From IMG/VR virus record IMGVR_UViG_3300024229_000001: a stretch of 64,000 nt of DNA. One strand, written 5' to 3'. The translations under genes were made by a program, and so were the position numbers. Source of the DNA: an uncultured virus (IMG/VR IMGVR_UViG_3300024229_000001) (lineage: Duplodnaviria; Heunggongvirae; Uroviricota; Caudoviricetes). This document shows, piece after piece, positions 1-64,000 of the stretch. The notes beneath the pieces are model-generated. The model was not told the DNA's origin and ran no database searches. It was given only the letters and a program-made list of their open reading frames with translations. Numbering within the stretch: the first letter of the stretch is position 1; the number at the start of each line of letters is the position of its first letter.

Positions 1-1
1 T

Positions 2-1198
2 ATGTCATTCGTGAAAGATATGACTATTACATCTAGAGGAAAAGAGATTGAACCCCGTGATTATCAATTAAATGCTATTGAGCAAGGGTTAACTAATAAG
101 CGCAGTTTACTTATTTCGCCAACGGCATCAGGTAAATCACTTATCATTTATTCTCTTATTCGTTGGTATCTTAAAAATTACGATAAGAAAGTAATTATTG
201 TTGTTCCTACCACTTCACTAGTAGAACAGATGTACAAAGATTTTGGTGACTATTCTGAATTTGACGATGGCTTTGACGTAGAACAACTTTGTCATAAGAT
301 TTATTCTGGAAGGGAAAAGATTTTTGACCAAAAGATTGTTATCACAACTTGGCAATCTGTGTATAAAATGCCAGGACATTGGTTTGAAGATTATGGTATG
401 GTTATTGGTGATGAAGCACACACGTTCAAAGCAAAAAGCCTTACCTCTATTCTTTCAAAGTGTAGAGAAGCTGAGTTTAGATTTGGTACTACAGGTACTC
501 TTGATGGTACTAATACTCATAAACTTGTTCTTGAGGGCTACTTTGGACCTGCGTATTATGTGACTACAACAAAGAGTCTTATGGATGAAGGTTCTTTATC
601 TACTCTAGATATTTCTGTTCTATTGATGAAGTATTCTGATGCTGAATGTAAGCTTATAAATAAAGTTAAGTACCAAGAAGAAATAAACTTTCTTGTTGGT
701 CATGAAAAAAGAAATAGCTTTATTTCAAATCTAGCGCTTGATCAAGATGGTAATACATTAGTACTTTTCCAATTAGTGGAAAAACATGGTAAACCATTAT
801 ACGATATTATTAAGAGTAGAGCTCACCCAAGAAGAAAAATCTTTTTTGTTTCAGGCGCCACTGATGTAGATACAAGAGAGCAAGTCAGATCTATTACTGA
901 AAAAGAAAAGAATGCTATTATTGTTGCGAGTCTTGGCACTTTTTCTACTGGTATTAATATTCGCAATCTGCATAATATTGTATTTGCATCTCCATCAAAA
1001 TCTCAAATCAAAGTCCTACAATCAATTGGCCGCGGATTGAGAAAATCTGAAGATGGTAGAGATACAAAGCTTTATGATATTGCCGATGATCTACATTGGA
1101 AGAGTAATAAGAACTATACACTCAACCATGCAGCTGAACGAATTAAGATCTACACAAAAGAAAAATTCAAATATAAAATTTATGAGATAACTTTATGA
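2..1198 (+). CDS. uvsW: UvsW SF2 DNA/RNA-DNA helicase (probably 5'-truncated by the window edge)
   Basis: SPTASGKS Walker A, DEAH box, QSIGRGLR motif VI; T4-like synteny. Confidence 0.93.
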   Translation: MSFVKDMTITSRGKEIEPRDYQLNAIEQGLTNKRSLLISPTASGKSLIIYSLIRWYLKNYDKKVIIVVPTTSLVEQMYKDFGDYSEFDDGFDVEQLCHKIYSGREKIFDQKIVITTWQSVYKMPGHWFEDYGMVIGDEAHTFKAKSLTSILSKCREAEFRFGTTGTLDGTNTHKLVLEGYFGPAYYVTTTKSLMDEGSLSTLDISVLLMKYSDAECKLINKVKYQEEINFLVGHEKRNSFISNLALDQDGNTLVLFQLVEKHGKPLYDIIKSRAHPRRKIFFVSGATDVDTREQVRSITEKEKNAIIVASLGTFSTGINIRNLHNIVFASPSKSQIKVLQSIGRGLRKSEDGRDTKLYDIADDLHWKSNKNYTLNHAAERIKIYTKEKFKYKIYEITL

Positions 1199-1584
1199 TA
1201 GAAGAAAATGATTCTATAGAAGAAATGGATATTCAACATGTAAAGTTATCTGATGGTAGCGAAATTGTGACATATATAAATTCTACTGAAGGTGCTTCAA
1301 TTCTTGTTGAAAGACCTATGAATTTAAATCTTGTAACTGCTGCTAATGGATATGACACTTATTACTTTACAAAATATTTCCCATTTGCAAAAAACAATCT
1401 GGTCAAGTTAAACTCGCGAAATGTAATTTCTGCGAGTGAAGTAACTAGTGAAATTAAAGAAAAGTATATTCGAGCGGCTCTTCGGTCTGATAATACTAGT
1501 GATATAGATAATGGTATGGCAGACCTTGATGACGATGATATGGATCTAAATTTTATGGAATCACCATCTAAGAAGTTACATTAG
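1195..1584 (+). CDS. conserved T4-like hypothetical protein (possible Sm-like fold)
   Basis: ATGA overlap with uvsW; VKLSDGSEIV beta-rich N-terminus, acidic tail. Confidence 0.6.
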   Translation: MIEENDSIEEMDIQHVKLSDGSEIVTYINSTEGASILVERPMNLNLVTAANGYDTYYFTKYFPFAKNNLVKLNSRNVISASEVTSEIKEKYIRAALRSDNTSDIDNGMADLDDDDMDLNFMESPSKKLH

Positions 1585-1620
1585 AGATAGTATATCCCCC
1601 TCTCTCACCGGACTCTATTA

Positions 1621-1649
1621 ATTATACCACAGTTTTCCCAATCTGTAAA
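1621..1649 (-). promoter_or_regulatory. leftward sigma70-type early promoter, antisense to the uvsW operon
   Basis: Minus strand reads TTTACA-N17-TATAAT with TG extension. Confidence 0.7.
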
Positions 1650-1693
1650 CCCCTAAAATGCATTTTTATGAAAATAAATTCATAAAAAAGTAG

Positions 1694-1722
1694 TGTACAT
1701 TTCCTTAGAATTAGTTTATAAT
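1694..1722 (+). promoter_or_regulatory. early promoter for gp55
   Basis: TGTACA-N17-TATAAT. Confidence 0.75.
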
Positions 1723-1752
1723 ATAACTAATAATATATGCTAGGAGTATATC

Positions 1753-2337
1753 ATGGCTAAAATCAAACCAAAAGATAAACCACATTATGTCAACAATAGA
1801 GAATTCTCTTATAAAGTAGTTGAATACGTCTCATCAGTAAATAAAGCCCAAGAGGAAGGTCAAGCACTTCCAGTTGTTACTGATTATATTGCAACCTGTT
1901 TCCTTAAGATTGCCGAAGGCTTGTCTCACAAATCTAATTTTATTCGATACACTTACCGTGAAGAAATGGTAATGGACGCTGTTGAGAATTGTCTAAAAGC
2001 TATTATGAATTATAACATAGAAGCTGCAACTCGTACAGGTAATCCAAATGCCTTTGCGTACTTTACTCAAATCTGTTATTATGCATTTTTACGTCGCATT
2101 GCAAAAGAAAAGAAGCAACAAGACATTAAATTCAAATGGATTGAAAAAGCTTCTATTGATGACTTTATGCAAGCAGGCCTTGATGGAGATTCAGACACTG
2201 GTCGATATTTTGTAGATCAACTTCGTTCTCGTATTGATAAAGTAAAAGATACCGACACTCAGCTAAAAGAATTTGCAAAAGAAGAAAAGGTAAAAACTAA
2301 AAACGCTAAAGGTATTGAATTGTTTATGGGAGAATAA
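1753..2337 (+). CDS. gp55: late-transcription sigma factor gp55
   Basis: HYVNN, YTYREEMVMDAVENC, NAFAYFTQI motifs; upstream of gp47/46. Confidence 0.93.
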   Translation: MAKIKPKDKPHYVNNREFSYKVVEYVSSVNKAQEEGQALPVVTDYIATCFLKIAEGLSHKSNFIRYTYREEMVMDAVENCLKAIMNYNIEAATRTGNPNAFAYFTQICYYAFLRRIAKEKKQQDIKFKWIEKASIDDFMQAGLDGDSDTGRYFVDQLRSRIDKVKDTDTQLKEFAKEEKVKTKNAKGIELFMGE

Positions 2338-2338
2338 T

Positions 2339-2506
2339 ATGGGACTTAAAGCCAAGTTTATAAGCTTTTGTGAGTTGCAAAAAGCAGCAAATCTTGAGAG
2401 AAGCTTAAAAGGCCACGAACACCGAGATACTATTAAAGCATATGAAAGAGCTAATAAGCTCAAACGTGAAATCCTTGAGGGACTAGATGAAAATAGCAAT
2501 CATTAA
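2339..2506 (+). CDS. small hypothetical protein
   Basis: ATG at 2339 after GGAG; fills the gap between gp55 and gp47. Confidence 0.5.
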   Translation: MGLKAKFISFCELQKAANLERSLKGHEHRDTIKAYERANKLKREILEGLDENSNH

Positions 2507-3548
2507 TGATACCCATTGCGGTATTCGCAATTCATCAGAAATCTTTTTAAATTACCAAGAAAAATTTTATAAAGATGTATTTTTTCCATATTTGAAAGAG
2601 CATGGAATTAATCAAATTCTGCACCTAGGTGATTATTATGACCACCGCAAATTTATCAATTTCAAAGCACAAAATTCAAATCGTAAAACTTTCTTAGATG
2701 TACTTAAGAAAGAAGGTATTCATATGGATATTATTCCAGGAAACCACGATGTGTTCTATAAGAATACTAATGATTTGACTTCTTTGAAAGAACTTCTGGG
2801 TTACTATACATCAAACGTAAATATTATTATGAAGCCAAAAGTGCTTGATTATGATGGTTTGAATATTGCTGTAGTCCCTTGGATTAACTCAGAAAACTAT
2901 GCAGAATCAATCGACTTTATTAAGAAGTGTAATGCACCAATTCTTGGCGCTCATTTGGAATTGATTGGCTTTGATATGATGAAAGGTATGCCAAATACTC
3001 ATGGTATGACTTCTGAAATCTTTGAACGTTTTGAATTAGTAATGTCTGGCCACTTCCATACAAAGTCAAACCAAGGGCATATTCACTACCTTGGCACTCA
3101 AATGGAGTTTACTTGGTCCGATTGTAATGACCCTAAGTTCTTCCATATTCTTGATACTGAAACTCGTGAACTTACTCCAATTCGTAACCCATATACTATT
3201 TTTGAAAAAGTGTTTTACAATGATGAAAAAATAGATTATAATAATTATGATACGTCAAATTTAAAAGATAAGTTTGTAAAAGTTGTGGTAGTCAAAAAGA
3301 CTGATCCATTTATGTTTGATAGATTTGTTGATCGTATCCAAAATGAAGATATTCATGAACTAAAAATTGCTGAAACATTTGAAGAGTTTACTGGTGATAA
3401 TGTTGAAGATGAGTCTGTATCAGTAGAAGATACTACTGAACTTTTGGATTCATATGTTGAAGCTGTTGAAACAGATCTTGATAAAGGTCGTATTAAAAAC
3501 TTAATGAGAACGCTGTACGTCGAAGCACAAAGTATGGAAATCGTATGA
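2487..3548 (+). CDS. gp47: recombination endonuclease subunit gp47 (Mre11/SbcD-like)
   Basis: DTH, GD, GNHD, GHFH metallophosphoesterase motifs. Confidence 0.93.
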   Translation: MKIAIINDTHCGIRNSSEIFLNYQEKFYKDVFFPYLKEHGINQILHLGDYYDHRKFINFKAQNSNRKTFLDVLKKEGIHMDIIPGNHDVFYKNTNDLTSLKELLGYYTSNVNIIMKPKVLDYDGLNIAVVPWINSENYAESIDFIKKCNAPILGAHLELIGFDMMKGMPNTHGMTSEIFERFELVMSGHFHTKSNQGHIHYLGTQMEFTWSDCNDPKFFHILDTETRELTPIRNPYTIFEKVFYNDEKIDYNNYDTSNLKDKFVKVVVVKKTDPFMFDRFVDRIQNEDIHELKIAETFEEFTGDNVEDESVSVEDTTELLDSYVEAVETDLDKGRIKNLMRTLYVEAQSMEIV

Positions 3549-5266
3549 TTGTTTTTGAAAAAATCCGTTGGAAAAACTTTCTGTCAACTGGCAATGACTT
3601 TACAGAAGTCCAATTAGATAGATCACCTACTACACTAATCGTAGGCCAAAATGGCGCAGGAAAGAGTACTCTTCTTGATGCTCTTTCCTTTGCTTTGTTT
3701 GGTAAACCACATCGCAACATTAACAAACCACAACTAGTAAATACCATCAATGGTAAGAATACTGAGGTTGAAGTTAACTTTACGATTGGTTCTCATACAT
3801 TTGCAGTAAAGCGTGGTATCAAACCAACTAAGTTTGAGATCTGGCAAAACGGTAATATGATTAATCAATCATCAGCCGCTAAAGACTATCAAAAGTTTTT
3901 AGAGCAAAATATTCTAAAGTTGAACCATAAATCATTTCACCAAATTGTTGTACTTGGTTCATCTTCATTTATCCCATTTATGCAACTACCAGCAGGCCAC
4001 CGTAGAGACGTAATTGAAGATCTATTAGACATTGGTGTATTTTCTAAAATGAATTTAATCCTTCGTGAAAAGGATTCAAAACTTAAAGAAGAAATTGGCA
4101 ATATTACATACGAATATGATTTGAATAAAGAAAAGATTTCTCTTCAAAAGAAATATATTCGTGATATTACGGAGTTGAATGATGAGCAAATTGAAAAGAA
4201 AACTGCCCAGATTGATACCAATCAGGACGAGATCGAAGAATTCAATATGGTCAACAACAACTTATCCCAAGAAATCGAAAGTCTTCAAGAAGGCCTTGCT
4301 GAAAGTCTTAAAACCAACCACGATAAAAAGCAAAGCCTCTCTCAATTCAAATTTCAATTCCAATCAAAAATCAAAGAGGTTGTTAAAGACGCAAAGTTCT
4401 ACGAAGAAAATGATGTTTGTCCAACATGTTCCCAAGGTATTGGTGATGATCTCAGACACAAAAAATTGTCCAATGCCAAGTCCAAAGCCCAAGAACTTAA
4501 CACGGCAATTTCTGATGCATCTGAACAGTCAACTATTGTGGAACAGGCTATTGAGCGGCTCAATATCACTGCAGAGCAGGTCAGAGAGAAGACAGCATCT
4601 ATATCAACTAACAATTCTACAATCGCCGGGCTCCAAAGACAAATACACAATCTTGAGACTGAGATAGATTCACTAAGAGGTTCTACAGGAGATTTATCAA
4701 AAGCTAATTCTGAACTATCAGAACTACAAGAATCTCGTAATGTTTTATCTGAAGAAAAGCTAAAGTTGATTGATACTAAATCATATAACCAAGCTGCGTC
4801 AGAAATGCTAAAAGATACTGGTATTAAGACAAAAGTAATTAAACAGTATTTACCTGTTATGAATAACTTAGTGAATAAATATCTTCAGGTACTTGACTTC
4901 TTTGTAAAGTTTGAGCTAGATGAAAGTTTTAATGAAACAATCAAATCCCGCCATAGAGACTCATTCAATTATGCGAGCTTTAGTGAAGGCGAAAAACAAA
5001 GGATTGATTTGGCCTTACTCTTCACGTGGCGTCAAATTGCTAGAATGAAAAACTCAACATCTACGAATTTGCTAATTCTAGATGAAACATTTGATTCGTC
5101 TCTAGATCATGATGGTATTGATAACCTAATGAAGATCCTTTATACTCTAGATGATCAAGCAACAAACGTATTTGTTATTTCACACAAGGGTGATCTATTA
5201 GATGGTAAGTTTAGAAGTAAGATTGAATTTGTTAAAGAACACAACTTTAGTAAGGTAAAAGTATGA
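3545..5266 (+). CDS. gp46: recombination ATPase gp46 (Rad50/SbcC-like)
   Basis: GQNGAGKS, CPTC hook, FSEGE signature, LILDE. Confidence 0.95.
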   Translation: MIVFEKIRWKNFLSTGNDFTEVQLDRSPTTLIVGQNGAGKSTLLDALSFALFGKPHRNINKPQLVNTINGKNTEVEVNFTIGSHTFAVKRGIKPTKFEIWQNGNMINQSSAAKDYQKFLEQNILKLNHKSFHQIVVLGSSSFIPFMQLPAGHRRDVIEDLLDIGVFSKMNLILREKDSKLKEEIGNITYEYDLNKEKISLQKKYIRDITELNDEQIEKKTAQIDTNQDEIEEFNMVNNNLSQEIESLQEGLAESLKTNHDKKQSLSQFKFQFQSKIKEVVKDAKFYEENDVCPTCSQGIGDDLRHKKLSNAKSKAQELNTAISDASEQSTIVEQAIERLNITAEQVREKTASISTNNSTIAGLQRQIHNLETEIDSLRGSTGDLSKANSELSELQESRNVLSEEKLKLIDTKSYNQAASEMLKDTGIKTKVIKQYLPVMNNLVNKYLQVLDFFVKFELDESFNETIKSRHRDSFNYASFSEGEKQRIDLALLFTWRQIARMKNSTSTNLLILDETFDSSLDHDGIDNLMKILYTLDDQATNVFVISHKGDLLDGKFRSKIEFVKEHNFSKVKV

Positions 5267-5826
5267 TTGAAAACTATGACTTTCCAGAAGGATCTTATAG
5301 ATCAATAGTTCATTTGATAAATTTTATGAACTACAAAATTGGATGTGAGGTTGGAGTCTATAGAGGATTAAGTTTATTGAATCTCGCCCAACATTGTAGC
5401 TCTATTGAAAAAATGTATGCTATTGATAATTGGAAACCTCATACTGATTATAAATATGATGAAAATGGACAAGTTTATGACATTAAGGATATAGAATTAT
5501 CGAAAACTATTTTTGAGCATAATCTTAAATATTCAGGAGTCGATAGCAAAATAGAAGTTATCGAAAAAGATTCTGAAATTGCTAGTAAAGACTTTGAAAA
5601 TAGCTACTTCGATTTTATTTGCCTAGATTGCTATTCTAATTCAGAAGAAATAACAGATAATATTAAATATTGGTGGCCGAAAGTTAAAAGCGGAGGACTA
5701 CTTATAGGTCATGATTCTCAGACAGAAATGGTAAGAAGCGTAGTGATTGCCTCTTACAATGACGGGATTTTAAAGTCTGGTACTGGCCTTAGTGAATACG
5801 ATAATGTATGGATTGTAAAAAAATGA
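5263..5826 (+). CDS. class I SAM-dependent methyltransferase (Methyltransf_24-like)
   Basis: EVGVYRG motif I, FDFICLD, KSGGLLIGHD. Confidence 0.75.
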   Translation: MIENYDFPEGSYRSIVHLINFMNYKIGCEVGVYRGLSLLNLAQHCSSIEKMYAIDNWKPHTDYKYDENGQVYDIKDIELSKTIFEHNLKYSGVDSKIEVIEKDSEIASKDFENSYFDFICLDCYSNSEEITDNIKYWWPKVKSGGLLIGHDSQTEMVRSVVIASYNDGILKSGTGLSEYDNVWIVKK

Positions 5827-6326
5827 ATTTAGCTGAATATAATAACCCATTACTAACTTCGCCTTTGGAGTTTATTGAAACTCCAAGTAAAGATCTTGAA
5901 GGTTTGAAAGAGCTTTCCAAGCAAATGTATCAGCTTGTCGCACAGTTTGGCGGAGCTGGATTATCTGCTAATCAGATTGGTATTAATAAACGAATGTTTG
6001 TTGTAAAATACGGTGAGTACGAACAAACATTTATTAATCCAAAAATTACTTGGTTCTCAGATAAGAATATTGTTTTGGAAGAAGGATGTCTAACCTTTCC
6101 AGGAGTATTCATTGGTGTAAAAAGACCTGATGCCTGTAGAGTAACATTTATGGATGCTGATGGAAATGAGCACGAAGAAATGCTTTTCACTGGGATTTCT
6201 AATAGAATCATTCAACATGAGTACGATCATATGGAAGGTAAGTTCTATTACGATCATATTTCTAAGCTTCAAATGGGACGCTTAAAGAAAAAAATGAAAA
6301 AAAAATTAGACATCGATCTTAAGTAA
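5823..6326 (+). CDS. def: peptide deformylase
   Basis: GLSANQIG, EGCLT, QHEYDH motifs. Confidence 0.93.
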   Translation: MNLAEYNNPLLTSPLEFIETPSKDLEGLKELSKQMYQLVAQFGGAGLSANQIGINKRMFVVKYGEYEQTFINPKITWFSDKNIVLEEGCLTFPGVFIGVKRPDACRVTFMDADGNEHEEMLFTGISNRIIQHEYDHMEGKFYYDHISKLQMGRLKKKMKKKLDIDLK

Positions 6327-6370
6327 TTGATTTCTAAGGAAATCTTTTTTCATAAAAGTGAAAATAATTG

Positions 6371-6399
6371 TGTACATTTGCTTCTTGTTATGGTAGAAT
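6371..6399 (+). promoter_or_regulatory. early promoter (copy 1 of a duplicated cassette)
   Basis: TGTACA-N17-TAGAAT. Confidence 0.75.
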
Positions 6400-6423
6400 A
6401 TACTTAACAAATGGAGAAATGGC

Positions 6424-8493
6424 ATGGCTAAACAATCTAAATCTATCTTAGCAAAGCTGCTGGCTAATGAAAATATTGATGTTCAATATGGCAATTACAA
6501 GACAGCTTTCTTTGACGTTGAAAAGCGTGTTCTTGGTCTTCCACTCTGGAAAGACGTTTCTAAAAATCTTACTGATCTTTTAATTGGCCATGAAGTTGGC
6601 CATGCGCTTTATACTCCTGCCGATGGATGGCATGACTCTGCAACTACTATTCCTGGTTGCCCTCGCGCATATGTAAATGTTGTAGAAGATATTCGTATTG
6701 AGAAAAAAATCCAATTCAAGTATCCTGGCCTTGTTCGCTGTTTCAAGCTTGGCTATAAAGATCTTTTTGATAAAAACTTCTTTGGTACAAAAGATCGTGT
6801 TATCGAATCATATTCCTTGATTGATCGGATTAACATTAAAGCAAAGCTTCGTGATTTGATTGAAGTCCCTTTCTCTTCTAAAGAGCAACCATTAGTTGAT
6901 ATGGCATTCAAAGTAGATACTTGGGAAGATGTTATTGAAGCATGTAAAGCTTTATATGAATATATGAAAGAAAACGCAGAGGGACAGAAAAATGAGAATG
7001 ATTCGCAAAATGAGCAACTCGATCAGAATGAAGATCTTGGAGATACGAGGGATGATCTACCTATGGCAGGCGAACAGAGCTCTGACGAAGATGGAGAAGA
7101 AACTAAAGCTTCCCAAGGATTGGAACCAGAAGAAAAATCAGAAGACAAAATAGAAGAAAGCTCATCTGCTGAAGCTAATGGTGGTGATACTTCTCCTGAA
7201 AATGTAGAAACTGATGAAATCTTTCGTTCGATGGAAGGTGAGTTGCTTGAGCAAGACGCACATGGTCGTCAACCAGTTTATATGAAGCATATTACTCGTC
7301 GTCAATTCAAAGATATGCTATTCACATACAATGATGTTTTATTGTCTCGAGCTATCAAAGGTAGCAATATTGAAGTTGAAGAAAAAGACTATAAAGATTT
7401 TATTGATGAGACTAAAAAAGTAACTAATCTTCTCGCAAAAGAATTTGAAATGCGTAAAGCAGCATTTCGTACTCGTCGCGCTCAATCAGCTCGTTCAGGT
7501 TCTTTAGATGTAAATAAGCTTTATAACTATAAATTTACTGATGACATCTTTGCCCGTGTAACTAATCTTGCAGATTCAAAATCGCATGGTATGGTTATGA
7601 TGATTGATTTCTCTGGTTCTATGGGAGACATCATGGGTGGAACATTAAAGCAGGTTTTAAACCTTTCAATGTTTTGCAAAAAGGTAAATATTCCTTTTGA
7701 AGTTTATGGTTTTACTGGTGGTGATTCTGCTGGTAGACAATATTCTTATGTGGGTGAAGCTGAAGTAGATCACCGTGACCAGCGTGTATTTGAATTGCTT
7801 TCTTCTAAAATGAAAAAGGTAGTTTATGAAGATGCATTCAAAACTTTGTGGAAACGCTCTCTTGATAGTTACAGCTGGAGAACTCCATCTACTGTAGAAG
7901 AGTGGGGTGGAACTCCATTAAACGAAACTTTGATGGCTTCTAGATATATTATTGAAGATTTTAAAGCTAAAAACCCAGTACAAAAAGTAAATTTTGTACT
8001 TCTCTCAGATGGTGATGGCCATAACGTTCGAGTAAATACTTCAGAATATGTACGTTATAACTATGAAGCTATTATCGATATTAAAGGTAAACTACATAAA
8101 GTAGCTCGACGTTCTAGTGCAGTAACGTCCTTCTTGCTAAATCAACTTCAAAATATGGATGTTACTACAGTTGGCTTTTTCCTTGCTCAACGAGCATATG
8201 ACTTCAATGGAGCCGTTTGGAAAAATTCTGATAGTCACGTTAGTAGCGAAAAATTAAAAGAGCTTCGTAAAAAATACAATAAACAAAAGTTCTTGAATAT
8301 GGATAATGTATCAGGTTTCAATCGTTACTTTGTAGTCAAATCAGATCGTAAATCTATTGACACAGATAATGAAGAACTTGAGATTGATCAAAATGCCTCA
8401 AAGGCTCAGATTGCCAAAGCTTTCAAGAAGTACTCTTCTTCTAAGAAAGGCAATCGGGTTCTATCAGCAAAATTTGCAGAAATAATTGCATAA
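6424..8493 (+). CDS. HExxH metallopeptidase-like + VWA domain protein (CobT-like partner of the AAA ATPase)
   Basis: HEVGH, acidic linker, DFSGS MIDAS, GGTPL, LSDG. Confidence 0.8.
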   Translation: MAKQSKSILAKLLANENIDVQYGNYKTAFFDVEKRVLGLPLWKDVSKNLTDLLIGHEVGHALYTPADGWHDSATTIPGCPRAYVNVVEDIRIEKKIQFKYPGLVRCFKLGYKDLFDKNFFGTKDRVIESYSLIDRINIKAKLRDLIEVPFSSKEQPLVDMAFKVDTWEDVIEACKALYEYMKENAEGQKNENDSQNEQLDQNEDLGDTRDDLPMAGEQSSDEDGEETKASQGLEPEEKSEDKIEESSSAEANGGDTSPENVETDEIFRSMEGELLEQDAHGRQPVYMKHITRRQFKDMLFTYNDVLLSRAIKGSNIEVEEKDYKDFIDETKKVTNLLAKEFEMRKAAFRTRRAQSARSGSLDVNKLYNYKFTDDIFARVTNLADSKSHGMVMMIDFSGSMGDIMGGTLKQVLNLSMFCKKVNIPFEVYGFTGGDSAGRQYSYVGEAEVDHRDQRVFELLSSKMKKVVYEDAFKTLWKRSLDSYSWRTPSTVEEWGGTPLNETLMASRYIIEDFKAKNPVQKVNFVLLSDGDGHNVRVNTSEYVRYNYEAIIDIKGKLHKVARRSSAVTSFLLNQLQNMDVTTVGFFLAQRAYDFNGAVWKNSDSHVSSEKLKELRKKYNKQKFLNMDNVSGFNRYFVVKSDRKSIDTDNEELEIDQNASKAQIAKAFKKYSSSKKGNRVLSAKFAEIIA

Positions 8494-8508
8494 AAGTGAA
8501 AATAACTG

Positions 8509-8537
8509 TGTACATTCACTGAGAAGTATGGTAGAAT
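8509..8537 (+). promoter_or_regulatory. early promoter (copy 2)
   Basis: TGTACA-N17-TAGAAT, flanks near-identical to 6351-6406. Confidence 0.75.
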
Positions 8538-8572
8538 ATACTTATAAATGATGATGATGTGGAGACTATATT

Positions 8573-9709
8573 ATGATTAATGAACGTGAACTTCTGGTAG
8601 AACTGACTCGCCAATACCCTAACCGCACTGACTTCAAACCTGATGAAGTTATTGAAGTTGGTAAATCTCTTGGTATGAAAGCTAGCCCAGTTTATAAATA
8701 CATTACGTCGCAACCAAAGGTAAAGCGTGGTGTTTATAGCCTTACTGCGCAAGTTGTCCCTTTCAAACAAGAAGAGGTGAATAAACCTATGGCATCAGTT
8801 TCTTCTGTTGTTAACGACGAAGTTTTTGTCCCTCAAAAAGAAGATACATATGTTGTCTGGGGTAACTTCAAGGATGTAGAAAAAATCATCCAATCTCGAA
8901 TTTTCTATCCAACTTATATTACTGGTCTTTCCGGTAATGGTAAAACCATGATGGCAGAGCAAGCTTGTGCTCGAGCTAATCGTGAATATGTACGAGTTCA
9001 AATAACTCCTGAGACAGATGAAGATGATCTGATCGGTGGATTCCGCCTCGTTGACGGTGAAACAGTTTTTGCAAAAGGACCAGTCATCAAAGCAATGGAA
9101 CGTGGCGCCATTCTCCTCATCGATGAAATCGATCGTGGATCAAATAAGATCATGTGTCTACAAGGAGTGCTCGAGGGTAAACCCGTTCTCATCAAGAAAA
9201 CTGGTGAGGTCGTTTCTCCTTCAAACGGGTTTAATGTGATTGCTACAGCGAACACCAAAGGTAAAGGCTCAGATGACGGTCGCTTTATTGCTGCGACTAT
9301 TATCGATGAAGCCTTCCTTGAGCGCTTTACAATTACCCTCGAGCAACCTTATCCTTCAGCTGCAATTGAACGCAAAATTGTTATGAAGCACATGGAAAAA
9401 TATAGTTGTGTTGATAAAGAATTTGCAGAGTTGCTTACTGTATGGAGTGAAACAATTCGCAAAACTTTTGAAGATGGTGGTGTAGATGAAATTGTTTCTA
9501 CACGGCGTCTTTGCCATATTGTTCAAAGCTTTTCAATCTTCAATGATCGTCAAAAAGCAATTGAACTTTGTGTAAATCGTTTTGACGAAGATACTAAAGA
9601 GGCCTTCATTGATTTATATACGAAGGTTGATGTTCAACCCACTATTGAAGAAACACTTGGAACAGATGTTTCTTTAGATGAAATTTTACTGGATGCTATA
9701 AATGATTGA
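8573..9709 (+). CDS. cobS: MoxR/CobS-like AAA+ ATPase
   Basis: GLSGNGKT, LLIDEID, TANTKG, STRRL. Confidence 0.88.
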   Translation: MINERELLVELTRQYPNRTDFKPDEVIEVGKSLGMKASPVYKYITSQPKVKRGVYSLTAQVVPFKQEEVNKPMASVSSVVNDEVFVPQKEDTYVVWGNFKDVEKIIQSRIFYPTYITGLSGNGKTMMAEQACARANREYVRVQITPETDEDDLIGGFRLVDGETVFAKGPVIKAMERGAILLIDEIDRGSNKIMCLQGVLEGKPVLIKKTGEVVSPSNGFNVIATANTKGKGSDDGRFIAATIIDEAFLERFTITLEQPYPSAAIERKIVMKHMEKYSCVDKEFAELLTVWSETIRKTFEDGGVDEIVSTRRLCHIVQSFSIFNDRQKAIELCVNRFDEDTKEAFIDLYTKVDVQPTIEETLGTDVSLDEILLDAIND

Positions 9710-10205
9710 TTATAAATTTAACGAACGTAATTTGATTGAAGAATTTCAGTCGTATATTGACTCTACATATAAGGGTCATTATGCCACTAATAAATTTCAA
9801 TCTACTGAAGTAATTATTGAACGTGGTCATGGTACTGGTTTTTGTATGGGCAACGTCGATAAGTATTCAAACCGATATGGTAAAAAAGGCTCTCGTGAAG
9901 ATGCTCGAAAAGATCTGATGAAGGTTCTTCATTATGCTCTTATCCAATTATACATCCATGATACTGAAACTGCAAAAGAGCAAACATTAGATATTCCTGA
10001 TGATCTAACAATTGATTTGACAAATAGTGATAATATTTCACTTTCAGGTATGTACAATGTTGATAATATAGGTTATAATAATATAGATAGCGTTACTGTA
10101 GATCTTGATAGTGTGACTACATTGACTTATGGAAACTCAATTGATGATGCTACTCCAGAAGAGTGGGATCGTGTATCTAAAAAACATATGGGAAATAAAA
10201 AATGA
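9702..10205 (+). CDS. conserved T4-like protein (DUF3310/nucleotide kinase-like) with C-terminal extension
   Basis: HY...GFCMGNVDKY..RYGKK...DLMK pattern. Confidence 0.6.
   Translation: MIDYKFNERNLIEEFQSYIDSTYKGHYATNKFQSTEVIIERGHGTGFCMGNVDKYSNRYGKKGSREDARKDLMKVLHYALIQLYIHDTETAKEQTLDIPDDLTIDLTNSDNISLSGMYNVDNIGYNNIDSVTVDLDSVTTLTYGNSIDDATPEEWDRVSKKHMGNKK
10051..10079 (+). promoter_or_regulatory. early promoter embedded in a CDS, upstream of gp45
   Basis: TGTACA-N17-TATAAT. Confidence 0.65.
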
Positions 10206-10882
10206 AACTAAGTGATGAAACCCTTTCAACATTAAAAAACTTTGCTGGTATCAATTCAAATGTTGTGTTGAATCCAGGCAGTGTTGTAAAAACAATGTCT
10301 GAATCAAAAACTATTATGTCATCAGCTACTATTGCTGAAGATATTCCAGCTCAAATTGGTATTTACGATTTGAATGAATTTCTCGGTGTTGTTAATATGT
10401 TTGATGATCCAGATCTTATGTTTGATAATGAATTCAAATCCGTTCGTGTAACTGAAGGCAAGCGTGCTGTAAAGTACTTCTTTTCTGAGCCTTCTATTTT
10501 GACTACACCAAGTAAAGATGTTCAAATGCCTCCGTGTGATGTAACATTTACTCTTACTGGTGAAGACATGTCAAATTTACGTAGAGCTGCTAGTGCACTC
10601 GGAGTTACAGATTGTGTTATTAAATGCGAACCTGGAACTACACCACAACTTGTAGTAACTGACACCAAGGACTCTACATCTAACTCTTATGAAATTGATC
10701 TGGATGAATCTGTTGGTGCTGGATCAACATGTAATTTTGTTTTCAACATTGGTAATTTCAAATTTGTCAATGATGATTATGACGTATCAATTTCCAGCAA
10801 ATTAATTTCAAACTTTAAAGCAAAGAATACTCAAATTGAATACTGGGTAGCTCTTGAAAAAAACTCAACCTTTGGAGGCTAA
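10202..10882 (+). CDS. gp45: sliding clamp gp45
   Basis: MKLS..TL..LKNFA.IN, IYDLNEFL, YWVALE. Confidence 0.93.
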   Translation: MKLSDETLSTLKNFAGINSNVVLNPGSVVKTMSESKTIMSSATIAEDIPAQIGIYDLNEFLGVVNMFDDPDLMFDNEFKSVRVTEGKRAVKYFFSEPSILTTPSKDVQMPPCDVTFTLTGEDMSNLRRAASALGVTDCVIKCEPGTTPQLVVTDTKDSTSNSYEIDLDESVGAGSTCNFVFNIGNFKFVNDDYDVSISSKLISNFKAKNTQIEYWVALEKNSTFGG

Positions 10883-10883
10883 T

Positions 10884-11102
10884 ATGAGTGAACAACCAGA
10901 AATCGGTCTTGGTGTAGAAGATCTAATGAATGCACTGCGAGTAATTAATACAGCAACTGAACGCGGTGTATTTAAAGCAAATGAATTATCTTTTGTAGGA
11001 CAAGTTTATGACAAATTCTCAACCTTTGTACGAGCAGCTCAAGAAGAAGCAAAATCACAACAACCTCAAGATGGAGAATCTTCTGAAGATGGTAGTGAAT
11101 AA
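10884..11102 (+). CDS. hypothetical protein
   Basis: GGAGG RBS; conserved-looking ATERGVFKANEL..VG..Y. Confidence 0.6.
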   Translation: MSEQPEIGLGVEDLMNALRVINTATERGVFKANELSFVGQVYDKFSTFVRAAQEEAKSQQPQDGESSEDGSE

Positions 11103-11337
11103 CCCAACCCAACGTGAAACCATTGTAAACGCTTTAAAGGAATGGTCAAATTCTGCAGTTCGTGTAGAAGCAGAAAAAGATCTTCAAAAAAATATTATTG
11201 AAGATTTGTCTGATAAAGTTGATATTGAAAAGAAATATTTGAATAAACTAGCAACAATGTTTCATAAACAAAACTTTGCACAGTTTCAGCAAGAACGTGA
11301 GGAAATCGAAGAATTGTATGAATCTATCACTTCATAG
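11089..11337 (+). CDS. dsDNA-binding protein DsbA-like
   Basis: Helical, KLATMFHKQNF..FQQE..EIEELYE pattern. Confidence 0.6.
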   Translation: MVVNNPTQRETIVNALKEWSNSAVRVEAEKDLQKNIIEDLSDKVDIEKKYLNKLATMFHKQNFAQFQQEREEIEELYESITS

Positions 11338-11366
11338 TGTAAAAATCAGTCTAATTGTTATATAAT
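11338..11366 (+). promoter_or_regulatory. early promoter for gp44
   Basis: TGTAAA-N17-TATAAT. Confidence 0.6.
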
Positions 11367-11393
11367 ATATCTACTAAATCATGGAGTAAGTGA

Positions 11394-12329
11394 ATGTCTG
11401 ATTTTCTATGGGTTGAAAAATACCGTCCTCGCACTGTTGAACAAGCTATCCTTCCTTTGTCCCTCAAGGAAACATTTCGACAGATTATTTCTACTGGTGA
11501 ATTGCCTAATATGCTTTTCACTGGTACTGCCGGCGTTGGTAAGACTACCATTGCTCGAGCTTTGTGTAATGAGCTCGACCTAGATTATATTCTAGTTAAT
11601 GGTTCGGAAGAGGGAAACATCGATACCTTGCGTAATAAAGTGAAACAGTTTGCCTCCACTGTTTCACTTCATGGTGGATATAAGGTAGTCATCCTTGATG
11701 AAGCTGATTATCTTAATCCACAATCAACTCAGCCAGCCCTTCGTGGCTTTATTGAAGAGTTTGCGAATAATTGTCGATTCATCTTGACGTGTAATTTCAA
11801 AAACCGTATTATTGAGCCTCTCCATTCTCGTTGTTCGGTTTATGAATTTGCTATTCCAAATGATCAAAAGCCCGAATTGGCTGGCCAATTTTTTAAACGC
11901 GCAAGTGAGATTCTACAAAAAGAAAATGTAGAATTTGTACCTGATGCAGTTGCTCAATTAATTACCAAACACTTTCCAGATTGGCGTCGTGTTCTAAATG
12001 AAATGCAGCGTTATTCTGTGTCTGGTAAAATTGATGCTGGAATGCTTGTCGATTTGAATGATACCAATATCAAATCTCTTATGTCAGCTCTAAAAGCTAA
12101 AGACTTTAAAACTATGCGTCAATGGGTTGTTAGTAATATTGATACCGAACCTCAAGCAATCTTTCGTAAGCTATATGATTCTATGAACGAATATATAGTA
12201 CCACAGTCAATTCCTCAACTAGTTTTGATCTTGGCTGACTATCAATATAAAAATGCTTTTGTCGCTGACCATGAATTGAATGTGGTTGCTTGTATGACAG
12301 AAATTATGGCAAATGTGGAGTTTAAATAA
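11394..12329 (+). CDS. gp44: clamp loader large subunit gp44
   Basis: LWVEKYRP, GTAGVGKT, DEAD, SRC. Confidence 0.95.
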   Translation: MSDFLWVEKYRPRTVEQAILPLSLKETFRQIISTGELPNMLFTGTAGVGKTTIARALCNELDLDYILVNGSEEGNIDTLRNKVKQFASTVSLHGGYKVVILDEADYLNPQSTQPALRGFIEEFANNCRFILTCNFKNRIIEPLHSRCSVYEFAIPNDQKPELAGQFFKRASEILQKENVEFVPDAVAQLITKHFPDWRRVLNEMQRYSVSGKIDAGMLVDLNDTNIKSLMSALKAKDFKTMRQWVVSNIDTEPQAIFRKLYDSMNEYIVPQSIPQLVLILADYQYKNAFVADHELNVVACMTEIMANVEFK

Positions 12330-12550
12330 TGCTAACAGTGTATTCAAAAAATAATTGTCCCTATTGTGTTAAACTAAAAAATCAACTTAATACTTGGGGA
12401 ATTGCGTTTGAAGAAGTAAATATTGAACAAGATAAAGATGCAAAGAGTTTTGTAGTTGAACAGGGCCATCGAAGTGTACCTGTTCTTTATAATGAATTAG
12501 AACATATCAATCATAATAACATTACAAAAGAACAACTACTTAATCTTTGA
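12329..12550 (+). CDS. glutaredoxin (NrdH-like)
   Basis: CPYC, RSVP. Confidence 0.85.
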   Translation: MLTVYSKNNCPYCVKLKNQLNTWGIAFEEVNIEQDKDAKSFVVEQGHRSVPVLYNELEHINHNNITKEQLLNL

Positions 12551-12567
12551 ACTAAGGTGCTTATATT

Positions 12568-12942
12568 ATGAACTTCTTTGATTACCTTAACTCTATTAAC
12601 TATTCTAAAAAAGACATCATGGTTGATGATATTGCCGAGGACGAATATAACTCCTTTATGGTCAACCGCGGTCTTTCTTATTTTCAAGATACTATTCTCT
12701 ATGCAAATGAGATGAATAAGTATCATCACCTAGACTCTCGTCTTCAATTTGATTTTCTTATAAATATCATTAGAAAGCGAAAACGTTTCAGTAAATGGGC
12801 AAAAAATACTGATCCGGATGCTTTAAGTGTAGTGAAAGAATATTATGGCTATAGTAATGAAAAAGCCCGCCAAGTTCTTTCTCTACTTTCTAATGAACAA
12901 ATAATTGAATTGAAAAAGAGGATGTTCAAAGGTGGAAAATAA
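12568..12942 (+). CDS. gp62: clamp loader small subunit gp62
   Basis: RKRFSKW, VKEYYGYSNEKA; synteny. Confidence 0.9.
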   Translation: MNFFDYLNSINYSKKDIMVDDIAEDEYNSFMVNRGLSYFQDTILYANEMNKYHHLDSRLQFDFLINIIRKRKRFSKWAKNTDPDALSVVKEYYGYSNEKARQVLSLLSNEQIIELKKRMFKGGK

Positions 12943-13348
12943 TAATCAAGAAATTCATGACTGGTCTCCAGCCGCTATGCTGGAAATCACATTGAACGAG
13001 CCTGATGACTTTTTGAAAGTAAGAGAAACATTAACTCGTATTGGTGTGGCTTCTCGTAAGGATCGTAAGCTATATCAGTCATGTCACATTTTGCACAAGC
13101 AAGGCAGATACTTTATTGTGCATTTTAAAGAGCTATTCTTGCTCGACTCTAAACCTTCTAATTTGACTGAAAATGATATTCAGCGTCGTAATACTATTGC
13201 GACTCTTTTGTCAGACTGGGGCTTGATTTCTGTTGTAAATTCAGAGGCTGCATCTAATGTTGCTCCTCTACGACAGATTAAAGTAATTTCTCATAAAGAG
13301 AAAAATCAGTGGGAATTATGTCCAAAATATAATATTGGAAATAATTAA
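12932..13348 (+). CDS. regA: translational repressor RegA
   Basis: DDFLKVRETLTRIG, LYQSCHILHKQG; GTG start. Confidence 0.95.
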   Translation: MENNNQEIHDWSPAAMLEITLNEPDDFLKVRETLTRIGVASRKDRKLYQSCHILHKQGRYFIVHFKELFLLDSKPSNLTENDIQRRNTIATLLSDWGLISVVNSEAASNVAPLRQIKVISHKEKNQWELCPKYNIGNN

Positions 13349-13357
13349 AAAAAACTG

Positions 13358-13386
13358 TTTACATTTGGCTAGCATTGTTGTATAAT
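13358..13386 (+). promoter_or_regulatory. early promoter
   Basis: TTTACA-N17-TATAAT. Confidence 0.7.
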
Positions 13387-13410
13387 ATACTTAGAAATTG
13401 GAGAAAAGTT

Positions 13411-13923
13411 ATGAAAAAGACTATCTTAGGACTTACTACGGCACTTACTCTAGCTGCTTCGAATGTTGCAGCAGCTGGCCAAACTGTATATGGTACAATT
13501 ACAAACGTATCTCAAAACTGGACTTATGAAACTCGTCGAGTTCCATACGAAGATTGTACAACGGTTCGTGTTCCAGTAACTGGTAATTACCGTGGTGGAT
13601 CAGCCGGTGGTGATGCTCTTGCAGGTATGATTATTGGTGGATTACTAGGTAAAGGCGTTACTGGAAACGATCGTGGAGCCGCTGCAGGAGCTATACTCGG
13701 CGGTGTTATCGGAGCTGATAATCATCGTCCAGTAAATCGTGGCCGTGAGTATCGTGAAGAATATCGTTGTGTAACTAATTATGATTATGTTCGCGAATCA
13801 GTTCAAGCTGGCTACATTGTAGATTATATGTATGAAGGTTATCTCTATCAACTTAAAACTTTCAAACAATATAACATTGGAGATAAAATTCGACTAAATG
13901 TTCGAGTAAGTCCAATTAATTAA
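13411..13923 (+). CDS. exported glycine-zipper protein (YcfJ-like)
   Basis: Signal peptide; GMIIGGLLG...GAILGGVIG zipper; paired Cys. Confidence 0.75.
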   Translation: MKKTILGLTTALTLAASNVAAAGQTVYGTITNVSQNWTYETRRVPYEDCTTVRVPVTGNYRGGSAGGDALAGMIIGGLLGKGVTGNDRGAAAGAILGGVIGADNHRPVNRGREYREEYRCVTNYDYVRESVQAGYIVDYMYEGYLYQLKTFKQYNIGDKIRLNVRVSPIN

Positions 13924-13935
13924 GAAAGATTTATA

Positions 13936-14529
13936 ATGAAAATTGAAAGCCAATTTATAGGATCTTCTTTTATAGAAGAAGATCTATGCGATAATCTAAT
14001 TCGCTATTTTGATTCTTGGATTCATGAAGCAGCTCCAGGCACAATCGGCCTCAATAGTGGCAAAAAGCCTTCTAGTGCAGATATTAACTATGACGTAAAA
14101 AACAGCTTAGACTTACTTATTGGAGATATAGATCTTCAAGAGGCATACTATAACTCTCTAAAAAGAAATTTGGTAGATGATTACAAAAAAGAGTATAGCT
14201 GTTCAGACGACAATGCGCCTTGGGGTATTATCCAGGATTCTCAAATACAAAAATATCCTATAAAAAATGGTGGCTTTAAAGCATGGCACTGCGAAAGAAG
14301 CTCTGGAGTGGTTCAGCCGAATGCATCTAGACATTTAGTTTATATGACATATTTAAACGATATTAATGATGGAGGCGAAACAGAATTTTTATATCAAAAT
14401 TTAAAAATTAAACCTAAAAAAGGCTTATCTTTAGTTTGGCCAGCTGATTGGACCTTTACACATAGAGGTAACTCTGCTCCATCTGAAGAAAAATATATTG
14501 TCACAGGATGGTTTAATTATCTAGAATAG
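13936..14529 (+). CDS. 2OG-Fe(II) oxygenase
   Basis: WHCE, YLND..GGET.F, HRG, KYIVTGW. Confidence 0.85.
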   Translation: MKIESQFIGSSFIEEDLCDNLIRYFDSWIHEAAPGTIGLNSGKKPSSADINYDVKNSLDLLIGDIDLQEAYYNSLKRNLVDDYKKEYSCSDDNAPWGIIQDSQIQKYPIKNGGFKAWHCERSSGVVQPNASRHLVYMTYLNDINDGGETEFLYQNLKIKPKKGLSLVWPADWTFTHRGNSAPSEEKYIVTGWFNYLE

Positions 14530-14531
14530 CT

Positions 14532-14539
14532 TATAAATA
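14532..14539 (+). promoter_or_regulatory. T4-type late promoter
   Basis: TATAAATA. Confidence 0.7.
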
Positions 14540-14543
14540 AAAC

Positions 14544-14601
14544 TGAGATGCGGATAGTCCGGTCTCATACTGTTCTTGCTTGAAAAAGGAGAAAAACAAT
14601 G
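14544..14601 (+). promoter_or_regulatory. ROSE-like RNA thermometer in the hsp20 5' UTR
   Basis: 5' hairpin TGAGA..TCTCA, then TTCTTGCT pairing with AGGAGAA (SD) with a bulged G. Confidence 0.7.
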
Positions 14602-15069
14602 ACAGGCGTTAAACAATTATTTCCACGTTCATCTTTCGTGGGTTTCGATCATCTTTTAAATGAACTCGATCAAGTAGCAACTCATGCTAACGATCATTAT
14701 CCACCTCATAACATTATTAGAACTGGTGAGAATGATTATCTTATTGAGCTTGCAGTCGCAGGTTTCTCTCGTGATGAGTTATCAATTGAAGTAAAAGATC
14801 GAACTCTCGCAGTAACTGGAAATCATACTTCTAAAGGTAGAGAATTTATTCATCGTGGTATTTCGACAAAGAAATTTAAGCGAACCTTTAGGCTGTCTGA
14901 GCACGTACAAGTGCACGGAGCAGATCTAGTAGATGGTATCCTTGCGGTAGAACTGAAGGTAATCGTCCCAGAAGAAATGCGTCCTCGTAAAATTTCAATT
15001 GGAAAAAACGAGGGTCAAAATGACACAACACATATTAACAGTACACAGCTACTCAACGAGAGCAGTTGA
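14599..15069 (+). CDS. hsp20: small heat-shock protein Hsp20 (IbpA-like)
   Basis: GFD, YPPHNI, LAVAGF, HRGI, DGIL, PRKISI. Confidence 0.93.
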   Translation: MTGVKQLFPRSSFVGFDHLLNELDQVATHANDHYPPHNIIRTGENDYLIELAVAGFSRDELSIEVKDRTLAVTGNHTSKGREFIHRGISTKKFKRTFRLSEHVQVHGADLVDGILAVELKVIVPEEMRPRKISIGKNEGQNDTTHINSTQLLNESS

Positions 15070-15274
15070 ACTAATCCTTGAAACGCTGAAAGGCATTTAC
15101 AATAATCGAATTGAGCGTAAAGCAATTCGTGAAACTGAAAAGGCTTTAAGCGCACTATCTAATAAAGACTTAGCAGACATTGGCATCAACCGCGGCGAGA
15201 TCTATGAAATCGCTAGATGTAAATCATCTATTGCCCACGTCAAAGCAAACAAAAATTTGCAGGGATGGGTATAA
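15020..15274 (+). CDS. DUF1127 family small protein
   Basis: LSALSNKDLADIGINRGEI. Confidence 0.8.
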   Translation: MTQHILTVHSYSTRAVELILETLKGIYNNRIERKAIRETEKALSALSNKDLADIGINRGEIYEIARCKSSIAHVKANKNLQGWV

Positions 15275-15444
15275 TGACTGAAGCAGTAATGAAATATGCA
15301 TTTGCACCAGTTAGTGGACTCTTTAGTGGGTTTAATAACTTCTTTCTTTCATTGGGAAGAGCAAGAGCTGCAGCTGAGCTTTCGCGGATGGGTTATCACG
15401 CAGAAGCTAAATATCTAATGACTACTGATGTAGAAGATTTATAG
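15274..15444 (+). CDS. 56-aa protein not in the ORF track (MTEAVMKYAF...GRARAAAELSRMGYHAEAKYLM...)
   Basis: TAATG coupling to the DUF1127 gene; translated by hand. Confidence 0.65.
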   Translation: MTEAVMKYAFAPVSGLFSGFNNFFLSLGRARAAAELSRMGYHAEAKYLMTTDVEDL

Positions 15445-15478
15445 CTCAAAAGTAAGGGTCACTACTCAATAAGTGCGC

Positions 15479-15509
15479 GGGAGGCCACGGTAAGCCTCCC
15501 ATTTATTTT
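15479..15509 (+). terminator. probable intrinsic terminator
   Basis: GGGAGGC-cacggtaa-GCCTCCC followed by ATTTATTTT. Confidence 0.6.
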
Positions 15510-15523
15510 ACAAGGATAGTAGA

Positions 15524-15928
15524 ATGCTTAAGAATATTACTAATAAAATACCCGACTTTTGTATGAGTCACTGGTTGCTAAGAATTCCACTTGCAATCGT
15601 ATTCCTTCAACAAGGATTTGCTAAATGGCCAATTGATGCCGAAACAGCAGCATCATGGGAACTACCTCTTTTAGTTTGGGCATTCGTTGTTCTAGGCGAA
15701 ATTGGAGCAGGCATTGGACTATTAGTCGGTGGATCTCTTTATAAGTATCTAAAAGAGCTCGGCGATATATTAACACGGTTTTCAGGTATTACTATTTGTA
15801 GTATTATGACCGGTGTTATTTGGATGGCACAACCAGAAAGTTTTACTGAAGTATTATTGTATGACAATTTCCACGTCCTATTATGGGTAGGTGGAATGTT
15901 TTTTGCATTGAGAGGAAATAGAACATGA
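15524..15928 (+). CDS. DoxX family membrane protein
   Basis: LLRIPLAIVFLQQG..K, GE..G, several TM helices. Confidence 0.75.
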   Translation: MLKNITNKIPDFCMSHWLLRIPLAIVFLQQGFAKWPIDAETAASWELPLLVWAFVVLGEIGAGIGLLVGGSLYKYLKELGDILTRFSGITICSIMTGVIWMAQPESFTEVLLYDNFHVLLWVGGMFFALRGNRT

Positions 15929-16290
15929 CTAAAAACTTAATAGCATTTATTGCTTTTTTTATCGTAGCAGGTTCCACAGCGCATGCTGATAAAGCATTTC
16001 GTAAATGCGCATCTTGCCATAGTATTGAAGAAGGCGGAAAAAACGGTGCTGGACCAAACCTATGGAACGTTATGAATCGTGGCGCAGCTGTAAATGAAGA
16101 TTATCGTTATAGTAAAAAGCTATTAGCATGGGCAGAAGAAAATCCTCAATGGACTCCTGAGCTTATGGATAAGTGGCTAACCAATTCTAAAAAAATGGTA
16201 AAAGGTACTAAGATGAATTTCAAAGAAAAGAAAGAATCAAAGCGCCAAGCTATTATTGAATACCTACAATCAATGGGTACAGAACAATAA
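15925..16290 (+). CDS. class I cytochrome c (c2-like)
   Basis: Signal peptide, CASCH heme motif, GPNL, GTKM axial Met. Confidence 0.9.
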   Translation: MTKNLIAFIAFFIVAGSTAHADKAFRKCASCHSIEEGGKNGAGPNLWNVMNRGAAVNEDYRYSKKLLAWAEENPQWTPELMDKWLTNSKKMVKGTKMNFKEKKESKRQAIIEYLQSMGTEQ

Positions 16291-16457
16291 AAAATGCATG
16301 GCGAATATGGGCAAAAAGCTTAGGTGAAAAGGTCGGAGAGACTGACACTCAAGCAAACGTGGTTGCCGTCATAAGAACTTTCTGGTGGGTAGTCCATATT
16401 GCTACCTGCTTTATGATTATTATACACAATGGAGCAAAATTAGGATGGTGGCTATGA
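16287..16457 (+). CDS. small membrane protein (IKNAWRIWAKSLGEK...), ATA start or lost start codon
   Basis: 56-codon open frame with hydrophobic C-terminal half; no upstream ATG/GTG/TTG before the conserved-looking WRIWAK segment. Confidence 0.5.
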   Translation: MKNAWRIWAKSLGEKVGETDTQANVVAVIRTFWWVVHIATCFMIIIHNGAKLGWWL

Positions 16458-16666
16458 CAACACTAAGATGGCAAATGATTAATGCAGCACATGACCATGC
16501 CAAAGCACATGTTGAAAAACACAAAATGAATATTGAAATCTATTTAACGAATCCAGCTGGTATTGGTGAACACTCTGATATTATGGATGCAATCGAAAAA
16601 GAACTTGAGGAGATGGCAAAGTATGAAGATCATATGGAAATTCTTAACAAGTACTTCCCAAAATAG
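16454..16666 (+). CDS. conserved hypothetical protein
   Basis: NIEIYL.NPAGIGEH.DI pattern; ATGA overlap. Confidence 0.65.
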   Translation: MTTLRWQMINAAHDHAKAHVEKHKMNIEIYLTNPAGIGEHSDIMDAIEKELEEMAKYEDHMEILNKYFPK

Positions 16667-16747
16667 AGACCTGAGTTTGCATAGAGCTCATACCTCTAAA
16701 TACGAAGATCTATGCATGTAAACACACAACACACAAAGGAGACTATT

Positions 16748-16969
16748 ATGTCTAATAAAAATCCGTTTGAAATCCGTTCTGAAATGTTGCAACTCGCAAA
16801 AGAATATATGGATCAACAACAATCTTTGAATATGGCATTTGCTGAAAACATGGTTGAAGCTGGTAGAAAAACAGCTGAAGAAATGCAACAAGCATATCAA
16901 ATGTATTCAATGGAAGATCTTATGGAAAAAGCTAAAGAGATGTACTCTTTTGTTTCGAAAAAAGACTAA
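16748..16969 (+). CDS. conserved hypothetical protein
   Basis: AAGGAG RBS; NPFEIR.EML.LAK. Confidence 0.7.
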   Translation: MSNKNPFEIRSEMLQLAKEYMDQQQSLNMAFAENMVEAGRKTAEEMQQAYQMYSMEDLMEKAKEMYSFVSKKD

Positions 16970-16974
16970 ATTGT

Positions 16975-17000
16975 AGAGGGACTTCGGTCCCTCTTTTTTT
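16975..17000 (+). terminator. intrinsic terminator with UUCG tetraloop
   Basis: AGAGGGAC-TTCG-GTCCCTCT followed by a T run. Confidence 0.9.
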
Positions 17001-17015
17001 ATTATAGGAACTATC

Positions 17016-17294
17016 ATGATTAAAATTATTAGATTAAATTCTGGCGAAGAACTAATTGCTGAAACAAAAATAGAAGATTTAACATATGTTTTAAGTAATG
17101 TTTCAATAATTATTCCGACCGAAAAGGGAATTGGCCTTATGGACTTTATGGCTTATTCTACTGTTCCAGATAAGGGATTAGAAATTAAATCTGACTTTGT
17201 TGCTTTTACTTCTGAACCAGTTGAAGGTCTATTAAAGCAATATAAATCAGTTCACTCAAAAATTATTACTCCAAGCCAAGGATTAATCACATAA
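17016..17294 (+). CDS. hypothetical protein (Sm-like)
   Basis: IIRLNSGEELIA; typical gene directly upstream of gp43. Confidence 0.6.
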   Translation: MIKIIRLNSGEELIAETKIEDLTYVLSNVSIIIPTEKGIGLMDFMAYSTVPDKGLEIKSDFVAFTSEPVEGLLKQYKSVHSKIITPSQGLIT

Positions 17295-17299
17295 AGTTG

Positions 17300-17328
17300 T
17301 TTACTTTCTCCGCAAACTTTGATATAAT
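17300..17328 (+). promoter_or_regulatory. early promoter for gp43
   Basis: TTTACT-N17-TATAAT. Confidence 0.65.
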
Positions 17329-17354
17329 ATTTACTATGTAATGGAGGTAAACCC

Positions 17355-19880
17355 TTGGAATTCTACACTAACGTAACTCGTTACGGCAACAGTCTTCTTT
17401 ATCGTGGCTACAAAAACGGCCAACGTTTTGAAGACCGTATTAAATTCTCACCAACACTCTATCAAGCAGATCCAAATGGAACCGCGTATACCATGAACGG
17501 TGTGCGCGTTTCTCCACGCTTGTTTGATACAATGCGCGAAGTAAAAGATTATCAGCAAGCATGGAAAGATGTTGGTGGTGCTGATAAAACTCTATACGGT
17601 CAAACTAACTTTGTCTCTTCTTTTATTCAAGAAAAGTTTCCAGACAATATTGAATTTGATCGTGATATTATTAATGTGTCAACAATCGATATTGAAGTTG
17701 CCTCTGATGATGGATTCCCAACTCCAGAAGAAGCAGCTTATCCAGTAATCTCAATTACTATTAAAAACAATATTGATAACATTTATTATGTCTGGGGTCT
17801 ATATGATTATAATCCTTCTGCTTGTACACTTGGTAGTGTCACTGCTAATGATATTGTTTATGTTCAATGTCAAGACGAGCGAGAATTACTCTTACGCTTT
17901 CTTGCTCATTGGAATTCAGATCGTCATTGCCCTGATGTTATTACTGGTTGGAATACCCGCTTCTTCGATATTCCTTACCTCGTAAATCGTATTACTAAAT
18001 TCATTGGCGAAGACTTTGCTAAAAAGATGTCACCTTGGGGTGTAGTCAATCCTCGATCTGTAACAACTATGGGTCGTGAACAACAATACTATAATCTTGA
18101 AGGTATTGCATCTCTTGATTATCTTGAACTTTTCAAAAAGTTTGGTTACTCATATGGTGCTCAAGAATCCTATAAACTAGATCATATTGGTCACGTTGTT
18201 CTTGGTGAACGTAAACTTTCTTACGAAGAATTCTCTTCACTTCATTCTCTTTACAAACACGACTTTCAAAAGTTTATTGACTATAATATCAAAGATGTTG
18301 AACTAGTTGATCGTCTTGAAGATAAGATGGGTTTGATTACCCTTGCACTTACTATGGCTTATCGTGGTGGTGTAAACTATACTGACACTCTCGGCACAAC
18401 CGCGATCTGGGATTCAATTATCTTTCGAGATCTATCTCAACAAGGTATTGTTATTCCTGCTGCTGAAGACAAATTCAAATCCGATTATCCAGGTGGCTAC
18501 GTAAAACCGCCTCAAATTGGTTTACACGAATGGGTTGTTTCTTTTGACTTGGCTTCTCTTTATCCAAACATTATTGTTCAATGGAATATGTCGCCTGAAA
18601 CTATTGTCGATGGTAAGCGTGAACAAATGGATCCAGACATGGCCTTGGCTGGCAATATGCCGCAACTAAAAGGTGACTATGCGCTTGCAGCTAATGGTGT
18701 ATATTTTACCAAAGAAAAGCAGGGCGTATTACCAAAAATCATTGTTGACTATTACAATGAACGTAAAGCTGTTAAGAAACGCATGTTGGCTTCTCAACAA
18801 GAACTTGAAACAATTGATAAATCAAATGTCGTTGAAAAATATCGAGTTGAGCGTGATATTGCCCGTTATGAAAACCAGCAAATGGCGATTAAAATTCTGT
18901 TGAATTCGCTTTATGGCGCATTGGGCAACAAATACTTTCGTTACTTTGATCTTCGTGTTGCTGAAGGTATTACCTTAACTGGTCAAACTGTTATTCGTTG
19001 GGCTGAACGTTCTGTAAACGAATTTATGAATAAAATTGTTGGTACTGATAACAAAGACTATGTAATCGCAATTGATACTGATTCTGTCTACGTTAATTTT
19101 GGCCCTTTAGTTGATAAGTATGTAAAAGATAACCAAGTAGATAATATTGCTCAAATATGCAAAGATCAATTTGAGCCAATGCTTGAAAAATCATATCAAA
19201 ATTTATATGATATGTTTAATTGCTATATGCCTCGTATGGAAATGGACCGTGAAGCAATTGCTGATCGTGGCATCTGGACTGCTAAAAAACGTTATATCTT
19301 GAATGTTCATGACAATGAAGGTGTTCGTTATGCTGAACCAAAACTTAAGATCATGGGTATTGAAGCTATTAAGTCTTCAACTCCATCAGCGTGTCGTGAT
19401 GCACTGAAAGCTTTGTTCAAAGTAATTGTAACCGGTGATGAAGGTGCTACACAAAAAGCAATTCAACAATTCAAAGATTATTTTGTTACATTGCCACCAG
19501 AAAATGTATCCTTTCCACGTGGTGTAAATGACACCATCAAATGGCGGGATCGTAAACTGATCTATAAAAAGGGTACTCCAATCCATGTACGTGGGGCACT
19601 CCTATATAATCATAATGTCAAAGACAAAAGCCTTGATAAGAAATATACACTTATTCAAAACGGTGAAAAGATCAAGTTTTGTTATTTGAAAATGCCAAAT
19701 CCAATCAGAGAAAATGTTATTTCATTCCCTGATTATCTTCCACAAGAATTACAGCTTCATAAATACATTGACTATGATCTGCAATTCAAAAAAACCTTTT
19801 TGGATCCAATTGAACCAATCCTAGATGCTATTGGCTGGTCTGTTGAAGAAAAGGTATCAATTGAAGACTTCTTTGCATAA
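17355..19880 (+). CDS. gp43: family B DNA polymerase gp43 (TTG start)
   Basis: DIE exonuclease motif, SFDLASLYP, KILLNSLYG, DTDS. Confidence 0.97.
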   Translation: MEFYTNVTRYGNSLLYRGYKNGQRFEDRIKFSPTLYQADPNGTAYTMNGVRVSPRLFDTMREVKDYQQAWKDVGGADKTLYGQTNFVSSFIQEKFPDNIEFDRDIINVSTIDIEVASDDGFPTPEEAAYPVISITIKNNIDNIYYVWGLYDYNPSACTLGSVTANDIVYVQCQDERELLLRFLAHWNSDRHCPDVITGWNTRFFDIPYLVNRITKFIGEDFAKKMSPWGVVNPRSVTTMGREQQYYNLEGIASLDYLELFKKFGYSYGAQESYKLDHIGHVVLGERKLSYEEFSSLHSLYKHDFQKFIDYNIKDVELVDRLEDKMGLITLALTMAYRGGVNYTDTLGTTAIWDSIIFRDLSQQGIVIPAAEDKFKSDYPGGYVKPPQIGLHEWVVSFDLASLYPNIIVQWNMSPETIVDGKREQMDPDMALAGNMPQLKGDYALAANGVYFTKEKQGVLPKIIVDYYNERKAVKKRMLASQQELETIDKSNVVEKYRVERDIARYENQQMAIKILLNSLYGALGNKYFRYFDLRVAEGITLTGQTVIRWAERSVNEFMNKIVGTDNKDYVIAIDTDSVYVNFGPLVDKYVKDNQVDNIAQICKDQFEPMLEKSYQNLYDMFNCYMPRMEMDREAIADRGIWTAKKRYILNVHDNEGVRYAEPKLKIMGIEAIKSSTPSACRDALKALFKVIVTGDEGATQKAIQQFKDYFVTLPPENVSFPRGVNDTIKWRDRKLIYKKGTPIHVRGALLYNHNVKDKSLDKKYTLIQNGEKIKFCYLKMPNPIRENVISFPDYLPQELQLHKYIDYDLQFKKTFLDPIEPILDAIGWSVEEKVSIEDFFA

Positions 19881-19891
19881 GGAACTTATAC

Positions 19892-20059
19892 ATGGCTAAT
19901 ACAGAAGCATACATACAATCATTAAAGAAAAAGCATAAACATTTGCATCAAACTATTGAAGCTCTTGAAGCAGAAAAAGCTCCAGACGAAGTTATTACTC
20001 TTCGAAAAAAAGAAAAGCTCGCTTTAAAAGATAAAATTTCTGAACTTTCTTCAAAATAA
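19892..20059 (+). CDS. DUF465/YdcH-like 55-aa coiled-coil protein (not in the ORF track)
   Basis: AAGGA RBS; LKKKHKHLHQTI...LRKKEKLALKDKI. Confidence 0.7.
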   Translation: MANTEAYIQSLKKKHKHLHQTIEALEAEKAPDEVITLRKKEKLALKDKISELSSK

Positions 20060-20062
20060 CTG

Positions 20063-20091
20063 TGTACATTCTTTTTTGGTTGTGATATAAT
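20063..20091 (+). promoter_or_regulatory. early promoter
   Basis: TGTACA-N17-TATAAT. Confidence 0.7.
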
Positions 20092-20117
20092 AGTTCTATA
20101 CCAATGAGGAGAAGCGT

Positions 20118-20447
20118 ATGTTTGGTGAAGTCAGCTACGAAGTTTTAGACGAAGTTATCATAGGCTCAAAGAAAAAGCCAGGAACTCACCTTCAATTAGT
20201 TAAAACTAAAAGGGGAAATACTCGTATTTTATGCTGGCATTCAATTGGAAAAAGATGGGCCACTATGTACCGACATGGAGACATTGAAGGTGTATGGGCC
20301 TCTTGGAAACGAATAGAGAAAAGTATCAATGAACGTAAGAAAAGTAGGGCAAAACCAGTGGGTGATCCAGGTAAAGGAAAACCAAGAAACAAAGGAGCTG
20401 TATCTAGATCTACCAAGCGACGTACTAAATCAAGTCGGGTGGGATGA
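20118..20447 (+). CDS. hypothetical basic protein
   Basis: GAGGAG RBS directly after the promoter. Confidence 0.55.
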   Translation: MFGEVSYEVLDEVIIGSKKKPGTHLQLVKTKRGNTRILCWHSIGKRWATMYRHGDIEGVWASWKRIEKSINERKKSRAKPVGDPGKGKPRNKGAVSRSTKRRTKSSRVG

Positions 20448-20511
20448 CGGCGATACAATCATTTGGGAAGAGCTCGATGGTGGCAATTGGTCGCTAACTA
20501 AGAAAGATTAG
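20329..20511 (+). CDS. AbrB/MazE-like small protein
   Basis: LDLPSDVLNQVGWDDGDTIIW. Confidence 0.6.
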   Translation: MNVRKVGQNQWVIQVKENQETKELYLDLPSDVLNQVGWDDGDTIIWEELDGGNWSLTKKD

Positions 20512-20513
20512 TT

Positions 20514-21206
20514 ATGAAGTGGATATTTGATGTTGATGGTACTCTTACACCAAGTAGGAGTAAAATGGATTCTGAATTTAAAGAATACTTTTTAAAGTTT
20601 GCAAAAGCTAATCGAGTATATCTTGCGACGGGATCTGATTACCCAAAGACCGTAGAACAAATTGGTTCTAAAATATGTGAAACAGTAAAAGCTTGCTATA
20701 ATTGCTCCGGTAATTCTATTTGGGTTGCTGGTAAAGAAGTATATAGTGCAGACTGGGAACTACCAGAACTTGCAAGGTACTTCTTAGAAAGCTGTTTGTA
20801 TGAAAGTAAGTTTAGTATACGCACTGGAACTCATATTGAAGAACGTCCTGGTATGGTAAACTATAGTACTATTGGCCGGAATTGTACTCAAGAAGAAAGA
20901 AGCCAATACATTTTATTTGATAAAGAATTTAATGAACGTCACACAATCGCAGATTCATTTAATACAATGTTTCCTGACCTAGAAGCAAAGGTTGGTGGAG
21001 ATACTGGAATTGATATTTTTCCAAAGGGATTAGATAAATCTCAAATTGCACAACACATAAAGGGTTCAGCAATTTTCTTTGGCGATAAAATGATGCCAGG
21101 CGGAAACGACAGACCATTAGCAGAACAAATTGTAAAAAGGTTTGGCGGTCGAGCTATTGAAGTAAAAGGCTGGAAAGATACTTGGAAAAGGATGAAAGAA
21201 ATATGA
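20514..21206 (+). CDS. HAD subfamily IIB hydrolase, eukaryote-type phosphomannomutase-like
   Basis: FDVDGTLT, TGSD, IEER.GM.N, DIFPKG.DK, FFGD....GND. Confidence 0.8.
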   Translation: MKWIFDVDGTLTPSRSKMDSEFKEYFLKFAKANRVYLATGSDYPKTVEQIGSKICETVKACYNCSGNSIWVAGKEVYSADWELPELARYFLESCLYESKFSIRTGTHIEERPGMVNYSTIGRNCTQEERSQYILFDKEFNERHTIADSFNTMFPDLEAKVGGDTGIDIFPKGLDKSQIAQHIKGSAIFFGDKMMPGGNDRPLAEQIVKRFGGRAIEVKGWKDTWKRMKEI

Positions 21207-21376
21207 TTCACTTTAGTTACTATAATTCAGAAATAGAAGAAACTGTAGAAATGCAAACCGATATGGATGATATTTCTACTCATGAACTTTGCAATATGCT
21301 TGAACGATTTATGCTTGCAATAGGTTACGTTTTACCTGAAAATTGCAGTGTACAAATTGCAGAAAATGATGTATAA
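21203..21376 (+). CDS. hypothetical protein
   Basis: ATGA overlap; F.LAIGY motif. Confidence 0.5.
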   Translation: MIHFSYYNSEIEETVEMQTDMDDISTHELCNMLERFMLAIGYVLPENCSVQIAENDV

Positions 21377-21377
21377 T
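21349..21377 (+). promoter_or_regulatory. early promoter
   Basis: TGTACA-N17-TATAAT. Confidence 0.65.
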
Positions 21378-21405
21378 AAACTATATTATGAAAACGGAGA
21401 AACAC

Positions 21406-21609
21406 ATGGCAAAATACGAGCCAAAAACTTATCCTAGTGATACTATCAAAATGAAAAACCATTGGGCCGTTGGCACAGTATGGGATGTTATTGGTAGCCG
21501 CGGAAATAACTATAACGTAGAATTTTTAGATAAAGGTTTTAGCTGTGATTGCCCCGCCTTTAAAAAATGCAAACATATTAAAAAAATAGAGGAAGCTTTC
21601 AATGTCTGA
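21406..21609 (+). CDS. SWIM zinc-finger protein
   Basis: CDCPAF..CKH. Confidence 0.75.
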   Translation: MAKYEPKTYPSDTIKMKNHWAVGTVWDVIGSRGNNYNVEFLDKGFSCDCPAFKKCKHIKKIEEAFNV

Positions 21610-22012
21610 TTGGGCAAATGATATTACTATGATGCACTACAAGTTTGGTGTAAAAGAATGGTTTGAAAAGAATAAGCACGACAAAGAATTGATGAAAAAT
21701 TATCTAAACTTTCGTCTTGCGATGTGTAAAGAAGAACTTGACGAAACAATGGATGCTATTGAAGCAAAAGATCCAGAAGAAATTGTTGATGGTCTTATTG
21801 ATCTTTGTGTTTTTGCAATTGGCACTCTCGATGTATTCGGTGTTGACGCAAACGAAGCATGGGATCGAGTGTATGAAGCAAATATGGCTAAAACACCAGG
21901 CGTAAAAGAAGGTCGTCCAAATCCATTTGGTCTTCCAGATTTGATTAAGCCTGAAGGCTGGACTGCTCCAACACATGAGGCTAATCATGGGAATTTCCCT
22001 GACGCTGTTTAA
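21602..22012 (+). CDS. all-alpha NTP pyrophosphohydrolase (MazG/PRA-PH-like)
   Basis: EELDE, EIVDGLID, V..ANMAK, KPEGW. Confidence 0.8.
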   Translation: MSDWANDITMMHYKFGVKEWFEKNKHDKELMKNYLNFRLAMCKEELDETMDAIEAKDPEEIVDGLIDLCVFAIGTLDVFGVDANEAWDRVYEANMAKTPGVKEGRPNPFGLPDLIKPEGWTAPTHEANHGNFPDAV

Positions 22013-22916
22013 CAGCATTTTTGATAATAAAACTGATAAAAGAATGGATCTCTCGAATTGGCAACAGTTCGAGAGTCTGCTGTATGATCTTTCCACTGTT
22101 GAACGAAAAGACAAGAAAGATGCGCAACTCATCTCACCAGCAACTTATCAACCTGATACTACAAGGGCAAATGCTAATGTAGTTAATTGGGCCGGTTGGG
22201 CTGCAGTTGATGTCGACGATCACGTATTTGAAGGTGACTTAGAAAATGAACTATATAATCGTTATGGTGATTGGTATTACATTTGCTACTCAACTGCTAG
22301 CAGCACTATCGATCATCCGAAGTTTCGACTCGTATTCCCACTTAAAGCTTCGATTGGAGTCGATCAAATTAAGAAATTTTGGTTTGCGCTCAACACTGAA
22401 CTCGGATCAATCGGAGATCGGCAGACTAAAGATTTATCTCGCATGTATTACATTCCTGCGAGCTATGCTGGTGCTAATAATTTTATTTTTACTAATTCTT
22501 CAGGTTCTTACATTGATCCTTATGCTTTAATTGATAAGCATCCAATCGTTGAAAAGAAAGGTTCAAGCTTTTTTGAACGTTTGCCTGAATCAATGCAAAA
22601 GACTATTATCCAGCATCGCAAAGATCAAATGCAAAATAACTCTATTAAATGGGTATCTTATCATGATTGCCCATTTATGAATAAGAACTTAGTTGTAGAA
22701 TATAAAGCACTTACTGGAACTGGTTGGTATCATATGATGTATAGAATTATGGTCTCAATTGCTGGTAATGCAATCAAACGTGAATATCCAATCACAGTTC
22801 AAGAAGTAGTTCAGCTATGTAAAGAACTTGACATGGAAACTGGTAATTGGTATGACAACCGTCCACTTGATAAAGAAGCTGAAAGAGCTATCGAATTTGT
22901 TTATGGAAATATGTAA
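21987..22916 (+). CDS. primase-polymerase (AEP)-like protein
   Basis: DVD, YSTAS, KFRLVFPL, D.SRMYY motifs. Confidence 0.6.
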   Translation: MGISLTLFNSIFDNKTDKRMDLSNWQQFESLLYDLSTVERKDKKDAQLISPATYQPDTTRANANVVNWAGWAAVDVDDHVFEGDLENELYNRYGDWYYICYSTASSTIDHPKFRLVFPLKASIGVDQIKKFWFALNTELGSIGDRQTKDLSRMYYIPASYAGANNFIFTNSSGSYIDPYALIDKHPIVEKKGSSFFERLPESMQKTIIQHRKDQMQNNSIKWVSYHDCPFMNKNLVVEYKALTGTGWYHMMYRIMVSIAGNAIKREYPITVQEVVQLCKELDMETGNWYDNRPLDKEAERAIEFVYGNM

Positions 22917-23353
22917 TGAAATTTAATGCTAAAACTGACTTAGATCCTGCAAGGCTATATAATAGAGCTGAAACAGAAGCTAAACTAATCCACAGTAAAC
23001 CATCAACCGCTCGTGGTAGATCTTTAGAAAATATTATAGAAACTGTTATGTATGGCCATGCTGCAGAATTATATCTAATAGACCATGAAAGTTTTAGTGA
23101 TGATCCACGTGAATATAAAGATGTAATTGATACAGAAGGTAATCAAGTAGAAGTAAAAGTTACTGAAGGCGAATATTATGTTCCGTATGTTTTACAAAGA
23201 TGTAATGACGCCGCAATAGAAACTTGGCGAAAATATCCAGAAGTTCTTTATGTCTTTATTGGTAATAAAGAAACATGTGATTATAAACTACACGGAATTT
23301 ATTTGTGGAATGGTAAACAATTTTGTTTACAAACCGAAGAAGATAATGTATAA
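22916..23353 (+). CDS. hypothetical protein, possible PD-(D/E)xK fold
   Basis: G.AAE...DVID....VEVK spacing. Confidence 0.45.
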   Translation: MKFNAKTDLDPARLYNRAETEAKLIHSKPSTARGRSLENIIETVMYGHAAELYLIDHESFSDDPREYKDVIDTEGNQVEVKVTEGEYYVPYVLQRCNDAAIETWRKYPEVLYVFIGNKETCDYKLHGIYLWNGKQFCLQTEEDNV

Positions 23354-23354
23354 T
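23326..23354 (+). promoter_or_regulatory. early promoter for the DNA-modification operon
   Basis: TTTACA-N17-TATAAT. Confidence 0.65.
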
Positions 23355-23380
23355 ATACCTATTATATTGATGGAGTACCT

Positions 23381-23701
23381 ATGAAATACGATTCAAATAA
23401 ACCACCTTTGCATCTCATTCCACCAGAAATTCTAGTTGAAATTTCTGAAATCTTTGCGTTTGGTGCTGAAAAGTATGGTGAAAACAATTGGCGCGATGAT
23501 GGTGGTTCTACAGGTTATGGTAGAACCTATTCGTCTATTCAACGGCATCTAAATACATTTTGGCAAGGTGAAGATATTGATCCTGAATCTGGTAAAAGTC
23601 ATTTAGTTCATGCTCTTACTCAGTTGATTATTCTCCGCATTCACCAACTTGAGCATCCTGAAATGGATGATCGTTACAATATTACGAGACCAAAGAAATG
23701 A
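23381..23701 (+). CDS. dATP/dGTP diphosphohydrolase-like domain (DUF5664-like)
   Basis: KYDSNKP, GAEKYGENNW, RHL..FWQGEDIDPESG.SHL.HA. Confidence 0.8.
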   Translation: MKYDSNKPPLHLIPPEILVEISEIFAFGAEKYGENNWRDDGGSTGYGRTYSSIQRHLNTFWQGEDIDPESGKSHLVHALTQLIILRIHQLEHPEMDDRYNITRPKK

Positions 23702-24111
23702 TTATAGGATTTACATGTTCTACATTTGATCTGCTTCATGCGGGTCATATTGCTATGTTAAGAGAAGCAAAAGCTCAATGTGATTATCTTATTTGTGGTT
23801 TACAAGTTGATCCTAGTCGAGATCGTAAAGAAAAGAATCCACCAGTACAAAGTTTAGTTGAAAGGCATGTTCAACTTTCTGCTTTAAATTACGTTGATGA
23901 GATCATTCCGTATTGTACAGAAGCTGATTTACTTGATATAATAAACATGTATCCAATCAATGTTCGTATTCTAGGCGATGAATACAAAGACAAAGATTTT
24001 ACTGGAAAAGATGAATGCCGCAAGCGTGGTATTCAACTTTATTTTAATAAACGAGATCATAGGTTCTCATCCTCTGATCTAAGAAAGAGAGTATGTGATG
24101 CTGCTAAATAG
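23698..24111 (+). CDS. glycerol-3-phosphate cytidylyltransferase (TagD)-like
   Basis: FDLLHAGH HxGH motif, YVDEI, RFSSS. Confidence 0.85.
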   Translation: MIIGFTCSTFDLLHAGHIAMLREAKAQCDYLICGLQVDPSRDRKEKNPPVQSLVERHVQLSALNYVDEIIPYCTEADLLDIINMYPINVRILGDEYKDKDFTGKDECRKRGIQLYFNKRDHRFSSSDLRKRVCDAAK

Positions 24112-24796
24112 TGTAAAAGATATTCGTGAATTCTTTATTGGCGAACTAAACGATGAAGCATTTACTATTGACAAAACAGGACAACGCACCATTGAAATGC
24201 TTGGCGCTAATTTTTTAGCAACTGAGCCAGCGATCTTTGGTGAACCAGTTAAGTCTTATATTAATGCTGAGCTTGCTTGGTATGAAAGCGGTTCAACAAA
24301 CATTTACGATATTCATGGTGCTGATAAAGAACCACCTCAAGCATGGCGATATGCTGCTGATCAACATGGCAATATTAATTCTAACTATGGCCATTTAGTC
24401 TTTGCAGACAAGTATCACAATCAATTTTATAATGCTTTTGATGAACTATGGCATAATCCTGATAGTCGCCGCGCTCAAATGGTTTACAATCGTCCATCTA
24501 TCTGGGTTGAATTTGATGAAGGTGGTAAATCAGATTTCATCTGTACTAATGCGCAAACCTTCTATATCCGCGATGGCATTTTGCATATGGTGTCGCAGAT
24601 GCGCTCAAATGATGTTGTGTTTGGATATAAAAACGATTACGCTTGGGCTCAATACTTAATGGATAAGTTTGTTGCTCAATGGAATGAACAATGCAAACTT
24701 CCTGGCAATAAACACTTTACTATTGAAAAGGGTATGCTTACATGGCAGGTAATGAATTTGCACGTATACGAACGTCACTTTAATTTGGTGAAGTAA
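24098..24796 (+). CDS. dCMP hydroxymethylase-like (T4 gp42 family, thymidylate-synthase fold)
   Basis: INSNYG, DFICTN, MRSNDVVFGYKND, NLHVYERHF. Confidence 0.85.
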   Translation: MLLNSVKDIREFFIGELNDEAFTIDKTGQRTIEMLGANFLATEPAIFGEPVKSYINAELAWYESGSTNIYDIHGADKEPPQAWRYAADQHGNINSNYGHLVFADKYHNQFYNAFDELWHNPDSRRAQMVYNRPSIWVEFDEGGKSDFICTNAQTFYIRDGILHMVSQMRSNDVVFGYKNDYAWAQYLMDKFVAQWNEQCKLPGNKHFTIEKGMLTWQVMNLHVYERHFNLVK

Positions 24797-25032
24797 TGAA
24801 TAAATTAATATTAATTAGCGATATTATTGAGCAAAAAGTGCGTAAAGAAAAAGAGCTTCAATACTATCAAGAAGAACTTGAAAAGCTTAAGCAAAAAATG
24901 TGGTTCATTCAAAAAGATATCGATGTTACAAATATAATCATTAATATGATTGAAACAGAAAAAGTAGTAGATTTTAAAGATCAAATGGAAACCAAAATGT
25001 TAGGAGAAGACGATGCCAACTATGAGGGGTGA
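24796..25032 (+). CDS. hypothetical coiled-coil protein
   Basis: TAATG coupling to the preceding gene. Confidence 0.6.
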   Translation: MNKLILISDIIEQKVRKEKELQYYQEELEKLKQKMWFIQKDIDVTNIIINMIETEKVVDFKDQMETKMLGEDDANYEG

Positions 25033-25462
25033 ATGGAACAAACGCTATCTTGATCTTGCCCGTACTGTAAGTTCATGGTCAAAAGATCCATCAAAGAAAA
25101 TCGGTGCTATTGCTGTTGGTACTAAAGGTCAGGTTCTTGCTCAAGGATATAATGGGTTTCCACGCGGTATTAGTCATTCTAGTAAAAGACTAAAAGATCG
25201 CGATTTGAAGTATAAGTACGTAGTTCATGCTGAAATGAATTTGATATATAATGCATCGTACAATGGTGTATCCCTTGATGATTCTACAGTCTATGTTACT
25301 GGTCTACCGGTTTGTTCAGAATGTGCTAAAGGTCTTATTCAAGTTGGTGTTCGTCAAGTGATTATGCCAGTACAAAAAGATACACCAGAAAAATGGAAAG
25401 ATTCATTTGAATTTACTAAAGAATTATTTGAGGAGGCTGGGGTTGCCTGGCAGTTTATATGA
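25013..25462 (+). CDS. cd: dCMP deaminase
   Basis: SKDPS, GYNGFPRG, HAE, PVCSEC. Confidence 0.9.
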   Translation: MPTMRGEWNKRYLDLARTVSSWSKDPSKKIGAIAVGTKGQVLAQGYNGFPRGISHSSKRLKDRDLKYKYVVHAEMNLIYNASYNGVSLDDSTVYVTGLPVCSECAKGLIQVGVRQVIMPVQKDTPEKWKDSFEFTKELFEEAGVAWQFI

Positions 25463-26274
25463 TTGAGCATATTATTATTCCCACGCTAGGTCGTATGGAT
25501 AAACAAGTCACATACAATAATCTACCTAAGAAATATCAAGATAAAGTAACCTTTGTAGTTCAAGCTCATGAGTTTGAAGAAATGAGAGAAAGATATGGTT
25601 CAGCTGTTATTGGTCTCCCTGATAATATATCTAGAATCGCGCCTACGAGAGAGTGGATCTTTAACAACTACCGAGAGTGTCGTCATATGGTTTTTGATGA
25701 TGACCTCGATTTTGTTGTAAAAGAGCCAAATCCCGGTGAAGGTACTAAATGGCTATCACGTCGTTTTACAGAACAAGATTTTGATGACACATTTGGTCTA
25801 ATGAATCAATGGATGGATGAAGGTATTGTCTATGGTGGTTTACTTCCAGCTTGGGTAATTCCAGATGTACGTCAATGGCCAGTTCGTGAGTGTCAACGTA
25901 TTATGACAAACGTATTTTATGATGGGCCAAATGTTCCAGATGGAATTGAATGGAATCGAGTAGCAGCTGCTGAAGACTTTGATGTAAATCTTCAATTGCT
26001 TACAAAAGGTTTTAAAAATCGTATTAGTGCTAAATATATGGTAACATGTTCTGAAACAAATGCCGAAGGTGGTTGTTCTACATGGCGCACTCTTGAAGTA
26101 CATAATGATGCACAAAGAAAACTAGCAGAACTTTGGCCAGACTTTGTAAAGGTTCGCGAAAAAGAAGTTCCTAATGGACCTTGGAAAGGCCAAATAAAAT
26201 TAGCAACTACTATTCAACATAAGAAAGCTTATGAGTCCAGCCAACATCAATCGTTGGAGGATTTTTTCGGATGA
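25459..26274 (+). CDS. GT-A glycosyltransferase (hmC/TET-associated type)
   Basis: IIPTLGR, DDD, EDFD..LQLL.KG, GGC. Confidence 0.8.
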   Translation: MIEHIIIPTLGRMDKQVTYNNLPKKYQDKVTFVVQAHEFEEMRERYGSAVIGLPDNISRIAPTREWIFNNYRECRHMVFDDDLDFVVKEPNPGEGTKWLSRRFTEQDFDDTFGLMNQWMDEGIVYGGLLPAWVIPDVRQWPVRECQRIMTNVFYDGPNVPDGIEWNRVAAAEDFDVNLQLLTKGFKNRISAKYMVTCSETNAEGGCSTWRTLEVHNDAQRKLAELWPDFVKVREKEVPNGPWKGQIKLATTIQHKKAYESSQHQSLEDFFG

Positions 26275-27464
26275 AATATGCAAGTATAGTACCACTCATT
26301 GGTGGTGAAACAATTGCAATGGAAAATGCATTTGGTAAAAGGCCTGAATATATTGTAAGCTATGAACCATTTGCTAATAATGACCAGCATATTGTTGAAC
26401 ATTATAATCATGAAGTTCCATACAATGTAATTACTGAAAATAGTTCTACAAAGTTTGAACAGGTGGATGTTGTAAATACTGTTTGCCCGTGTGCGGGTTT
26501 AAGTAGTCTTTCACCTTCATCTGCTAGTGATAACGTTGCTAATGATTGGATGTTTATTACTTCTGAATATGTACTAGGTACTATGGCACCTAAAGTATTC
26601 TGGGGAGAGAATGCACCACGACTTGCATCTAAAATGGGTGAACCTGTAGTCAAACGCCTTCGTGAAATTGGTAAGAAACATGGTTATACATTCTCAATCT
26701 ATAAGACTAAATCTATTCTTCATGGGTTGAGCCAAGTTCGAGATCGTACGTTTTATTTCTTTTGGAAAGATGATCGTGTTCCTGTCTTTGATTACTTCCA
26801 CCGTCCTCATGAAAAAATTGAGGATATGATTCGATCAGTGCCAAATAATCCAGATGATCCTATGAGTCAAATGCTGACTAATACTAAAAAGCCTACTGAT
26901 AATCCGTTTTATAAGTATGTGCTTGAAGTTATTGAAGGTGGTATTACTCACCAAGAATTTGCTGCTAAGATCGAAAAGACTACTAATCCACTTGATTACA
27001 TTGAAGCCAATGGCATTAAATATAATGAAGTAGGAGAATGGATGGAAGCAAATGGTTTTGAGCGTGAAGCTGCAAAATGCAATCGTATGTATGAAAAGCT
27101 AAAAGCTGGTGGTAACATCATGCGAAAAAATACTGAAATTCCAAAAGATTACTTTGGAGCTTTTGTAGGTCATATGCCAACTTCAACTGCTCATCCAGAT
27201 GAAGATAGATATTTAACTGTCCGTGAAGCTATGGAAGTAATGAAGCTGCCTCGTGACTTTGTTCTACAAGGTGGGCTCAAAAATCTAAATCATATTTGTC
27301 AAAATGTTCCGGTGACAACAGCAACAGATATGGCTGAACAAATTAAAAAATACCTTAGTAACAAGTTAGATACTGTTGATGCTGATTTTATGATTCAATG
27401 TAATAAAACAAAATCACTTGATTACAAACAAATTGGTGTACAGCTAGACGAATTTATGGTATAA
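26271..27464 (+). CDS. C5-cytosine methyltransferase-fold protein with atypical motif I
   Basis: PC, ENA, QVRDR, RYLTVRE, NVP; motif I reads VPLIGG. Confidence 0.8.
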   Translation: MKYASIVPLIGGETIAMENAFGKRPEYIVSYEPFANNDQHIVEHYNHEVPYNVITENSSTKFEQVDVVNTVCPCAGLSSLSPSSASDNVANDWMFITSEYVLGTMAPKVFWGENAPRLASKMGEPVVKRLREIGKKHGYTFSIYKTKSILHGLSQVRDRTFYFFWKDDRVPVFDYFHRPHEKIEDMIRSVPNNPDDPMSQMLTNTKKPTDNPFYKYVLEVIEGGITHQEFAAKIEKTTNPLDYIEANGIKYNEVGEWMEANGFEREAAKCNRMYEKLKAGGNIMRKNTEIPKDYFGAFVGHMPTSTAHPDEDRYLTVREAMEVMKLPRDFVLQGGLKNLNHICQNVPVTTATDMAEQIKKYLSNKLDTVDADFMIQCNKTKSLDYKQIGVQLDEFMV

Positions 27465-27465
27465 T
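27437..27465 (+). promoter_or_regulatory. early promoter for uvsX
   Basis: TGTACA-N17-TATAAT. Confidence 0.7.
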
Positions 27466-27495
27466 ATACTTAATATAAATGAAAAGGTGACTTAT

Positions 27496-28566
27496 ATGTC
27501 TGTAATGGATAAACTCAAAAAGAATTCTAAGTTGAAAAATACTGAAGTTCTTTCAAAATCAAAGTTCTTTACCGAAAAAGATATGGTGCCAACTGAAGTA
27601 CCAATGGTAAACGTTGCTTTGTCTGGTTCTGTTGATGGCGGTCTTACTCCAGGTATGACTGTTCTTGCAGGTCCTTCAAAACACTTTAAAACTTCTTTTG
27701 CTCTTTTGATGGCAGCTGCTTATATGAATAAGTACGAAGATGCTGTTATGCTATTTTACGATTCTGAATTTGGTTCTCCTCAATCTTATTTTGAATCATT
27801 TGGTGTAGATCCATCTCGAGTACTTCATACTCCAATTACTAATGTTGAAGAACTTAAGTTTGATTTGATTGGCCAACTTGAAAATATTGAACGTGAAGAT
27901 AAAGTAATTGTTGTAATCGATTCAATTGGTAACCTTGCATCTAAGAAAGAACTTGAAGATGCTATTAATGAAAAGTCAGTTGCTGATATGTCCCGTGCAA
28001 AGGCCTTGAAAGGTCTTTTCCGTATGACAACTCCATATTTGACTATGCGAGATATTCCTCTTTTGGCTATTAACCATACATATCAAGAAATTGGTTTGTT
28101 TCCAAAAGCTGTTGTTTCTGGTGGTACAGGTATCTACTATTCAGCAGATAATATCTGGATTATTGGCCGTCGTCAAAACAAAAAGGGTACAGAAATTACT
28201 GGTTACGACTTTGTGATTAATGTTGATAAATCTCGTTATGTAAAAGAAAAATCGAAGATTCCAATCTCGGTATCTTGGGATGGTGGTGTAGAACAATGGT
28301 CAGGTCTTCTTGAAGTTGCAATGGTTGGTAACTTTGTACGTAAACCAAGTAATGGTTGGTATGAAGCAATGGATCCTGCGTCAGGTGAAGTTCTAAGCCC
28401 AAGTAAAGTTCGTGAAGCTGAAACTCTTACTGAAGAATTCTGGAAGCCAGTATTTGAAAAAACAAACTTCAAAGAGTTCTTAAAAGAACATTATACAATT
28501 GGTTATAAATCTACTATTGATGAAGCCGCATTAGAGGGTGTACTTGAGGGAGGAAATGATGTATAA
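27496..28566 (+). CDS. uvsX: UvsX RecA-like recombinase
   Basis: AGPSKHFKT, YDSEFG, DSIGNLAS. Confidence 0.95.
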   Translation: MSVMDKLKKNSKLKNTEVLSKSKFFTEKDMVPTEVPMVNVALSGSVDGGLTPGMTVLAGPSKHFKTSFALLMAAAYMNKYEDAVMLFYDSEFGSPQSYFESFGVDPSRVLHTPITNVEELKFDLIGQLENIEREDKVIVVIDSIGNLASKKELEDAINEKSVADMSRAKALKGLFRMTTPYLTMRDIPLLAINHTYQEIGLFPKAVVSGGTGIYYSADNIWIIGRRQNKKGTEITGYDFVINVDKSRYVKEKSKIPISVSWDGGVEQWSGLLEVAMVGNFVRKPSNGWYEAMDPASGEVLSPSKVREAETLTEEFWKPVFEKTNFKEFLKEHYTIGYKSTIDEAALEGVLEGGNDV

Positions 28567-28912
28567 TAATATCAGTCAATATGATTACGATCAGATTGAA
28601 TATCATAAAGGAACTAATCATGATTCTTTTAAAATCAAAACAGGACGATTTTCTGGTACAGTAATTACATTTGGCGAAATTGCTATCCAAGAACAAATGG
28701 ATGGTAGTAACCCAAAACTAAAATTTCAATATCAAATTGAAGAAGCCCCAACTAATCCAGACGAACTAAAAGATGACGCTGAATTCAATAATTATGTTGG
28801 TGATATGTTAACACATATTATTGAAGCAGCAATCGAAGATAACAATTTTGCAATTGGTGAGCAACCTGATGGAACCGAATCTACAAACAACAATTCTAAG
28901 GAATCTAATTAA
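28556..28912 (+). CDS. hypothetical protein in the gp40 position
   Basis: Lies between uvsX and gp41, as gp40 does in T4. Confidence 0.55.
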   Translation: MMYNNISQYDYDQIEYHKGTNHDSFKIKTGRFSGTVITFGEIAIQEQMDGSNPKLKFQYQIEEAPTNPDELKDDAEFNNYVGDMLTHIIEAAIEDNNFAIGEQPDGTESTNNNSKESN

Positions 28913-30245
28913 TAATGAAAGCTTTACACGCAAAGTTATCCCTTTTCTAAAGAAAGATTATTTCGAAGGCAGTCAACGTATTGTCTTCGATCAAATCATT
29001 TCTTTTGTTAGCAAATATAATAAGTTACCAACAGGTGAAGCTTTATCTATTGAGATGGAAGCTCAAGATATTAGTGATGGTCAATATTCTGAAGCAGTTT
29101 CTGTTATTAAAGAAGTTGCAATCCCTCAGGATATTAGTCTCGAATGGCTAGTTGAAAACACTGAAAAATGGTGTCAAGATCGAGCAATTCACCTTGCGAT
29201 TATGAAGTCTATAAATATTTTAGATGGAAAAGATCCGGAACATACAAAGAACGCATTACCGGAACTATTATCAGACGCACTTTCTGTTGGCTTTGACAAT
29301 AATGTTGGTCATGACTATATTGATGACTTTCAAAATCGCTATGAATTTTATCACCGCCAAGAAGAACGTATTCCGTTTGATCTAGATTATTTCAATTCAA
29401 TAACAAAGGGTGGTCTTCCCAATAAAACATTAAATATCGCTTTGGCTGGCACTGGTGTCGGTAAATCTTTGTTTATGTGTCATGTTGCTGGTTCTGTATT
29501 GAGCCAGGGCAAGAATGCTCTTTATATTACAATGGAAATGGCAGAAGAACGTATCGCAGAACGTGTCGATGCTAATCTAATGAATACGCCTATTGATCAG
29601 CTTCCTAATCTATCTAAAGACATGTTTGGCAATAAAGTTGCTCAAATTGCAAACAAGTCTCATGGCAAATTAGTCATTAAAGAATATCCTACAGGTGCTG
29701 CTCACGTTGGCCACTTTAGAGCTTTAATGAAAGAGTTGCAATTGAAGAAAAACTTCAAACCCGATATTGTTTTTATTGACTACCTTAATATTTGCGCTTC
29801 GTCGCGTATGAAAGGAATGGGTGGTGCAATCAACTCCTACTCATATATCAAAGCAATTGCAGAAGAAATCCGAGGACTTGCAGTCGAATTCGATGTCCCA
29901 ATTGTCTCAGCGACTCAAACAACTCGATCAGGATATTCAAACTCTGATGTTGGCCTTGAAGACACGTCGGAATCCTTTGGGCTTCCTGCAACTGCGGATC
30001 TTATGTTTGCCCTCATCAGTAACGAAGAGCTCGAAGGCCTTGGACAAATCCTCGTCAAGCAGCTTAAAAACCGATACAACGACCCAAGTGCCAATAAGCG
30101 ATTCGTTATTGGAGTGGACAGATCTAAAATGAAACTATACGACGTTGAGCAATCAGCTCAAAATATCATTGATGCAGGTCAATCAGCTCCAGTTGCTGAT
30201 TACTCACAAAATAATGTAAAGAAATTTGAAGGATTTAAAGTATAA
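28869..30245 (+). CDS. gp41: replicative helicase gp41
   Basis: AGTGVGKS, EMAEE, DYLNI, SESFG. Confidence 0.95.
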   Translation: MEPNLQTTILRNLINNESFTRKVIPFLKKDYFEGSQRIVFDQIISFVSKYNKLPTGEALSIEMEAQDISDGQYSEAVSVIKEVAIPQDISLEWLVENTEKWCQDRAIHLAIMKSINILDGKDPEHTKNALPELLSDALSVGFDNNVGHDYIDDFQNRYEFYHRQEERIPFDLDYFNSITKGGLPNKTLNIALAGTGVGKSLFMCHVAGSVLSQGKNALYITMEMAEERIAERVDANLMNTPIDQLPNLSKDMFGNKVAQIANKSHGKLVIKEYPTGAAHVGHFRALMKELQLKKNFKPDIVFIDYLNICASSRMKGMGGAINSYSYIKAIAEEIRGLAVEFDVPIVSATQTTRSGYSNSDVGLEDTSESFGLPATADLMFALISNEELEGLGQILVKQLKNRYNDPSANKRFVIGVDRSKMKLYDVEQSAQNIIDAGQSAPVADYSQNNVKKFEGFKV

Positions 30246-30811
30246 TGCAGTACGCTTATTGGACATGGAAAAATTGCTTTAGCAGAGAAGAATGCGATCA
30301 CATTTTAGATTTATGTAAGGGCGAAAAAAAAGAAAGAGGTACAGTAGCTAATAAAGCATATGATTCTTCTAATATTAGAAATAGTACTATTTCTTGGATA
30401 AGACATAATGAAATAGTAAAAAATTTATATCAAGTAGGAAGTGAAGTTAATGTTGAAGCTTTTGGTTTTGATTTATATTCAGATCCTTACATTAATGGTG
30501 TTCAATTTACTGAATATAGCGGTGAAGAAAAACAACATTATAGTTTTCATCTTGATACAATATTTAATGAAGAAAAATACAATTTTAAAGAAAGAAAATT
30601 ATCACTAATATTACAACTTTCTGACCCAAGTGAATATGAGGGAGGAGACTTGTTTTTAAAGATTGCTGAAAAAAATATTAATTTAAATAATTTAAAACAA
30701 AAAGGAACGCTAATTGCATTTCCTTCTTGGATTTTACATAAAATTACTCCAGTAACTAAAGGAACTAGACACTCTTTAGTTACGTGGCTTAATGGCCCAG
30801 CTTGGCGCTAA
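30245..30811 (+). CDS. 2OG-Fe(II) oxygenase (PKHD/prolyl hydroxylase-like)
   Basis: HLD, RKLS, YEGG, H.ITPVTKG.R.SLV.W. Confidence 0.85.
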   Translation: MQYAYWTWKNCFSREECDHILDLCKGEKKERGTVANKAYDSSNIRNSTISWIRHNEIVKNLYQVGSEVNVEAFGFDLYSDPYINGVQFTEYSGEEKQHYSFHLDTIFNEEKYNFKERKLSLILQLSDPSEYEGGDLFLKIAEKNINLNNLKQKGTLIAFPSWILHKITPVTKGTRHSLVTWLNGPAWR

Positions 30812-30833
30812 TTAATTTAATAAGGAAAATATA

Positions 30834-31520
30834 ATGCATGCACGTCTCATCTCCCATAGTCAACCCTCAGATCGAATCCACACTGGCGAACTTGCAACGC
30901 AGGGGCTTGACAATATCCAAGACCTCATCGCTTACGCAGCCCGTGTGTCCAATCCAGCAAACCAAGCTAACACCAAGACAACACCAAAGCTACTTGAGTA
31001 TCTCATCAAACATAAACACTGGTCACCATTCGAAATGGCATCAGCCTGTATCGAAGTTGACACAACCCGAGACATCGCAAGACAGCTCCTCCGACACCGA
31101 AGCTTTTCATTCCAAGAGTTTTCTCAAAGGTATGCTGACGTCCGCGATCTTAGTGATTCTGTTGTAATTAAAAAGGCACGTTTGCAAGATCCAAAGAATC
31201 GCCAAAATAGTATTGTGCATGATGACGTATCGCTTCATAATACTTGGGAAGTACAGCAAAAAGCAGTTTGGCAACGAGCGATGCAAGCTTACGAATGGGC
31301 AATTGAAAATGGTATTGCAAAAGAACAAGCCCGTGCTGTTCTTCCTGAAGGTAATACACCATCACGCTTATACGTAAATGGTACTATTCGCAGTTGGATT
31401 CATTATATTGAACTACGCTCATCTAATGGTACTCAACTAGAGCATATTGAACTTGCTCGAGCTGTAGCTGAAGCTATTAGTAAAATCTACCCTAAAGTGG
31501 CAGATTTTATTGAAGATTGA
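30834..31520 (+). CDS. thyX: flavin-dependent thymidylate synthase
   Basis: HWSPFE, RHRSFSFQEFSQRY. Confidence 0.95.
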   Translation: MHARLISHSQPSDRIHTGELATQGLDNIQDLIAYAARVSNPANQANTKTTPKLLEYLIKHKHWSPFEMASACIEVDTTRDIARQLLRHRSFSFQEFSQRYADVRDLSDSVVIKKARLQDPKNRQNSIVHDDVSLHNTWEVQQKAVWQRAMQAYEWAIENGIAKEQARAVLPEGNTPSRLYVNGTIRSWIHYIELRSSNGTQLEHIELARAVAEAISKIYPKVADFIED

Positions 31521-31552
31521 TACAAAATAATACAAAATATATTTTGTATATA

Positions 31553-31593
31553 AATCAATGGCTTAGGGTTTGAACAGCTCTAAGCCATTGATT
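31553..31593. repeat. 14-bp inverted repeat of a promoter stem-loop cassette
   Basis: AATCAATGGCTTAG...CTAAGCCATTGATT. Confidence 0.85.
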
Positions 31594-31643
31594 CTAAAGG
31601 AAAATAAAAATGCATTTTTTGTGAAAAAAAGTGCATTTAGGGG

Positions 31644-31672
31644 TTTACATCCTCATCTACTCATAGTATAAT
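31644..31672 (+). promoter_or_regulatory. early promoter
   Basis: TTTACA-N17-TATAAT. Confidence 0.75.
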
Positions 31673-31700
31673 AGACCTATAATAAATGAGGAGAATGAAA

Positions 31701-32057
31701 ATGCGTAGAGATTCTAGAACACAAACTTTCACTGGTTACGCAGCTGAGAAGATTGCTGAAAACTTTGCAGATGCTTACATCCAAGATGATGTAGTCTACT
31801 GGAAATCAAATGATCGCTCTCCGTTTGAAGATATGTTAACTGACTTCATGGAAGCAGGTTTTATCTCTCAAGAAAACGTTGACTTGACTGTTGAAGCTAA
31901 ATCAGCTCAAGATCGTGCAGCAATTACAGAGTATATCAAAGCTCAATCGAATCGCACTGAAGAGCAGCTTGCTGAAGAACGTTTTGAAGCTCGTGCAGCT
32001 TTTGGTCCTGGTGAAAAAATCACCAACATCTTTACTGGCGAAACTTTTTACTCTTAA
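31701..32057 (+). CDS. hypothetical early protein
   Basis: GAGGAG RBS; EARAAFGPG..ITNIFTG C-terminal motif. Confidence 0.7.
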   Translation: MRRDSRTQTFTGYAAEKIAENFADAYIQDDVVYWKSNDRSPFEDMLTDFMEAGFISQENVDLTVEAKSAQDRAAITEYIKAQSNRTEEQLAEERFEARAAFGPGEKITNIFTGETFYS

Positions 32058-32069
32058 GGAGAACTTGTT

Positions 32070-32273
32070 ATGAAAAAGATTATGATTAATTCACTTGGTG
32101 TCTTTGCTCTTGCTGGAACTGGAGCTCTGGCTCTTAATTCTGTCTTAAGTATTCCAGACGTTATGTTTTCGTATTCAACTGATAAGTGTGTCGAGGTAAT
32201 TAACTATGTTGAAAGCGATAAATATAGTTGTGAAAACCTTCCAACTAAATTTAATCACATTTGGGTAGAATAA
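32070..32273 (+). CDS. small membrane/exported protein
   Basis: N-terminal hydrophobic segment, two Cys. Confidence 0.6.
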   Translation: MKKIMINSLGVFALAGTGALALNSVLSIPDVMFSYSTDKCVEVINYVESDKYSCENLPTKFNHIWVE

Positions 32274-32461
32274 TGGATCTAACACAAGCGTCAATTCTTC
32301 TATGCTTTCTCATGGTTGCACTAGCGCATCATGGAAGAAAGTCTTATCGCCAAGGGCGAGAAGATGGAACTAATCAAGGGATTGAGATGGCTTTGACAGT
32401 TCTTCAAACAAAAGGAATCATAACTCTCAACGAAGCCGAAGAAATTCTAAGAGTAAAATAA
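32273..32461 (+). CDS. small membrane protein
   Basis: TAATG coupling; N-terminal TM segment. Confidence 0.55.
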   Translation: MDLTQASILLCFLMVALAHHGRKSYRQGREDGTNQGIEMALTVLQTKGIITLNEAEEILRVK

Positions 32462-32491
32462 AACTTTTTTGAAAAAAGTGCATTTTACATG

Positions 32492-32520
32492 TTTACATTA
32501 TGAAAGACATATGGTATAAT
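32492..32520 (+). promoter_or_regulatory. early promoter
   Basis: TTTACA-N17-TATAAT. Confidence 0.75.
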
Positions 32521-32547
32521 AATACTATATTCAATGAGGAGAAAACA

Positions 32548-32871
32548 ATGGGTATTCAACTAGACAAAAATCGCTCAGACGCTTATATCGGAACTTTTGA
32601 TTATGAGTGTGCTGATGATATGCTTCAACTTAATGAAGTACGTGGCATGGTTAAGAACATGAACCGTATGCTTCGTGAAGATGGTTATGACTATCAATAT
32701 TATGTAAAATGCCAGGGACGTGGTACAGATCGTACTGCTCGTATGAAAACATGGCTTAGTGACAAATATGATCGTCCAGTCTCTGATCATTGGGCTCGAG
32801 ATGCTGGCCAACGATCTCTTCCTCTTGAAATTGCTGACCGTGTGGATGCTTACATCTACCGTCGTCGATAA
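32548..32871 (+). CDS. hypothetical early protein
   Basis: GAGGAG RBS. Confidence 0.7.
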   Translation: MGIQLDKNRSDAYIGTFDYECADDMLQLNEVRGMVKNMNRMLREDGYDYQYYVKCQGRGTDRTARMKTWLSDKYDRPVSDHWARDAGQRSLPLEIADRVDAYIYRRR

Positions 32872-32882
32872 ATAAAGTTAAT

Positions 32883-32960
32883 GGCTCCTTAGCTCAGCTG
32901 GATTAGAGCAAGTGCCTTCTAAGCACTAGGTCGAGGGTTCGAGTCCTTCAGGGGTCGCCA
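32883..32960 (+). tRNA. tRNA-Arg(UCU)
   Basis: Cloverleaf; AGTGC-cTTCTaa-GCACT anticodon arm, GTTCGAG T-loop, encoded CCA. Confidence 0.95.
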
Positions 32961-32979
32961 TAATATATAAGGAAAGTAA

Positions 32980-33192
32980 ATGGAACTATTAATTACGATT
33001 ATCTTTTGGGCAGTATTTGTCTATGCAATTTATAAATGGGCAGAGTCAAAAGGACGAAATGCTACTCTTTGGGCTATCGCTGCAGCTTTAGTTTCACCTT
33101 TGCTCATCGCAATTGTTTTATTGTTTATACCTAAAACTCTTGAGAAACAAGCTGAAGAAGCTAAAAAGCTTAAGTCTTTGATGGAAGAATAA
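32980..33192 (+). CDS. small two-TM membrane protein
   Basis: AESKGRN..LW, two hydrophobic helices. Confidence 0.7.
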   Translation: MELLITIIFWAVFVYAIYKWAESKGRNATLWAIAAALVSPLLIAIVLLFIPKTLEKQAEEAKKLKSLMEE

Positions 33193-33198
33193 AATTAA

Positions 33199-33283
33199 GC
33201 CCGCGTGGTGGAATGGTAGACACAAGGGACTTAAAATCCCTCGCTCTTAGAGCATGCCGGTTCGAGTCCGGCCGCGGGTACCA
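33199..33283 (+). tRNA. tRNA-Leu(UAA)
   Basis: AGGGA-ctTAAaa-TCCCT, long variable arm, GTTCGAG, encoded CCA. Confidence 0.95.
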
Positions 33284-33302
33284 ATATTGGTATGAGGATA
33301 TT

Positions 33303-33851
33303 ATGAATAAACAAATTAAATTTATGACCTTTGACCTTCCTTACTTTAAATGTAAGATGGAAAGCCATAATTTGATGAAAGATAATATTCTTTCATTAAT
33401 TAATAATATGCCTGAAAAATATCTACAGATAAAAAATCACTCAAATATCAGTAAAGTCGATTGGGAGGTCCCACGCGGACATAGCAGAGAATATTTAAGT
33501 TTATTAGAACCTAATTTGTTTAATTATATGAATACTTTAGTAGAAAATACTGAATACGATTCATGGAAAATTCATAATATTTGGTTTCAGCAATATGAGC
33601 AAAACGGAGAACATGGATGGCACGTTCATAATGATTGCCAATTTACTAATGTTTATTACTTAGAACTTCCTAGTGATACTCCAAAAACACAAATTATAAA
33701 TCCATTTACCCAAAAAACAATAGATTTAGAAGTAGAGGAAGGCGATGTAATAACATTTCCCAGCTTTGTAATTCATAAAGCCCCTTTAGTAGAATCTAAG
33801 TCTAGAAAAACTATTATATCATTTAATAGTGATTTTACCTTAAGTGATTGA
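33303..33851 (+). CDS. putative 2OG-Fe(II) oxygenase
   Basis: W..QY...H.WH.H, VYY, EGD...FPS...H, KTIISFN. Confidence 0.75.
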   Translation: MNKQIKFMTFDLPYFKCKMESHNLMKDNILSLINNMPEKYLQIKNHSNISKVDWEVPRGHSREYLSLLEPNLFNYMNTLVENTEYDSWKIHNIWFQQYEQNGEHGWHVHNDCQFTNVYYLELPSDTPKTQIINPFTQKTIDLEVEEGDVITFPSFVIHKAPLVESKSRKTIISFNSDFTLSD

Positions 33852-33894
33852 TTTATATAACTATTTTTTGATACAATTTATTACAATTTAAATT

Positions 33895-33950
33895 CCCTTT
33901 AGAATCAATGGCTTAGAACTCTCCTCATCTAAGTTGTTGATTCTAAAGGG
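33895..33950. repeat. inverted repeat / stem-loop cassette related to 31553-31600
   Basis: CCCTTTAGAATCAATGGCTTAGA...TCTAAGTTGTTGATTCTAAAGGG. Confidence 0.85.
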
Positions 33951-33971
33951 TTTTTATTTTTGGCCAACCTG

Positions 33972-34000
33972 TTTACATACCTAATTAGCTATGGTATAAT
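33972..34000 (+). promoter_or_regulatory. early promoter
   Basis: TTTACA-N17-TATAAT. Confidence 0.75.
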
Positions 34001-34030
34001 ATACCTATATTTGATGATGGAGAAGGCAGT

Positions 34031-34453
34031 ATGAATGAAGTTAATGTGATTGGTGGTAAGATTGATCGTAAAGAGCTGGCTCATAAGGTTATAGCTTGGT
34101 ATCTCAAGAAAGAGATGCCAAGGTTTAGAACACTAGATATTATGGTAAGGCTTACTAATTGTTATGAAAAAGGTGCATATGGTTATTGTATGGAACTCGA
34201 TGATAACCGCACATTTGAGCTAGAGATTGATAAGAACTTACGCCTATTTGATTTTGTATCTACAATTTGTCATGAAATGACTCACCTTAAGCAGTACGCT
34301 CGTAGTGAAATGAAGCAGCTTGATGATGGTAGAATACGTTGGAAGAAAAAGGTATATCCTTCCGGTTATGATTATGATAAGTCTCCTTGGGAAAAAGAAG
34401 CATTTAGAGTTGAAACAGAACTTGCTCTTATATGCTTCCATCAAGTTTTATAA
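34031..34453 (+). CDS. zincin-like metallopeptidase
   Basis: HEMTH..Q, PWEKEA. Confidence 0.75.
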   Translation: MNEVNVIGGKIDRKELAHKVIAWYLKKEMPRFRTLDIMVRLTNCYEKGAYGYCMELDDNRTFELEIDKNLRLFDFVSTICHEMTHLKQYARSEMKQLDDGRIRWKKKVYPSGYDYDKSPWEKEAFRVETELALICFHQVL

Positions 34454-34456
34454 ACT

Positions 34457-34464
34457 TATAAATA
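34457..34464 (+). promoter_or_regulatory. late promoter at the start of the putative internal-protein cluster
   Basis: TATAAATA. Confidence 0.7.
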
Positions 34465-34496
34465 GTACTAATTAAACCTAAGAATGTGGATAAACA

Positions 34497-35861
34497 ATGC
34501 TGAAGTTTAGATCTTTTTTATCTGAAGGAATGACGGCTCTCAGACCTGGAGAGCTTAGCAAGCCGAACAGTAAAACTAAAGAACCAAGAATTGATATTCT
34601 TAAGCATGCTGTAATTAATGGTATTACCTTGGCTTTGGCCAAAGATAACTCAGAAGTAAAGTTCGCAAATACCCCTGAAAATATTACAGCTGTAGATAAT
34701 TTTGATGGTAAAACCCCATTTGATTTAGTTACTGTTGATGGTCGAACTATTTCATCTTCAAAGATTGGTAAGTCAGCTATTTTTGGCGGTGGCGCAGGTG
34801 CTGGTGGTGGTACAGAAAATACTGCTCAGACTGAATCAGGTCAATGTTTATGGTTAGCAGCAATGCTTGAATATGGTAACCAACCAATTGAGTTCTTTAC
34901 TCCATCCATTCTTAAAAAAGCTATGAACCGTATTGATGTAGGTAAAACATCATTTGATGAAATGATTTCAATGGATTCAGCATGGCAAGTTTCAGCTTAC
35001 CTTTCAGCACAAAAAATTATTAAAGCTGGCTATGCAACTAAAAAGCATAAGCTCCATCGCGATTCTTCAGCAATGAATTACATCTATAAAAAAGCAAAGA
35101 AAGAAGCCTTTAAGAATTCTGGTATCTCTGCATTAACAGATGATAAATGGAATCCAGGCGATATCTGGGCTATTGAAGATGGTGTAGACCTAAAGAAAGA
35201 ACTAGATACTTCTTCAATTGGTGCACTTAATACTTCACTTCTACGTCTATTCAAAGAACGTAAAGTTGTAGGTATTTCCCTTAAGCTTGTAAAGAAAGAA
35301 GCTAAAGCAAAAGAATATAACGTTGAAGGTTCTCCACAGAATCATAAATTTGTATCTGGTGCTGTAAAAACTCAACGCGGAACGTTCTTCTCAAACAAAG
35401 GTGGCACTGTACAATTTAGCGGTGGCACTATGGAAATCAGGCCAAATAACTATCTTGGAGCAAATAAGATCGAAATTATGGGCAAAACAGCCCGCGGCGG
35501 CGGAGCTGGCTGGGGTGTTATTATGGCAGCTGGTAAAAGATATCTCAATGTCAATATTCCAGCGCATGGATCCATTAAACGTATAGCACAAAAATTAGCT
35601 TCTGGTAAAAATAAAAGATCCGAATTATACTTCTACAAAATGGCAAAAAATGCTGACCCATCTTTAACCTTTGACTATTACATGGAAGAGATTAGAAATA
35701 AAGATGCAGGTTGGTTCTCAGCTAAATTAGCTGCTGTAATGATTGTGCATTATTTAAATACCAATAAAGGCAGAAAGGCAGATTCATTTGTAAATGCAAT
35801 TGTGAATTATGCAGCATCGAGTTCTGATGATTCATCAGCATTCGTAAAAATTTACCAATAG
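34497..35861 (+). CDS. putative virion-packaged protein with a PD-(D/E)xK-like domain
   Basis: MLKFRSFLSE N-terminus; TES...WNPGDIW...GISLK. Confidence 0.55.
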   Translation: MLKFRSFLSEGMTALRPGELSKPNSKTKEPRIDILKHAVINGITLALAKDNSEVKFANTPENITAVDNFDGKTPFDLVTVDGRTISSSKIGKSAIFGGGAGAGGGTENTAQTESGQCLWLAAMLEYGNQPIEFFTPSILKKAMNRIDVGKTSFDEMISMDSAWQVSAYLSAQKIIKAGYATKKHKLHRDSSAMNYIYKKAKKEAFKNSGISALTDDKWNPGDIWAIEDGVDLKKELDTSSIGALNTSLLRLFKERKVVGISLKLVKKEAKAKEYNVEGSPQNHKFVSGAVKTQRGTFFSNKGGTVQFSGGTMEIRPNNYLGANKIEIMGKTARGGGAGWGVIMAAGKRYLNVNIPAHGSIKRIAQKLASGKNKRSELYFYKMAKNADPSLTFDYYMEEIRNKDAGWFSAKLAAVMIVHYLNTNKGRKADSFVNAIVNYAASSSDDSSAFVKIYQ

Positions 35862-35869
35862 GAAAAAAC

Positions 35870-37108
35870 ATGAAAAACTTTAAGTCTTACCTTTCTGAAC
35901 AAAAGAATACTCACATGACTCACATTGAAGATCAAGTGATTTATGGAGGTGTGAAAGGCGCAAGGGATGCTATTCTAGCTTTGCGTTCTCTTCGTGATAT
36001 GTTAGCGGGTAATGCCAAAGGTTCTACAGATGTTACTGTAAAATGGGATGGCGCACCTGCAGTTTTTGCAGGAGTTGATCCAGCCGATGGGCAATTCTTT
36101 GTAGCCAAAAAGGGCATTTTTAACAAGAATCCAAAGGTATATAAATCTCATGAAGACATCGAAGAAGATACAAGTGGAGACTTACAAACAAAACTCAAAA
36201 TCGCTTATGATGAGCTTAGTAAGCTTGGTATCCGAGGTGTCGTCCAAGGTGATATTATGTTTACTTCAAATGATCTTAAAACTGAGTCAATTGATGGTCA
36301 AAAGTTTCTTACTTTTCACCCTAACACCATTATGTATGCTATTCCCGTCGATTCCGACGAAGCTAAAAAAATTAAAAAAGCACGCATTGGAGTGGTCTTT
36401 CATACGTCGTACGATGGAGCTACTTTCGAGACTATGAAGGCATCATATGGTGTTGACGTTGATAAATTCAAAAGTGTATCTTCAGTATGGGCTGAAACCG
36501 CTACACTGCGTGACTTATCGGGCACAGCAACATTAACAAAAAAAGATACTGACGAAGTTACGAAAGCTCTCTCAGATGCTGGCAAGATTTTTCGTAAGAT
36601 CGCTGGTTCTACACTTCGTGATATTGAAAAGAATCCTGACTTTGCAAGTATAATTGAAACACATGGTAATAGATATGTAAGAAAAGGTGAAGCTGTAACA
36701 GATACTAAAAAGCATGTTGATACTCTTATTCAATTCATTAATGATAAGTTTGAAAAAGAAGCCGGTAAGCGTTCAACTGATAAGGGTAAACAAGCACAAT
36801 ATACTAAAAGAGATGAATTTCTAAAATTCTTTTCTGAAAAAAATAAAAAGAATTTAAAATTAGTGTTTGATTTACAGAAAGCTATTGTAGTTGCGAAGTT
36901 AATTATTATAAATAAACTTGATAGACTGAAGACAATAAATACTTTTGTTAAAACAAAATCTGGGTTTAAAGTAACCAGCCAAGAAGGCTTTGTTGCTATT
37001 GACCGTATTGGTGGCGGAGCAGTTAAAATTGTAGATAGATTAGAATTCTCCTACAACAACTTCTCCCCTGATATATTAAAAGGTTGGGACACTGCGTCTC
37101 GTTCTTAA
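35870..37108 (+). CDS. ligase-superfamily nucleotidyltransferase-like protein (DUF6267-like)
   Basis: MKNFKSYLSE N-terminus; KWDG, QGD, EGFV, VKIV. Confidence 0.6.
   Translation: MKNFKSYLSEQKNTHMTHIEDQVIYGGVKGARDAILALRSLRDMLAGNAKGSTDVTVKWDGAPAVFAGVDPADGQFFVAKKGIFNKNPKVYKSHEDIEEDTSGDLQTKLKIAYDELSKLGIRGVVQGDIMFTSNDLKTESIDGQKFLTFHPNTIMYAIPVDSDEAKKIKKARIGVVFHTSYDGATFETMKASYGVDVDKFKSVSSVWAETATLRDLSGTATLTKKDTDEVTKALSDAGKIFRKIAGSTLRDIEKNPDFASIIETHGNRYVRKGEAVTDTKKHVDTLIQFINDKFEKEAGKRSTDKGKQAQYTKRDEFLKFFSEKNKKNLKLVFDLQKAIVVAKLIIINKLDRLKTINTFVKTKSGFKVTSQEGFVAIDRIGGGAVKIVDRLEFSYNNFSPDILKGWDTASRS
36907..36914 (+). promoter_or_regulatory. internal late promoter
   Basis: TATAAATA. Confidence 0.5.
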
Positions 37109-37123
37109 TGGGAAAGAAGAATA

Positions 37124-37585
37124 ATGTATTCATTCAAAGACTTTTTAACTGTAGACTATACAGGCACTGGCGACGAACAGCTCGCCAAAAATGCTAAGAG
37201 ACGTAAGACAGACGATACATCTGGCGACTTAGCAGCTTCATATGACCCGAGTGTAGATGAAGCTCTTACCCAAGCTCAAAGACAAAAAATGAAAATGGCC
37301 ATGCGAAAGAATAAAGCCAAAATCGCATTGGGCCAGAAAAAAGCGCGTAAGAAATTAGCATCTCCAGAGAAGCTGAAGAAACGTGCTGAAAAAGCTGCTC
37401 GTAATATTCTCATTAAGAAAATTACAAAAGATAAAGATAAGGCTGATCTTTCTTATTCTGCAAGAGCAAGCATTGAAAAGCGCATTGAGAAAAAGGGTGC
37501 AACAATTAAAAAACTTGCAAAGAAATTACTCCCTAAAATTAAAAAAGCCGATCGTGAAAAACTAAAAGCGACTAAGGGAGAGTAA
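37124..37585 (+). CDS. very basic hypothetical protein
   Basis: MYSFKDFL N-terminus; Lys/Arg-rich helices after SVDE. Confidence 0.7.
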   Translation: MYSFKDFLTVDYTGTGDEQLAKNAKRRKTDDTSGDLAASYDPSVDEALTQAQRQKMKMAMRKNKAKIALGQKKARKKLASPEKLKKRAEKAARNILIKKITKDKDKADLSYSARASIEKRIEKKGATIKKLAKKLLPKIKKADREKLKATKGE

Positions 37586-37587
37586 CT

Positions 37588-38925
37588 TTGAAGTCCTTTA
37601 ACGAATATCTTACCGAAGAGACTAAAGAGGTAGTATTTACCTTTGGCAGATTTAATCCGCCAACCGTTGGTCATGAAAAGTTAATTTCTAAAGTTGCCTC
37701 TCTAGCAAAGGGAAACAACTATCGCGTGTATGCGTCTAAATCTCAAGATGCTAAAAAGAATCCATTAGACTTTAATACAAAAGTTAAGACCATGCGGAAG
37801 ATGTTTCCTAAGCATGGTAGAAATATTATGTCTGATAAAGATGTTCGTAATGCATTAGACATTTTGGTAAAGCTATACGATCAAGGGTTTACCAAAGTTA
37901 CTATGGTTGTTGGTTCAGATCGAGTTAATGAATTCTCTGCACTAACAAATAAGTATAACGGCGTTAAATCTCGTCATGGTATGTACAACTTTGAAGATGG
38001 TATTAATGTTGTATCAGCTGGTGAAAGAGATCCTGATGCAGATGATGTATCGGGTATGTCAGCTTCTAAGATGAGAGCTGCAGCTGCAGATAATGACTAT
38101 CCTACATTCTCAAAAGGTCTTCCATCTAGTTTCAAAGGTGGTAAAGATCTATTCGATAGTTTACGTAAAGCAATGGGTATCAAAGAAGCTGCTGAATATA
38201 AGAATCATGTTCAATTAGCACCGGTTTCTGATCTACGTGAAGCATATATCAAGCAACGTATTTTTGAAGAAGGTGAACAAGTAGTAATTACTGCAAAAGG
38301 TATTGTTGGTACTATTACTAAACTTGGTGCTAATTACTTAGTTGTAGAATCAAAAGGTGAAACTTGGAGATGCTGGTTAGATCAAGTATCTAAGGTAGAT
38401 CCTAATGAAGAATCAATCCTTGCATTAGCTTCAGAAGTACAGCCAGCAGAACACTCCCTTGAAGAAGCAAGAGAGCAGCCAAAAGATAAAGACTCTGGTA
38501 TGAAAAAATCATATGCCTCAGGTCTATCAAAATCAACAAATGCTAAACGTGCAGCTCAATTCAAAAAGCAAGCTAAAATGGATGACGATAATCCAGCTGC
38601 TTATAAGCCAGCTCCCGGCGATGCTACAGCAAAAACAAAAACTTCTAAGCACACCAAAAAGTTTAAAGACATGTACGGTGAAATGAAAGAATTAGAAGAA
38701 TCAAATGTTAAGGCTGCTTTACAGAAAAAGGCTGATAAAACTGGTATGCCATATGGAATACTTAAGAAAGTATTTGATAGAGGCGTAGCAGCTTGGAGAA
38801 CAGGACACCGTCCGGGTACTAACCCAACACAATGGGGACTTGCAAGAGTTAACTCATTCGCAACGAAATCATCAGGAACATGGGGCGGTGCTGATAAAGA
38901 CCTTGCCGCTAAAGTAAGAGGGTAA
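37588..38925 (+). CDS. HxGH-type nucleotidyltransferase (cytidyltransferase-like) fused to further modules (TTG start)
   Basis: FGRFNPPTVGH, VGSDR, MSASKMR; C-terminal RG.AAW..GHRPG..QW.LARVNSF. Confidence 0.8.
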   Translation: MKSFNEYLTEETKEVVFTFGRFNPPTVGHEKLISKVASLAKGNNYRVYASKSQDAKKNPLDFNTKVKTMRKMFPKHGRNIMSDKDVRNALDILVKLYDQGFTKVTMVVGSDRVNEFSALTNKYNGVKSRHGMYNFEDGINVVSAGERDPDADDVSGMSASKMRAAAADNDYPTFSKGLPSSFKGGKDLFDSLRKAMGIKEAAEYKNHVQLAPVSDLREAYIKQRIFEEGEQVVITAKGIVGTITKLGANYLVVESKGETWRCWLDQVSKVDPNEESILALASEVQPAEHSLEEAREQPKDKDSGMKKSYASGLSKSTNAKRAAQFKKQAKMDDDNPAAYKPAPGDATAKTKTSKHTKKFKDMYGEMKELEESNVKAALQKKADKTGMPYGILKKVFDRGVAAWRTGHRPGTNPTQWGLARVNSFATKSSGTWGGADKDLAAKVRG

Positions 38926-38926
38926 C

Positions 38927-40471
38927 ATGAAAACTTTAAGAGACATTAGAGAAGCATTAGAAGTCGGCACCGACGAAATTGTTGCTGCTTATAAAAAAGC
39001 AACTCCAGGCGAAGTGAAAGAAGAAGATATGCCAGCTTCTCCTGATGAAGCAGGTATGGCAATGGATCAAGCTAAGTTTATTGGCTATGTCGCAGATGAG
39101 ATTATGGAATACATTCAAGGAAACAATGAATTTCCTGAGTGGATGCAAAATAAGCTTTCAGCCCTCCATGAAAAAGCTAAAGGTGTGCACGCCGTAATGG
39201 CAGGCAAATACAATGAATCAGTTCAAGAAGAATTGGTTGACGAAGCAAGCAAAGGCATTGAAGCAATGAAAAAAGCAGGCAATGCAAAAGCAGATGCAGA
39301 GGCAAAGGAACGGGCTAAAAAAGATCGTGCTGGTAAACCACGTCCAAGTCCATCATTTAAATCCATCAAAAGAAAACAATATGGAAATATGATGGGTAAA
39401 CTAAAAGAAGAAGATCTTCAGGAACTAGATGCACAAACCCAAAAGAAATTTTCTATGGGTGCAAAAAATATGAAAGCATATGCTCAAAAGAATGGTGGCG
39501 TAGATAAAAAAGACTTTATGGATGTTGCTAAACTTCTAGATCAAATTGCTCGTGTAAACCTATTACAAGCTGGTCAACTTCTTTCCCGCCTAAATCGTTT
39601 GGTTGATGGTATGGATACCGATGTCCGCGAACGTATTTACGTTGAGCTAAAAAAGGTTGGTCTTGTAGAATCAGTTGAAGAATCCTTTAAGCCTCATATG
39701 ATGTATGATCCAGAAACTGGTAAAGCCTATAAAGCTGATAAAGAAGAAGATCATCTTCGCATGAAAAAAATGGGTTATACCCATGAAAAACCAGATATGG
39801 ATGAAGCTAAGCAAAAGAATTGGATGGTAACTGTTACTAAACCAATCAATAAGCTTAAAAAGGGAATGAAAGTAGTTGTTCCAGCTCGTAACACTGCTGA
39901 AGCTATGAAAAAAGCTTTGAAGAGAATGGGTGAAAATCCTGCTGCAATTGGTTCTGGTCACCTTGATGTTCAGCTTGATAAGTCCCTTGGCGAATCTGTT
40001 CAGATTGATGAAGCTAAATTTACGCCTAAAGAAATTAAAATGGCTATTGGAATTGCATCTGATCCACGATATAAAGGTGGTAATATGACGGGTGCGGCTA
40101 AAGCAATTAATAAAATCAAAAAAGGTCTATCAGATTATCCACAAGTTGCAGCAGTCTTAAAAAGACAAAATGAATCAGTAGATCTTGAAGAAAAGCTCCA
40201 AGTTTCCGATGGCATGGCAAAATGGATTGAAGATTTCCAAAAGTCTGATGCTCCACAGTTTGTAGAAAAAGATAAGAATGAACGCCGTGAAATGGCTATT
40301 GCGGCTTATCTTGCAGCAAAGCGCAAAAATAAAGATATTGAAGAAGCTAAAAAAACCAAAAAAGTTTCTGGTAAGAAATTAACTCCTGATCAAATTCGTA
40401 AAGCTTTAGGATCAGTTAAAGCTAAAGGTAAAGAAACAGTATCTCTTAAGAAAGCACCGTGGGACAAGTAA
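38927..40471 (+). CDS. modular hypothetical protein (putative protease-processed polyprotein)
   Basis: About 9-10 short modules separated by acidic ES/xxE linkers. Confidence 0.7.
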   Translation: MKTLRDIREALEVGTDEIVAAYKKATPGEVKEEDMPASPDEAGMAMDQAKFIGYVADEIMEYIQGNNEFPEWMQNKLSALHEKAKGVHAVMAGKYNESVQEELVDEASKGIEAMKKAGNAKADAEAKERAKKDRAGKPRPSPSFKSIKRKQYGNMMGKLKEEDLQELDAQTQKKFSMGAKNMKAYAQKNGGVDKKDFMDVAKLLDQIARVNLLQAGQLLSRLNRLVDGMDTDVRERIYVELKKVGLVESVEESFKPHMMYDPETGKAYKADKEEDHLRMKKMGYTHEKPDMDEAKQKNWMVTVTKPINKLKKGMKVVVPARNTAEAMKKALKRMGENPAAIGSGHLDVQLDKSLGESVQIDEAKFTPKEIKMAIGIASDPRYKGGNMTGAAKAINKIKKGLSDYPQVAAVLKRQNESVDLEEKLQVSDGMAKWIEDFQKSDAPQFVEKDKNERREMAIAAYLAAKRKNKDIEEAKKTKKVSGKKLTPDQIRKALGSVKAKGKETVSLKKAPWDK

Positions 40472-40701
40472 TGTTAACCTTTCAAGAATATTTACAAGAA
40501 GGTTCTGAATCTTGGGAAAAAGGTTTTGAACGTCGTGTTGTAAAGACCACTAAACCTGAGCATAAAGAAAAAGGTTACAAATGGAGAATCAAAGGAAAAG
40601 ATCGTCCTGAGATTTCTATTAAGTTGTATAAAACAAAACCTGATTTTGCAGAATTTAAAAAACAAATGCGCAGGGTCGCAGGACATGAGTTTGGCGGATG
40701 A
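40471..40701 (+). CDS. small basic protein with CTS-like N-terminus
   Basis: MLTFQEYLQE; TAATG coupling. Confidence 0.7.
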   Translation: MLTFQEYLQEGSESWEKGFERRVVKTTKPEHKEKGYKWRIKGKDRPEISIKLYKTKPDFAEFKKQMRRVAGHEFGG

Positions 40702-41246
40702 TTAGTTTCAAAGAACATAACACCAATCCTTTAGTGAATCTAGAATATCATTCTAATAATGGTATTCCTTTGAATGAAAACTTATTTAGAGTAGGTTCAC
40801 AGGCTTATTATGAACTTTTTCAAGAGGCCCGTCGTCTTATGAAAGAGGGTGTCTATACACCAGAAGGTGTTGATAAGTTCTTATTAGAAGAAACTGATAT
40901 TGGCGAATATGGTTTATATGAAGGTCAATTTGTCCCTATTGATTGTCCTTTAATGGAAGCAGAATATAAAGGTAAAGAAGTAGAACTTAACGAACCTAAA
41001 AGAGGCGGCGATAAAAAGTTCTATGTTTACGTAAAAAATGATAAAGGCAATGTGATTAAGATCCAGTTTGGAGATACCACAGGCCTGAAAGCAAAAATTA
41101 ATGATCCAGAGGCAAGAAAGAGCTTTGCTGCTCGCCATCAATGCGATCAGAAAAAAGATAAGACTAAGGCCGGATATTGGTCCTGTCGTCTTCCATATTA
41201 TGCTAAACAACTTGGTCTTTCGGGAGGAGGCAACTTCTTTTGGTAA
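40698..41246 (+). CDS. conserved hypothetical protein (DUF6321-like C-terminus)
   Basis: KKFYVYVK...FGD...ARKSFAARHQC...YWSC. Confidence 0.7.
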   Translation: MISFKEHNTNPLVNLEYHSNNGIPLNENLFRVGSQAYYELFQEARRLMKEGVYTPEGVDKFLLEETDIGEYGLYEGQFVPIDCPLMEAEYKGKEVELNEPKRGGDKKFYVYVKNDKGNVIKIQFGDTTGLKAKINDPEARKSFAARHQCDQKKDKTKAGYWSCRLPYYAKQLGLSGGGNFFW

Positions 41247-41500
41247 GACCATATCAGGATAATGATAGTGTTCGAATATTTAACTCCAATGTAGATAGTT
41301 CTGAGTTAGTTTGGCACCGTGATAGAGAAGATCGAACTGTTACAGTTTTAGAAGGAAATGGGTGGTCATTCCAATATGACGATTCATTACCATTTGAGTT
41401 GAAACATGGAGATCAATTTTTTATAGAGAAGATGACCTATCACAGGTTGCTAAAAGGTAATAATCAGCTTAGGGTTCTAATAGAGAAACACTATGGATAA
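41240..41500 (+). CDS. small cupin-like protein
   Basis: ELVWHRDREDR...YHRLLKG. Confidence 0.65.
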   Translation: MVRPYQDNDSVRIFNSNVDSSELVWHRDREDRTVTVLEGNGWSFQYDDSLPFELKHGDQFFIEKMTYHRLLKGNNQLRVLIEKHYG

Positions 41501-41798
41501 AAACTTAGAAGAACATATCATGCGAGACGAGAGACGCTTAGATCGCATTGAAGAAAAAATCGACCGCTTATCTGAAACAGTTATCTCTTTAGCGCGGGCT
41601 GAAGAAAAGCTTGTTAATCTAGAAGAAGATCGTAAGATTATCAATGACCGTTTGAACTCACATTCAGATCGTATTGATAGAGTAGAAACAAAAATCGACG
41701 AAACGACCATTACAGTAAGAGTAATTAATAGAATCTTCTGGATTGGTATAACTGTAACTGCGGCTGCTTGGGCTGGCCAATTATTTATGAACATGTAA
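41493..41798 (+). CDS. coiled-coil protein with C-terminal TM segment
   Basis: RLDRIEEKIDRL heptads, hydrophobic C-terminus. Confidence 0.7.
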   Translation: MDKNLEEHIMRDERRLDRIEEKIDRLSETVISLARAEEKLVNLEEDRKIINDRLNSHSDRIDRVETKIDETTITVRVINRIFWIGITVTAAAWAGQLFMNM

Positions 41799-41807
41799 GG
41801 AAAAGCA

Positions 41808-42236
41808 ATGGACACTATCAATAAAACATTAGCTCAAGCGTACTTAGATATGTATGAGACAAAAACAAAAACCGAAAGAAAAAGCTGGGTGCCAGAAGCA
41901 ATTGCTGATGAAGACGTAGCTGACTTTATGGGTGCTGCAGCAGCTGCCGCAAAAGCCGGTAAAAAAGAATTTAAATTTGGTGATAAGACATACAAAGTCA
42001 CCATGAAAAAATCAACTGTAGATGCAATTAACGATGAAGCTGAAGAAGCTTGCCCAGATTGTGGTAAAGTTCATGAAGGTTCATGCATGAAAGAATCACC
42101 TGAAGAGCCAAGAGCAAAAGGCGAAAAAGAATTCAAAAAGATGCATGATGACAATACTGAAATCACCGATGAAAAAGATGGTGAAGATGAAACATTTGAC
42201 AATATCAAAAAGTCAGCCGATTCAATCAAAAAATAA
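41808..42236 (+). CDS. hypothetical protein with a small CxxC..H..C module
   Basis: CPDCGKVHEGSC. Confidence 0.65.
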   Translation: MDTINKTLAQAYLDMYETKTKTERKSWVPEAIADEDVADFMGAAAAAAKAGKKEFKFGDKTYKVTMKKSTVDAINDEAEEACPDCGKVHEGSCMKESPEEPRAKGEKEFKKMHDDNTEITDEKDGEDETFDNIKKSADSIKK

Positions 42237-42246
42237 GGTATGACTA

Positions 42247-43080
42247 ATGGCTCAATATTCTGCACATAGACAGGAGTGGTTTGGATCAGTAACTAATAGC
42301 AACATTTTTGAAGTTGTTATGATCGCTGATAAAGACGGTAACATTATTAATTCTTCAGGAATTAGTTCTAACATCTATATTTCTGCAGGATTAGTTGACG
42401 GTTGGGCCAATGTGCATAAGTTTGGTGCTGTGCCATCTATGTCTCAAAATACCTCTGGTAGTATTTGGGATGTAGATGATACATATTATCCTTGGGATGC
42501 TTTTGATACTCCATCAGCTCTAACTATTAGTACCACAGCTTTTAACGGCAACGCATCATCTTTAGATGATGGTATTACGGTTCATGTTTTAGGCTTAAAT
42601 GAAAACTTTGAAGAAGTAGAAGATACCTTTACTATTTCTGGTAATTCTGCTACAGGCACTGTAGTTTTCAAAAGAGTTTATAGAGCATATATTGATGGAT
42701 CGGCAGCAAATCAAACACAAATTAGAGTATCAAATACCACAGCTGAAGTATTAAGAATCAACATTGGTAAATCACAAACACTTATGGCTATTTACACAGT
42801 CCCTGCAGGTAAAACTGGCTATTTGCTTCAAGGGACATCTACTTGTGCAGCAAATGCTGATGCTACAATAGATATGTTTGTGAGATACTTTGAACAAGAT
42901 TCGTTTAGAATTGGACATACTGCAGAAGTTGCTGGTGTTGGAGGCCAATATACATATCAATTTGGTGTTCCAATTAAAATTCCAGAAAAATCTGATTTAG
43001 ATATTAGAGCTGAAGTTAGATCAAATAATGCTAGAGTAACTGCTGCGTTTGATCTAGTATTAGTTGACAATGAAATATAG
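42247..43080 (+). CDS. putative structural beta-rich protein
   Basis: VHKFG, YTVPAGKTGY, PEKSDL; Gly/Thr/Ser-rich. Confidence 0.55.
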   Translation: MAQYSAHRQEWFGSVTNSNIFEVVMIADKDGNIINSSGISSNIYISAGLVDGWANVHKFGAVPSMSQNTSGSIWDVDDTYYPWDAFDTPSALTISTTAFNGNASSLDDGITVHVLGLNENFEEVEDTFTISGNSATGTVVFKRVYRAYIDGSAANQTQIRVSNTTAEVLRINIGKSQTLMAIYTVPAGKTGYLLQGTSTCAANADATIDMFVRYFEQDSFRIGHTAEVAGVGGQYTYQFGVPIKIPEKSDLDIRAEVRSNNARVTAAFDLVLVDNEI

Positions 43081-43090
43081 GAGATAAATT

Positions 43091-43507
43091 ATGGCTGTTC
43101 CCGGATGGTTAAAAGACGCAATTGCAACACCTCGTGGTTTTATTAGTAAGAAGGGTGAACTATTAAAAGCCCAGCGTATGACTGCACAGCAATGCGATGA
43201 ATTTAATAATCGTAAAAAAGAAGAACCAAAGACTATCAAATTGGATCTATCCACAGTAATTCCAACTGTGGTCTCTGAACCAGAAATTGAAGTAGTTGAA
43301 GATGAAATGACAGACACTCATTCAAATATTGAGATTACTGTTACTGGTGCAGATGAAGATGGTGATGGTGTTATATCTGAAGATGAATTAAAAAAGCTCA
43401 CAAAAGCAAAGTTAGAAAATATTGCTCGTGATTATGGCATTGAATTAGATCGTCGTAAAACAAAAAAAGCATTATTAGAAGAACTACTTGAGAAAATTGC
43501 TGAATAA
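43091..43507 (+). CDS. protein with EF-hand-like loop and C-terminal HeH/Rho_N-like domain
   Basis: DEDGDGVISEDE; LTKAKLENIARDYGIELDRRKTK. Confidence 0.6.
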   Translation: MAVPGWLKDAIATPRGFISKKGELLKAQRMTAQQCDEFNNRKKEEPKTIKLDLSTVIPTVVSEPEIEVVEDEMTDTHSNIEITVTGADEDGDGVISEDELKKLTKAKLENIARDYGIELDRRKTKKALLEELLEKIAE

Positions 43508-43542
43508 ATAGATATAACATAATCTATTTTATTGAGGCATTA

Positions 43543-43911
43543 ATGAAAATTTTTGAGCGATTGAATGAAGAGAACTTTCTCTTATACGCAGCAAATAATT
43601 ATAAGAATCCAAACTGCACAGACGCAGAAGAATTTTATGACGATTTGAATCGGTTTAAGTATATCAAAAGACTACTTGGTAGATATTATAATGACGATGA
43701 TTTGCAAGAAAGATTAATACTAAATCATGTTGTAATTTTAGCAAATGTTTTTGGAATTGAAGCAGCAGTAAAAATGTTGTGGTATAAAGTAAATAAAGAG
43801 CATTGGCCGGTAATTAAACCAATGCTAATCTATTTAAATTATATTACAGAAAAAGAAAAAATGGATGTTCCTTTAGATCCATTAATAATAGAAAGACTTA
43901 GGAAAATTTAA
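43543..43911 (+). CDS. conserved T4-like hypothetical protein
   Basis: Y.NP.C...EEF..DL.RFKYIKRL, ERLILNH. Confidence 0.75.
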   Translation: MKIFERLNEENFLLYAANNYKNPNCTDAEEFYDDLNRFKYIKRLLGRYYNDDDLQERLILNHVVILANVFGIEAAVKMLWYKVNKEHWPVIKPMLIYLNYITEKEKMDVPLDPLIIERLRKI

Positions 43912-44495
43912 TGGGTGTAGTCTCTAGAACAGCTGACTTATTTTATGCTTATAGATTTATTAAGCTACTCGTCACGCCTTGGGAAAAAACAGAAGCTTTT
44001 GAATTAGGCATCATTGACGATGACGGTAAAGTCGTTAAAAAGACTAGTCAATTGAAAACTTCTGAAGAAAAATCTGCATATACAGTTTTTCATCGTCTCG
44101 TATTTAATATTAAAAGATTGTTAAGTAAACTTCCGTTTGGTAAAACCAAATTGGCTTCTTGGGCAACGGCATTATTCTTAATTAAAGAAGAAACTGGTAT
44201 GACCGAAGAAGAGATTGTAAATGTTTTAAAGAAAATGGATATTGATTTCGATGATACTTTATTCGAATCAACATGGCATATGATCGGTGAACAATTACAA
44301 CCAGGAGTTTATAAGCTAGCTCATGATACTGTTTCACCAATCACGGGTGAACCTATTGCTTTGAAAGGTACTAAAATTAAAGTATTTGAGGATACACTTC
44401 CTGAAGGACACATGCTTGGTACACCAATATACAGAGTACTACATCTAAAAACTAAGCAAGACATTTTAGTAAATCCCGGAGAAATTATCCGATGA
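43911..44495 (+). CDS. conserved T4-like hypothetical protein
   Basis: YRFIKLLVTPW...AF.LGIID, FHRLVFNIKR. Confidence 0.75.
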   Translation: MGVVSRTADLFYAYRFIKLLVTPWEKTEAFELGIIDDDGKVVKKTSQLKTSEEKSAYTVFHRLVFNIKRLLSKLPFGKTKLASWATALFLIKEETGMTEEEIVNVLKKMDIDFDDTLFESTWHMIGEQLQPGVYKLAHDTVSPITGEPIALKGTKIKVFEDTLPEGHMLGTPIYRVLHLKTKQDILVNPGEIIR

Positions 44496-44689
44496 AATCT
44501 TTCAAAGAAATTAGAGAGACAGCTGCAAATGCAGTAGCCGGTGGAGGTGTTGACCTTACTCCATCAGCAGATCAGATTCTATTCAAAAAACGCGATAAGC
44601 GTAGAAAAGAAGATACTGATTCTATGTTTAGACGATCTCAAGGTTTATCGTTTATTAACGCTATGTTGGAGCGTAAAAACAAAAAATAG
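44492..44689 (+). CDS. small protein with CTS-like N-terminus
   Basis: MKSFKEIRE. Confidence 0.65.
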   Translation: MKSFKEIRETAANAVAGGGVDLTPSADQILFKKRDKRRKEDTDSMFRRSQGLSFINAMLERKNKK

Positions 44690-44698
44690 TGGTTTACA

Positions 44699-45103
44699 AT
44701 GCTTAAAATATATGGTATAATTATAGTAATGGGTTTGTTAGGAGGGCTTGGCTTTGGAGTTAAGTACTACTACGATTCAACACAAGCAAAGATTGAACAA
44801 TTAACTGCTGAAAAGCAAATCTTAGATCAAGCTGTTAGAACTAATGAAGCAACTATTGGTCGACTAAAAGAAGATGCCGCACGCCAACAGGAATTGAACA
44901 ATGAGCTTCAAGCTAATTTAAGAGAAGCTGAAGTTGGGCTTGATCAGATTCGTGCTACTTTATCTGATCATGATTTAACACGTCTGGCTTTACGCAGACC
45001 AGGACTTATTGAAACGAGAATTAATAATGGAACTAAAGACGTTTTTGACCAAATCGAAGTTGACTCCGGCGCTACTCCTCCTGTCAGTAGTACTCCTGAG
45101 TAG
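44699..45103 (+). CDS. putative i-spanin (Rz-like)
   Basis: N-terminal TM plus coiled coil; overlaps a lipoprotein gene. Confidence 0.7.
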   Translation: MLKIYGIIIVMGLLGGLGFGVKYYYDSTQAKIEQLTAEKQILDQAVRTNEATIGRLKEDAARQQELNNELQANLREAEVGLDQIRATLSDHDLTRLALRRPGLIETRINNGTKDVFDQIEVDSGATPPVSSTPE

Positions 45104-45449
45104 TGGATGTAGTACATTCAATACTGAACCACGTATTCAAACAGTAACTGAATATGTAGGTCCAAACATTATGATTCAGCCAAGACCTAAACCGGTCAAT
45201 ATGGCTGATGTAAAATTTGAAGTAGTTACTGAAGAAAATCTAGAAGATTTTATTGAACAATTCAGAAAAGACTATGGTGAAGTGGTATTCATTGCAATGC
45301 CAGTACGTGATTATGAGCGTTTAGCTATTAATATTCAAGACATTCGTCGGTTTATTAATCAGCAATCTCAAGTACTTGTATATTACGAGACCGCAATCTC
45401 CGAAGCTTCAGATCAAGCAAATGAAAATAATTTGCAAAATAATGAATAA
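45027..45449 (+). CDS. putative o-spanin lipoprotein (Rz1-like)
   Basis: Lipobox LSSGC, Pro-rich segment. Confidence 0.7.
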   Translation: MELKTFLTKSKLTPALLLLSVVLLSSGCSTFNTEPRIQTVTEYVGPNIMIQPRPKPVNMADVKFEVVTEENLEDFIEQFRKDYGEVVFIAMPVRDYERLAINIQDIRRFINQQSQVLVYYETAISEASDQANENNLQNNE

Positions 45450-45455
45450 TAGCGG

Positions 45456-45484
45456 TTTACAAAAGTCGTAATCTAATATATAAT
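45456..45484 (+). promoter_or_regulatory. early promoter for nrdA
   Basis: TTTACA-N17-TATAAT. Confidence 0.7.
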
Positions 45485-45567
45485 AGACCCAATAGAAATA
45501 GAAAATATTAAGCTAACACGTATGGTGTTGGCAATGCAAACTTTTCTCTGAAGCAACGGAGTATTTA

Positions 45568-47862
45568 ATGAACCAACAGATTTTAGTTACTAAGAGAGAT
45601 GGTCATAAAGAACCATTTGATCTTGATAAAGTACATAAAGTACTTGAATGGGCAACAGACGGAATTACTGGTGTCTCAATTTCAGAAATTGAATTGAAAG
45701 CAAATATTCAATTATATGATAAAATTCCAGCTTACTCTATTCATGAGCTGCTTATTAAATCAGCGGCAGAACTTATTTCTGAACATACACCAAACTACCA
45801 GTATGTAGCTGCTCGATTAGTTAACTATAAATTGCGTAAAGAAGTATATGGCAACTATGAACCATCTTCACTACTAGAACTAATTAAACATAATGTTGAC
45901 CGTAAAGTATACGATGCTGAGATTCTGAAAAAATATAATGAAGATGAAATTGCAACATTAGATACGTTTATTAATCATGGTCGTGATGATAACTTTACCT
46001 ATGTTGCAATGGAACAATTTCGTGGTAAATATCTAGTACAAGACCGTGGAACTAAAACAATTTACGAAACACCGCAAATGGCTTATATGCTAATTGGCGC
46101 TACGCTATTTGCCGACTATCCACGTGATACTCGTATGAAATGGGTGAAAGATTTTTATGATGCTGTTTCTCAATTCTTTATTTCTTTGCCTACTCCTATT
46201 ATGGCTGGCCTTAGGACTCCAACACGGCAATTTAGCTCTTGTGTCCTTATTGAGTCCGGTGATAGCCTTGATTCTATTAACGCAACTTCAACTTCTATTG
46301 TAAGATATATTTCCAAGAAAGCCGGTATTGGTATCGGCGCTGGTTCTATTCGCGCAATTGGTTCTAAAATTAATGATGGATCTATTGTACATACAGGTCT
46401 TATTCCTTTCTTGAAGTATTTCCAGTCAGCAGTAAAATCATGTTCACAAGGTGGTGTTCGTGGTGGTGCAGCTACAGTATATCTTCCAGTATGGCACTAT
46501 GAATTTGAAGATCTTGTTGTATTAAAGAACAATAAGGGTACTGAAGAAACACGTGTTCGCCATATGGACTATGCATTTCAATTCAATAAATTGATGTATG
46601 AGCGTCTTTTGACTAATGGTAATATTACTTTCTTCTCACCAGATGAAGTACCAGACCTATACGACGCATTCTATGCAGATCAAGATAAGTTCAAAGAACT
46701 TTATGAAATGTATGAACGTAAAACTTCTATTCGTAAAAAGGTAATGTCTGCAACAGAAGTATTTTCTCAGTTCTTGAAAGAGCGTAAAGATACTGGCAGA
46801 ATTTATCTAATGAATGTTGACCATGCGAATAATCATGGTTCGTTCTTACCAGAAGTTGCTCCAATTCGTATGTCAAATCTTTGCACTGAAATTGATTTGC
46901 CAACTAAACCATTGAGCTCTTCAGATGATACCGAAGGAGAGATTTCATTATGTACTCTTTCAGCAATCAATTGGGGACTAATTAACGATCCTCAAGATTT
47001 TGAAAAGTATTGTACTCTTGCTGTTCGTGCTCTTGATGCTTTACTTGATTATCAATCTTATCCAGTGCCAGCAGCAGAACGATCAACTAATGATCGTCGT
47101 CCATTGGGTGTTGGTATTATTAACCTTGCTTACTTTTTGGCAAAGCGCGGTCTAAAATATAATGATGCGTCATTAGCAGAAGTTGATAAGTATGCTGAAG
47201 CATGGTCTTATTATCTTATTAAAGCATCTGCTGATCTCGCAACTGAGAAAGGCTCTATTCCAAAGAATAATGAAACCAAATATGGTTATGGCATTCTTCC
47301 AATTGATACCTATAAAAAAGAGGTTGACGATCTTATTCCTCATGAAGAACGTATGGATTGGGAAGGATTACGTCAGCAACTAAAAGAAACTGGTATTCGT
47401 AATTCTACGTTGATGGCTCTGATGCCGGCTGAAACTTCAGCTCAAATTTCAAACTCAACAAATGGTATTGAACCACCTCGTGCCTTGGTATCCTATAAGC
47501 AATCAAAAGATGGTGTAATGGCTCAGGTTGTTCCTGGTTACCACCATCTAAAAAATAAGTATGATTTGCTATGGGAACAAAAATCACCAGATGGTTATCT
47601 AAAACTTTGTGCTGTTCTTCAAAAATATATCGATCAGGGTATTTCTGTGAATACTTCGTATAACCCTGAATTCTTTGAAGAAGGTAAAGTACCAATGTCT
47701 CGTCTAATTACAGATATGGTTACATTCTACAAGTATGGCGGAAAGCAAATGTACTATAACAATACATTTGATGGAGCGGGCGAATGGAACGATAGTCCTG
47801 AAATTAAAGATTTGCCTACTGCTATGGTAGATGACGATGATTGTGAATCATGTAAAATTTAA
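45568..47862 (+). CDS. nrdA: class Ia ribonucleotide reductase alpha subunit
   Basis: ATP cone VTKRDG, SSCVL, SNLCTEI, YY, C-terminal CESCKI. Confidence 0.97.
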   Translation: MNQQILVTKRDGHKEPFDLDKVHKVLEWATDGITGVSISEIELKANIQLYDKIPAYSIHELLIKSAAELISEHTPNYQYVAARLVNYKLRKEVYGNYEPSSLLELIKHNVDRKVYDAEILKKYNEDEIATLDTFINHGRDDNFTYVAMEQFRGKYLVQDRGTKTIYETPQMAYMLIGATLFADYPRDTRMKWVKDFYDAVSQFFISLPTPIMAGLRTPTRQFSSCVLIESGDSLDSINATSTSIVRYISKKAGIGIGAGSIRAIGSKINDGSIVHTGLIPFLKYFQSAVKSCSQGGVRGGAATVYLPVWHYEFEDLVVLKNNKGTEETRVRHMDYAFQFNKLMYERLLTNGNITFFSPDEVPDLYDAFYADQDKFKELYEMYERKTSIRKKVMSATEVFSQFLKERKDTGRIYLMNVDHANNHGSFLPEVAPIRMSNLCTEIDLPTKPLSSSDDTEGEISLCTLSAINWGLINDPQDFEKYCTLAVRALDALLDYQSYPVPAAERSTNDRRPLGVGIINLAYFLAKRGLKYNDASLAEVDKYAEAWSYYLIKASADLATEKGSIPKNNETKYGYGILPIDTYKKEVDDLIPHEERMDWEGLRQQLKETGIRNSTLMALMPAETSAQISNSTNGIEPPRALVSYKQSKDGVMAQVVPGYHHLKNKYDLLWEQKSPDGYLKLCAVLQKYIDQGISVNTSYNPEFFEEGKVPMSRLITDMVTFYKYGGKQMYYNNTFDGAGEWNDSPEIKDLPTAMVDDDDCESCKI

Positions 47863-47864
47863 GG

Positions 47865-47893
47865 TTTACATTGGAAACATTATTGTTTATAAT
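47865..47893 (+). promoter_or_regulatory. early promoter for nrdB
   Basis: TTTACA-N17-TATAAT. Confidence 0.7.
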
Positions 47894-47931
47894 ACTAACT
47901 ATACCACAACTATTAACGCATGAGGAAATAA

Positions 47932-49056
47932 ATGGCGTCAGTTTTTAAACAAAAGCAGAAATCACACCTAACATCTACAATGTTCTATGATGAAGGTATT
48001 GATATTGCTCGCTACGATCAAGTAAAGTACCCTGAACTAGATAAGATTACTGATAAGCAATTAGGTTTCTTTTGGCGCCCAGAAGAGATTGATGTATCAA
48101 AAGATAAAGCTGATTTTCGTGCACTCACGAAACATGAGCAACATATCTTTACATCCAACTTGAAGCGACAAATTCTACTTGATTCTGTTCAAGGTCGTGG
48201 TCCAGTTGAAACACTATTACCTGTAGCATCTTTGCCTGAGCTTGAACCATTGGTTATGGCTTGGACATTTATGGAAACAATCCATTCACGTTCTTATACT
48301 CATATTATTCGTAATGTGTATGCTAATCCATCAAAAGTATTTGATGAAATGCTCGATATTCAAGAGATTGCAGATTGTGCTACAGATATTTCTCGTTATT
48401 ATGATGAGTGCATTGAAGCAAATTCATGGTATAATCTATTGGGTGAAGGTGTTCACACAGTCAATGGCAAAGAAGTTGATGTAGATCTTTATAATGTAAA
48501 AAAGAAACTTTGGTTGGCTCTTAATTCAATTAATATTCTCGAAGGTGTAAGGTTCTACGTATCGTTTGCATGTTCTTGGGCATTTGCAGAACTTAAAAAG
48601 ATGGAAGGTAATGCTAAAATCATTAAGTTTATTGCACGTGATGAGAATACACACTTAGCTGCTTCTTCGTTTATGATTAAAGTACTTCCAAAAGACGATC
48701 CTGACTTTGCAAAAATCAAAGAAGAGTGCGAAGATGAAGTCGTAAAAATGTTTGTTGATGCTGTGAATCAAGAAAAGCTTTGGGCAGATTATCTATTTAA
48801 AGATGGTTCTATGATTGGTTTGAATGCTAAACTATTGTATGATTATATTGAATGGATTGCAAATAAGCGCATGAAAGCCATTGGTGTTCCATCTCCTTAT
48901 TCTGTTCCACAAGCAAACCCACTCCCTTGGACTGAAAAATGGATTGGCGGAGGCAACGTACAAGTTGCTCCACAGGAAACAGAAATTTCCTCTTACGTTA
49001 TTGGTGGCGTAAAACAAGATGTAGATGAAAATACATTTAAAGGCTTGAGTCTTTAA
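47932..49056 (+). CDS. nrdB: ribonucleotide reductase beta subunit
   Basis: FWRPEE, ETIHSRSY, EGVRFY, RDENTH, APQETE. Confidence 0.97.
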   Translation: MASVFKQKQKSHLTSTMFYDEGIDIARYDQVKYPELDKITDKQLGFFWRPEEIDVSKDKADFRALTKHEQHIFTSNLKRQILLDSVQGRGPVETLLPVASLPELEPLVMAWTFMETIHSRSYTHIIRNVYANPSKVFDEMLDIQEIADCATDISRYYDECIEANSWYNLLGEGVHTVNGKEVDVDLYNVKKKLWLALNSINILEGVRFYVSFACSWAFAELKKMEGNAKIIKFIARDENTHLAASSFMIKVLPKDDPDFAKIKEECEDEVVKMFVDAVNQEKLWADYLFKDGSMIGLNAKLLYDYIEWIANKRMKAIGVPSPYSVPQANPLPWTEKWIGGGNVQVAPQETEISSYVIGGVKQDVDENTFKGLSL

Positions 49057-49101
49057 TTTGTATAGATAACAACAACTATAATCTAATATGAGGAAAGCTT
49101 T

Positions 49102-49296
49102 ATGAGCAACGTAGTTTGTCAAGATTGCGATATCGAGTACGCAGTAAAATCTAAAGAAGCCGATGAAGAAGGTATTATTGCTGCATTTTGCCCCTTTTGT
49201 GGATTTGAAACCACAGATGAATTAGACTTTGACGATCCTGATTATACTAATGCTAAGACAGAAGATGATTGGGACGAGGACGACTGGGACGATTAG
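49102..49296 (+). CDS. zinc-ribbon protein with acidic tail
   Basis: CQDC...CPFCG. Confidence 0.7.
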   Translation: MSNVVCQDCDIEYAVKSKEADEEGIIAAFCPFCGFETTDELDFDDPDYTNAKTEDDWDEDDWDD

Positions 49297-49348
49297 TCGA
49301 TGTTTTCTGACTAATAAATATACCATATAATAGCAATATGGTTAATTT

Positions 49349-49756
49349 ATGATACAGTGGACTTATGAAGGAAAGCCTTTTGATTCTGATCAAATAGAAG
49401 ATTATGTTGGATTCGTATATTTGATTACTGATCTTACTAATGATAAGAAATACATTGGCAAAAAGAACTTTTGGTCTGTACGACGTCTACCACCATTAAA
49501 GGGAAAAACTAGACGTCGTACAGTCAAAAAAGAATCTGACTGGAAAGAATATTTTGGTTCAAGCGAATATGTAAAACTATTACTTGAAGAGTCTGGTCAA
49601 GAAAGGTTTAAGCGAGAAATAATTCGCCTTTGTAATTCAAAGGGCGCGATGAGTTACTATGAAGCTAAAGAACAATTTGATAGAGAAGTTCTTTTTAGCG
49701 ACGAATATTACAATGAGTTTATAGGCTGTAAAATTCACTCAAAACATGTAAAGTAA
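49349..49756 (+). CDS. GIY-YIG-like nuclease domain protein
   Basis: GFVY.I...KKYIGKK, YFGSS, YYN. Confidence 0.7.
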   Translation: MIQWTYEGKPFDSDQIEDYVGFVYLITDLTNDKKYIGKKNFWSVRRLPPLKGKTRRRTVKKESDWKEYFGSSEYVKLLLEESGQERFKREIIRLCNSKGAMSYYEAKEQFDREVLFSDEYYNEFIGCKIHSKHVK

Positions 49757-49766
49757 GGATTACCAC

Positions 49767-50114
49767 ATGCCTGACAATGTAATCCAGTTTCCAAAAACAC
49801 GAGCAGCAAGTAATACTACTCGTAAGAAATTGGAAGCAATGCAATTATCTAGAGTTCATTATGAATCACTAGCTTCTGAAGCTATGGATGCAATTGCACA
49901 AGTTTTAGCAACAAATGGTTACCATCCACTTAAAGAAAAAGATATGATTCGTGACATGGGTGTTATTATGAACATGCTTGTTGCAATGATGTATCGTGTC
50001 GATGGAGAAGTTCACTTCTTACAAGAACCAATGGAGGAAATTCATGACGTTCTGAAATATGTAAAAGAATTAAATGATAAAAAGATGAATGAGCTGTTTA
50101 CAGACGACGATTAG
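49767..50114 (+). CDS. hypothetical protein
   Basis: NVIQFP N-terminus; AAGGA RBS. Confidence 0.65.
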   Translation: MPDNVIQFPKTRAASNTTRKKLEAMQLSRVHYESLASEAMDAIAQVLATNGYHPLKEKDMIRDMGVIMNMLVAMMYRVDGEVHFLQEPMEEIHDVLKYVKELNDKKMNELFTDDD

Positions 50115-50125
50115 TGTGATATAAT
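50097..50125 (+). promoter_or_regulatory. early promoter for rnh
   Basis: TTTACA-N17-TATAAT. Confidence 0.65.
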
Positions 50126-50149
50126 ATACTAAATAAATGAGGAAGTGAC

Positions 50150-50998
50150 ATGATTATTATTGACTACAATGCAATCGCAATTGCCAACATTATTACACAA
50201 AAGCTAGATATTCAAGAAGATATGATTCGCCATATGATTCTGAATTCTATTCGTATGTACAACAAAAAGTTCCGTAAAGAATACGGCCAAATGGTTATTG
50301 CCACTGACTCTTCAAACTGGCGCCGTGATGCATTTCCACAGTATAAATTTAAGCGTCGTGATGGTCGTGAAGAATCAACTTTAGATTGGTCTGAAATCTT
50401 TCGTATTATTAATTTAGTATTTGAAGAGATTGGTGATAATCTACCATATAAAACTCTTAAAATTGATGGCTGTGAAGCTGATGATATTATTGGCACTCTT
50501 GTAGAAAACACTCAAGAGTTTGGCCAACATGACGAAGTTATGATTGTTTCTGCTGATAAAGACTTTATCCAATTGCAGAAATATAATAACGTTCGCCAGT
50601 TTTCACCAATGACTAAAAAGTTTATTCAAGATCCTAATCCACGCAGATATCTGTTTGATCAGATTCTTAAAGGTGATTCCAGTGATGGTGTTCCTAATAT
50701 ATTCAGCCCTGATAATACTTTTGTTGATGGAATACGACAATCTCCAATGACAAAGAAAAAGATGGATATGTACTTTGAAAATGCTGAAAATCTTCAAGGT
50801 GTAATGGAGACTGAGCATTATCGGAACTATTGCCGAAACAAGAAAATGATTGATCTATCTGAAACTCCACAAGAACTAAAAGACGCTATTATAAATAGAT
50901 ACGATAACCAAAAGGTAACACATAAATCTAAAGTGCTTAATTACCTTATTAAGAAACGTTGTAAACTATTAATTGAGAGTGTAGAGGAATTTACTTAA
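50150..50998 (+). CDS. rnh: T4 RNase H (5'-3' exonuclease)
   Basis: EADDII, SADKDF.QL, GDSSDGVPN. Confidence 0.92.
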   Translation: MIIIDYNAIAIANIITQKLDIQEDMIRHMILNSIRMYNKKFRKEYGQMVIATDSSNWRRDAFPQYKFKRRDGREESTLDWSEIFRIINLVFEEIGDNLPYKTLKIDGCEADDIIGTLVENTQEFGQHDEVMIVSADKDFIQLQKYNNVRQFSPMTKKFIQDPNPRRYLFDQILKGDSSDGVPNIFSPDNTFVDGIRQSPMTKKKMDMYFENAENLQGVMETEHYRNYCRNKKMIDLSETPQELKDAIINRYDNQKVTHKSKVLNYLIKKRCKLLIESVEEFT

Positions 50999-51441
50999 TG
51001 AAATTGATGATTCATGAAGTTCTTGAAAAAGCTGCAGAAGCAAGTTCAAAAGAAGACAAAATTAAAATCCTTCAAGAGAATAATCACTTAGCATTGCGTG
51101 ATATTCTTCGTGGTGGAATGGATGATACTATTACATTCAATCTTCCAGAAGGTAAACCACCACATGACGATCCGAATCGCGTAGGATTTTCTCGTAATTC
51201 GCTTTATAATCAAACAAAGCGATTCAAGTATTTTGTAAAAGGTGGACCAGGCGAAAACATGCACCCCGCCAAACGGGAGAAAATGTTTATTGGTATATTA
51301 GAAACTATTCATCCTAAAGAAGGCGAACTGCTGGTTCTAATGAAAGATAAACGCTTAATTAAATCAAATAATTCAGCACATTATTCAGGAATTACAAAAA
51401 AATTAGTACAAGAAGCATTTCCAGGGTTAGTTCGAGAATAA
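50998..51441 (+). CDS. conserved T4-like hypothetical protein
   Basis: LPEG.PP, KRE.MF...LE..HP.E; follows rnh. Confidence 0.7.
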   Translation: MKLMIHEVLEKAAEASSKEDKIKILQENNHLALRDILRGGMDDTITFNLPEGKPPHDDPNRVGFSRNSLYNQTKRFKYFVKGGPGENMHPAKREKMFIGILETIHPKEGELLVLMKDKRLIKSNNSAHYSGITKKLVQEAFPGLVRE

Positions 51442-51447
51442 AAAAAA

Positions 51448-51455
51448 TATAAATA
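51448..51455 (+). promoter_or_regulatory. late promoter
   Basis: TATAAATA. Confidence 0.65.
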
Positions 51456-51496
51456 ACTATATGAGTATATTATTAACGTTTCACTCATAATCGATC

Positions 51497-51534
51497 AAGG
51501 GATCATGCTACACTTCGTGGCAGGTCCCTTTTTT
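51497..51534 (+). terminator. intrinsic terminator
   Basis: AAGGGATC.TGCTAC-loop-GTGGCA.GGTCCCTT followed by a T run. Confidence 0.75.
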
Positions 51535-51613
51535 ATTGTTTACTTATATAGGAGGCTTAACTATTCGTACCCAAAAAAATTCCAAAAGAACTAATTATAC
51601 AGAGGAATGTACA

Positions 51614-51781
51614 ATGAATAACTCACAGATTGATAGATTAAAGCGAGACTGTAGGGAGATGGACTTTTTTATAAAAAGACAAGAAAAACGGGGAAATAGT
51701 AATAAGGCTTACACGCTTCAAAAGAAGCACGATTATATGAAATCCAGAATAGAGGAACTAGAAGAAATTTTAGCAGCATAA
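51614..51781 (+). CDS. small coiled-coil protein
   Basis: GAGGA RBS before the ATG at 51614. Confidence 0.6.
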   Translation: MNNSQIDRLKRDCREMDFFIKRQEKRGNSNKAYTLQKKHDYMKSRIEELEEILAA

Positions 51782-51786
51782 AGTTG

Positions 51787-51815
51787 TGTACATCCTCACT
51801 GGACTATGTTATAAT
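51787..51815 (+). promoter_or_regulatory. early promoter
   Basis: TGTACA-N17-TATAAT. Confidence 0.7.
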
Positions 51816-51843
51816 AATAGTATATGAAAGTGAGGATGTATCC

Positions 51844-52419
51844 ATGAATTTGTTCATACTTGATAAAGATCCAGTCAAAGCGGCTCAGCTGCAGTGCGAT
51901 AAGCACGTAGTTAAAATGATTGTTGAATCAGGCCAAATGCTATCAACAGCTCATCGTATGTTGGATGGCGATGAAACCAGACGTCCATCTAAGTCTGGTA
52001 AAACAAATGGAAAATATTGGGTACATCCCAATGAAAAGATGGAATCCATTCTTTACAAAGCAGTTCATATGTACCACCCATGTACAGTGTGGACTATGCA
52101 ATCAGACAATAATTACAATTGGCATTATATTCACTTCATTGCTTTATGCGATGAGTATAAATATCGTTATGGTAAAACACATGCTACTGATACTCTACTT
52201 AGAGATGCTTTAGCCAAACTACCTAAAAATATTCCGGTTGGTTACCTTACGCAGCAACCGTTAGCAATGAAATCAAACCCAGAGTGTATGTTTGAAGACG
52301 TTGTAAAATCTTATCGTGCATTTTATCAAACAAAACAAAGTCGTTTCAAAATGGCTTGGACGGGAAGGGAAGTACCACAATGGTTTCAACAGAACAACAA
52401 CTTGAGTTTGAATTCATGA
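51844..52419 (+). CDS. pyrimidine-dimer DNA glycosylase/DenV-related protein
   Basis: MNLFILD, DKHVVKM..E..Q.LST, HPCT.W, EY..RYGK.H. Confidence 0.75.
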   Translation: MNLFILDKDPVKAAQLQCDKHVVKMIVESGQMLSTAHRMLDGDETRRPSKSGKTNGKYWVHPNEKMESILYKAVHMYHPCTVWTMQSDNNYNWHYIHFIALCDEYKYRYGKTHATDTLLRDALAKLPKNIPVGYLTQQPLAMKSNPECMFEDVVKSYRAFYQTKQSRFKMAWTGREVPQWFQQNNNLSLNS

Positions 52420-52523
52420 AAAAAGAACCAGACCCAATTGAAATAGTCGAAAAACAAGAACGATATGATGAATATATAAAACGTATGTATCGTGAAACTG
52501 AGGAAAAAGATGCCGATTTATAG
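52416..52523 (+). CDS. 35-aa hypothetical protein (not in the ORF track)
   Basis: ATGA overlap; fills the gap to the next gene. Confidence 0.4.
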   Translation: MKKEPDPIEIVEKQERYDEYIKRMYRETEEKDADL

Positions 52524-52749
52524 CTTTCGAAATAAAGAAACTGGTGAAGAAACTGAAGTGCTTCTTCGTATTGCTGAACTAGATCAATATAAAGAGGATA
52601 ATCCTCAATTGCAACAGTTTATATCTAGAGCGCCAGCAAATGTTGGCATGGTAAAAGATATGTACTCACGGGTCCCTGATGGGTTTAATGATGTAGTCAA
52701 ACAGATCAAAAAAGGATCTGGCATGAGGAATACAATTAAAACAAAATGA
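52510..52749 (+). CDS. FmdB-like regulatory protein (lacks the Cys ligands)
   Basis: MPIYSF.N.ETGE, PDGFNDV. Confidence 0.65.
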   Translation: MPIYSFRNKETGEETEVLLRIAELDQYKEDNPQLQQFISRAPANVGMVKDMYSRVPDGFNDVVKQIKKGSGMRNTIKTK

Positions 52750-53426
52750 ATAGATCTTTGAAAATTCGCCTTGAAGGGCTTAAAACATTATCGCCAATTA
52801 CCGAAAATCAGAAAAGGGTTTTTGAAGCTTTCAAAGAAGGTTCTAATCTTTGTCTAGCTGGTTCTGCTGGTACTGGTAAAACTTTTCTATCAATGTACTT
52901 AGGACTTGAAGAAGTCTTAGATAAGGAAACACCTTATGATAAATTGGTTATTATTCGTTCTATCGTTCCTACAAGAGATATTGGATTTCTACCAGGAACT
53001 GAAGAGGAGAAGAAAGATGCCTATACTGCCCCGTATCGAGGAATCGTCTCTGAACTAGTTGCAGATCCAGAAGCTTGGAATAAGTTGCAACATCAAGGGG
53101 CTGTTGAATTTCTTACTACTTCATTTATTCGAGGTACAACTATTTCAAATGCTATCATCTTAGTTGATGAGATGCAAAACCTTACATTCCACGAATTAGA
53201 TTCAGTAATTACTCGAGTTGGTGAAAATTGCCGATTCATTATGTCGGGTGATTATTACCAAACAGATTTTGATAAAGAACGAGATAAGAATGGTATTCTA
53301 CAGTTTTTAGAAATCATTGATAAACTCAAGTATTTTGAAACAATCGAATTCTCTTGGCAAGACATTGTGCGTTCCGGTCTTGTTAGAGATTACATTATGA
53401 CTAAGGAACACATGGGTATTAAATGA
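52746..53426 (+). CDS. phoH: PhoH family ATPase
   Basis: GSAGTGKT, GFLPG, RGTT, DEMQN, DIVRS. Confidence 0.93.
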   Translation: MNRSLKIRLEGLKTLSPITENQKRVFEAFKEGSNLCLAGSAGTGKTFLSMYLGLEEVLDKETPYDKLVIIRSIVPTRDIGFLPGTEEEKKDAYTAPYRGIVSELVADPEAWNKLQHQGAVEFLTTSFIRGTTISNAIILVDEMQNLTFHELDSVITRVGENCRFIMSGDYYQTDFDKERDKNGILQFLEIIDKLKYFETIEFSWQDIVRSGLVRDYIMTKEHMGIK

Positions 53427-53441
53427 CAATGGAAAAGAAAG

Positions 53442-53621
53442 ATGGCTAAGTTTACGCGTTTTGATCCTAAGAATAAGAAAAAGCATAAACACAAATTTAA
53501 TTCAAAAGATCCTGAAGGTCCAAGAATTAAAAGTACTGAAACAAAAAGAAAAGTTAAAGTTAACTTTGATAAACTTATGGTAAATGATTATGACTATATT
53601 GACAGAACCGAGGATATTTGA
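53442..53621 (+). CDS. 59-aa basic protein (MAKFTRFDPKNKKK...; not in the ORF track)
   Basis: Translated by hand; fills the gap between phoH and the exonuclease. Confidence 0.55.
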   Translation: MAKFTRFDPKNKKKHKHKFNSKDPEGPRIKSTETKRKVKVNFDKLMVNDYDYIDRTEDI

Positions 53622-54288
53622 ACATGTTGGAATTGACTTGGGTTATAATGACATCGAGGCTGAGACCACTTCTTCAGGACGAAAATATAAGTGTCCTAAC
53701 GGGGTTTCTTATCCTAGTGTTACTACAGTACTTTCTATATTAAGTGAAGATGGTATTAGGGCTTGGCGCAAACGCGTAGGTGAAGTAGAAGCAAATAAGA
53801 TTTCTCATAGAGCTGCTACTCGTGGTACAGCAGTTCATGCTATTGTTGAAGATTATATCAATAATAAACCAAACTACACTGAAGGCTATATGCCAAATGT
53901 TGTAGAAAATTTTAATGACATTAAAGGTATTTTAGATGAAAGGATTGGTAAAGTTTACGCGCAAGAAGTCCCCTTGTATTCAGATCACCTTGGATTGGCT
54001 GGTCGCGTCGACTGTGTGGCTGAGTTTGATGGTGTGTTATCTATCGTCGATTTCAAGACTTCTCGGAAGTTAAAGAAAAAAGAATGGATTGAAGGTTACT
54101 TTATACAAGAATCTGCATATGCTGTTATGTGGGAGGAAAGAACTGGTATGCCAATTACCAATTTGGTAACCATTATTAGCGTTGATGGCGCAGAAGCTCA
54201 AGTATTCAAAGAACATCGTGACAATTGGGCACCTAAACTATTGGAGACTATTGACGAATATGCGAAGAGAAAAATGTTTGGCCATTAG
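53584..54288 (+). CDS. PD-(D/E)xK exonuclease (Cas4/RecB-like)
   Basis: YPSVTTVL, RGTAVH, AGRVD, IVDFKTS, Q..AY. Confidence 0.85.
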   Translation: MIMTILTEPRIFEHVGIDLGYNDIEAETTSSGRKYKCPNGVSYPSVTTVLSILSEDGIRAWRKRVGEVEANKISHRAATRGTAVHAIVEDYINNKPNYTEGYMPNVVENFNDIKGILDERIGKVYAQEVPLYSDHLGLAGRVDCVAEFDGVLSIVDFKTSRKLKKKEWIEGYFIQESAYAVMWEERTGMPITNLVTIISVDGAEAQVFKEHRDNWAPKLLETIDEYAKRKMFGH

Positions 54289-54421
54289 AGCCCATCAACA
54301 AATCGACATATGTTGTGAAACATTATGTGAGAAAGAAGTTGTTCAGCAATATATACTAGAGTTAGAAGATCTAGTTAAAGAACTGCAAGAAAAAATCAAT
54401 CAACTCGAGGATTATAAATGA
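54260..54421 (+). CDS. hypothetical protein
   Basis: GGAG RBS; Cys cluster plus coiled coil. Confidence 0.45.
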   Translation: MRREKCLAIRAHQQIDICCETLCEKEVVQQYILELEDLVKELQEKINQLEDYK

Positions 54422-55035
54422 GTGAAGATCTTATGGAACTACTTACTGGCGGCGAAAAGAAACGAAATTATTTTCACCATCGCCCAGTAGCAAATATCCA
54501 TGAATTTTATTTAGTTGGCGAGATTAAACGCGCTGATGAATATATTGATTGGTTTGACATCATCCGCAATGCAGGAAAGAATGATGTAGTTAATATTCAT
54601 ATTAACTCATATGGTGGTGACTTATTCACTGCCATTCAAATGATACGAGTTCTCGGCGAGTGTGAAGGAACTGTAGTTTGTTCTGTTGAAGGTGCTTGTA
54701 TGTCTGCAGCAACAATGGTATTCTTATGTGCTGATGGTTTTGAAGTATCAGGGCACTCAATGTTTATGTTTCATAACTATTCAGGTGGAACCATTGGTAA
54801 AGGTGGTGAAATGTATGATAACATTGTACACGAACGTAAATGGTCTGAAAAGCTACTTCGTGAAATCTATAATAACTTTTTGACTGAAGATGAAATCGTT
54901 TCAGTATTAAACAATAAAGATATTTGGATGGATGGCGATGAAGTTATCAAGCGCCTAGAATCTATGAAAGAAAAAGTCAACGAAGACAAAGAAAAGCCTA
55001 AGCCTGCTCCACGTCGACGGAAGAAAGCTTCTTAA
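54418..55035 (+). CDS. ClpP-like serine protease
   Basis: INSYGG, CMSAAT (Ser), MFH (His). Confidence 0.85.
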   Translation: MSEDLMELLTGGEKKRNYFHHRPVANIHEFYLVGEIKRADEYIDWFDIIRNAGKNDVVNIHINSYGGDLFTAIQMIRVLGECEGTVVCSVEGACMSAATMVFLCADGFEVSGHSMFMFHNYSGGTIGKGGEMYDNIVHERKWSEKLLREIYNNFLTEDEIVSVLNNKDIWMDGDEVIKRLESMKEKVNEDKEKPKPAPRRRKKAS

Positions 55036-55135
55036 GCTCAATGACAGCAACGGATTTATTAGAAGTAATTATAACTACCTTACCGTTGCTGTCATAAACA
55101 GCCCATTTAAGTGACTTTAGTTCTACTATTCTCAT
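54998..55135 (-). CDS. 45-aa antisense small protein (MRIVELKSLKWAVYDSNGKVVIITSNKSVAV...)
   Basis: Translated by hand; ATG is 5 nt downstream of a minus-strand TATAAATA. Confidence 0.5.
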   Translation of the reverse strand: MRIVELKSLKWAVYDSNGKVVIITSNKSVAVIELKKLSSVDVEQA

Positions 55136-55140
55136 ACATA

Positions 55141-55148
55141 TATTTATA
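55141..55148 (-). promoter_or_regulatory. late promoter on the minus strand
   Basis: TATTTATA on + = TATAAATA on -. Confidence 0.55.
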
Positions 55149-55177
55149 AAAAAAATGCATTTCCGTGCATTTTTTTG

Positions 55178-55206
55178 TGTACATTCTCTCCAGCATAGGT
55201 TATAAT
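55178..55206 (+). promoter_or_regulatory. early promoter
   Basis: TGTACA-N17-TATAAT. Confidence 0.75.
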
Positions 55207-55235
55207 AATACCATAATCAATGAGGAGAAACGATT

Positions 55236-55748
55236 ATGACTAATGTAAATACCATTATTAACGAGATCAAAGAGACTGTTTCTCCTTTGATGGAACGTTG
55301 GGTAGAAGATCGTGTTGCTATGATTATGGATTTGAAATCCCGTGCACGTGCCATTAACGAAAATGAAGAATACAAAGCTGCCTATGCCGCGGCAAAAGAA
55401 CGTGATCGTTGGTTATCTCTTAGTTCTTTTAAGTTTTATTGGTTTGCTAATATGGGTTTTGGTAAAGGTGATTATCAACTTGCTTGCTACTACAGCGAGA
55501 AAGAAATCCAAGAAAAAATGGTTAAAGAAGCTGCAGCTAAGCTTAAAAAGATTGACGTAGCAGTAAAGAAAAAAATCAACTTCGATGTTGACACTGCTGA
55601 AAAGCTATACTTCACCGAAGGTAAAGATGGATACTTCGAAGGAGCTTGGAAACTAAACGGCCAGAAAATATTTTCTTTTGATACTTTCTATGCCGGTGGT
55701 TATAATATCCAATGCCTTCATGTTCGTACTAAATACAAATTGAAATGA
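55236..55748 (+). CDS. hypothetical early protein
   Basis: GAGGAG RBS; AGGYNIQCLH.R C-terminal motif. Confidence 0.7.
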   Translation: MTNVNTIINEIKETVSPLMERWVEDRVAMIMDLKSRARAINENEEYKAAYAAAKERDRWLSLSSFKFYWFANMGFGKGDYQLACYYSEKEIQEKMVKEAAAKLKKIDVAVKKKINFDVDTAEKLYFTEGKDGYFEGAWKLNGQKIFSFDTFYAGGYNIQCLHVRTKYKLK

Positions 55749-55761
55749 GGAGAATTATATA

Positions 55762-56349
55762 ATGTATGTAGACAATAATAAAACAATCTTAGTCGATGCT
55801 GACGGAGTCATGCTTGACTGGGTTTACGCTTTCCGTGGTTGGATGGACCGCCACGGATATACAATGGTAGAACCTGATAGTTATCAGATGGATAAATGTT
55901 ATGGATTAAGTCGAGAAGAAGGAACTCGACTTTGTCGAATGTTTAACGAATCGGCTACTATTCGAAAGATTCCGCCACTTCGTGATGCTGTGAAATATAT
56001 CAAAAAGCTTCATGAAGATCATGGGTATGTTTTTCGAGTAATTAGTTCACTCAGTGAAGATACCTATGCTGGTCATTTACGGACTAAAAACTTGATTGAG
56101 CTATTTGGTCCTACTGTCTTTGAATCATATGTCTATTTAGATACTGGTGCAGATAAAGATGAAGCACTAGAACCTTATCGAGATTCAGGCTGTTATTGGA
56201 TTGAAGATAAGCCTGAAAATGCTAATCTTGGTGATAAGCTAGGCCTTGATTCTATCCTAGTGCGCCATCCATTTAATGCTGATTATGTTGGTCCAGCTCA
56301 TCGAGTATTGAATTGGAAAGAAATCTATGAATATATTGTAGGCGTCTAA
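55762..56349 (+). CDS. HAD 5'-nucleotidase-like protein (T4 30.2-like)
   Basis: DADGV, K, WIEDK..N. Confidence 0.75.
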   Translation: MYVDNNKTILVDADGVMLDWVYAFRGWMDRHGYTMVEPDSYQMDKCYGLSREEGTRLCRMFNESATIRKIPPLRDAVKYIKKLHEDHGYVFRVISSLSEDTYAGHLRTKNLIELFGPTVFESYVYLDTGADKDEALEPYRDSGCYWIEDKPENANLGDKLGLDSILVRHPFNADYVGPAHRVLNWKEIYEYIVGV

Positions 56350-56352
56350 TAT

Positions 56353-56360
56353 TATAAATA
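56353..56360 (+). promoter_or_regulatory. late promoter for the lysis-region operon
   Basis: TATAAATA. Confidence 0.7.
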
Positions 56361-56381
56361 GAATAAAATAGAGGTATAGAA

Positions 56382-56837
56382 ATGAACCTTGAAGATGTCG
56401 CCCGGTTTATAAACAACCAACCAGAAGAATCAAAAGTTTATATTGGTTGCGACTCTGAAAGGGTTATAAAAGATAATATTCGATATGCTGATTATACAAC
56501 TGTGGTGGTAATACATCATGCTGGACGCAAAGGTTGTAAAGTGTTTGGTGATACTATACGTGAACGTGATTTTGATACTAAAATTTCTAGACCTTCGTTA
56601 AGGTTAATGAATGAAGTCTATAAAGTATCAGAACTTTATTTAAAGCTGTATGAATTAGTTTATACAGAAATAGAAATACATTTGGACATTAATCCAAATA
56701 AAGAACACAACTCATCTTTGGTTGTACAGCAAGCAGTTGGTTATATCAAGGGTGTTTGCATGGTAGAACCAAAGGTAAAGCCGTTGGCATTTGCTGCAAC
56801 AGCTGCAGCTGATAGATATAAGTCACTGGCAGCATAG
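56382..56837 (+). CDS. RNase H-like YkuK family protein
   Basis: YIGCDS, RLMNEV, EIHLDIN, AA..AAD. Confidence 0.8.
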   Translation: MNLEDVARFINNQPEESKVYIGCDSERVIKDNIRYADYTTVVVIHHAGRKGCKVFGDTIRERDFDTKISRPSLRLMNEVYKVSELYLKLYELVYTEIEIHLDINPNKEHNSSLVVQQAVGYIKGVCMVEPKVKPLAFAATAAADRYKSLAA

Positions 56838-56846
56838 GAGATCCGT

Positions 56847-57107
56847 ATGGACGATATTTTTGACTTTGGTTTTACAGCCGTTGATGAAGCTGAGTTAGAA
56901 GCAGTACAACAAGCTACTACTCAAGCTACGCAAACAGCTCAAACTGCTGATGAACTACAAGGTAAGATTGATAAGTTGTATAATTCAATTATACCATTGC
57001 TTAGTAATCTGAAAAAGAATCCTGAAAAGGAATATATATTATGGCCAAATCGCTTGGCAAAAGTTGAAGAGTTCGAAACTCACTTACAAAAAATTTACCA
57101 AGAATAA
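56847..57107 (+). CDS. conserved hypothetical protein
   Basis: FDFGFT, PLL.NL.KNPEKEYI.WPNR. Confidence 0.7.
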   Translation: MDDIFDFGFTAVDEAELEAVQQATTQATQTAQTADELQGKIDKLYNSIIPLLSNLKKNPEKEYILWPNRLAKVEEFETHLQKIYQE

Positions 57108-57120
57108 CTGGGAGTAAAAC

Positions 57121-57828
57121 ATGGCGGAGTATTTTCACTTCGCTACGATTGCAAGAATAGCTTATTTAGATAATGCAAAAAGACAATTTAAAAAATTAGG
57201 ATATAATGAATCGCACTTGATTGATATTGATGGAGCTCAGGCACATATCGCGGCGAACCAAGAAAGAATAGTAATTGCATTCAGAGGAACTGAACCTACA
57301 GAATGGAATGATCTAAAAGCAGACTTATATGCATTCCATGACAATGGATTCCATAAAGGTTTTCATATTGAATTTTTAAAATTATATAAAGCAATTAATG
57401 ATTTAATTACTAAGATTGCGGATAAACAAGAAAAACCAAGACAGCTGTTTATTACAGGCCATTCTCTAGGTGGAGCAATGGCTACTGTAGCTGGATTCTA
57501 TTTCCCAGAAGCTGAAAAGATTTATACCTTTGGAGCTCCAAGAGCTTGTTCATGGTCTAAATCTAAAACACTTTTACCAGAACATATTCGTGTAGTAAAT
57601 AATAATGATATAGTACCAAAGGTTCCATTTGTAGGAATCGGGTTTAGACATACTGGAACTTTACGTTATCTAAACTTTTATGGCAATGTACGTAACATGT
57701 CTAAATGGCAAAGATTTAAAGATGGCTGGAGAGGCCGTTGGAGAGCATTAAAGAAAAGAGTTCCATTCGATGGTTTTTACGATCATTCAATGAATGAATA
57801 TTGTAGATTTCTAGAGGATGGAAAATGA
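57121..57828 (+). CDS. class 3 lipase
   Basis: AFRGT, GHSLGG, TFGAPR, DIVP, H. Confidence 0.9.
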   Translation: MAEYFHFATIARIAYLDNAKRQFKKLGYNESHLIDIDGAQAHIAANQERIVIAFRGTEPTEWNDLKADLYAFHDNGFHKGFHIEFLKLYKAINDLITKIADKQEKPRQLFITGHSLGGAMATVAGFYFPEAEKIYTFGAPRACSWSKSKTLLPEHIRVVNNNDIVPKVPFVGIGFRHTGTLRYLNFYGNVRNMSKWQRFKDGWRGRWRALKKRVPFDGFYDHSMNEYCRFLEDGK

Positions 57829-58100
57829 TTGAACTAATCGATAAACTATTATCAGATACTTTGTGGATATATACTAGTATCGCAGGTGCTTTATTGGGTG
57901 CTGCTTTCTTATTCTGGTTTAAAGATACAAGAATGGCAACATGGGCTGTACGTAAGTTTGACGGCTTCTTGGAATATCTTGCATTGCGCTGGGGATGGAC
58001 TTGGCTTCAAAATGACCCTAATGCATGGCGAGTAAAATACCCAAAAATCACTACAAAAATTGATGAGCTTGAAGCCCGTTTGAAAGAACTAGAAAAATGA
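57825..58100 (+). CDS. membrane protein
   Basis: N-terminal TM segment. Confidence 0.65.
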   Translation: MIELIDKLLSDTLWIYTSIAGALLGAAFLFWFKDTRMATWAVRKFDGFLEYLALRWGWTWLQNDPNAWRVKYPKITTKIDELEARLKELEK

Positions 58101-58441
58101 ATATGAAATTTGGAATTGGTGTTGTTGTAGCTATTGTATTACAAGTCTCTGCATTTGTATGGTGGACAGCTCAGCAAGCACAAATCATCCAACAATTAAA
58201 TGAACAGGTTACAGAATTGACCAGTCGTATGGCAGTAGAAGAATCTGTTAATATGATGCGTGATCTTAAAGATATTAAAAAAGAATTAGATGAGCACGAA
58301 GAGTGGATTGATGATATATATTATACTCAAAATATGCTTATAGAGTTCGCAACTTTTACAGAAAATCGTTGGGCTGATACTTATGGAACAGACAATTCAT
58401 ACGAAAGAAAATTTGGTATGAAAGAACCAGCTAAGGAGTAA
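58097..58441 (+). CDS. TM plus coiled-coil protein
   Basis: Hydrophobic N-terminus ending in VWW. Confidence 0.65.
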   Translation: MNMKFGIGVVVAIVLQVSAFVWWTAQQAQIIQQLNEQVTELTSRMAVEESVNMMRDLKDIKKELDEHEEWIDDIYYTQNMLIEFATFTENRWADTYGTDNSYERKFGMKEPAKE

Positions 58442-58445
58442 TAAC

Positions 58446-58598
58446 ATGAAATGGCTAACATCTAGATCAAAAGAAAGAACTACACTTGATGGAATCGTGT
58501 TAGTAGCAACTGGTGTTGCAATGATTTTAGTGCCGGTAGACCTAATTGCTTATGCAGCAATTTTCTATGGAGCATGGACAATCTGGAAAGCAGAATAA
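58446..58598 (+). CDS. 50-aa two-TM protein, holin candidate (not in the ORF track)
   Basis: AAGGAG RBS; MKWLTSRSKERTTLDG...YGAWTIWKAE; directly upstream of the endolysin. Confidence 0.65.
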   Translation: MKWLTSRSKERTTLDGIVLVATGVAMILVPVDLIAYAAIFYGAWTIWKAE

Positions 58599-58609
58599 GG
58601 ATATATTAA

Positions 58610-59482
58610 ATGAGTTTTGAATTTGAATTTACGAAGGAACACCTTGGAGAAATTATCTCTGATGATCCTGATAACTGGTATGATGCGCTATGTGAAATTC
58701 TACCAAAGTATGGTATCACAAATGAACGTAGAGTTGCACACTTTCTAAGCCAAACCGCGCATGAATCCGGTGGCTATAAACGTTTGGAAGAAAATCTAAA
58801 TTATTCAGCTAAAGCTTTGAGGGCTGTGTTTGGCCGTTACTTTGGTCCAGCTCCTAAACGTGACGCAGACGAATATCACCGTAATCCTGAAATGATTGCT
58901 AACTATGTCTATATGGATGAATTCCGTAAGTACAAAATGGGTAATACAGAAGATGGTGATGGATGGCGTTTCCGTGGTCGTGGTTTGAAACAGCTTACAG
59001 GCCGAGAAAACTATACTCGCTTCGGCAAATCCATTGGTATGTCAGCTGAAGAAGCAGCAGGATATGTTGCAACTCCTGGTGGTGCTGTTGAATCTGCTTG
59101 TTGGTTCTGGGATGCAAATAATCTAAATGATATTGCAGATTCAGATGATGTTAAGCGTATGAGTAAAAAGATTAATGGTGGTACTATTGGTCTTGAAGAT
59201 CGCCAAAAGCGTTATGTACATGCAATGAAAGTACTTGGTATGGATGCTGAAGATTTAGTAGCAGACGATGATGATGTTGCAGAAATCTTAGATGATATTG
59301 GCGTACTACGTAAAGGTTCCAAAGGCGAAGGCGTGAAAATTATGCAAGAAGCTTTGGGTATTGGTGCTGATGGTGACTTTGGTCCAGGTACTGAAAGAGC
59401 TCTTAAAGAATGGCAGGCCGCAAATGGTCTTACAGCTGACGGTATTGCAGGACCAGCAACATTTAGTAAATTATTGGAGTAA
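58610..59482 (+). CDS. endolysin: GH19 domain plus C-terminal peptidoglycan-binding domain
   Basis: FLSQTAHES, ENLNYS, RGRG..QLTG, INGG; ADG.FGPGT...ADGIAG. Confidence 0.92.
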   Translation: MSFEFEFTKEHLGEIISDDPDNWYDALCEILPKYGITNERRVAHFLSQTAHESGGYKRLEENLNYSAKALRAVFGRYFGPAPKRDADEYHRNPEMIANYVYMDEFRKYKMGNTEDGDGWRFRGRGLKQLTGRENYTRFGKSIGMSAEEAAGYVATPGGAVESACWFWDANNLNDIADSDDVKRMSKKINGGTIGLEDRQKRYVHAMKVLGMDAEDLVADDDDVAEILDDIGVLRKGSKGEGVKIMQEALGIGADGDFGPGTERALKEWQAANGLTADGIAGPATFSKLLE

Positions 59483-59485
59483 GTT

Positions 59486-59716
59486 ATGTTTTTTGGAATC
59501 ATCTTATTATGCACGGCAGGAACTACTGAAATATCAGGAGAAACTTGTGTATTGTATAACTCACCATCCACTTTTGATACTGAAGAAATGTGTATAGCTT
59601 CGGTCGGAAGTGTCCTTATGTCTGAAGCAATGGAACTAAATATTGCTTCAGGATTAGAATTACACAATGCTCGATGTTTTGATGTTAGACCAGATAGTAT
59701 TGATGATTCTATTTAA
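59486..59716 (+). CDS. small Cys-containing hypothetical protein
   Basis: Hydrophobic N-terminus, four Cys. Confidence 0.55.
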   Translation: MFFGIILLCTAGTTEISGETCVLYNSPSTFDTEEMCIASVGSVLMSEAMELNIASGLELHNARCFDVRPDSIDDSI

Positions 59717-59719
59717 ATC

Positions 59720-59746
59720 AAAGGGGACCAAAAGGTCCCCTTTTTT
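59720..59746. terminator. bidirectional terminator between convergent operons
   Basis: AAAGGGGACC-AAAA-GGTCCCCTTT followed by more T. Confidence 0.85.
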
Positions 59747-59747
59747 A

Positions 59748-59846
59748 TTATGTAAATATTGTTGCTATTGTTACAGTTATCCAAAATAGCACCATAACAA
59801 TAACCCATATCCAACCTACAACACTTATGTCATTATGGTGATTCAT
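59748..59846 (-). CDS. 32-aa single-TM peptide (not in the ORF track)
   Basis: TAATG coupling; MNHHNDISVVGWIWVIVMVLFWITVTIATIFT. Confidence 0.5.
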   Translation of the reverse strand: MNHHNDISVVGWIWVIVMVLFWITVTIATIFT

Positions 59847-60421
59847 TAGTCATTCAATGGATTATCTAAAGCTTCTTGTAGCTTCTCATGTATATCTGTA
59901 TCAAGTTGACGCATATCAGCATCAATTCGATCTTCAGTTTCTCTCATAGTATTACGAACATCTTTTTCAGATTCACGAATAAGAGCTTCAACTTCTCTTA
60001 TTGATTGTTGGACATCTTTACGTAAATCATTCATCTCATCGCGTAGTGTTTCTAAATGAGTTTCAATAGCATTTTGAGAGTCCTTTATTCGATCTTCTGA
60101 TGCATCAGTCTTGTCTTCAAGTCTTTCAACTAATTGTTCCATTTCCATTACATCTTCTCTTAAATCAGATTTAATGTCTCGAGTATATTCAATTGCTTCT
60201 TCAATACGAATCATTTGGTTATCCATTGTTAGAATAACCTTTTCATTTTCAGCAGCAATTGCATCTACATCAATATTTTGAACAACTTCTTTCATATCCA
60301 TGTAGTCTTTATAAAACTCAAAACCTGCCCACAAGCCACCGCCAAGTGTTGAAAGAGCGGTAAGTACTACAAACATTTTTCCACCGCGGAATGTAGTTCC
60401 CGCAAATTCAAACTCAGCCAT
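59846..60421 (-). CDS. TM-anchored coiled-coil protein
   Basis: GGAG RBS; TM segment then long heptad repeats. Confidence 0.7.
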   Translation of the reverse strand: MAEFEFAGTTFRGGKMFVVLTALSTLGGGLWAGFEFYKDYMDMKEVVQNIDVDAIAAENEKVILTMDNQMIRIEEAIEYTRDIKSDLREDVMEMEQLVERLEDKTDASEDRIKDSQNAIETHLETLRDEMNDLRKDVQQSIREVEALIRESEKDVRNTMRETEDRIDADMRQLDTDIHEKLQEALDNPLND

Positions 60422-60430
60422 TATTTTCTC

Positions 60431-60892
60431 CTATTTCATTTTTTCTCTAGCTTCATGAACATCAGCCGGGTCAATTACACCTTCGTGCATTAGCTTATTT
60501 CGGTTACCTATATGAGCACCTTCAACATCTGCTTTGTTTTGACCAAAGTATTTTACTGCATGTCCTTCTTCGACTAAGATTTCAGTTACTCTTTTATCAT
60601 TAACTTTAAAATCACCGAGTACACGCCCAAACTTGCCTTTCATATCTTCACCGTGTTTATTTTCAGTAGTGATAAGAATTGCGTCTTTTCCAAGTAACTC
60701 TTTTAATCTTTCTTTAGCTGCTAAACCAAACACTTTTTCTACTTTATCGGATGTCCTGGATTCAGGAGTATCGATACCCATAATTCTTACTCGTTCATCG
60801 CGAAGGGTAATACCAAAACCTAGATCAATATCTACGTCTACAGTATCACCATCCACAACTTTAAGAATCTTTACTTCGTACTGATTCTCCAC
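60431..60892 (-). CDS. thermonuclease (SNase) family protein
   Basis: VVDGDT, RI.GIDTPE, KFGRVL. Confidence 0.88.
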   Translation of the reverse strand: MENQYEVKILKVVDGDTVDVDIDLGFGITLRDERVRIMGIDTPESRTSDKVEKVFGLAAKERLKELLGKDAILITTENKHGEDMKGKFGRVLGDFKVNDKRVTEILVEEGHAVKYFGQNKADVEGAHIGNRNKLMHEGVIDPADVHEAREKMK

Positions 60893-61213
60893 TTACTTTT
60901 TGCCTTTTAAAGCATCAGCACCAAAGAATGCAGCAACTAAAGCTGAAATAGCAACAAAGTATGTTGGTGCAATATCACCAATGATTGTCGCAGCTTTATC
61001 TGCACCAGCAAGTGATGTAACCAAAATCATAATTGGATATAGTAACATACCTGCAAGAGCAAACCAAGTCATTTTACGCATTGCATCGCGTTGAGCGTCT
61101 TGGTCGTCTAATTCTTTTCGTTTAAATTCAAGATACATCTGGTGTTCTTCTTGAGTCACAACTCCGTCTCCATTAGTATCGGCTTCGTGAAATGTTTTTG
61201 TTTCTTCAGTCAT
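60893..61213 (-). CDS. EF-hand-like loop plus two TM segments (holin-like)
   Basis: DTNGDGVVTQEE followed by two hydrophobic helices. Confidence 0.65.
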   Translation of the reverse strand: MTEETKTFHEADTNGDGVVTQEEHQMYLEFKRKELDDQDAQRDAMRKMTWFALAGMLLYPIMILVTSLAGADKAATIIGDIAPTYFVAISALVAAFFGADALKGKK

Positions 61214-61215
61214 TT

Positions 61216-63324
61216 TTACCTCTTATATTGTTGTCTAACCATTTCCCTATGGGTAGCATCAGATGCTCCATTAAAGAAGCGTTGGTTAGGATTATCATAA
61301 TTTTCTTGCCCACCATATATCTCCTTAGGCTGATAGAATTGACTATCAGGTAGCTGTGGAGCTTGGTACGCTCGAAAATTGGGGTTATAACCAAGTAATG
61401 CTGCTTGAGCATCTTCACTATCATCGCCTGATTGCGCAGCAGCTACAAGCGTATCTTCTTCTTCAGCAGTTAGTTGGCCTTCATCACTATTGTCTTCTTT
61501 AAAATTATCTTCGGCTAGTAACTGATTTTGTATAATAGTATCGATAGCGCTGTTGATTGCGTTATCAATTATATTTTGATCAAGTGAAGCTAGTTCAACT
61601 TCTAAAAGAAAAAAAGATTGATCTGAATTATTTGATTGATTATCTTCAAGCTCTGAACCAAATTCGGATGAGCCAAAATTACTTTCAGATGTATTAGCTA
61701 ATAGCCCTGTAGTTGGATCAGTTTGATTTCCTGCGCTGTCAATTGAATTTCCAGAGTTATTTCCAGACGAATTTGAATTATCGAATGACGATCCACCTGA
61801 CCCGGAGTTAAGACTTGACCCTTGGCCGGATTGTTGTTGGGCCTGTTGCTGAGACTGTTGAGCTTGTTGTTGAGACTGTTGGTTTAACGAAGTTGATGTT
61901 GCAATATCGCTATTCAAAGAAGTTAGTGCTGTCCCTGTTGCTAATGATACGGCTGAACCAGCAACAGCATTACCAGCAGCTTCTGCTCCTTGAGCAACTG
62001 AAAGAGCGTTAACATTTGACGCAGGCTTTTCAACGGCTTCTGCTGCAGCTTCTTCAACGGCTTCTGCAGCTTCTTCGACTGGATCAGCAATACCAGTAGA
62101 CTCTTCAGAGCTAATACCAGTAGTTTCTTCTTGACTTACACCAGTAGTTTCTTCTTGACTTACACCAGTAGTTTCTTCTTGACTTACACCAGTAGATTCT
62201 TCTTGACTTACACCAGTACTTTGTCCATCATTAGCTGTAGTACCAGTTTGCTGAGCTTGCTGTTCTTCCTCAAATGCTTGAAGCTGCTCTTGTTCGAACA
62301 CTTCAATCTCTGCTTCAATACCCATTTCAATATCTTCGTTGTATTCAAATGAAGTACCATCAGGTGTCCCACCATCAAAGAAGTCCTCAACTTTTTGCTG
62401 GCCAGTTGCATCAACATTGGAACCACCATAATCAGATTCAAGTTCTGCTAGCATTTCTGCTTGAGTAGGAAGACCAATTGACTTGTTAAACGCATCTTGG
62501 TATCCATAACACGTTGGACTTGATAATGGATCTTCATCGCACTTATCAGTTTCTACTACAGTAAAAATTAATTGGAACTGAACATTGCTTATTTCTGGGC
62601 CATAATATCCACCCCAATATCCTGCATCATAACCGTCTACAGTTATTCTTATTTTCTCAAAGTCTGTACCATTTAAGTCAAATGATTCACCTCCGGAAAA
62701 TTCTTTCCAATTTTCAATTCTATAGTTGTATTCGTATTCTTTAGACCATACAACATCTTGGTTTTCTTGACCTATAAACTCTACAGTAATTGACAATAAG
62801 TCTTGACTGTATCCATATCCTTCTTTATCATATGGTCCTTCAGAAAGAGTGTTTTGCAAGACGTTAACATCAGCACTCTTAATAGTCCAAGAATAGTTGT
62901 AACCATTTACCACAACTCCAGCTTCAGCTAGAGCTTCAGCATATGGAGCAATAATTGGATTTGAATCGTCAATATTGTTAGTTAACACCATATCTTCTTC
63001 AGGACGCCAGCCAAATCTCATAACTCCGTCTGAACTTATTTGCGGACAAGATCTATATGCAGGATTCGAGTACCAAGTACCTTGGGTATGGGCGGGATGA
63101 CTGCCCCACGTTCCATGTCCGTCTGGACGATACGTACAGTCACCTTGAGACTCTGGTCCGGACCAAGCCAATGGATCTTCGACTAAATTGTCGGTTATGT
63201 ATTGCTCACCAAATTCAACCTGACTTGGATCATCTGGTGCTTGCTGCTGTGCTAATACGCTATAGGAGTAAAAGCAGAAGTAAGATACTACCAGCGCCCA
63301 AAGCTGCGCCTTCAAGTTTATCAT
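61216..63324 (-). CDS. large acidic exported protein with low-complexity repeats
   Basis: Signal-peptide-like N-terminus, GYWGGYYGP, C..DPL.SP.C.GY, Q/S/N/E-rich C-terminal half. Confidence 0.75.
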   Translation of the reverse strand: MINLKAQLWALVVSYFCFYSYSVLAQQQAPDDPSQVEFGEQYITDNLVEDPLAWSGPESQGDCTYRPDGHGTWGSHPAHTQGTWYSNPAYRSCPQISSDGVMRFGWRPEEDMVLTNNIDDSNPIIAPYAEALAEAGVVVNGYNYSWTIKSADVNVLQNTLSEGPYDKEGYGYSQDLLSITVEFIGQENQDVVWSKEYEYNYRIENWKEFSGGESFDLNGTDFEKIRITVDGYDAGYWGGYYGPEISNVQFQLIFTVVETDKCDEDPLSSPTCYGYQDAFNKSIGLPTQAEMLAELESDYGGSNVDATGQQKVEDFFDGGTPDGTSFEYNEDIEMGIEAEIEVFEQEQLQAFEEEQQAQQTGTTANDGQSTGVSQEESTGVSQEETTGVSQEETTGVSQEETTGISSEESTGIADPVEEAAEAVEEAAAEAVEKPASNVNALSVAQGAEAAGNAVAGSAVSLATGTALTSLNSDIATSTSLNQQSQQQAQQSQQQAQQQSGQGSSLNSGSGGSSFDNSNSSGNNSGNSIDSAGNQTDPTTGLLANTSESNFGSSEFGSELEDNQSNNSDQSFFLLEVELASLDQNIIDNAINSAIDTIIQNQLLAEDNFKEDNSDEGQLTAEEEDTLVAAAQSGDDSEDAQAALLGYNPNFRAYQAPQLPDSQFYQPKEIYGGQENYDNPNQRFFNGASDATHREMVRQQYKR
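62092..62219. repeat. 24-bp coding tandem repeat (~5.3 copies; TGVSQEET)
   Basis: ACCAGTAGTTTCTTCTTGACTTAC units at 62092, 62116, 62140, 62164, 62188, 62212. Confidence 0.9.
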
Positions 63325-64000
63325 TACGTCGTAACTCCTGTTCTATAGTCTCTGGCTGCATCTCAATATTTTCATCCCAAAGCTGTTGAGCCTCAGCGCC
63401 AATTGTACCATTAAACGGACAAGGTGTTCCAGCCATTTCCATCGCTTTAAAGACACTAGGATCTTGACACATCAAAGACACAGCAGCCACTTTCATTCCC
63501 ATATTATAAAGAGTCTTAGAGTTTTTTAAACGCTCACAATTTAAATCACGAATATGTCCACCACCGCTTGCACCAAGTATTTGTGTTTGAACTGCAGCTG
63601 AAAAAGTAACTGTACAAGTATCATTACCACCTGTCATCACTGTCGGCGCGATGGCCGATGGTGGAGCAGTTATAATTTCTTGTTTAATATTGCTGTCATT
63701 ATTATTATTGTTATTATTTGTATTCGTTGCAGTACTATTAACAGTCGTATCATTAGTATTAGTGTTGGTATTGGTGTTCGTATTGGTATTTGTGTTAGTG
63801 TTATTCGAAGTGCTGTTTATAGTTTGATCAATAGTTGAATCTGTAGTACTGTTTACCGTTGACGTATTAGTATTCGTATTAGTGTTAGTATTTGTGTTAG
63901 TGTTATTTGTACCACCAGATAAAACATTATTATTTGTATTCGTTGAGGTGCTATTTACTGTTGATGTATTTACATTTGTATTGTTATTCGTATTCGTATT
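63260..64000 (-). CDS. Cys-rich protein with Asn/Thr repeats and C-terminal hydrophobic tail (start lies beyond the window)
   Basis: Frame stays open upstream of 63640 (NNNDSNIKQEIITAPPSAIAPT...); CERLK..KTLY.MGMKVAAVS.MCQD. Confidence 0.75.
   Translation of the reverse strand, partial: NTNTNNNTNVNTSTVNSTSTNTNNNVLSGGTNNTNTNTNTNTNTNTSTVNSTTDSTIDQTINSTSNNTNTNTNTNTNTNTNTNDTTVNSTATNTNNNNNNNDSNIKQEIITAPPSAIAPTVMTGGNDTCTVTFSAAVQTQILGASGGGHIRDLNCERLKNSKTLYNMGMKVAAVSLMCQDPSVFKAMEMAGTPCPFNGTIGAEAQQLWDENIEMQPETIEQELRRNDKLEGAALGAGSILLLLLLL

Follow-up and report, generated by a model that had tools for sequence, protein, structure and literature searches.

Gene content and layout of the locus

The window analyzed here, a stretch of 64,000 nucleotides, belongs to an uncultured marine T4-like phage whose record spans 70.8 kb (CheckV 39%; ~40% of the genome not covered). 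The locus ORFs all lie on the + strand, as in the ORF list used by an earlier, sequence-only reading, and comprise the following features, with ThyX further downstream:

20514..21206, +, eukaryotic-type phosphomannomutase (PMM; HAD-IIB), PF03332 E 3.3e-29
21182..21609, +, a pair of short ORFs (64 and 73 aa) without matches in Pfam, NCBIfam or PHROG
21602..22012, +, MazG-like all-alpha NTP pyrophosphohydrolase, PF01503 E 3.9e-11
21975..22916, +, primase-like replication protein, phrog_9765 “DNA primase” E 3.7e-54, no Pfam match
22916..23353, +, PD-(D/E)XK-type nuclease candidate of 145 aa from structure matches, absent from the sequence-only reading
23381..23701, +, PF18909 protein (dATP/dGTP diphosphohydrolase N-terminal, formerly DUF5664), PF18909 E 2.3e-28
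23698..24111, +, small cytidylyltransferase-family nucleotidyltransferase (CT), PF01467 E 1.4e-12
24095..24796, +, gp42-type dCMP hydroxymethylase (predicted 5-hydroxymethyl-dCMP synthase), a thymidylate-synthase homologue matching T4 gp42
24796..25032, +, 78-aa ORF, no significant match in Pfam, NCBIfam or PHROG families
25013..25462, +, dCMP deaminase (dCD), PF00383 E 1.4e-17, phrog_174 E 2.7e-40
25459..26274, +, TAGT-family GT-A, predicted 5hmC-DNA glycosyltransferase, PF20691 E 9.9e-21
26271..27464, +, C5-cytosine DNA methyltransferase (MT), PF00145 E 5.1e-19
30834..31520, +, ThyX flavin-dependent thymidylate synthase, PF02511 E 1.4e-42

All nine gene families named by the sequence-only reading were confirmed by Pfam, PDB, NCBIfam and PHROG comparisons. 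The translational coupling that it described is likewise borne out, as 10 of the 12 gene junctions between PMM and MT are overlaps of 1–38 nt and two are gaps of 11 nt and 27 nt. Relatives were compared in two samples (TAGT-sampled loci and methyltransferase-sampled loci), and the gene order common to them runs from gp42 through dCMP deaminase and a variable cassette to the C5-methyltransferase and UvsX.

Upstream of this common block, the MazG-like protein (phrog_671, E 2.7e-24; PDB MazG-like DR2231, E 1e-4) is encoded in all related loci that cover its position and may be the functional counterpart of the T4 gp56 dCTPase. The PF18909 protein (phrog_801, E 3.4e-34), which is present in some relatives only and matched none of the PDB sequences, is a candidate second nucleotide pyrophosphatase. 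The gene previously called primpol-like does belong to a primase family, but its place in a modification pathway does not hold: it is a core replication gene, conserved in relatives and also present at the matching position (annotated “DNA primase”) in phage C48C1, which carries neither gp42 nor TAGT. The 145-aa ORF has 212 representative relatives and no Pfam match; residues E51, D69 and K81 are invariant across 73 aligned sequences, and its structure model (pLDDT 96.7) gave weak Foldseek matches (all E ≥ 0.007), the named ones including RecE, Eco15I-N, NhoI, influenza PA-N, a Cas4-family protein and PvuII. The named matches being PD-(D/E)XK nucleases, the model suggests a candidate member of that fold. 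Among the small ORFs, the 73-aa product displays a zinc-finger-like CxC...CxH pattern when read by eye, and the 78-aa ORF recurs in 5 distinct related loci.

A gp42-type dCMP hydroxymethylase at the core

The best PDB match of the 24095–24796 product is T4 dCMP hydroxymethylase (1b49, E 5.9e-57), and its identity to T-even homologues is ~47%; with MilA matching at E 1e-8, T4 gp42 is its closest solved relative by far. The Asp of “YKND”, on which the proposal of dCMP specificity had been based, indeed falls in the column of T4 gp42 Asp179, a column occupied by Asn in the D179N mutant chain 6l18. All 22 distinct relatives retain the catalytic Cys with an Asp three residues before it (ThyA-143), together with RSND, in which ThyA Asp169 is kept, and YKND, in which ThyA N177 is replaced by Asp. 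Furthermore, among the 27 loci whose sequence reaches 6 kb or more beyond MT on its upstream side, 26 contain gp42.

Whether the base would be 5hmC or 5-hydroxy-C had been left undecided by the sequence-only reading. Under the second option, the thymidylate-synthase homologue would act like the flavin-dependent 5-hydroxy-dCMP synthases of RB69/DLP3 and TAGT would glycosylate 5-hydroxycytosine. The N177-to-Asp change and the acidic ThyA-143 residue agree with this option, but they are common to 5hm- and 5ho-type enzymes (PMC13326640) and therefore cannot by themselves separate the two. Position 169 of ThyA is more telling, since all tested 5-hydroxy-dCMP synthases have Asn there (PMC13326640), whereas Asp is kept in 22/22 relatives, so that the predicted product is 5hm-dCMP and not 5-hydroxy-dCMP. 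Given also the far better match to T4 gp42 (E 6e-57) than to MilA (E 1e-8), and the T4-type AGT homologues of sister phages, we regard a 5-hydroxycytosine product as very improbable indeed; 5hmC is retained from the earlier pair of bases and 5-hydroxy-C is dropped. Homology and active-site residues thus strongly suggest that the gp42-type enzyme makes 5-hydroxymethyl-dCMP from dCMP.

The accompanying genes fit a dCMP-centered metabolism. The dCMP deaminase, whose HAE motif is intact in 15/15 relatives, follows gp42 in nearly all relatives, and the PF02511 match at 30834–31520 upholds the suggestion that a separate ThyX, conserved downstream in relatives, could serve as dTMP supplier. Because ThyX can supply dTMP, the gp42-like enzyme would be free to act on dCMP. 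A dNMP kinase was sought by phmmer with T4 gp1, which at E ≤ 10 had no match in the window, in the 42 kb preceding it or in 38 related loci; the window holds no lone P-loop kinase, and five related records, one of them a 100%-complete genome, yielded neither T4 gp1 nor a Thymidylate_kin match above cut-off. The kinase is therefore a gap in the proposed pathway.

A proposed decoration slot and the accessory genes

TAGT, the sole GT in the cassette slot of the window, has a PF20691 score of 75 bits (cut-off 27.5) and matches phrog_842, “beta-glucosyl-HMC-alpha-glucosyltransferase”, at E 2.2e-45. It has matches in 688 phage records (26–32% identity among the homologues listed), its DDD motif is kept in 22/22 relatives, and its structure model (pLDDT 76) shows GT-A fold matches to AvpGT, TarP and K4CP. 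The earlier observation that the window contains no T4-type GT-B enzyme proved correct, with no AGT match among the 79 window ORFs scanned and no tblastn hit in the window for seven sister-phage AGT homologues. What fills the slot in relatives was counted in 35 distinct methyltransferase-sampled loci showing both dCD and MT: TAGT in 7, T4-type AGT alone in 4 (up to E 2e-83 versus PF11440), AGT plus an epimerase in 9, AGT plus an epimerase and UDP-glucose dehydrogenase in 2, and other sets in 13. Since TAGT, AGT and other sets alternate at this position, the dCD–MT interval would be a 5hmC-decoration slot.

The MT is a constant companion of the pathway, lying directly upstream of UvsX behind all cassette types. 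It has 2451 relatives at E ≤ 1e-5; motifs PC, GEN[AV], QxRxR and the C-terminal QNVP are present in 27/27 relatives and [LI]IGG in 26/27. Full replacement of C by 5hmC would leave this conserved, catalytically intact enzyme without an obvious substrate; it may, speculatively, methylate leftover unmodified cytosines at specific sites. No Tet_JBP domain was found in the records of five relatives, and none of the ORFs scanned in the window and in the 42 kb preceding it matched Pfam TET.

A different role for part of the locus would be the remodeling of host envelope glycans (LPS/O-chain) by TAGT, CT and PMM, with only gp42, dCD and MT concerned with DNA. Pelagimyophage GTs and rfaE are assigned to O-chain modification in one report (PMC7029224), homologues of CT and PMM occur in Vibrio phages and cyanophages without this pathway, and the same backbone slot in C48C1 holds an epimerase and UDP-glucose dehydrogenase with neither gp42 nor a thymidylate-synthase homologue. 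However, the TAGT family is defined by DNA-base glycosylation (PF20691, phrog_842), TAGT is flanked by the gp42–dCD pair and MT in T4-like relatives, and T4-type DNA alpha-glucosyltransferase homologues take its slot. The loci in which TAGT was seen to lack MT as a companion are L033 and L039–L041 alone, and the latter three keep gp42 adjoining TAGT. An envelope function is consequently quite improbable, and DNA glycosylation remains our assignment for TAGT.

The sequence-only reading had combined PMM and the TagD-like CT into a donor-synthesis set for the GT. CT scores equally for TagD (67.6 bits, cut-off 165.4) and RfaE domain II (rfaE_dom_II, 70 bits, cut-off 181.5), both far under cut-off, and its PDB matches include ethanolamine-phosphate cytidylyltransferase (ECT, E 9e-23) and TagD (E 1e-13). 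PMM matches PDB phosphomannomutases at E 2e-33, with the DVDGT and GDK..GGND motifs in the alignment. These two enzymes could make a special donor such as NDP-heptose or CDP-glycerol, from which TAGT or an unrecognized transferase would build a non-glucose, possibly new base in this sub-clade. The intact catalytic motifs of PMM are consistent with such a scheme, as is the placement of CT, which overlaps the gp42 start by 17 nt in the window and lies directly upstream of gp42, overlapping it, in 8/8 TAGT-sampled and 5/6 methyltransferase-sampled CT-positive loci; this placement could reflect a functional link. In one locus (L059) the decoration slot itself contains a CT-like gene, which immediately precedes MT, and there is a precedent in heptosyl-5hmC, for which a HAD/APH enzyme, a cytidylyltransferase and a GT-B are all needed (Pyle et al. 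preprint).

The distribution of both genes argues against a dedicated donor route. Of the TAGT-sampled relatives, 25 could be evaluated and 8 of these have CT adjoining gp42; in the methyltransferase sample, 5 of 28 do. The 17/25 TAGT-bearing relatives without CT there nonetheless encode a TAGT 56–82% identical to that of the window. At least three gains or losses are needed to explain CT presence on the TAGT tree, where L037 (without CT) and L038 (with CT) are sisters (support 99/98). CT also accompanies three different cassettes (TAGT, AGT+epimerase and AGT+epimerase+UGDH), lies ~10 kb from gp42 in the complete relative genome G007 (CT 1348–1770, gp42 11116–12030), occurs at 72% identity in the TAGT-less Vibrio phage Va1, and is matched at ≥80% identity by thousands of relatives across marine metagenomes. 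PMM was seen in 3 of 37 TAGT-sampled loci besides that of the window (L009, L012 and L013), many loci being too short there, and its homologues in cyanophages S-SSM7, S-SSM6a and P-TIM68 share 45–53% identity. Moreover, other cassettes keep their donor enzymes within the dCD–MT slot, whereas CT and PMM of the window lie outside it, and the donors used by DxD GT-A enzymes are typically NDP-sugars, which provide a sugar, and not CDP-alcohols, which would provide a phospho-alcohol. CT is thus an optional, mobile gene and PMM an accessory gene, neither being a fixed part of the pathway. Because both are optional, neither the donor-synthesis set nor the CDP-glycerol-derived or uncharacterized base is supported, and a special donor is unlikely here; at most, CT and PMM would add to or vary the sugar nucleotides available to a pathway that needs neither.

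Proposed pathway and comparison with known systems

We interpret the locus, with a probability of about 0.65, as the nucleotide-modification block of a marine T4-like myophage that makes glycosylated 5hmC DNA by T-even logic with partly different parts. From the proposed cytosine hypermodification locus, the gp42-type core, ThyX and a GT-A as the only transferase stand, while the donor-synthesis set and uncharacterized base do not, and glycosylated 5hmC is the supported product. Briefly, the MazG-like pyrophosphatase, and perhaps also the PF18909 protein, would lower dCTP and give dCMP; the gp42-type enzyme would, on strong grounds, convert this to 5-hydroxymethyl-dCMP, while dCMP deaminase and ThyX would maintain dTMP supply. 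A kinase, for which no candidate was found, would phosphorylate 5hm-dCMP, and the phage family-B polymerase would incorporate the modified nucleotide. TAGT would then place a sugar on 5hmC in DNA, most likely from a host-made NDP-hexose, an assignment made because of its family and its slot equivalence with T4-type alpha-glucosyltransferase homologues.

The arabinosyl-5-hydroxycytosine pathway of RB69/DLP3 (PMC13326640) resembles the proposed one in that a dCMP-specific thymidylate-synthase homologue is followed by post-replicative glycosylation, and donor-synthesis genes are phage-encoded there. Unlike here, that system has the diagnostic D169N and GT-B transferases, and none of its donor genes (arabinose-5-P isomerase, phosphatase, NTP-transferase/kinase; PMC13326640) lies in the window. 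The heptosyl-5hmC cluster of Contig 53 likewise brings together, on a single phage contig, members of the HAD superfamily and the cytidylyltransferase family with a DNA GT, all three being required for the heptose product (Pyle et al. preprint). Its GT is, however, a GT-B and not a GT-A, its HAD forms a fusion with an APH-like kinase whereas that of the window is a phosphomannomutase, the window PMM (ending at 21206) is 2.5 kb from CT (starting at 23698), and most relatives of the window do without CT and PMM.

Methyltransferase–5mYOX(TET)–glycosyltransferase clusters (PMC8256090; 10.1101/2023.12.21.572611) share a PF20691 GT-A adjoining a C5-methyltransferase. IMG/VR GT-A enzymes are about evenly associated with 5mYOX and thymidylate-synthase homologues, dCMP deaminase going with the latter group (Pyle et al. 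2023, 10.1101/2023.12.21.572611). In contrast to the 5mYOX clusters, the hydroxymethyl group would here be pre-replicative, from a gp42-type enzyme, and the methyltransferase is retained without an oxidase (no TET found).

The T-even 5hmC pathway is made up in T4 of the gp56 dCTPase, gp42, the gp1 dNMP kinase, the cd dCMP deaminase and alpha- and beta-glucosyltransferases, with a beta-glucosyl-HMC-alpha-glucosyltransferase in T2/T6. Several parts differ from it: no gp1 homologue was found here, ThyX stands in place of T4 td, and the locus has a conserved C5-methyltransferase, which T4 is not known to have. The window has no GT-B alpha- or beta-glucosyltransferase, and TAGT, as the only GT, would therefore have to act on bare 5hmC and not on glucosyl-5hmC. 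The likeness to the T-even phages nevertheless extends from the gp42 orthologue-like enzyme, dCMP deaminase and all-alpha NTP pyrophosphatase to a GT that shares its PHROG family with the T-even “beta-glucosyl-HMC-alpha-glucosyltransferase” and a T4-like replication and structural backbone.

Genomic setting and composition of the locus

The locus lies in the genome of a T4-like myophage (~35% G+C) whose replication genes in the window comprise a family-B polymerase, clamp, clamp loader, RegA, UvsX, DnaB-like helicase and RNase H, together with ribonucleotide reductase, PhoH and peptide deformylase. An IMG/VR record that overlaps the window (G001; 70.8 kb, CheckV 39% complete) is identical to it across the finding and extends ~42 kb upstream, a stretch in which all genes are T4-type structural ones. 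The locus was recovered from 24 seawater sequencing runs, in all of them as contigs. Profile searches, and solved structures where possible, confirmed the presence of the genes from which a sequence-only reading had proposed a cytosine hypermodification locus, as well as every family assignment; the families were right, and a 145-aa ORF was missing from the list. The listed genes are all on the + strand and overlap at 10 of 12 junctions.

Features of the gene block and its borders
17355-19880, family-B polymerase (left border)
20514-21206, + strand, phosphomannomutase (PMM)
22916-23353, + strand, 145-aa nuclease candidate (E/D/K triad, model)
23381-23701, + strand, PF18909 (formerly DUF5664) protein, 106 aa
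23698-24111, + strand, small cytidylyltransferase
24095-24796, + strand, gp42-like dCMP hydroxymethylase
25013-25462, + strand, dCMP deaminase
25459-26274, + strand, GT-A glycosyltransferase (TAGT)
26271-27464, + strand, C5-cytosine methyltransferase
27487-28566, UvsX (right border)

Two all-alpha pyrophosphatases identified by profile search (PF01503 and PF18909) are candidates for the dCTPase (gp56) role. The “primpol-like” gene belongs to the conserved replication genes and stands at the same position in phage C48C1 (OQ984149.1), which is without the pathway. Within the phage collection no record is closer than C48C1 (55% identity in the polymerase), which has neither a thymidylate-synthase homologue nor TAGT. 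Between polymerase and UvsX (14495-18241) it carries a primase, a DNA methyltransferase of a different kind, and genes for a nucleotide-sugar epimerase and a UDP-glucose dehydrogenase. Sugar-nucleotide genes can therefore occupy this region without a 5hmC pathway.

The 145-aa protein has 212 representative relatives, and E51, D69 and K81 are invariant across 73 aligned sequences. The only named Foldseek neighbours of its model (pLDDT 96.7) are PD-(D/E)XK nucleases, all weak (E ≥ 0.007); the protein could be a nuclease against unmodified DNA. Among the 73 family members, no Pfam match was found beyond two at chance level. A link to T4 endonuclease IV (DenB) was suggested by an ESM Atlas lead (0.92), yet BLASTP returned E 7.1 and hhalign gave a probability of 0.15% with 6 sequences and 10% (E 0.003) with 73, so that this link is not supported by sequence.

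Several further genes in the window were noted. A DUF6267 protein (E 2e-103), a 153-aa ORF and a 445-aa protein follow one another at 35870-38925; the last, whose N-terminus weakly resembles a cytidylyltransferase and which also has DUF5824 (phrog_3041/395 “cytidyltransferase”), is a second nucleotidyltransferase-like gene of the window. DUF6267 also lies downstream of the methyltransferase in three related loci (L020, L026 and L028, followed by DUF5824/DUF6321 in L026) and near it in Pseudoalteromonas phage XG4. A DoxX-like membrane protein adjoins a cytochrome c domain protein within the replication region (15524-16290), and a class I SAM methyltransferase (5263-5826; PF13578, O-methyltransferase-like; phrog_2675 “DNA methyltransferase”) adjoins the peptide deformylase and is resembled by a Methyltransf_24 gene in the decoration region of locus L075.

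Predicted base and its glycosyltransferase

The thymidylate-synthase homologue matched T4 dCMP hydroxymethylase at E 5.9e-57, compared with only 1e-8 for the next solved relative, MilA. Alignment placed the Asp of its YKND motif, previously read as the dCMP-specificity residue, in the column of T4 Asp179, where the chain of a D179N mutant carries Asn. The catalytic Cys, an acidic residue at ThyA position 143 and Asp at positions 177 and 169 are present in all 22 distinct relatives, the Asp at 169 standing within an RSND motif in the window enzyme, in the same 22 relatives and in a six-sequence alignment. According to a 2026 paper (PMC13326640), some phage homologues that share Asp177 and the acidic residue at 143 carry Asn at position 169 and make 5-hydroxy-dCMP. 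This RB69-type 5-hydroxycytosine signature is absent here, as 22/22 relatives keep Asp, and the retained residue points to 5-hydroxymethyl-dCMP rather than 5-hydroxy-dCMP as the predicted product. Between the two bases originally proposed, 5hmC is thus favoured and 5-hydroxy-C disfavoured.

The glycosyltransferase (271 aa) matched PF20691 at 75.1 bits (cut-off 27.5) and phrog_842 at E 2.2e-45. A tblastn search returned 688 phage records, mostly T-even-like; the matches listed are 26-32% identical, and many are annotated as beta-glucosyl-HMC-alpha-glucosyltransferase. Its model, built from 16 sequences (pLDDT 76), adopts a GT-A fold whose nearest solved neighbours (AvpGT, TarP and chondroitin polymerase) are all distant (TM about 0.4), and an acidic DxD-type motif, DDD, occurs in 22/22 relatives. 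The profile score above the curated cut-off, the fold and the motif are those of the TAGT/phrog_842 DNA-base glycosyltransferases; TAGT was reportedly defined by Iyer et al. in 2013. The earlier observation that the window has no T4-type GT-B enzyme held up, with no match to T4-type alpha-glucosyltransferase (AGT) among its ORFs. From family membership and a genomic slot shared with AGT, we infer that the DNA substrate of TAGT is 5hmC (or glucosyl-5hmC) and its donor an NDP-sugar; the best available evidence for action on 5hmC DNA is that AGT homologues replace TAGT in that slot.

A variable decoration slot and two optional putative donor genes

To describe gene content around the locus, relatives were sampled from IMG/VR in two ways. 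Sampling by TAGT gave 38 loci (including the window's own record), in which gp42 - dCMP deaminase - TAGT - methyltransferase recurs as a conserved unit among T4-like relatives; near TAGT in relatives lacking both the cytidylyltransferase and PMM, the 80 ORFs scanned held no donor-synthesis gene except a class-V aminotransferase in L037. An alignment scan with the methyltransferase yielded at least 549 loci; 80 of these were retained and 76 examined (L052-L127), some re-covering contigs already in the TAGT sample. Window-type TAGT adjoins the methyltransferase in just 8 of 65 evaluable loci from this second sample. Contents of the slot, the interval from dCMP deaminase to methyltransferase, were compiled from 70 distinct methyltransferase-sampled loci, 35 of which show both flanking genes.

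Contents of the slot in the 35 loci showing both dCMP deaminase and methyltransferase
TAGT (one with aminotransferase): 7/35
T4-type DNA alpha-glucosyltransferase homologue alone (PF11440, E down to 2e-83): 4/35
AGT + NAD-dependent epimerase: 9/35
AGT + epimerase + UDP-glucose dehydrogenase: 2/35
AGT-like + HAD + NTP-transferase: 1/35
Unknown protein + UDP-galactopyranose mutase + epimerase: 1/35
Inositol-1-phosphate-synthase-like + 5-HMUDK-like kinase + unknown protein (FkbM methyltransferase also in 4): 9/35
Other sets: 2/35

Slot contents vary, and of the 27 loci that extend 6 kb or more upstream of the methyltransferase, 26 have gp42; what the relatives conserve is therefore the frame gp42 - deaminase - {variable decoration cassette} - methyltransferase - UvsX. 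The cassette in the window is the simplest of those found.

In the inositol-type cassette, a protein resembling inositol-1-phosphate synthase (PF01658, E about 2e-7) is joined by one with the helical domain of 5-hmdU DNA kinase (PF18723, E 1e-9 to 5e-12) and by an unknown one of about 344 aa; some copies also have an FkbM methyltransferase. It occupies the deaminase-methyltransferase interval in L071, L078-L080, L082, L083, L092, L094, L098, L101, L102, L106, L110, L115, L120-L122 and L126. Given its position behind a dCMP-type hydroxymethylase, the cassette may hypermodify 5hmC, rather than 5hmU, in a kinase-driven way; a literature search found no paper on such a cassette behind a dCMP hydroxymethylase.

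The sequence-only reading had assigned the cytidylyltransferase and PMM to donor synthesis for an exotic CDP-polyol-type base. The cytidylyltransferase carries the HxGH motif, and among solved structures it matches ethanolamine-phosphate cytidylyltransferase (ECT) and TagD best; scoring 70 bits against rfaE_dom_II (cut-off 181.5) and 67.6 bits against TagD TIGR01518 (cut-off 165.4), it falls below the TagD equivalog cut-off and is not separated from sister families, so that membership is given at the PF01467 level only. PMM is by sequence a bona fide eukaryotic-type phosphomannomutase (PF03332, 102.7 bits; cut-off 22.4), with the DxDxT nucleophile and GDK..GGND motifs aligned to Candida PMM 5ue7. 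For a role in the pathway speaks that the cytidylyltransferase, where present, nearly always abuts gp42 and that, in the preprint by Pyle et al. (10.1101/2023.12.21.572611), heptosyl-5hmC is made by a HAD/APH enzyme acting together with a cytidylyltransferase and a GT-B.

The distribution of the two genes argues otherwise. Only 8 of 25 evaluable TAGT-sampled relatives (L007, L008, L009, L012, L013, L017, L018 and L038) have the cytidylyltransferase immediately upstream of gp42, and it is absent there in the other 17, counts that include near-duplicates (L014=L015, L017=L018, L020=L021, L022=L024 and L039=L040=L041). Its presence requires three changes on a tree of 20 distinct TAGT sequences, at least two of them forced by well-supported branches; L037, which lacks it, and L038, which has it, are sisters (99/98 support). 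Among methyltransferase-sampled loci it adjoins gp42 in only 5 of 28, in company with different cassettes (TAGT, AGT + epimerase, and AGT + epimerase + UDP-glucose dehydrogenase), and one further locus (L059) has a cytidylyltransferase-like gene within the slot. In a complete relative genome (G007; 146,617 bp, 100% complete, with terminal repeats), a copy of 73% identity adjoins a clamp-loader gene and lies ~10 kb from gp42. Copies 72% identical occur in Vibrio phages Va1 and phiKT1024, and the complete Va1 genome has no TAGT, nor any glycosyltransferase or thymidylate-synthase homologue near this gene. Other relatives are found in Synechococcus, Vibrio and Caulobacter phages (49-53%) and, by the thousands, in marine metagenomes, where the best 120 of at least 8000 are all at least 80% identical. 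PMM was seen in only three related loci of the TAGT sample, and the phages with homologues of it are the cyanophages S-SSM7, S-SSM6a and P-TIM68. On this distribution, both therefore look like optional auxiliary genes, passengers of the locus, and their service as a joint donor-making set for a CDP-polyol-type base is improbable.

The companion methyltransferase and comparison with known systems

Alignment of the methyltransferase with M.HaeIII recovered CPCAGLS, GENAP, QVRDR and QNVPV, and the enzyme also has an N-terminal glycine loop; in this order these are motifs IV, VI, VIII, X and I of C5-cytosine DNA methyltransferases (PF00145), and the catalytic motifs are kept in 26-27 of 27 relatives. 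In methyltransferase-sampled loci it accompanies every cassette type. Cultured phages hold just 6 records of the family, at 31-32% identity. One is Pseudoalteromonas phage vB_Psh_XG4 (PP712099.1), whose record is unannotated and in which a family member ends a co-oriented cluster (100-6580) in the order gp42-like enzyme (Asp169 kept) - 131 aa - 559-aa NTP-transferase - GT-B-like - 368 aa - methyltransferase; this is likely a cytosine glycosylation cluster. In cyanophage S-TIM5, 2.4 kb separate a family member from a thymidylate-synthase homologue whose position 177 is Asp.

The family thus recurs beside dCMP-type thymidylate-synthase homologues, for which methylation of residual cytosines by the enzyme is a speculative reading. 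Since it always stands behind the decoration slot of a gp42-type pathway and has no TET partner, its role is possibly one undescribed for hmC phages: their DNA might bear glycosyl-5hmC derived from the nucleotide pool together with sequence-specific 5mC on the cytosines left over, or the enzyme might have a new activity tied to 5hmC. This reading, with the further idea that the cytidylyltransferase beside gp42 adds a CDP-/ADP-activated second group in the window's sub-clade, we regard as improbable. Our search found no phage paper joining dCMP hydroxymethylase, cytosine methyltransferase and glycosyltransferase, within a limited open literature that does not prove absence. The window also encodes 2OG-Fe(II) oxygenases at 13936-14529, 30245-30811 and 33213-33851 (PF13640, PF13640 and PF13759, respectively), none of TET/JBP type.

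Overall, the observation of a hypermodification locus is confirmed and its initial interpretation is supported in part; for the exotic CDP-polyol base the outcome is deflating, both donor genes being passengers. If the 5hmC reading is true, an abundant clade of ocean T4-like phages (at least 549 IMG/VR loci with the companion methyltransferase; 24 seawater runs with this locus) replaces cytosine with decorated 5hmC and exchanges its decoration cassette at a single constant position of the genome. In viromes, hypermodified DNA can be recovered poorly or read wrongly. The clade would then be a natural source of varied DNA glycosyltransferases and donor-synthesis sets for biotechnology, as well as a testable example of a C5-methyltransferase retained in an hmC phage.

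Compared with known systems, the locus differs from the post-replicative methyltransferase-TET-glycosyltransferase pathway, which has a TET enzyme beside the methyltransferase and glycosyltransferase; PF12851 (Tet_JBP) was found in 0/5 relatives' records, and the window's oxygenases are PF13640/PF13759. It also differs from the T4-type pathway. T4 glycosylates 5hmC DNA with GT-B alpha-/beta-glucosyltransferases, in place of which the window has a GT-A enzyme; and T4 has the dNMP kinase gp1, for which phmmer detected no homologue (E ≤ 10) across the window, the 42 kb upstream and the 38 loci. Five related records, one a complete genome, likewise gave 0/5 for gp1 and 0/5 over cut-off for Thymidylate_kin, and the complete G007 lacks a T4 gene 1 homologue, a Thymidylate_kin match and any obvious small P-loop kinase; a dNMP kinase may be of another fold or lie within the unseen 40% of this genome. 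The window enzyme nevertheless carries the hydroxymethylase residues of the T4-type pre-replicative 5hmC pathway. The kind of system is already known, from the T-even 5hmC pathway and from contigs pairing GT-A with thymidylate-synthase homologues, catalogued in bulk from IMG/VR according to the same preprint (Pyle et al., 10.1101/2023.12.21.572611).

Follow-up and report, generated by a model that had tools for sequence, protein, structure and literature searches.

The locus considered here lies within a window of 64,000 nucleotides, which is the whole stretch of viral DNA that was analysed. Between positions 38927 and 40471 the + strand is open throughout and encodes a protein of 514 aa, and the opposite strand is stop-rich. 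The protein is divided into a short N-terminal leader and nine modules (N and A-H), which were defined on this sequence and then searched in 249 relatives. The modules are separated by hydrophobic-x-Glu sites at IRE9/A, VKE32/E, VDE106/A, LQE166/L, VEE252/S, MDE293/A, IDE362/A, LEE422/K and IEE473/A, where the slash follows the Glu, and all nine junctions fit this motif. The linkers quoted in an earlier note on this DNA are all found in the translation. For the first site, which that note had placed at 'ALE', I-R-E9/A is the better reading, and the modules it had called mostly basic are predicted to give five basic fragments (pI 9.0-10.5) and four that are acidic or near neutral (pI 4.3-6.5). 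The features of the gene are listed below, together with the number of relatives in which each module occurs.

38927..40471, + strand: whole ORF, putative multi-cargo precursor; 514 aa, 57 kDa, pI 9.3; identical protein is P0002
38927..38953, + strand: CTS-like leader MKTLRDIRE, residues 1-9, ends I-x-E/A; assigned from the translation, the N-termini of T4 internal proteins (IP) and the leader pattern in 136/247 relatives
38954..39022, + strand: module N (ALEVGTDEIVAAYKKATPGEVKE), residues 10-32, ends V-K-E32; 64/249 relatives
39023..39244, + strand: module A, residues 33-106, pI 4.3, ends NESVQEELVDE106/A; 159/249 relatives, at varied positions
39245..39424, + strand: module B, residues 107-166, Lys/Arg-rich, pI 10.0, ends LKEEDLQE166/L; 87/249 relatives
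39425..39682, + strand: module C, residues 167-252, pI 9.0, ends LVESVEE252/S; 137/249 relatives
39683..39805, + strand: module D (FKPHMMYDP...GYTHEKP), residues 253-293, ends DMDE293/A; 35/249 relatives
39806..40012, + strand: module E, residues 294-362, pI 9.9, ends GESVQIDE362/A; 52/249 relatives
40013..40192, + strand: module F (FTPKEIKMAIGIASDPRYKGGN...), residues 363-422, pI 9.6, ends NESVDLEE422/K; 145/249 relatives
40193..40345, + strand: module G (KLQVSDGM.KWIEDFQKSDAPQF...REMAIAAYL), residues 423-473, ends DIEE473/A; 166/249 relatives
40346..40468, + strand: module H, residues 474-514, Lys-rich tail, pI 10.5; 52/249 relatives, low pLDDT

The AlphaFold model agrees with the earlier suggestion of independent domains, in that it predicts small separate domains with the low-confidence stretches on the linkers (pTM 0.29; pLDDT <50 at residues 26-39, 93-107, 133-164, 255-258, 283-293, 355-362, 418-426 and 478-484). 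Module A is predicted to be a helical hairpin (helices 39-66 and 71-92), module C a four-helix bundle (pLDDT ~93), module D a beta hairpin with a helix, module E a small beta-alpha domain (pLDDT 81-88) and module F a set of three helices; module B is modelled at low confidence, with pLDDT <50 over 133-164. A model of E and F together again gave two domains and a disordered joint. Disorder is predicted for the linkers, which are therefore likely to be exposed. Modules D and F are also carried by genes 20 and 21, respectively, of phage Melnitz.

Family and fold searches returned little. The 514-aa protein has no match in Pfam, even at E<=1, or in PHROGs; Pfam searches over 53 relatives gave scattered sub-threshold matches only, and those on the neighbours and 12 other proteins gave nothing useful on the modules. 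With the whole model, Foldseek found no match in the PDB at E<=0.001, the BFVD search found only another modular DUF5824 protein (E 7e-4, TM ~0.1), and VIA-align found, as it did for module C, generic helical bundles only (Z up to 7.6). Module C recovered only unnamed viral clusters in the ESM Atlas (scores <=0.81). The best score for modules E+F was Z 5.5, and the anti-CRISPR AcrIE2 (Z 4.8) and T7 Gp2 (Z 4.3), which were weak and tied with ribosomal proteins, are not relied on. Module G is matched pairwise by a 1006-aa protein of P-TIM68 and by a protein of Sf-CH8, in which the part matched by residues 420-504 is called DUF6321 by Pfam (tblastn, 40% identity, E 5e-4). Membership of DUF6321 (PF19846) was rejected for the 514-aa protein, as the Pfam model has no match to it at E<=1 and would cover one module of the nine. 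The Sf-CH8 protein is located between terS and terL.

The leader and its gene neighbourhood

In T4, proteins are directed into the prohead by the capsid targeting sequence (CTS), an N-terminal tag of ~10-19 residues that is hydrophobic around positions 4 and 7 and ends in L/I-x-E, as described in excerpted text of PMC9026906. The leader of the 514-aa protein, with L4, I7 and E9, fits this rule. MKTLRDIRE/A resembles MKTYQEFIAE/A of T4 IPII/IPIII and MKTFKEF... of IPI, as do the leaders MSKSFFNIRE/A and MKSFKQIRE/A of relatives, the likeness being a resemblance of pattern rather than a scored alignment. Of 247 relatives, 136 show the leader pattern, as against 6.5% at internal Met, and it stands before at least seven different first modules; the other 111 fail the pattern, many of them with a variant such as MTRYS.TM...L..IRE/G. 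Module N is almost always found directly behind the leader and may be an extension of it, and module F is often the first module in relatives, again directly behind the leader.

The same leader is found on six genes that neighbour the 514-aa ORF. Across the window the strict pattern is found in 7 of 79 genes, all inside 34497-44689, compared with 0.7% at internal positions. Features of this cluster are as follows.

34457..34464, + strand: T4 late-promoter motif TATAAATA, 33 nt upstream of the first leader-bearing gene, in a tightly packed gene run
34497..35861, + strand: CTS-like leader MLKFRSFLSE/G, 454 aa, phrog_1462
35870..37108, + strand: CTS-like leader MKNFKSYLSE/Q, DUF6267
37588..38925, + strand: CTS-like leader KSFNEYLTE/E (TTG start), cytidylyltransferase/NMNAT-like + DUF5824
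40471..40701, + strand: 76-aa ORF, leader MLTFQEYLQE/G, overlaps the stop codon of the 514-aa ORF; homolog at 25/59 related loci
44492..44689, + strand: 65-aa ORF, leader MKSFKEIRE/T; same ORF at four related loci (L011, L013-L015)

Melnitz has a leader-bearing gene cluster too, and so do many of the 59 related loci. In those loci the loose form of the pattern is found in 137 of 853 crude ORFs, but this count is used only qualitatively, since members of the DUF7207 family and a coiled-coil ORF are evident false positives in it. A gp55-like late sigma factor is encoded at 1753-2337, as recognised from an identical ORF in the nearest related phage record (G001). Sigma-70 promoter-like sites across the window number 37 against 39.7 expected from shuffles, and terminator-like sites are barely above the shuffle level (10 versus 6.9).

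The head genes of the lineage are seen in G001, outside the window. This record shares only 38% of sampled words with the window, the left end of which is overlapped by its right end, and encodes a portal, a Peptidase_S77 gp21, gp22 and gp23. In this record the lineage has a gp21-type protease and a gp22-type scaffold, and the gp21 of G001 is 45% identical to T4 gp21. The T4 site L-T-E65/A aligns roughly with M-V-N-E/T in G001, in a part where the local alignment is gapped. G001 is a 39%-complete fragment and holds no copy of the 514-aa gene.

Virion proteomes of cyanophages bear on the neighbourhood of the gene. Homologs of the leader-bearing cytidylyltransferase/NMNAT protein are recorded in CsCl-purified virions of S-SZBM1, S-CREM2 and S-SCSM1, as is the product of the gene directly after it, and further cluster genes are virion-detected in S-CREM2 and S-SCSM1 (GenBank notes and excerpts of PMC9146016, PMC10665884 and PMC9602691). 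No cytidylyltransferase is named among the 23 virion proteins of S-SCSM2R in excerpted text on that phage. The proteins encoded at the same genomic position (SSCSM1_92, SSZBM1_139 and S-CREM2 gp155, gp156 and gp160) have no BLAST match at E<=1e-4 to the 249 family proteins, with marginal rows at E<=1, and connect to the family only via modules of other mosaic proteins; gp160, for example, has two modules in common with the P-TIM68 protein, which itself shares module G with the 514-aa protein. As SSZBM1_139 and SSCSM1_92 are without a canonical leader, virion detection needs no leader. The supplements of the S-CREM2 and S-SCSM1 papers contain no peptide-level or per-ORF virion results. The virion proteomes support packaging only for the neighbouring genes and the same-position proteins.

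Rather than being packaged, the 514-aa protein could remain in the cytoplasm as a multi-domain hub or host-takeover factor, with an N-terminal motif that serves translation efficiency or partner binding and a linker motif that acts as a structural cap. Such a role would suit the position of the gene, which is surrounded by replication and nucleotide-metabolism genes rather than by the head module, and the A/T-rich codons of the leader; the window as a whole shows no excess of TATAAATA (13 found versus 8.3 expected), and the searches for family, fold and function found none for any module. We nevertheless regard it as unlikely, for the N-terminal pattern agrees with the tag defined by experiment in T4, in its length as well as in its hydrophobic spacing and I-x-E/A end, it is confined to one gene cluster, and homologs of leader-bearing neighbours are present in purified virions of three cyanophages. 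The T4 ip genes, too, sit outside the head module.

Shuffled modules and a Glu-specific junction motif

The relatives are not collinear: the nine modules are found in ~200 different orders among the 249 relatives, with gain, loss and reordering at the linkers, as the earlier note had anticipated in proposing a shufflable array. Only 11 architectures are common to at least two of these proteins, and the order in the 514-aa protein is unique. A phmmer search of all libraries gave 2713 relatives (representative clusters), in which the boundaries of the best-matching stretches are concentrated at the linkers. Close relatives differ widely in copy number, length (288-795 aa) and composition. Short relatives consist of the leader with one or two modules, and the slot that the gene occupies varies between about 0.8 and 4.8 kb. 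At the DNA level, near-identical stretches of 11-15 nt recur at several linkers, although repeat families with two or three copies may be due to chance.

The module boundaries carry a short and conserved signature. Of the 290 unique module-upstream contexts from the 249 relatives, 258 have the motif [LIVMF]-x-E within the 8 residues of the boundary window. The figure is 15.9% for 20,000 windows drawn at random from these proteins and ~112/290 after within-window shuffling; binomial P values overstate the significance because related sequences are non-independent. The junction logo has L/V/I at P3, D/E/N at P2, E at P1 and A/K/G at P1'. The motif is Glu-specific: h-x-E was counted 284 times and h-x-D 5 times, even though 157 of the 815 acidic residues in these windows are Asp. 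The gp21 of T4 cleaves behind L/I-x-E and is stopped when P1 is Asp (excerpts of PMC9026906); the linkers that the earlier note called prohead-protease-like fit this rule. An extended linker motif, E-[S/E]-[V/L/I/Y], occurs at only 116/290 junctions and is therefore not general. The core motif is short: the 514-aa protein contains 19 h-x-E sites in total, ~10 of them inside modules, and E9 and E473 fall within predicted helices.

These junctions are candidate sites for cleavage between the modules by the head protease. A protein that is packaged but otherwise left uncut is a rather improbable alternative, in which the leader would load the protein and be its only part removed, as in T4 IPIII, and the modules would stay together as one flexible internal protein with the acidic linkers as spacers. 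The leader evidence applies equally to this case; T4 IPIII and Alt lose terminal propeptides only, according to the portions of PMC9026906 available, and in cyanophage virion proteomes the proteins at the equivalent position are listed as whole gene products, 10-15% of the chain being covered by peptides. Spacers, however, need neither a hydrophobic P3 nor Glu over Asp at P1, nor the fixed order that sets the observed windows apart from shuffled ones, and the predicted disorder of the linkers would lay them open to a protease that otherwise depends on few determinants. That the protein is a disposable accessory of the core or scaffold, co-assembled with it and chopped up to exit the head before DNA entry with no role as cargo, is very unlikely: T4 gp22, gp67 and gp68 are indeed broken down to small peptides by gp21, at numerous L/I-x-E sites (PMC9026906, in part), much as proposed here, and several of the predicted fragments are acidic, but those T4 proteins are indispensable to the scaffold and for the most part leave the head, whereas what lies between the sites here is a set of conserved, confidently predicted domains that persist through extreme shuffling, and such variation in copy number, length and composition, in so variable a slot, is unexpected in a size-determining scaffold part.

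A candidate multi-cargo precursor of capsid-internal proteins

The reading that we prefer, and to which we give an even chance of being correct, is that the product of the gene is a multi-cargo precursor, a string of capsid-internal proteins that would be cut apart inside the capsid. It would be a marine version of the internal-protein system of T4. Targeting, cleavage, injection and any effector role are what we infer from features that are themselves established, namely the modular anatomy, the shuffling, the Glu-specific junctions, the likeness and clustering of the leader and the T4-type protease and scaffold in the nearest record. The gene and its neighbours would be transcribed late, from a T4-type late promoter. 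The 9-residue leader, possibly with module N, would bind the prohead scaffolding core in the manner of a T4 CTS, and the activated gp21-type prohead protease would cut it off at I-R-E9/A. The same protease would then cleave the exposed, disordered linkers after Glu at the hydrophobic-x-Glu sites, yielding about nine fragments of 2.4-10 kDa, of which the basic ones would remain with the DNA and be injected together with it. Because one leader per string suffices, recombination at the linkers would be free to add, remove or rearrange modules.

The T4 internal proteins are the textbook example of proteins that are injected alongside phage DNA. The 514-aa protein is like IPI, IPII, IPIII and Alt in its short N-terminal tag, with hydrophobic residues near 4 and 7 and an I/L-x-E/A end, and its gene, like theirs, is not part of the head module; gp21, gp22 and gp23, which T4 has, are seen for the lineage in G001. 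Several of its predicted fragments are small and basic, and its cargo is diverse with the tag alone conserved, as is the case for the T4 proteins in the excerpted text of PMC3012670. It differs from them in that T4 has one tag per cargo, whereas here one tag precedes about nine modules with further protease-type sites between them; moreover, it has no sequence similarity to their mature parts (best blastp E-value against IPI, IPII and IPIII, 1.8), and some of its modules are acidic. Homology to mature IPI-IPIII is a weak criterion, because internal proteins of the T4 family are unrelated to each other beyond the tag (PMC3012670, in part).

Multiple processing of head-internal proteins is also found in the giant phages phiKZ, 201phi2-1 and SPN3US, in which many such proteins are processed after Glu at short motifs by a diverged gp21 homolog (excerpts of PMC9026906, PMC7411985 and PMC10052503), with 29 mapped sites in 19 proteins of 201phi2-1 (PMC9026906, same excerpts). 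These phages belong to another lineage with another P3 preference, and the portions of the three papers available mention no string of shuffled mini-domains headed by one tag of T4 type. A further parallel is offered by the polyvalent proteins of phages and conjugative elements. As reportedly set out by Iyer, Aravind and co-workers in 2017, these consist of many unrelated, exchangeable domains in a row, are proposed to enter the recipient with the DNA and are sometimes cut by a protease; they are said to be much larger, with recognisable enzymatic domains and often a peptidase of their own. The sole trace of them in the 514-aa protein is a non-significant Foldseek row (E 0.02).

A more far-reaching version of the multi-cargo reading, which we offer tentatively, is that the family forms a combinatorial library of injected mini-effectors. 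Each module of 4-10 kDa would be an independent anti-defence or host-takeover protein, loaded as part of a string by one capsid tag and freed by the head protease, and the linker would serve both as protease site and as DNA recombination joint. Abundant ocean phages would then reassort their injected arsenal module by module, and the same tag would account for the cytidylyltransferase/NMNAT-like enzymes that recur in cyanophage virions.

Marine T4-like phages rank among the most abundant viruses of the sea. A literature search on cyanophage capsid targeting, internal proteins and gp21, and DUF6321 found no paper that applies the T4 internal-protein idea to them and returned at most the T4 review. 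The proposal can be checked from existing virion mass-spectrometry data, in which termini after Glu would be sought. If it is true, a single tag can load a whole string of cargo, which would represent a natural design for packing several cargoes into T4-type capsids. It would also supply a mechanism for the repeated and so far unexplained appearance of NMNAT-like enzymes in cyanophage virions (PMC9602691), and would turn a very large unannotated family, with its 2713 representative clusters, into a catalogue of candidate injected factors.

The query protein and its shuffled modules

The window is a portion of the genome of a T4-like marine myophage. It encodes UvsW, gp55, gp46/47, the clamp and clamp loader, gp43 polymerase and UvsX, together with a DnaB-like helicase, NrdA/B, PhoH and an endolysin, and among named phages it is closest to Methylophilales phage Melnitz and to cyanomyophages of the Kyanoviridae. 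In the region 24095-26274, one gene is thymidylate-synthase-like (phrog_160) and another encodes a homolog of beta-glucosyl-HMC alpha-glucosyltransferase (phrog_842, E 2e-45); the two suggest that the phage has modified cytosine DNA. In T4, such DNA is the setting in which injected IPI* guards against modification-dependent restriction.

The query is encoded by a single ORF of 514 aa (38927-40471, plus strand) and has no match in Pfam or PHROG searches. The earlier note had described acidic linkers between its mini-domains, and every one listed is found in the translation. Division at these hydrophobic-x-Glu linkers gives nine modules, in the order N-A-B-C-D-E-F-G-H. An AlphaFold2 model with 53 aligned relatives (mean pLDDT 66, pTM 0.29) has confident units at 167-250 (four helices, pLDDT about 93), 297-350 (beta-alpha, 81-88), 363-417 and 430-478. 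The pLDDT is below 50 at 26-39, 93-107, 133-164, 255-258, 283-293, 355-362, 418-426, 478-484 and 495-514, stretches that map onto the linkers except for the last, the C-terminal tail. A single folded unit, which would have told against the earlier note's proposal, is therefore not what the model predicts. Modules E and F modelled alone again form two domains joined by a disordered segment. Fold searches with the whole model and with modules E and F gave no meaningful match for any module.

A word-indexed search identified 2265 relatives (282-900 aa, E<=0.001) among 7994 scored candidates, and exhaustive phmmer against 1.84 billion representatives returned 2713 at E<=0.001, 926 at E<=1e-10 and 91 at E<=1e-30. 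Lengths range from 104 to 795 aa in the 150 listed of the 2713. Among the phmmer matches listed, the best-matching query stretches share recurrent ends (~28-31 to 96-106, 160-172 to 251-253, 291 to 357, 353-364 to 417-424, and 420 to 469), and in the target sequence they lie anywhere from the first residues to past residue 500.

When each module was run by jackhmmer against 249 fetched relatives, it was present in 35 to 166 of them. The architectures are nearly all distinct: 11 are common to 2-9 proteins each (50 proteins in total), the others are unique, and the full query order belongs to the query alone. Relatives read, for example, B-C-G-H-F, F-A-E-..-G-C, G-F-A, N-..-G-C-F-A or C-A, so that the homologs are non-collinear, and the possibility of full-length collinearity, on which the earlier proposal would have foundered, does not hold for these 249 proteins. 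Short relatives (e.g. P0184, P0208 and P0217) consist of a leader and one or two modules. In the 795-aa relative P0158, a P-loop kinase domain of the Zeta_toxin type (E 1e-7) occupies the N-terminus and is followed by modules F, C, H and D; enzymatic domains are therefore able to join the module string.

The leader, its gene run and virion proteins

The query begins with a leader resembling the T4 capsid targeting sequence (CTS). In the T4 record, internal proteins IPII and IPIII begin MKTYQEFIAE/A and IPI begins MKTFKEFTSTTTPVSTITE/A, where the slash marks the putative cut point. Relatives begin MSKSFFNIRE/A, MKSFKQIRE/A, MKTFFDLRE/A, MDFFKLRE/N and similar; the leader pattern occurs in 136 of 247 Met-starting relatives, as against 6.5% of internal Met positions, and many of those failing it have a longer variant, MTRYS.TM...L..IRE/G, immediately before module F. 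The module following the leader in the 136 is N in 56, B in 27, A in 14, F in 8, D in 4, G in 1, C in 1 and other in 25, indicating a conserved tag that fronts variable cargo. The T-even internal proteins likewise combine conserved tag and variable cargo (PMC3012670, PMC9026906). Leader-like N-termini recur around the query.

Leader-like N-termini in the window
34497: gene beginning MLKFRSFLSE/G
35870: DUF6267 gene, MKNFKSYLSE/Q
37588: cytidylyltransferase and DUF5824 gene, TTG start,.KSFNEYLTE/E
38927, plus strand: query gene, MKTLRDIRE/A
40471-40701: 76-aa ORF, MLTFQEYLQE/G, its ATG overlapping the query stop codon
44492-44689: 65-aa ORF, MKSFKEIRE/T
37124 and 40698: genes with weaker look-alikes

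The leader-bearing run spans 34497-41246 plus 44492-44689. A strict pattern is found in 7 of 79 window genes, all within 34497-44689, as against 0.72% of internal positions. One of the seven, the DUF7207 gene at 43543, may match by chance. The leader of the 76-aa ORF is very near the IPII/IPIII tag, and homologs of this ORF that begin M..F..F.EGSESW are seen repeatedly in related loci. Between 34497 and 41500, adjacent genes overlap or are spaced by <=16 nt. Melnitz has the same run as genes 15, 16, 17, 18, 20, 21 and 22. In 59 related viral contigs a family member is accompanied by a cytidylyltransferase homolog in 54 and by DUF6267 in 43. A variable slot is evident from the spacing between the cytidylyltransferase start and the conserved gene that comes next, which ranges from about 2.1 to 6.1 kb.

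The sequence TATAAATA, the T4 late-promoter motif, lies at 34457-34464, 33 nt upstream of the run and inside a 43-nt intergenic gap. Further copies occupy very short intergenic gaps at 14532, 51448 and 56353, as expected of T4-type late promoters; four of twelve plus-strand copies fall in short gaps, although the total of 13 copies in the window is no significant excess over the 8.3 expected. Just upstream of the 34457 copy, a 140-aa ORF (34031-34453) has weak sub-threshold Pfam matches to the putative metallopeptidases DUF3810 and DUF6782. A 138-aa ORF (43091-43507) contains a loop resembling an EF-hand and, in PHROG, weakly matches phrog_8608, 'prohead protease inhibitor' (E 1e-6).

CsCl-purified virions of cyanophage S-SZBM1 contained the cytidylyltransferase (gene 140, MRFRQFIIE/A) and the next gene product, 139, whereas genes 141 and 142, both without leader, do not appear in the table of detected proteins (PMC9146016, Table 1). 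Virion proteins reported for S-CREM2 include the cytidylyltransferase gp154 (MKNFSSFLTE/A), gp155, gp156 and gp160 (PMC10665884). The S-SCSM1 paper describes NMNAT-like proteins as frequently found in cyanophage virions (PMC9602691); the GenBank record labels genes 89, 90, 91, 92 and 93 virion proteins, gene 91 being the NMNAT (MKSFLQFLKE/A) and gene 92, of 520 aa, following directly. For S-SCSM2R, the accessible account does not list the cytidylyltransferase among 23 virion proteins. It is unlikely that the query is not packaged, since the virion data on homologs of its leader-bearing neighbours speak against a purely cytoplasmic gene cluster.

The virion-detected proteins in the query's genomic position are not its direct homologs. 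S-CREM2 gp160 and a 1006-aa P-TIM68 protein have two modules in common in reversed order (E 1e-22, 5e-13), and module G of the query recurs in the P-TIM68 protein (E 6e-11). SSZBM1_139 and SSCSM1_92, both without canonical leader, have weaker links to the same network. A second cyanophage slot lies between terS and terL (Sf-CH8, 2206-5006; S-SZBM1, 26034-30641), containing a DUF6321/mosaic protein, a small leader-bearing ORF (MKSYKQFMSE/S) and a 'virion structural protein'. S-SZBM1_195 (87 aa) ranks third by emPAI in the S-SZBM1 virion proteome.

Junction motif and proposed processing

The nearest related phage record shares 38% of words with the window, and the genes with which the window begins lie at its end. 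Immediately ahead of these it encodes a portal protein, a pair of small core-like ORFs, a Peptidase_S77 protease (E 5e-45; 45% identity across the core to gp21, the T4 prohead protease), a gp22-like acidic scaffold and gp23. The T4 gp23 maturation site L-T-E65/A falls roughly opposite M-V-N-E/T there, in a locally gapped alignment. The window itself encodes a second phage protease, ClpP-like (phrog_1827, E 3e-66; 54418-55035), distant from head genes.

Junctions were taken where a profile match starts at the module start, with identical contexts merged and those with <12 upstream residues excluded. [LIVMF]-x-E lies in the 8-residue boundary window in 258 of 290 contexts, module borders being set on the query's own linkers; among 20,000 windows drawn at random from these proteins it occurs in 15.9%, and within-window residue shuffling leaves it in about 112 of 290. 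The sequences counted are related, so P values overstate significance. The logo reads L/V/I at P3, D/E/N at P2, E at P1 and A/K/G at P1'; the motif is present regardless of which modules flank the junction. Asp makes up 157 of 815 acidic residues in these windows, yet [LIVMF]-x-Glu sites outnumber their Asp counterparts 284 vs 5, and Glu is thus not exchangeable for Asp. T4 gp21 cleaves after L/I-x-E, and a P1 Asp in the IPIII tag prevents processing (PMC9026906). Near-identical DNA stretches of 11-15 nt among the linker codons (39212-39229, 39668-39682, 39797-39811, 40004-40018, 40169-40192 and 40333-40345) could be recombination joints or may be due to chance.

The best-supported reading is that the query is a T4-type internal-protein precursor with many cargoes: the tag would load it into the head, where the head protease would cut off the tag and part the modules from one another. 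We give this about an even chance, because packaging and cutting, the two decisive steps, are ones that we infer. Packaging with cleavage at the tag alone is improbable, as the Glu-specific, ordered junction motif speaks against linkers as plain spacers. That the query is a disposable core accessory is very improbable, folded conserved modules within a hypervariable slot speaking against a scaffold part.

The proposed multi-cargo precursor would extend the known mechanism of T4 CTS and gp21 processing, as it would the multi-site processing already known in giant phages. In the searchable literature, neither an array of shuffled mini-domains following a single tag nor the distribution of such arrays among marine phages was found. 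CTS-like leaders on DUF6267 and cytidylyltransferase/NMNAT-like genes would explain why NMNAT-like proteins are repeatedly detected in cyanophage virions (PMC9602691).
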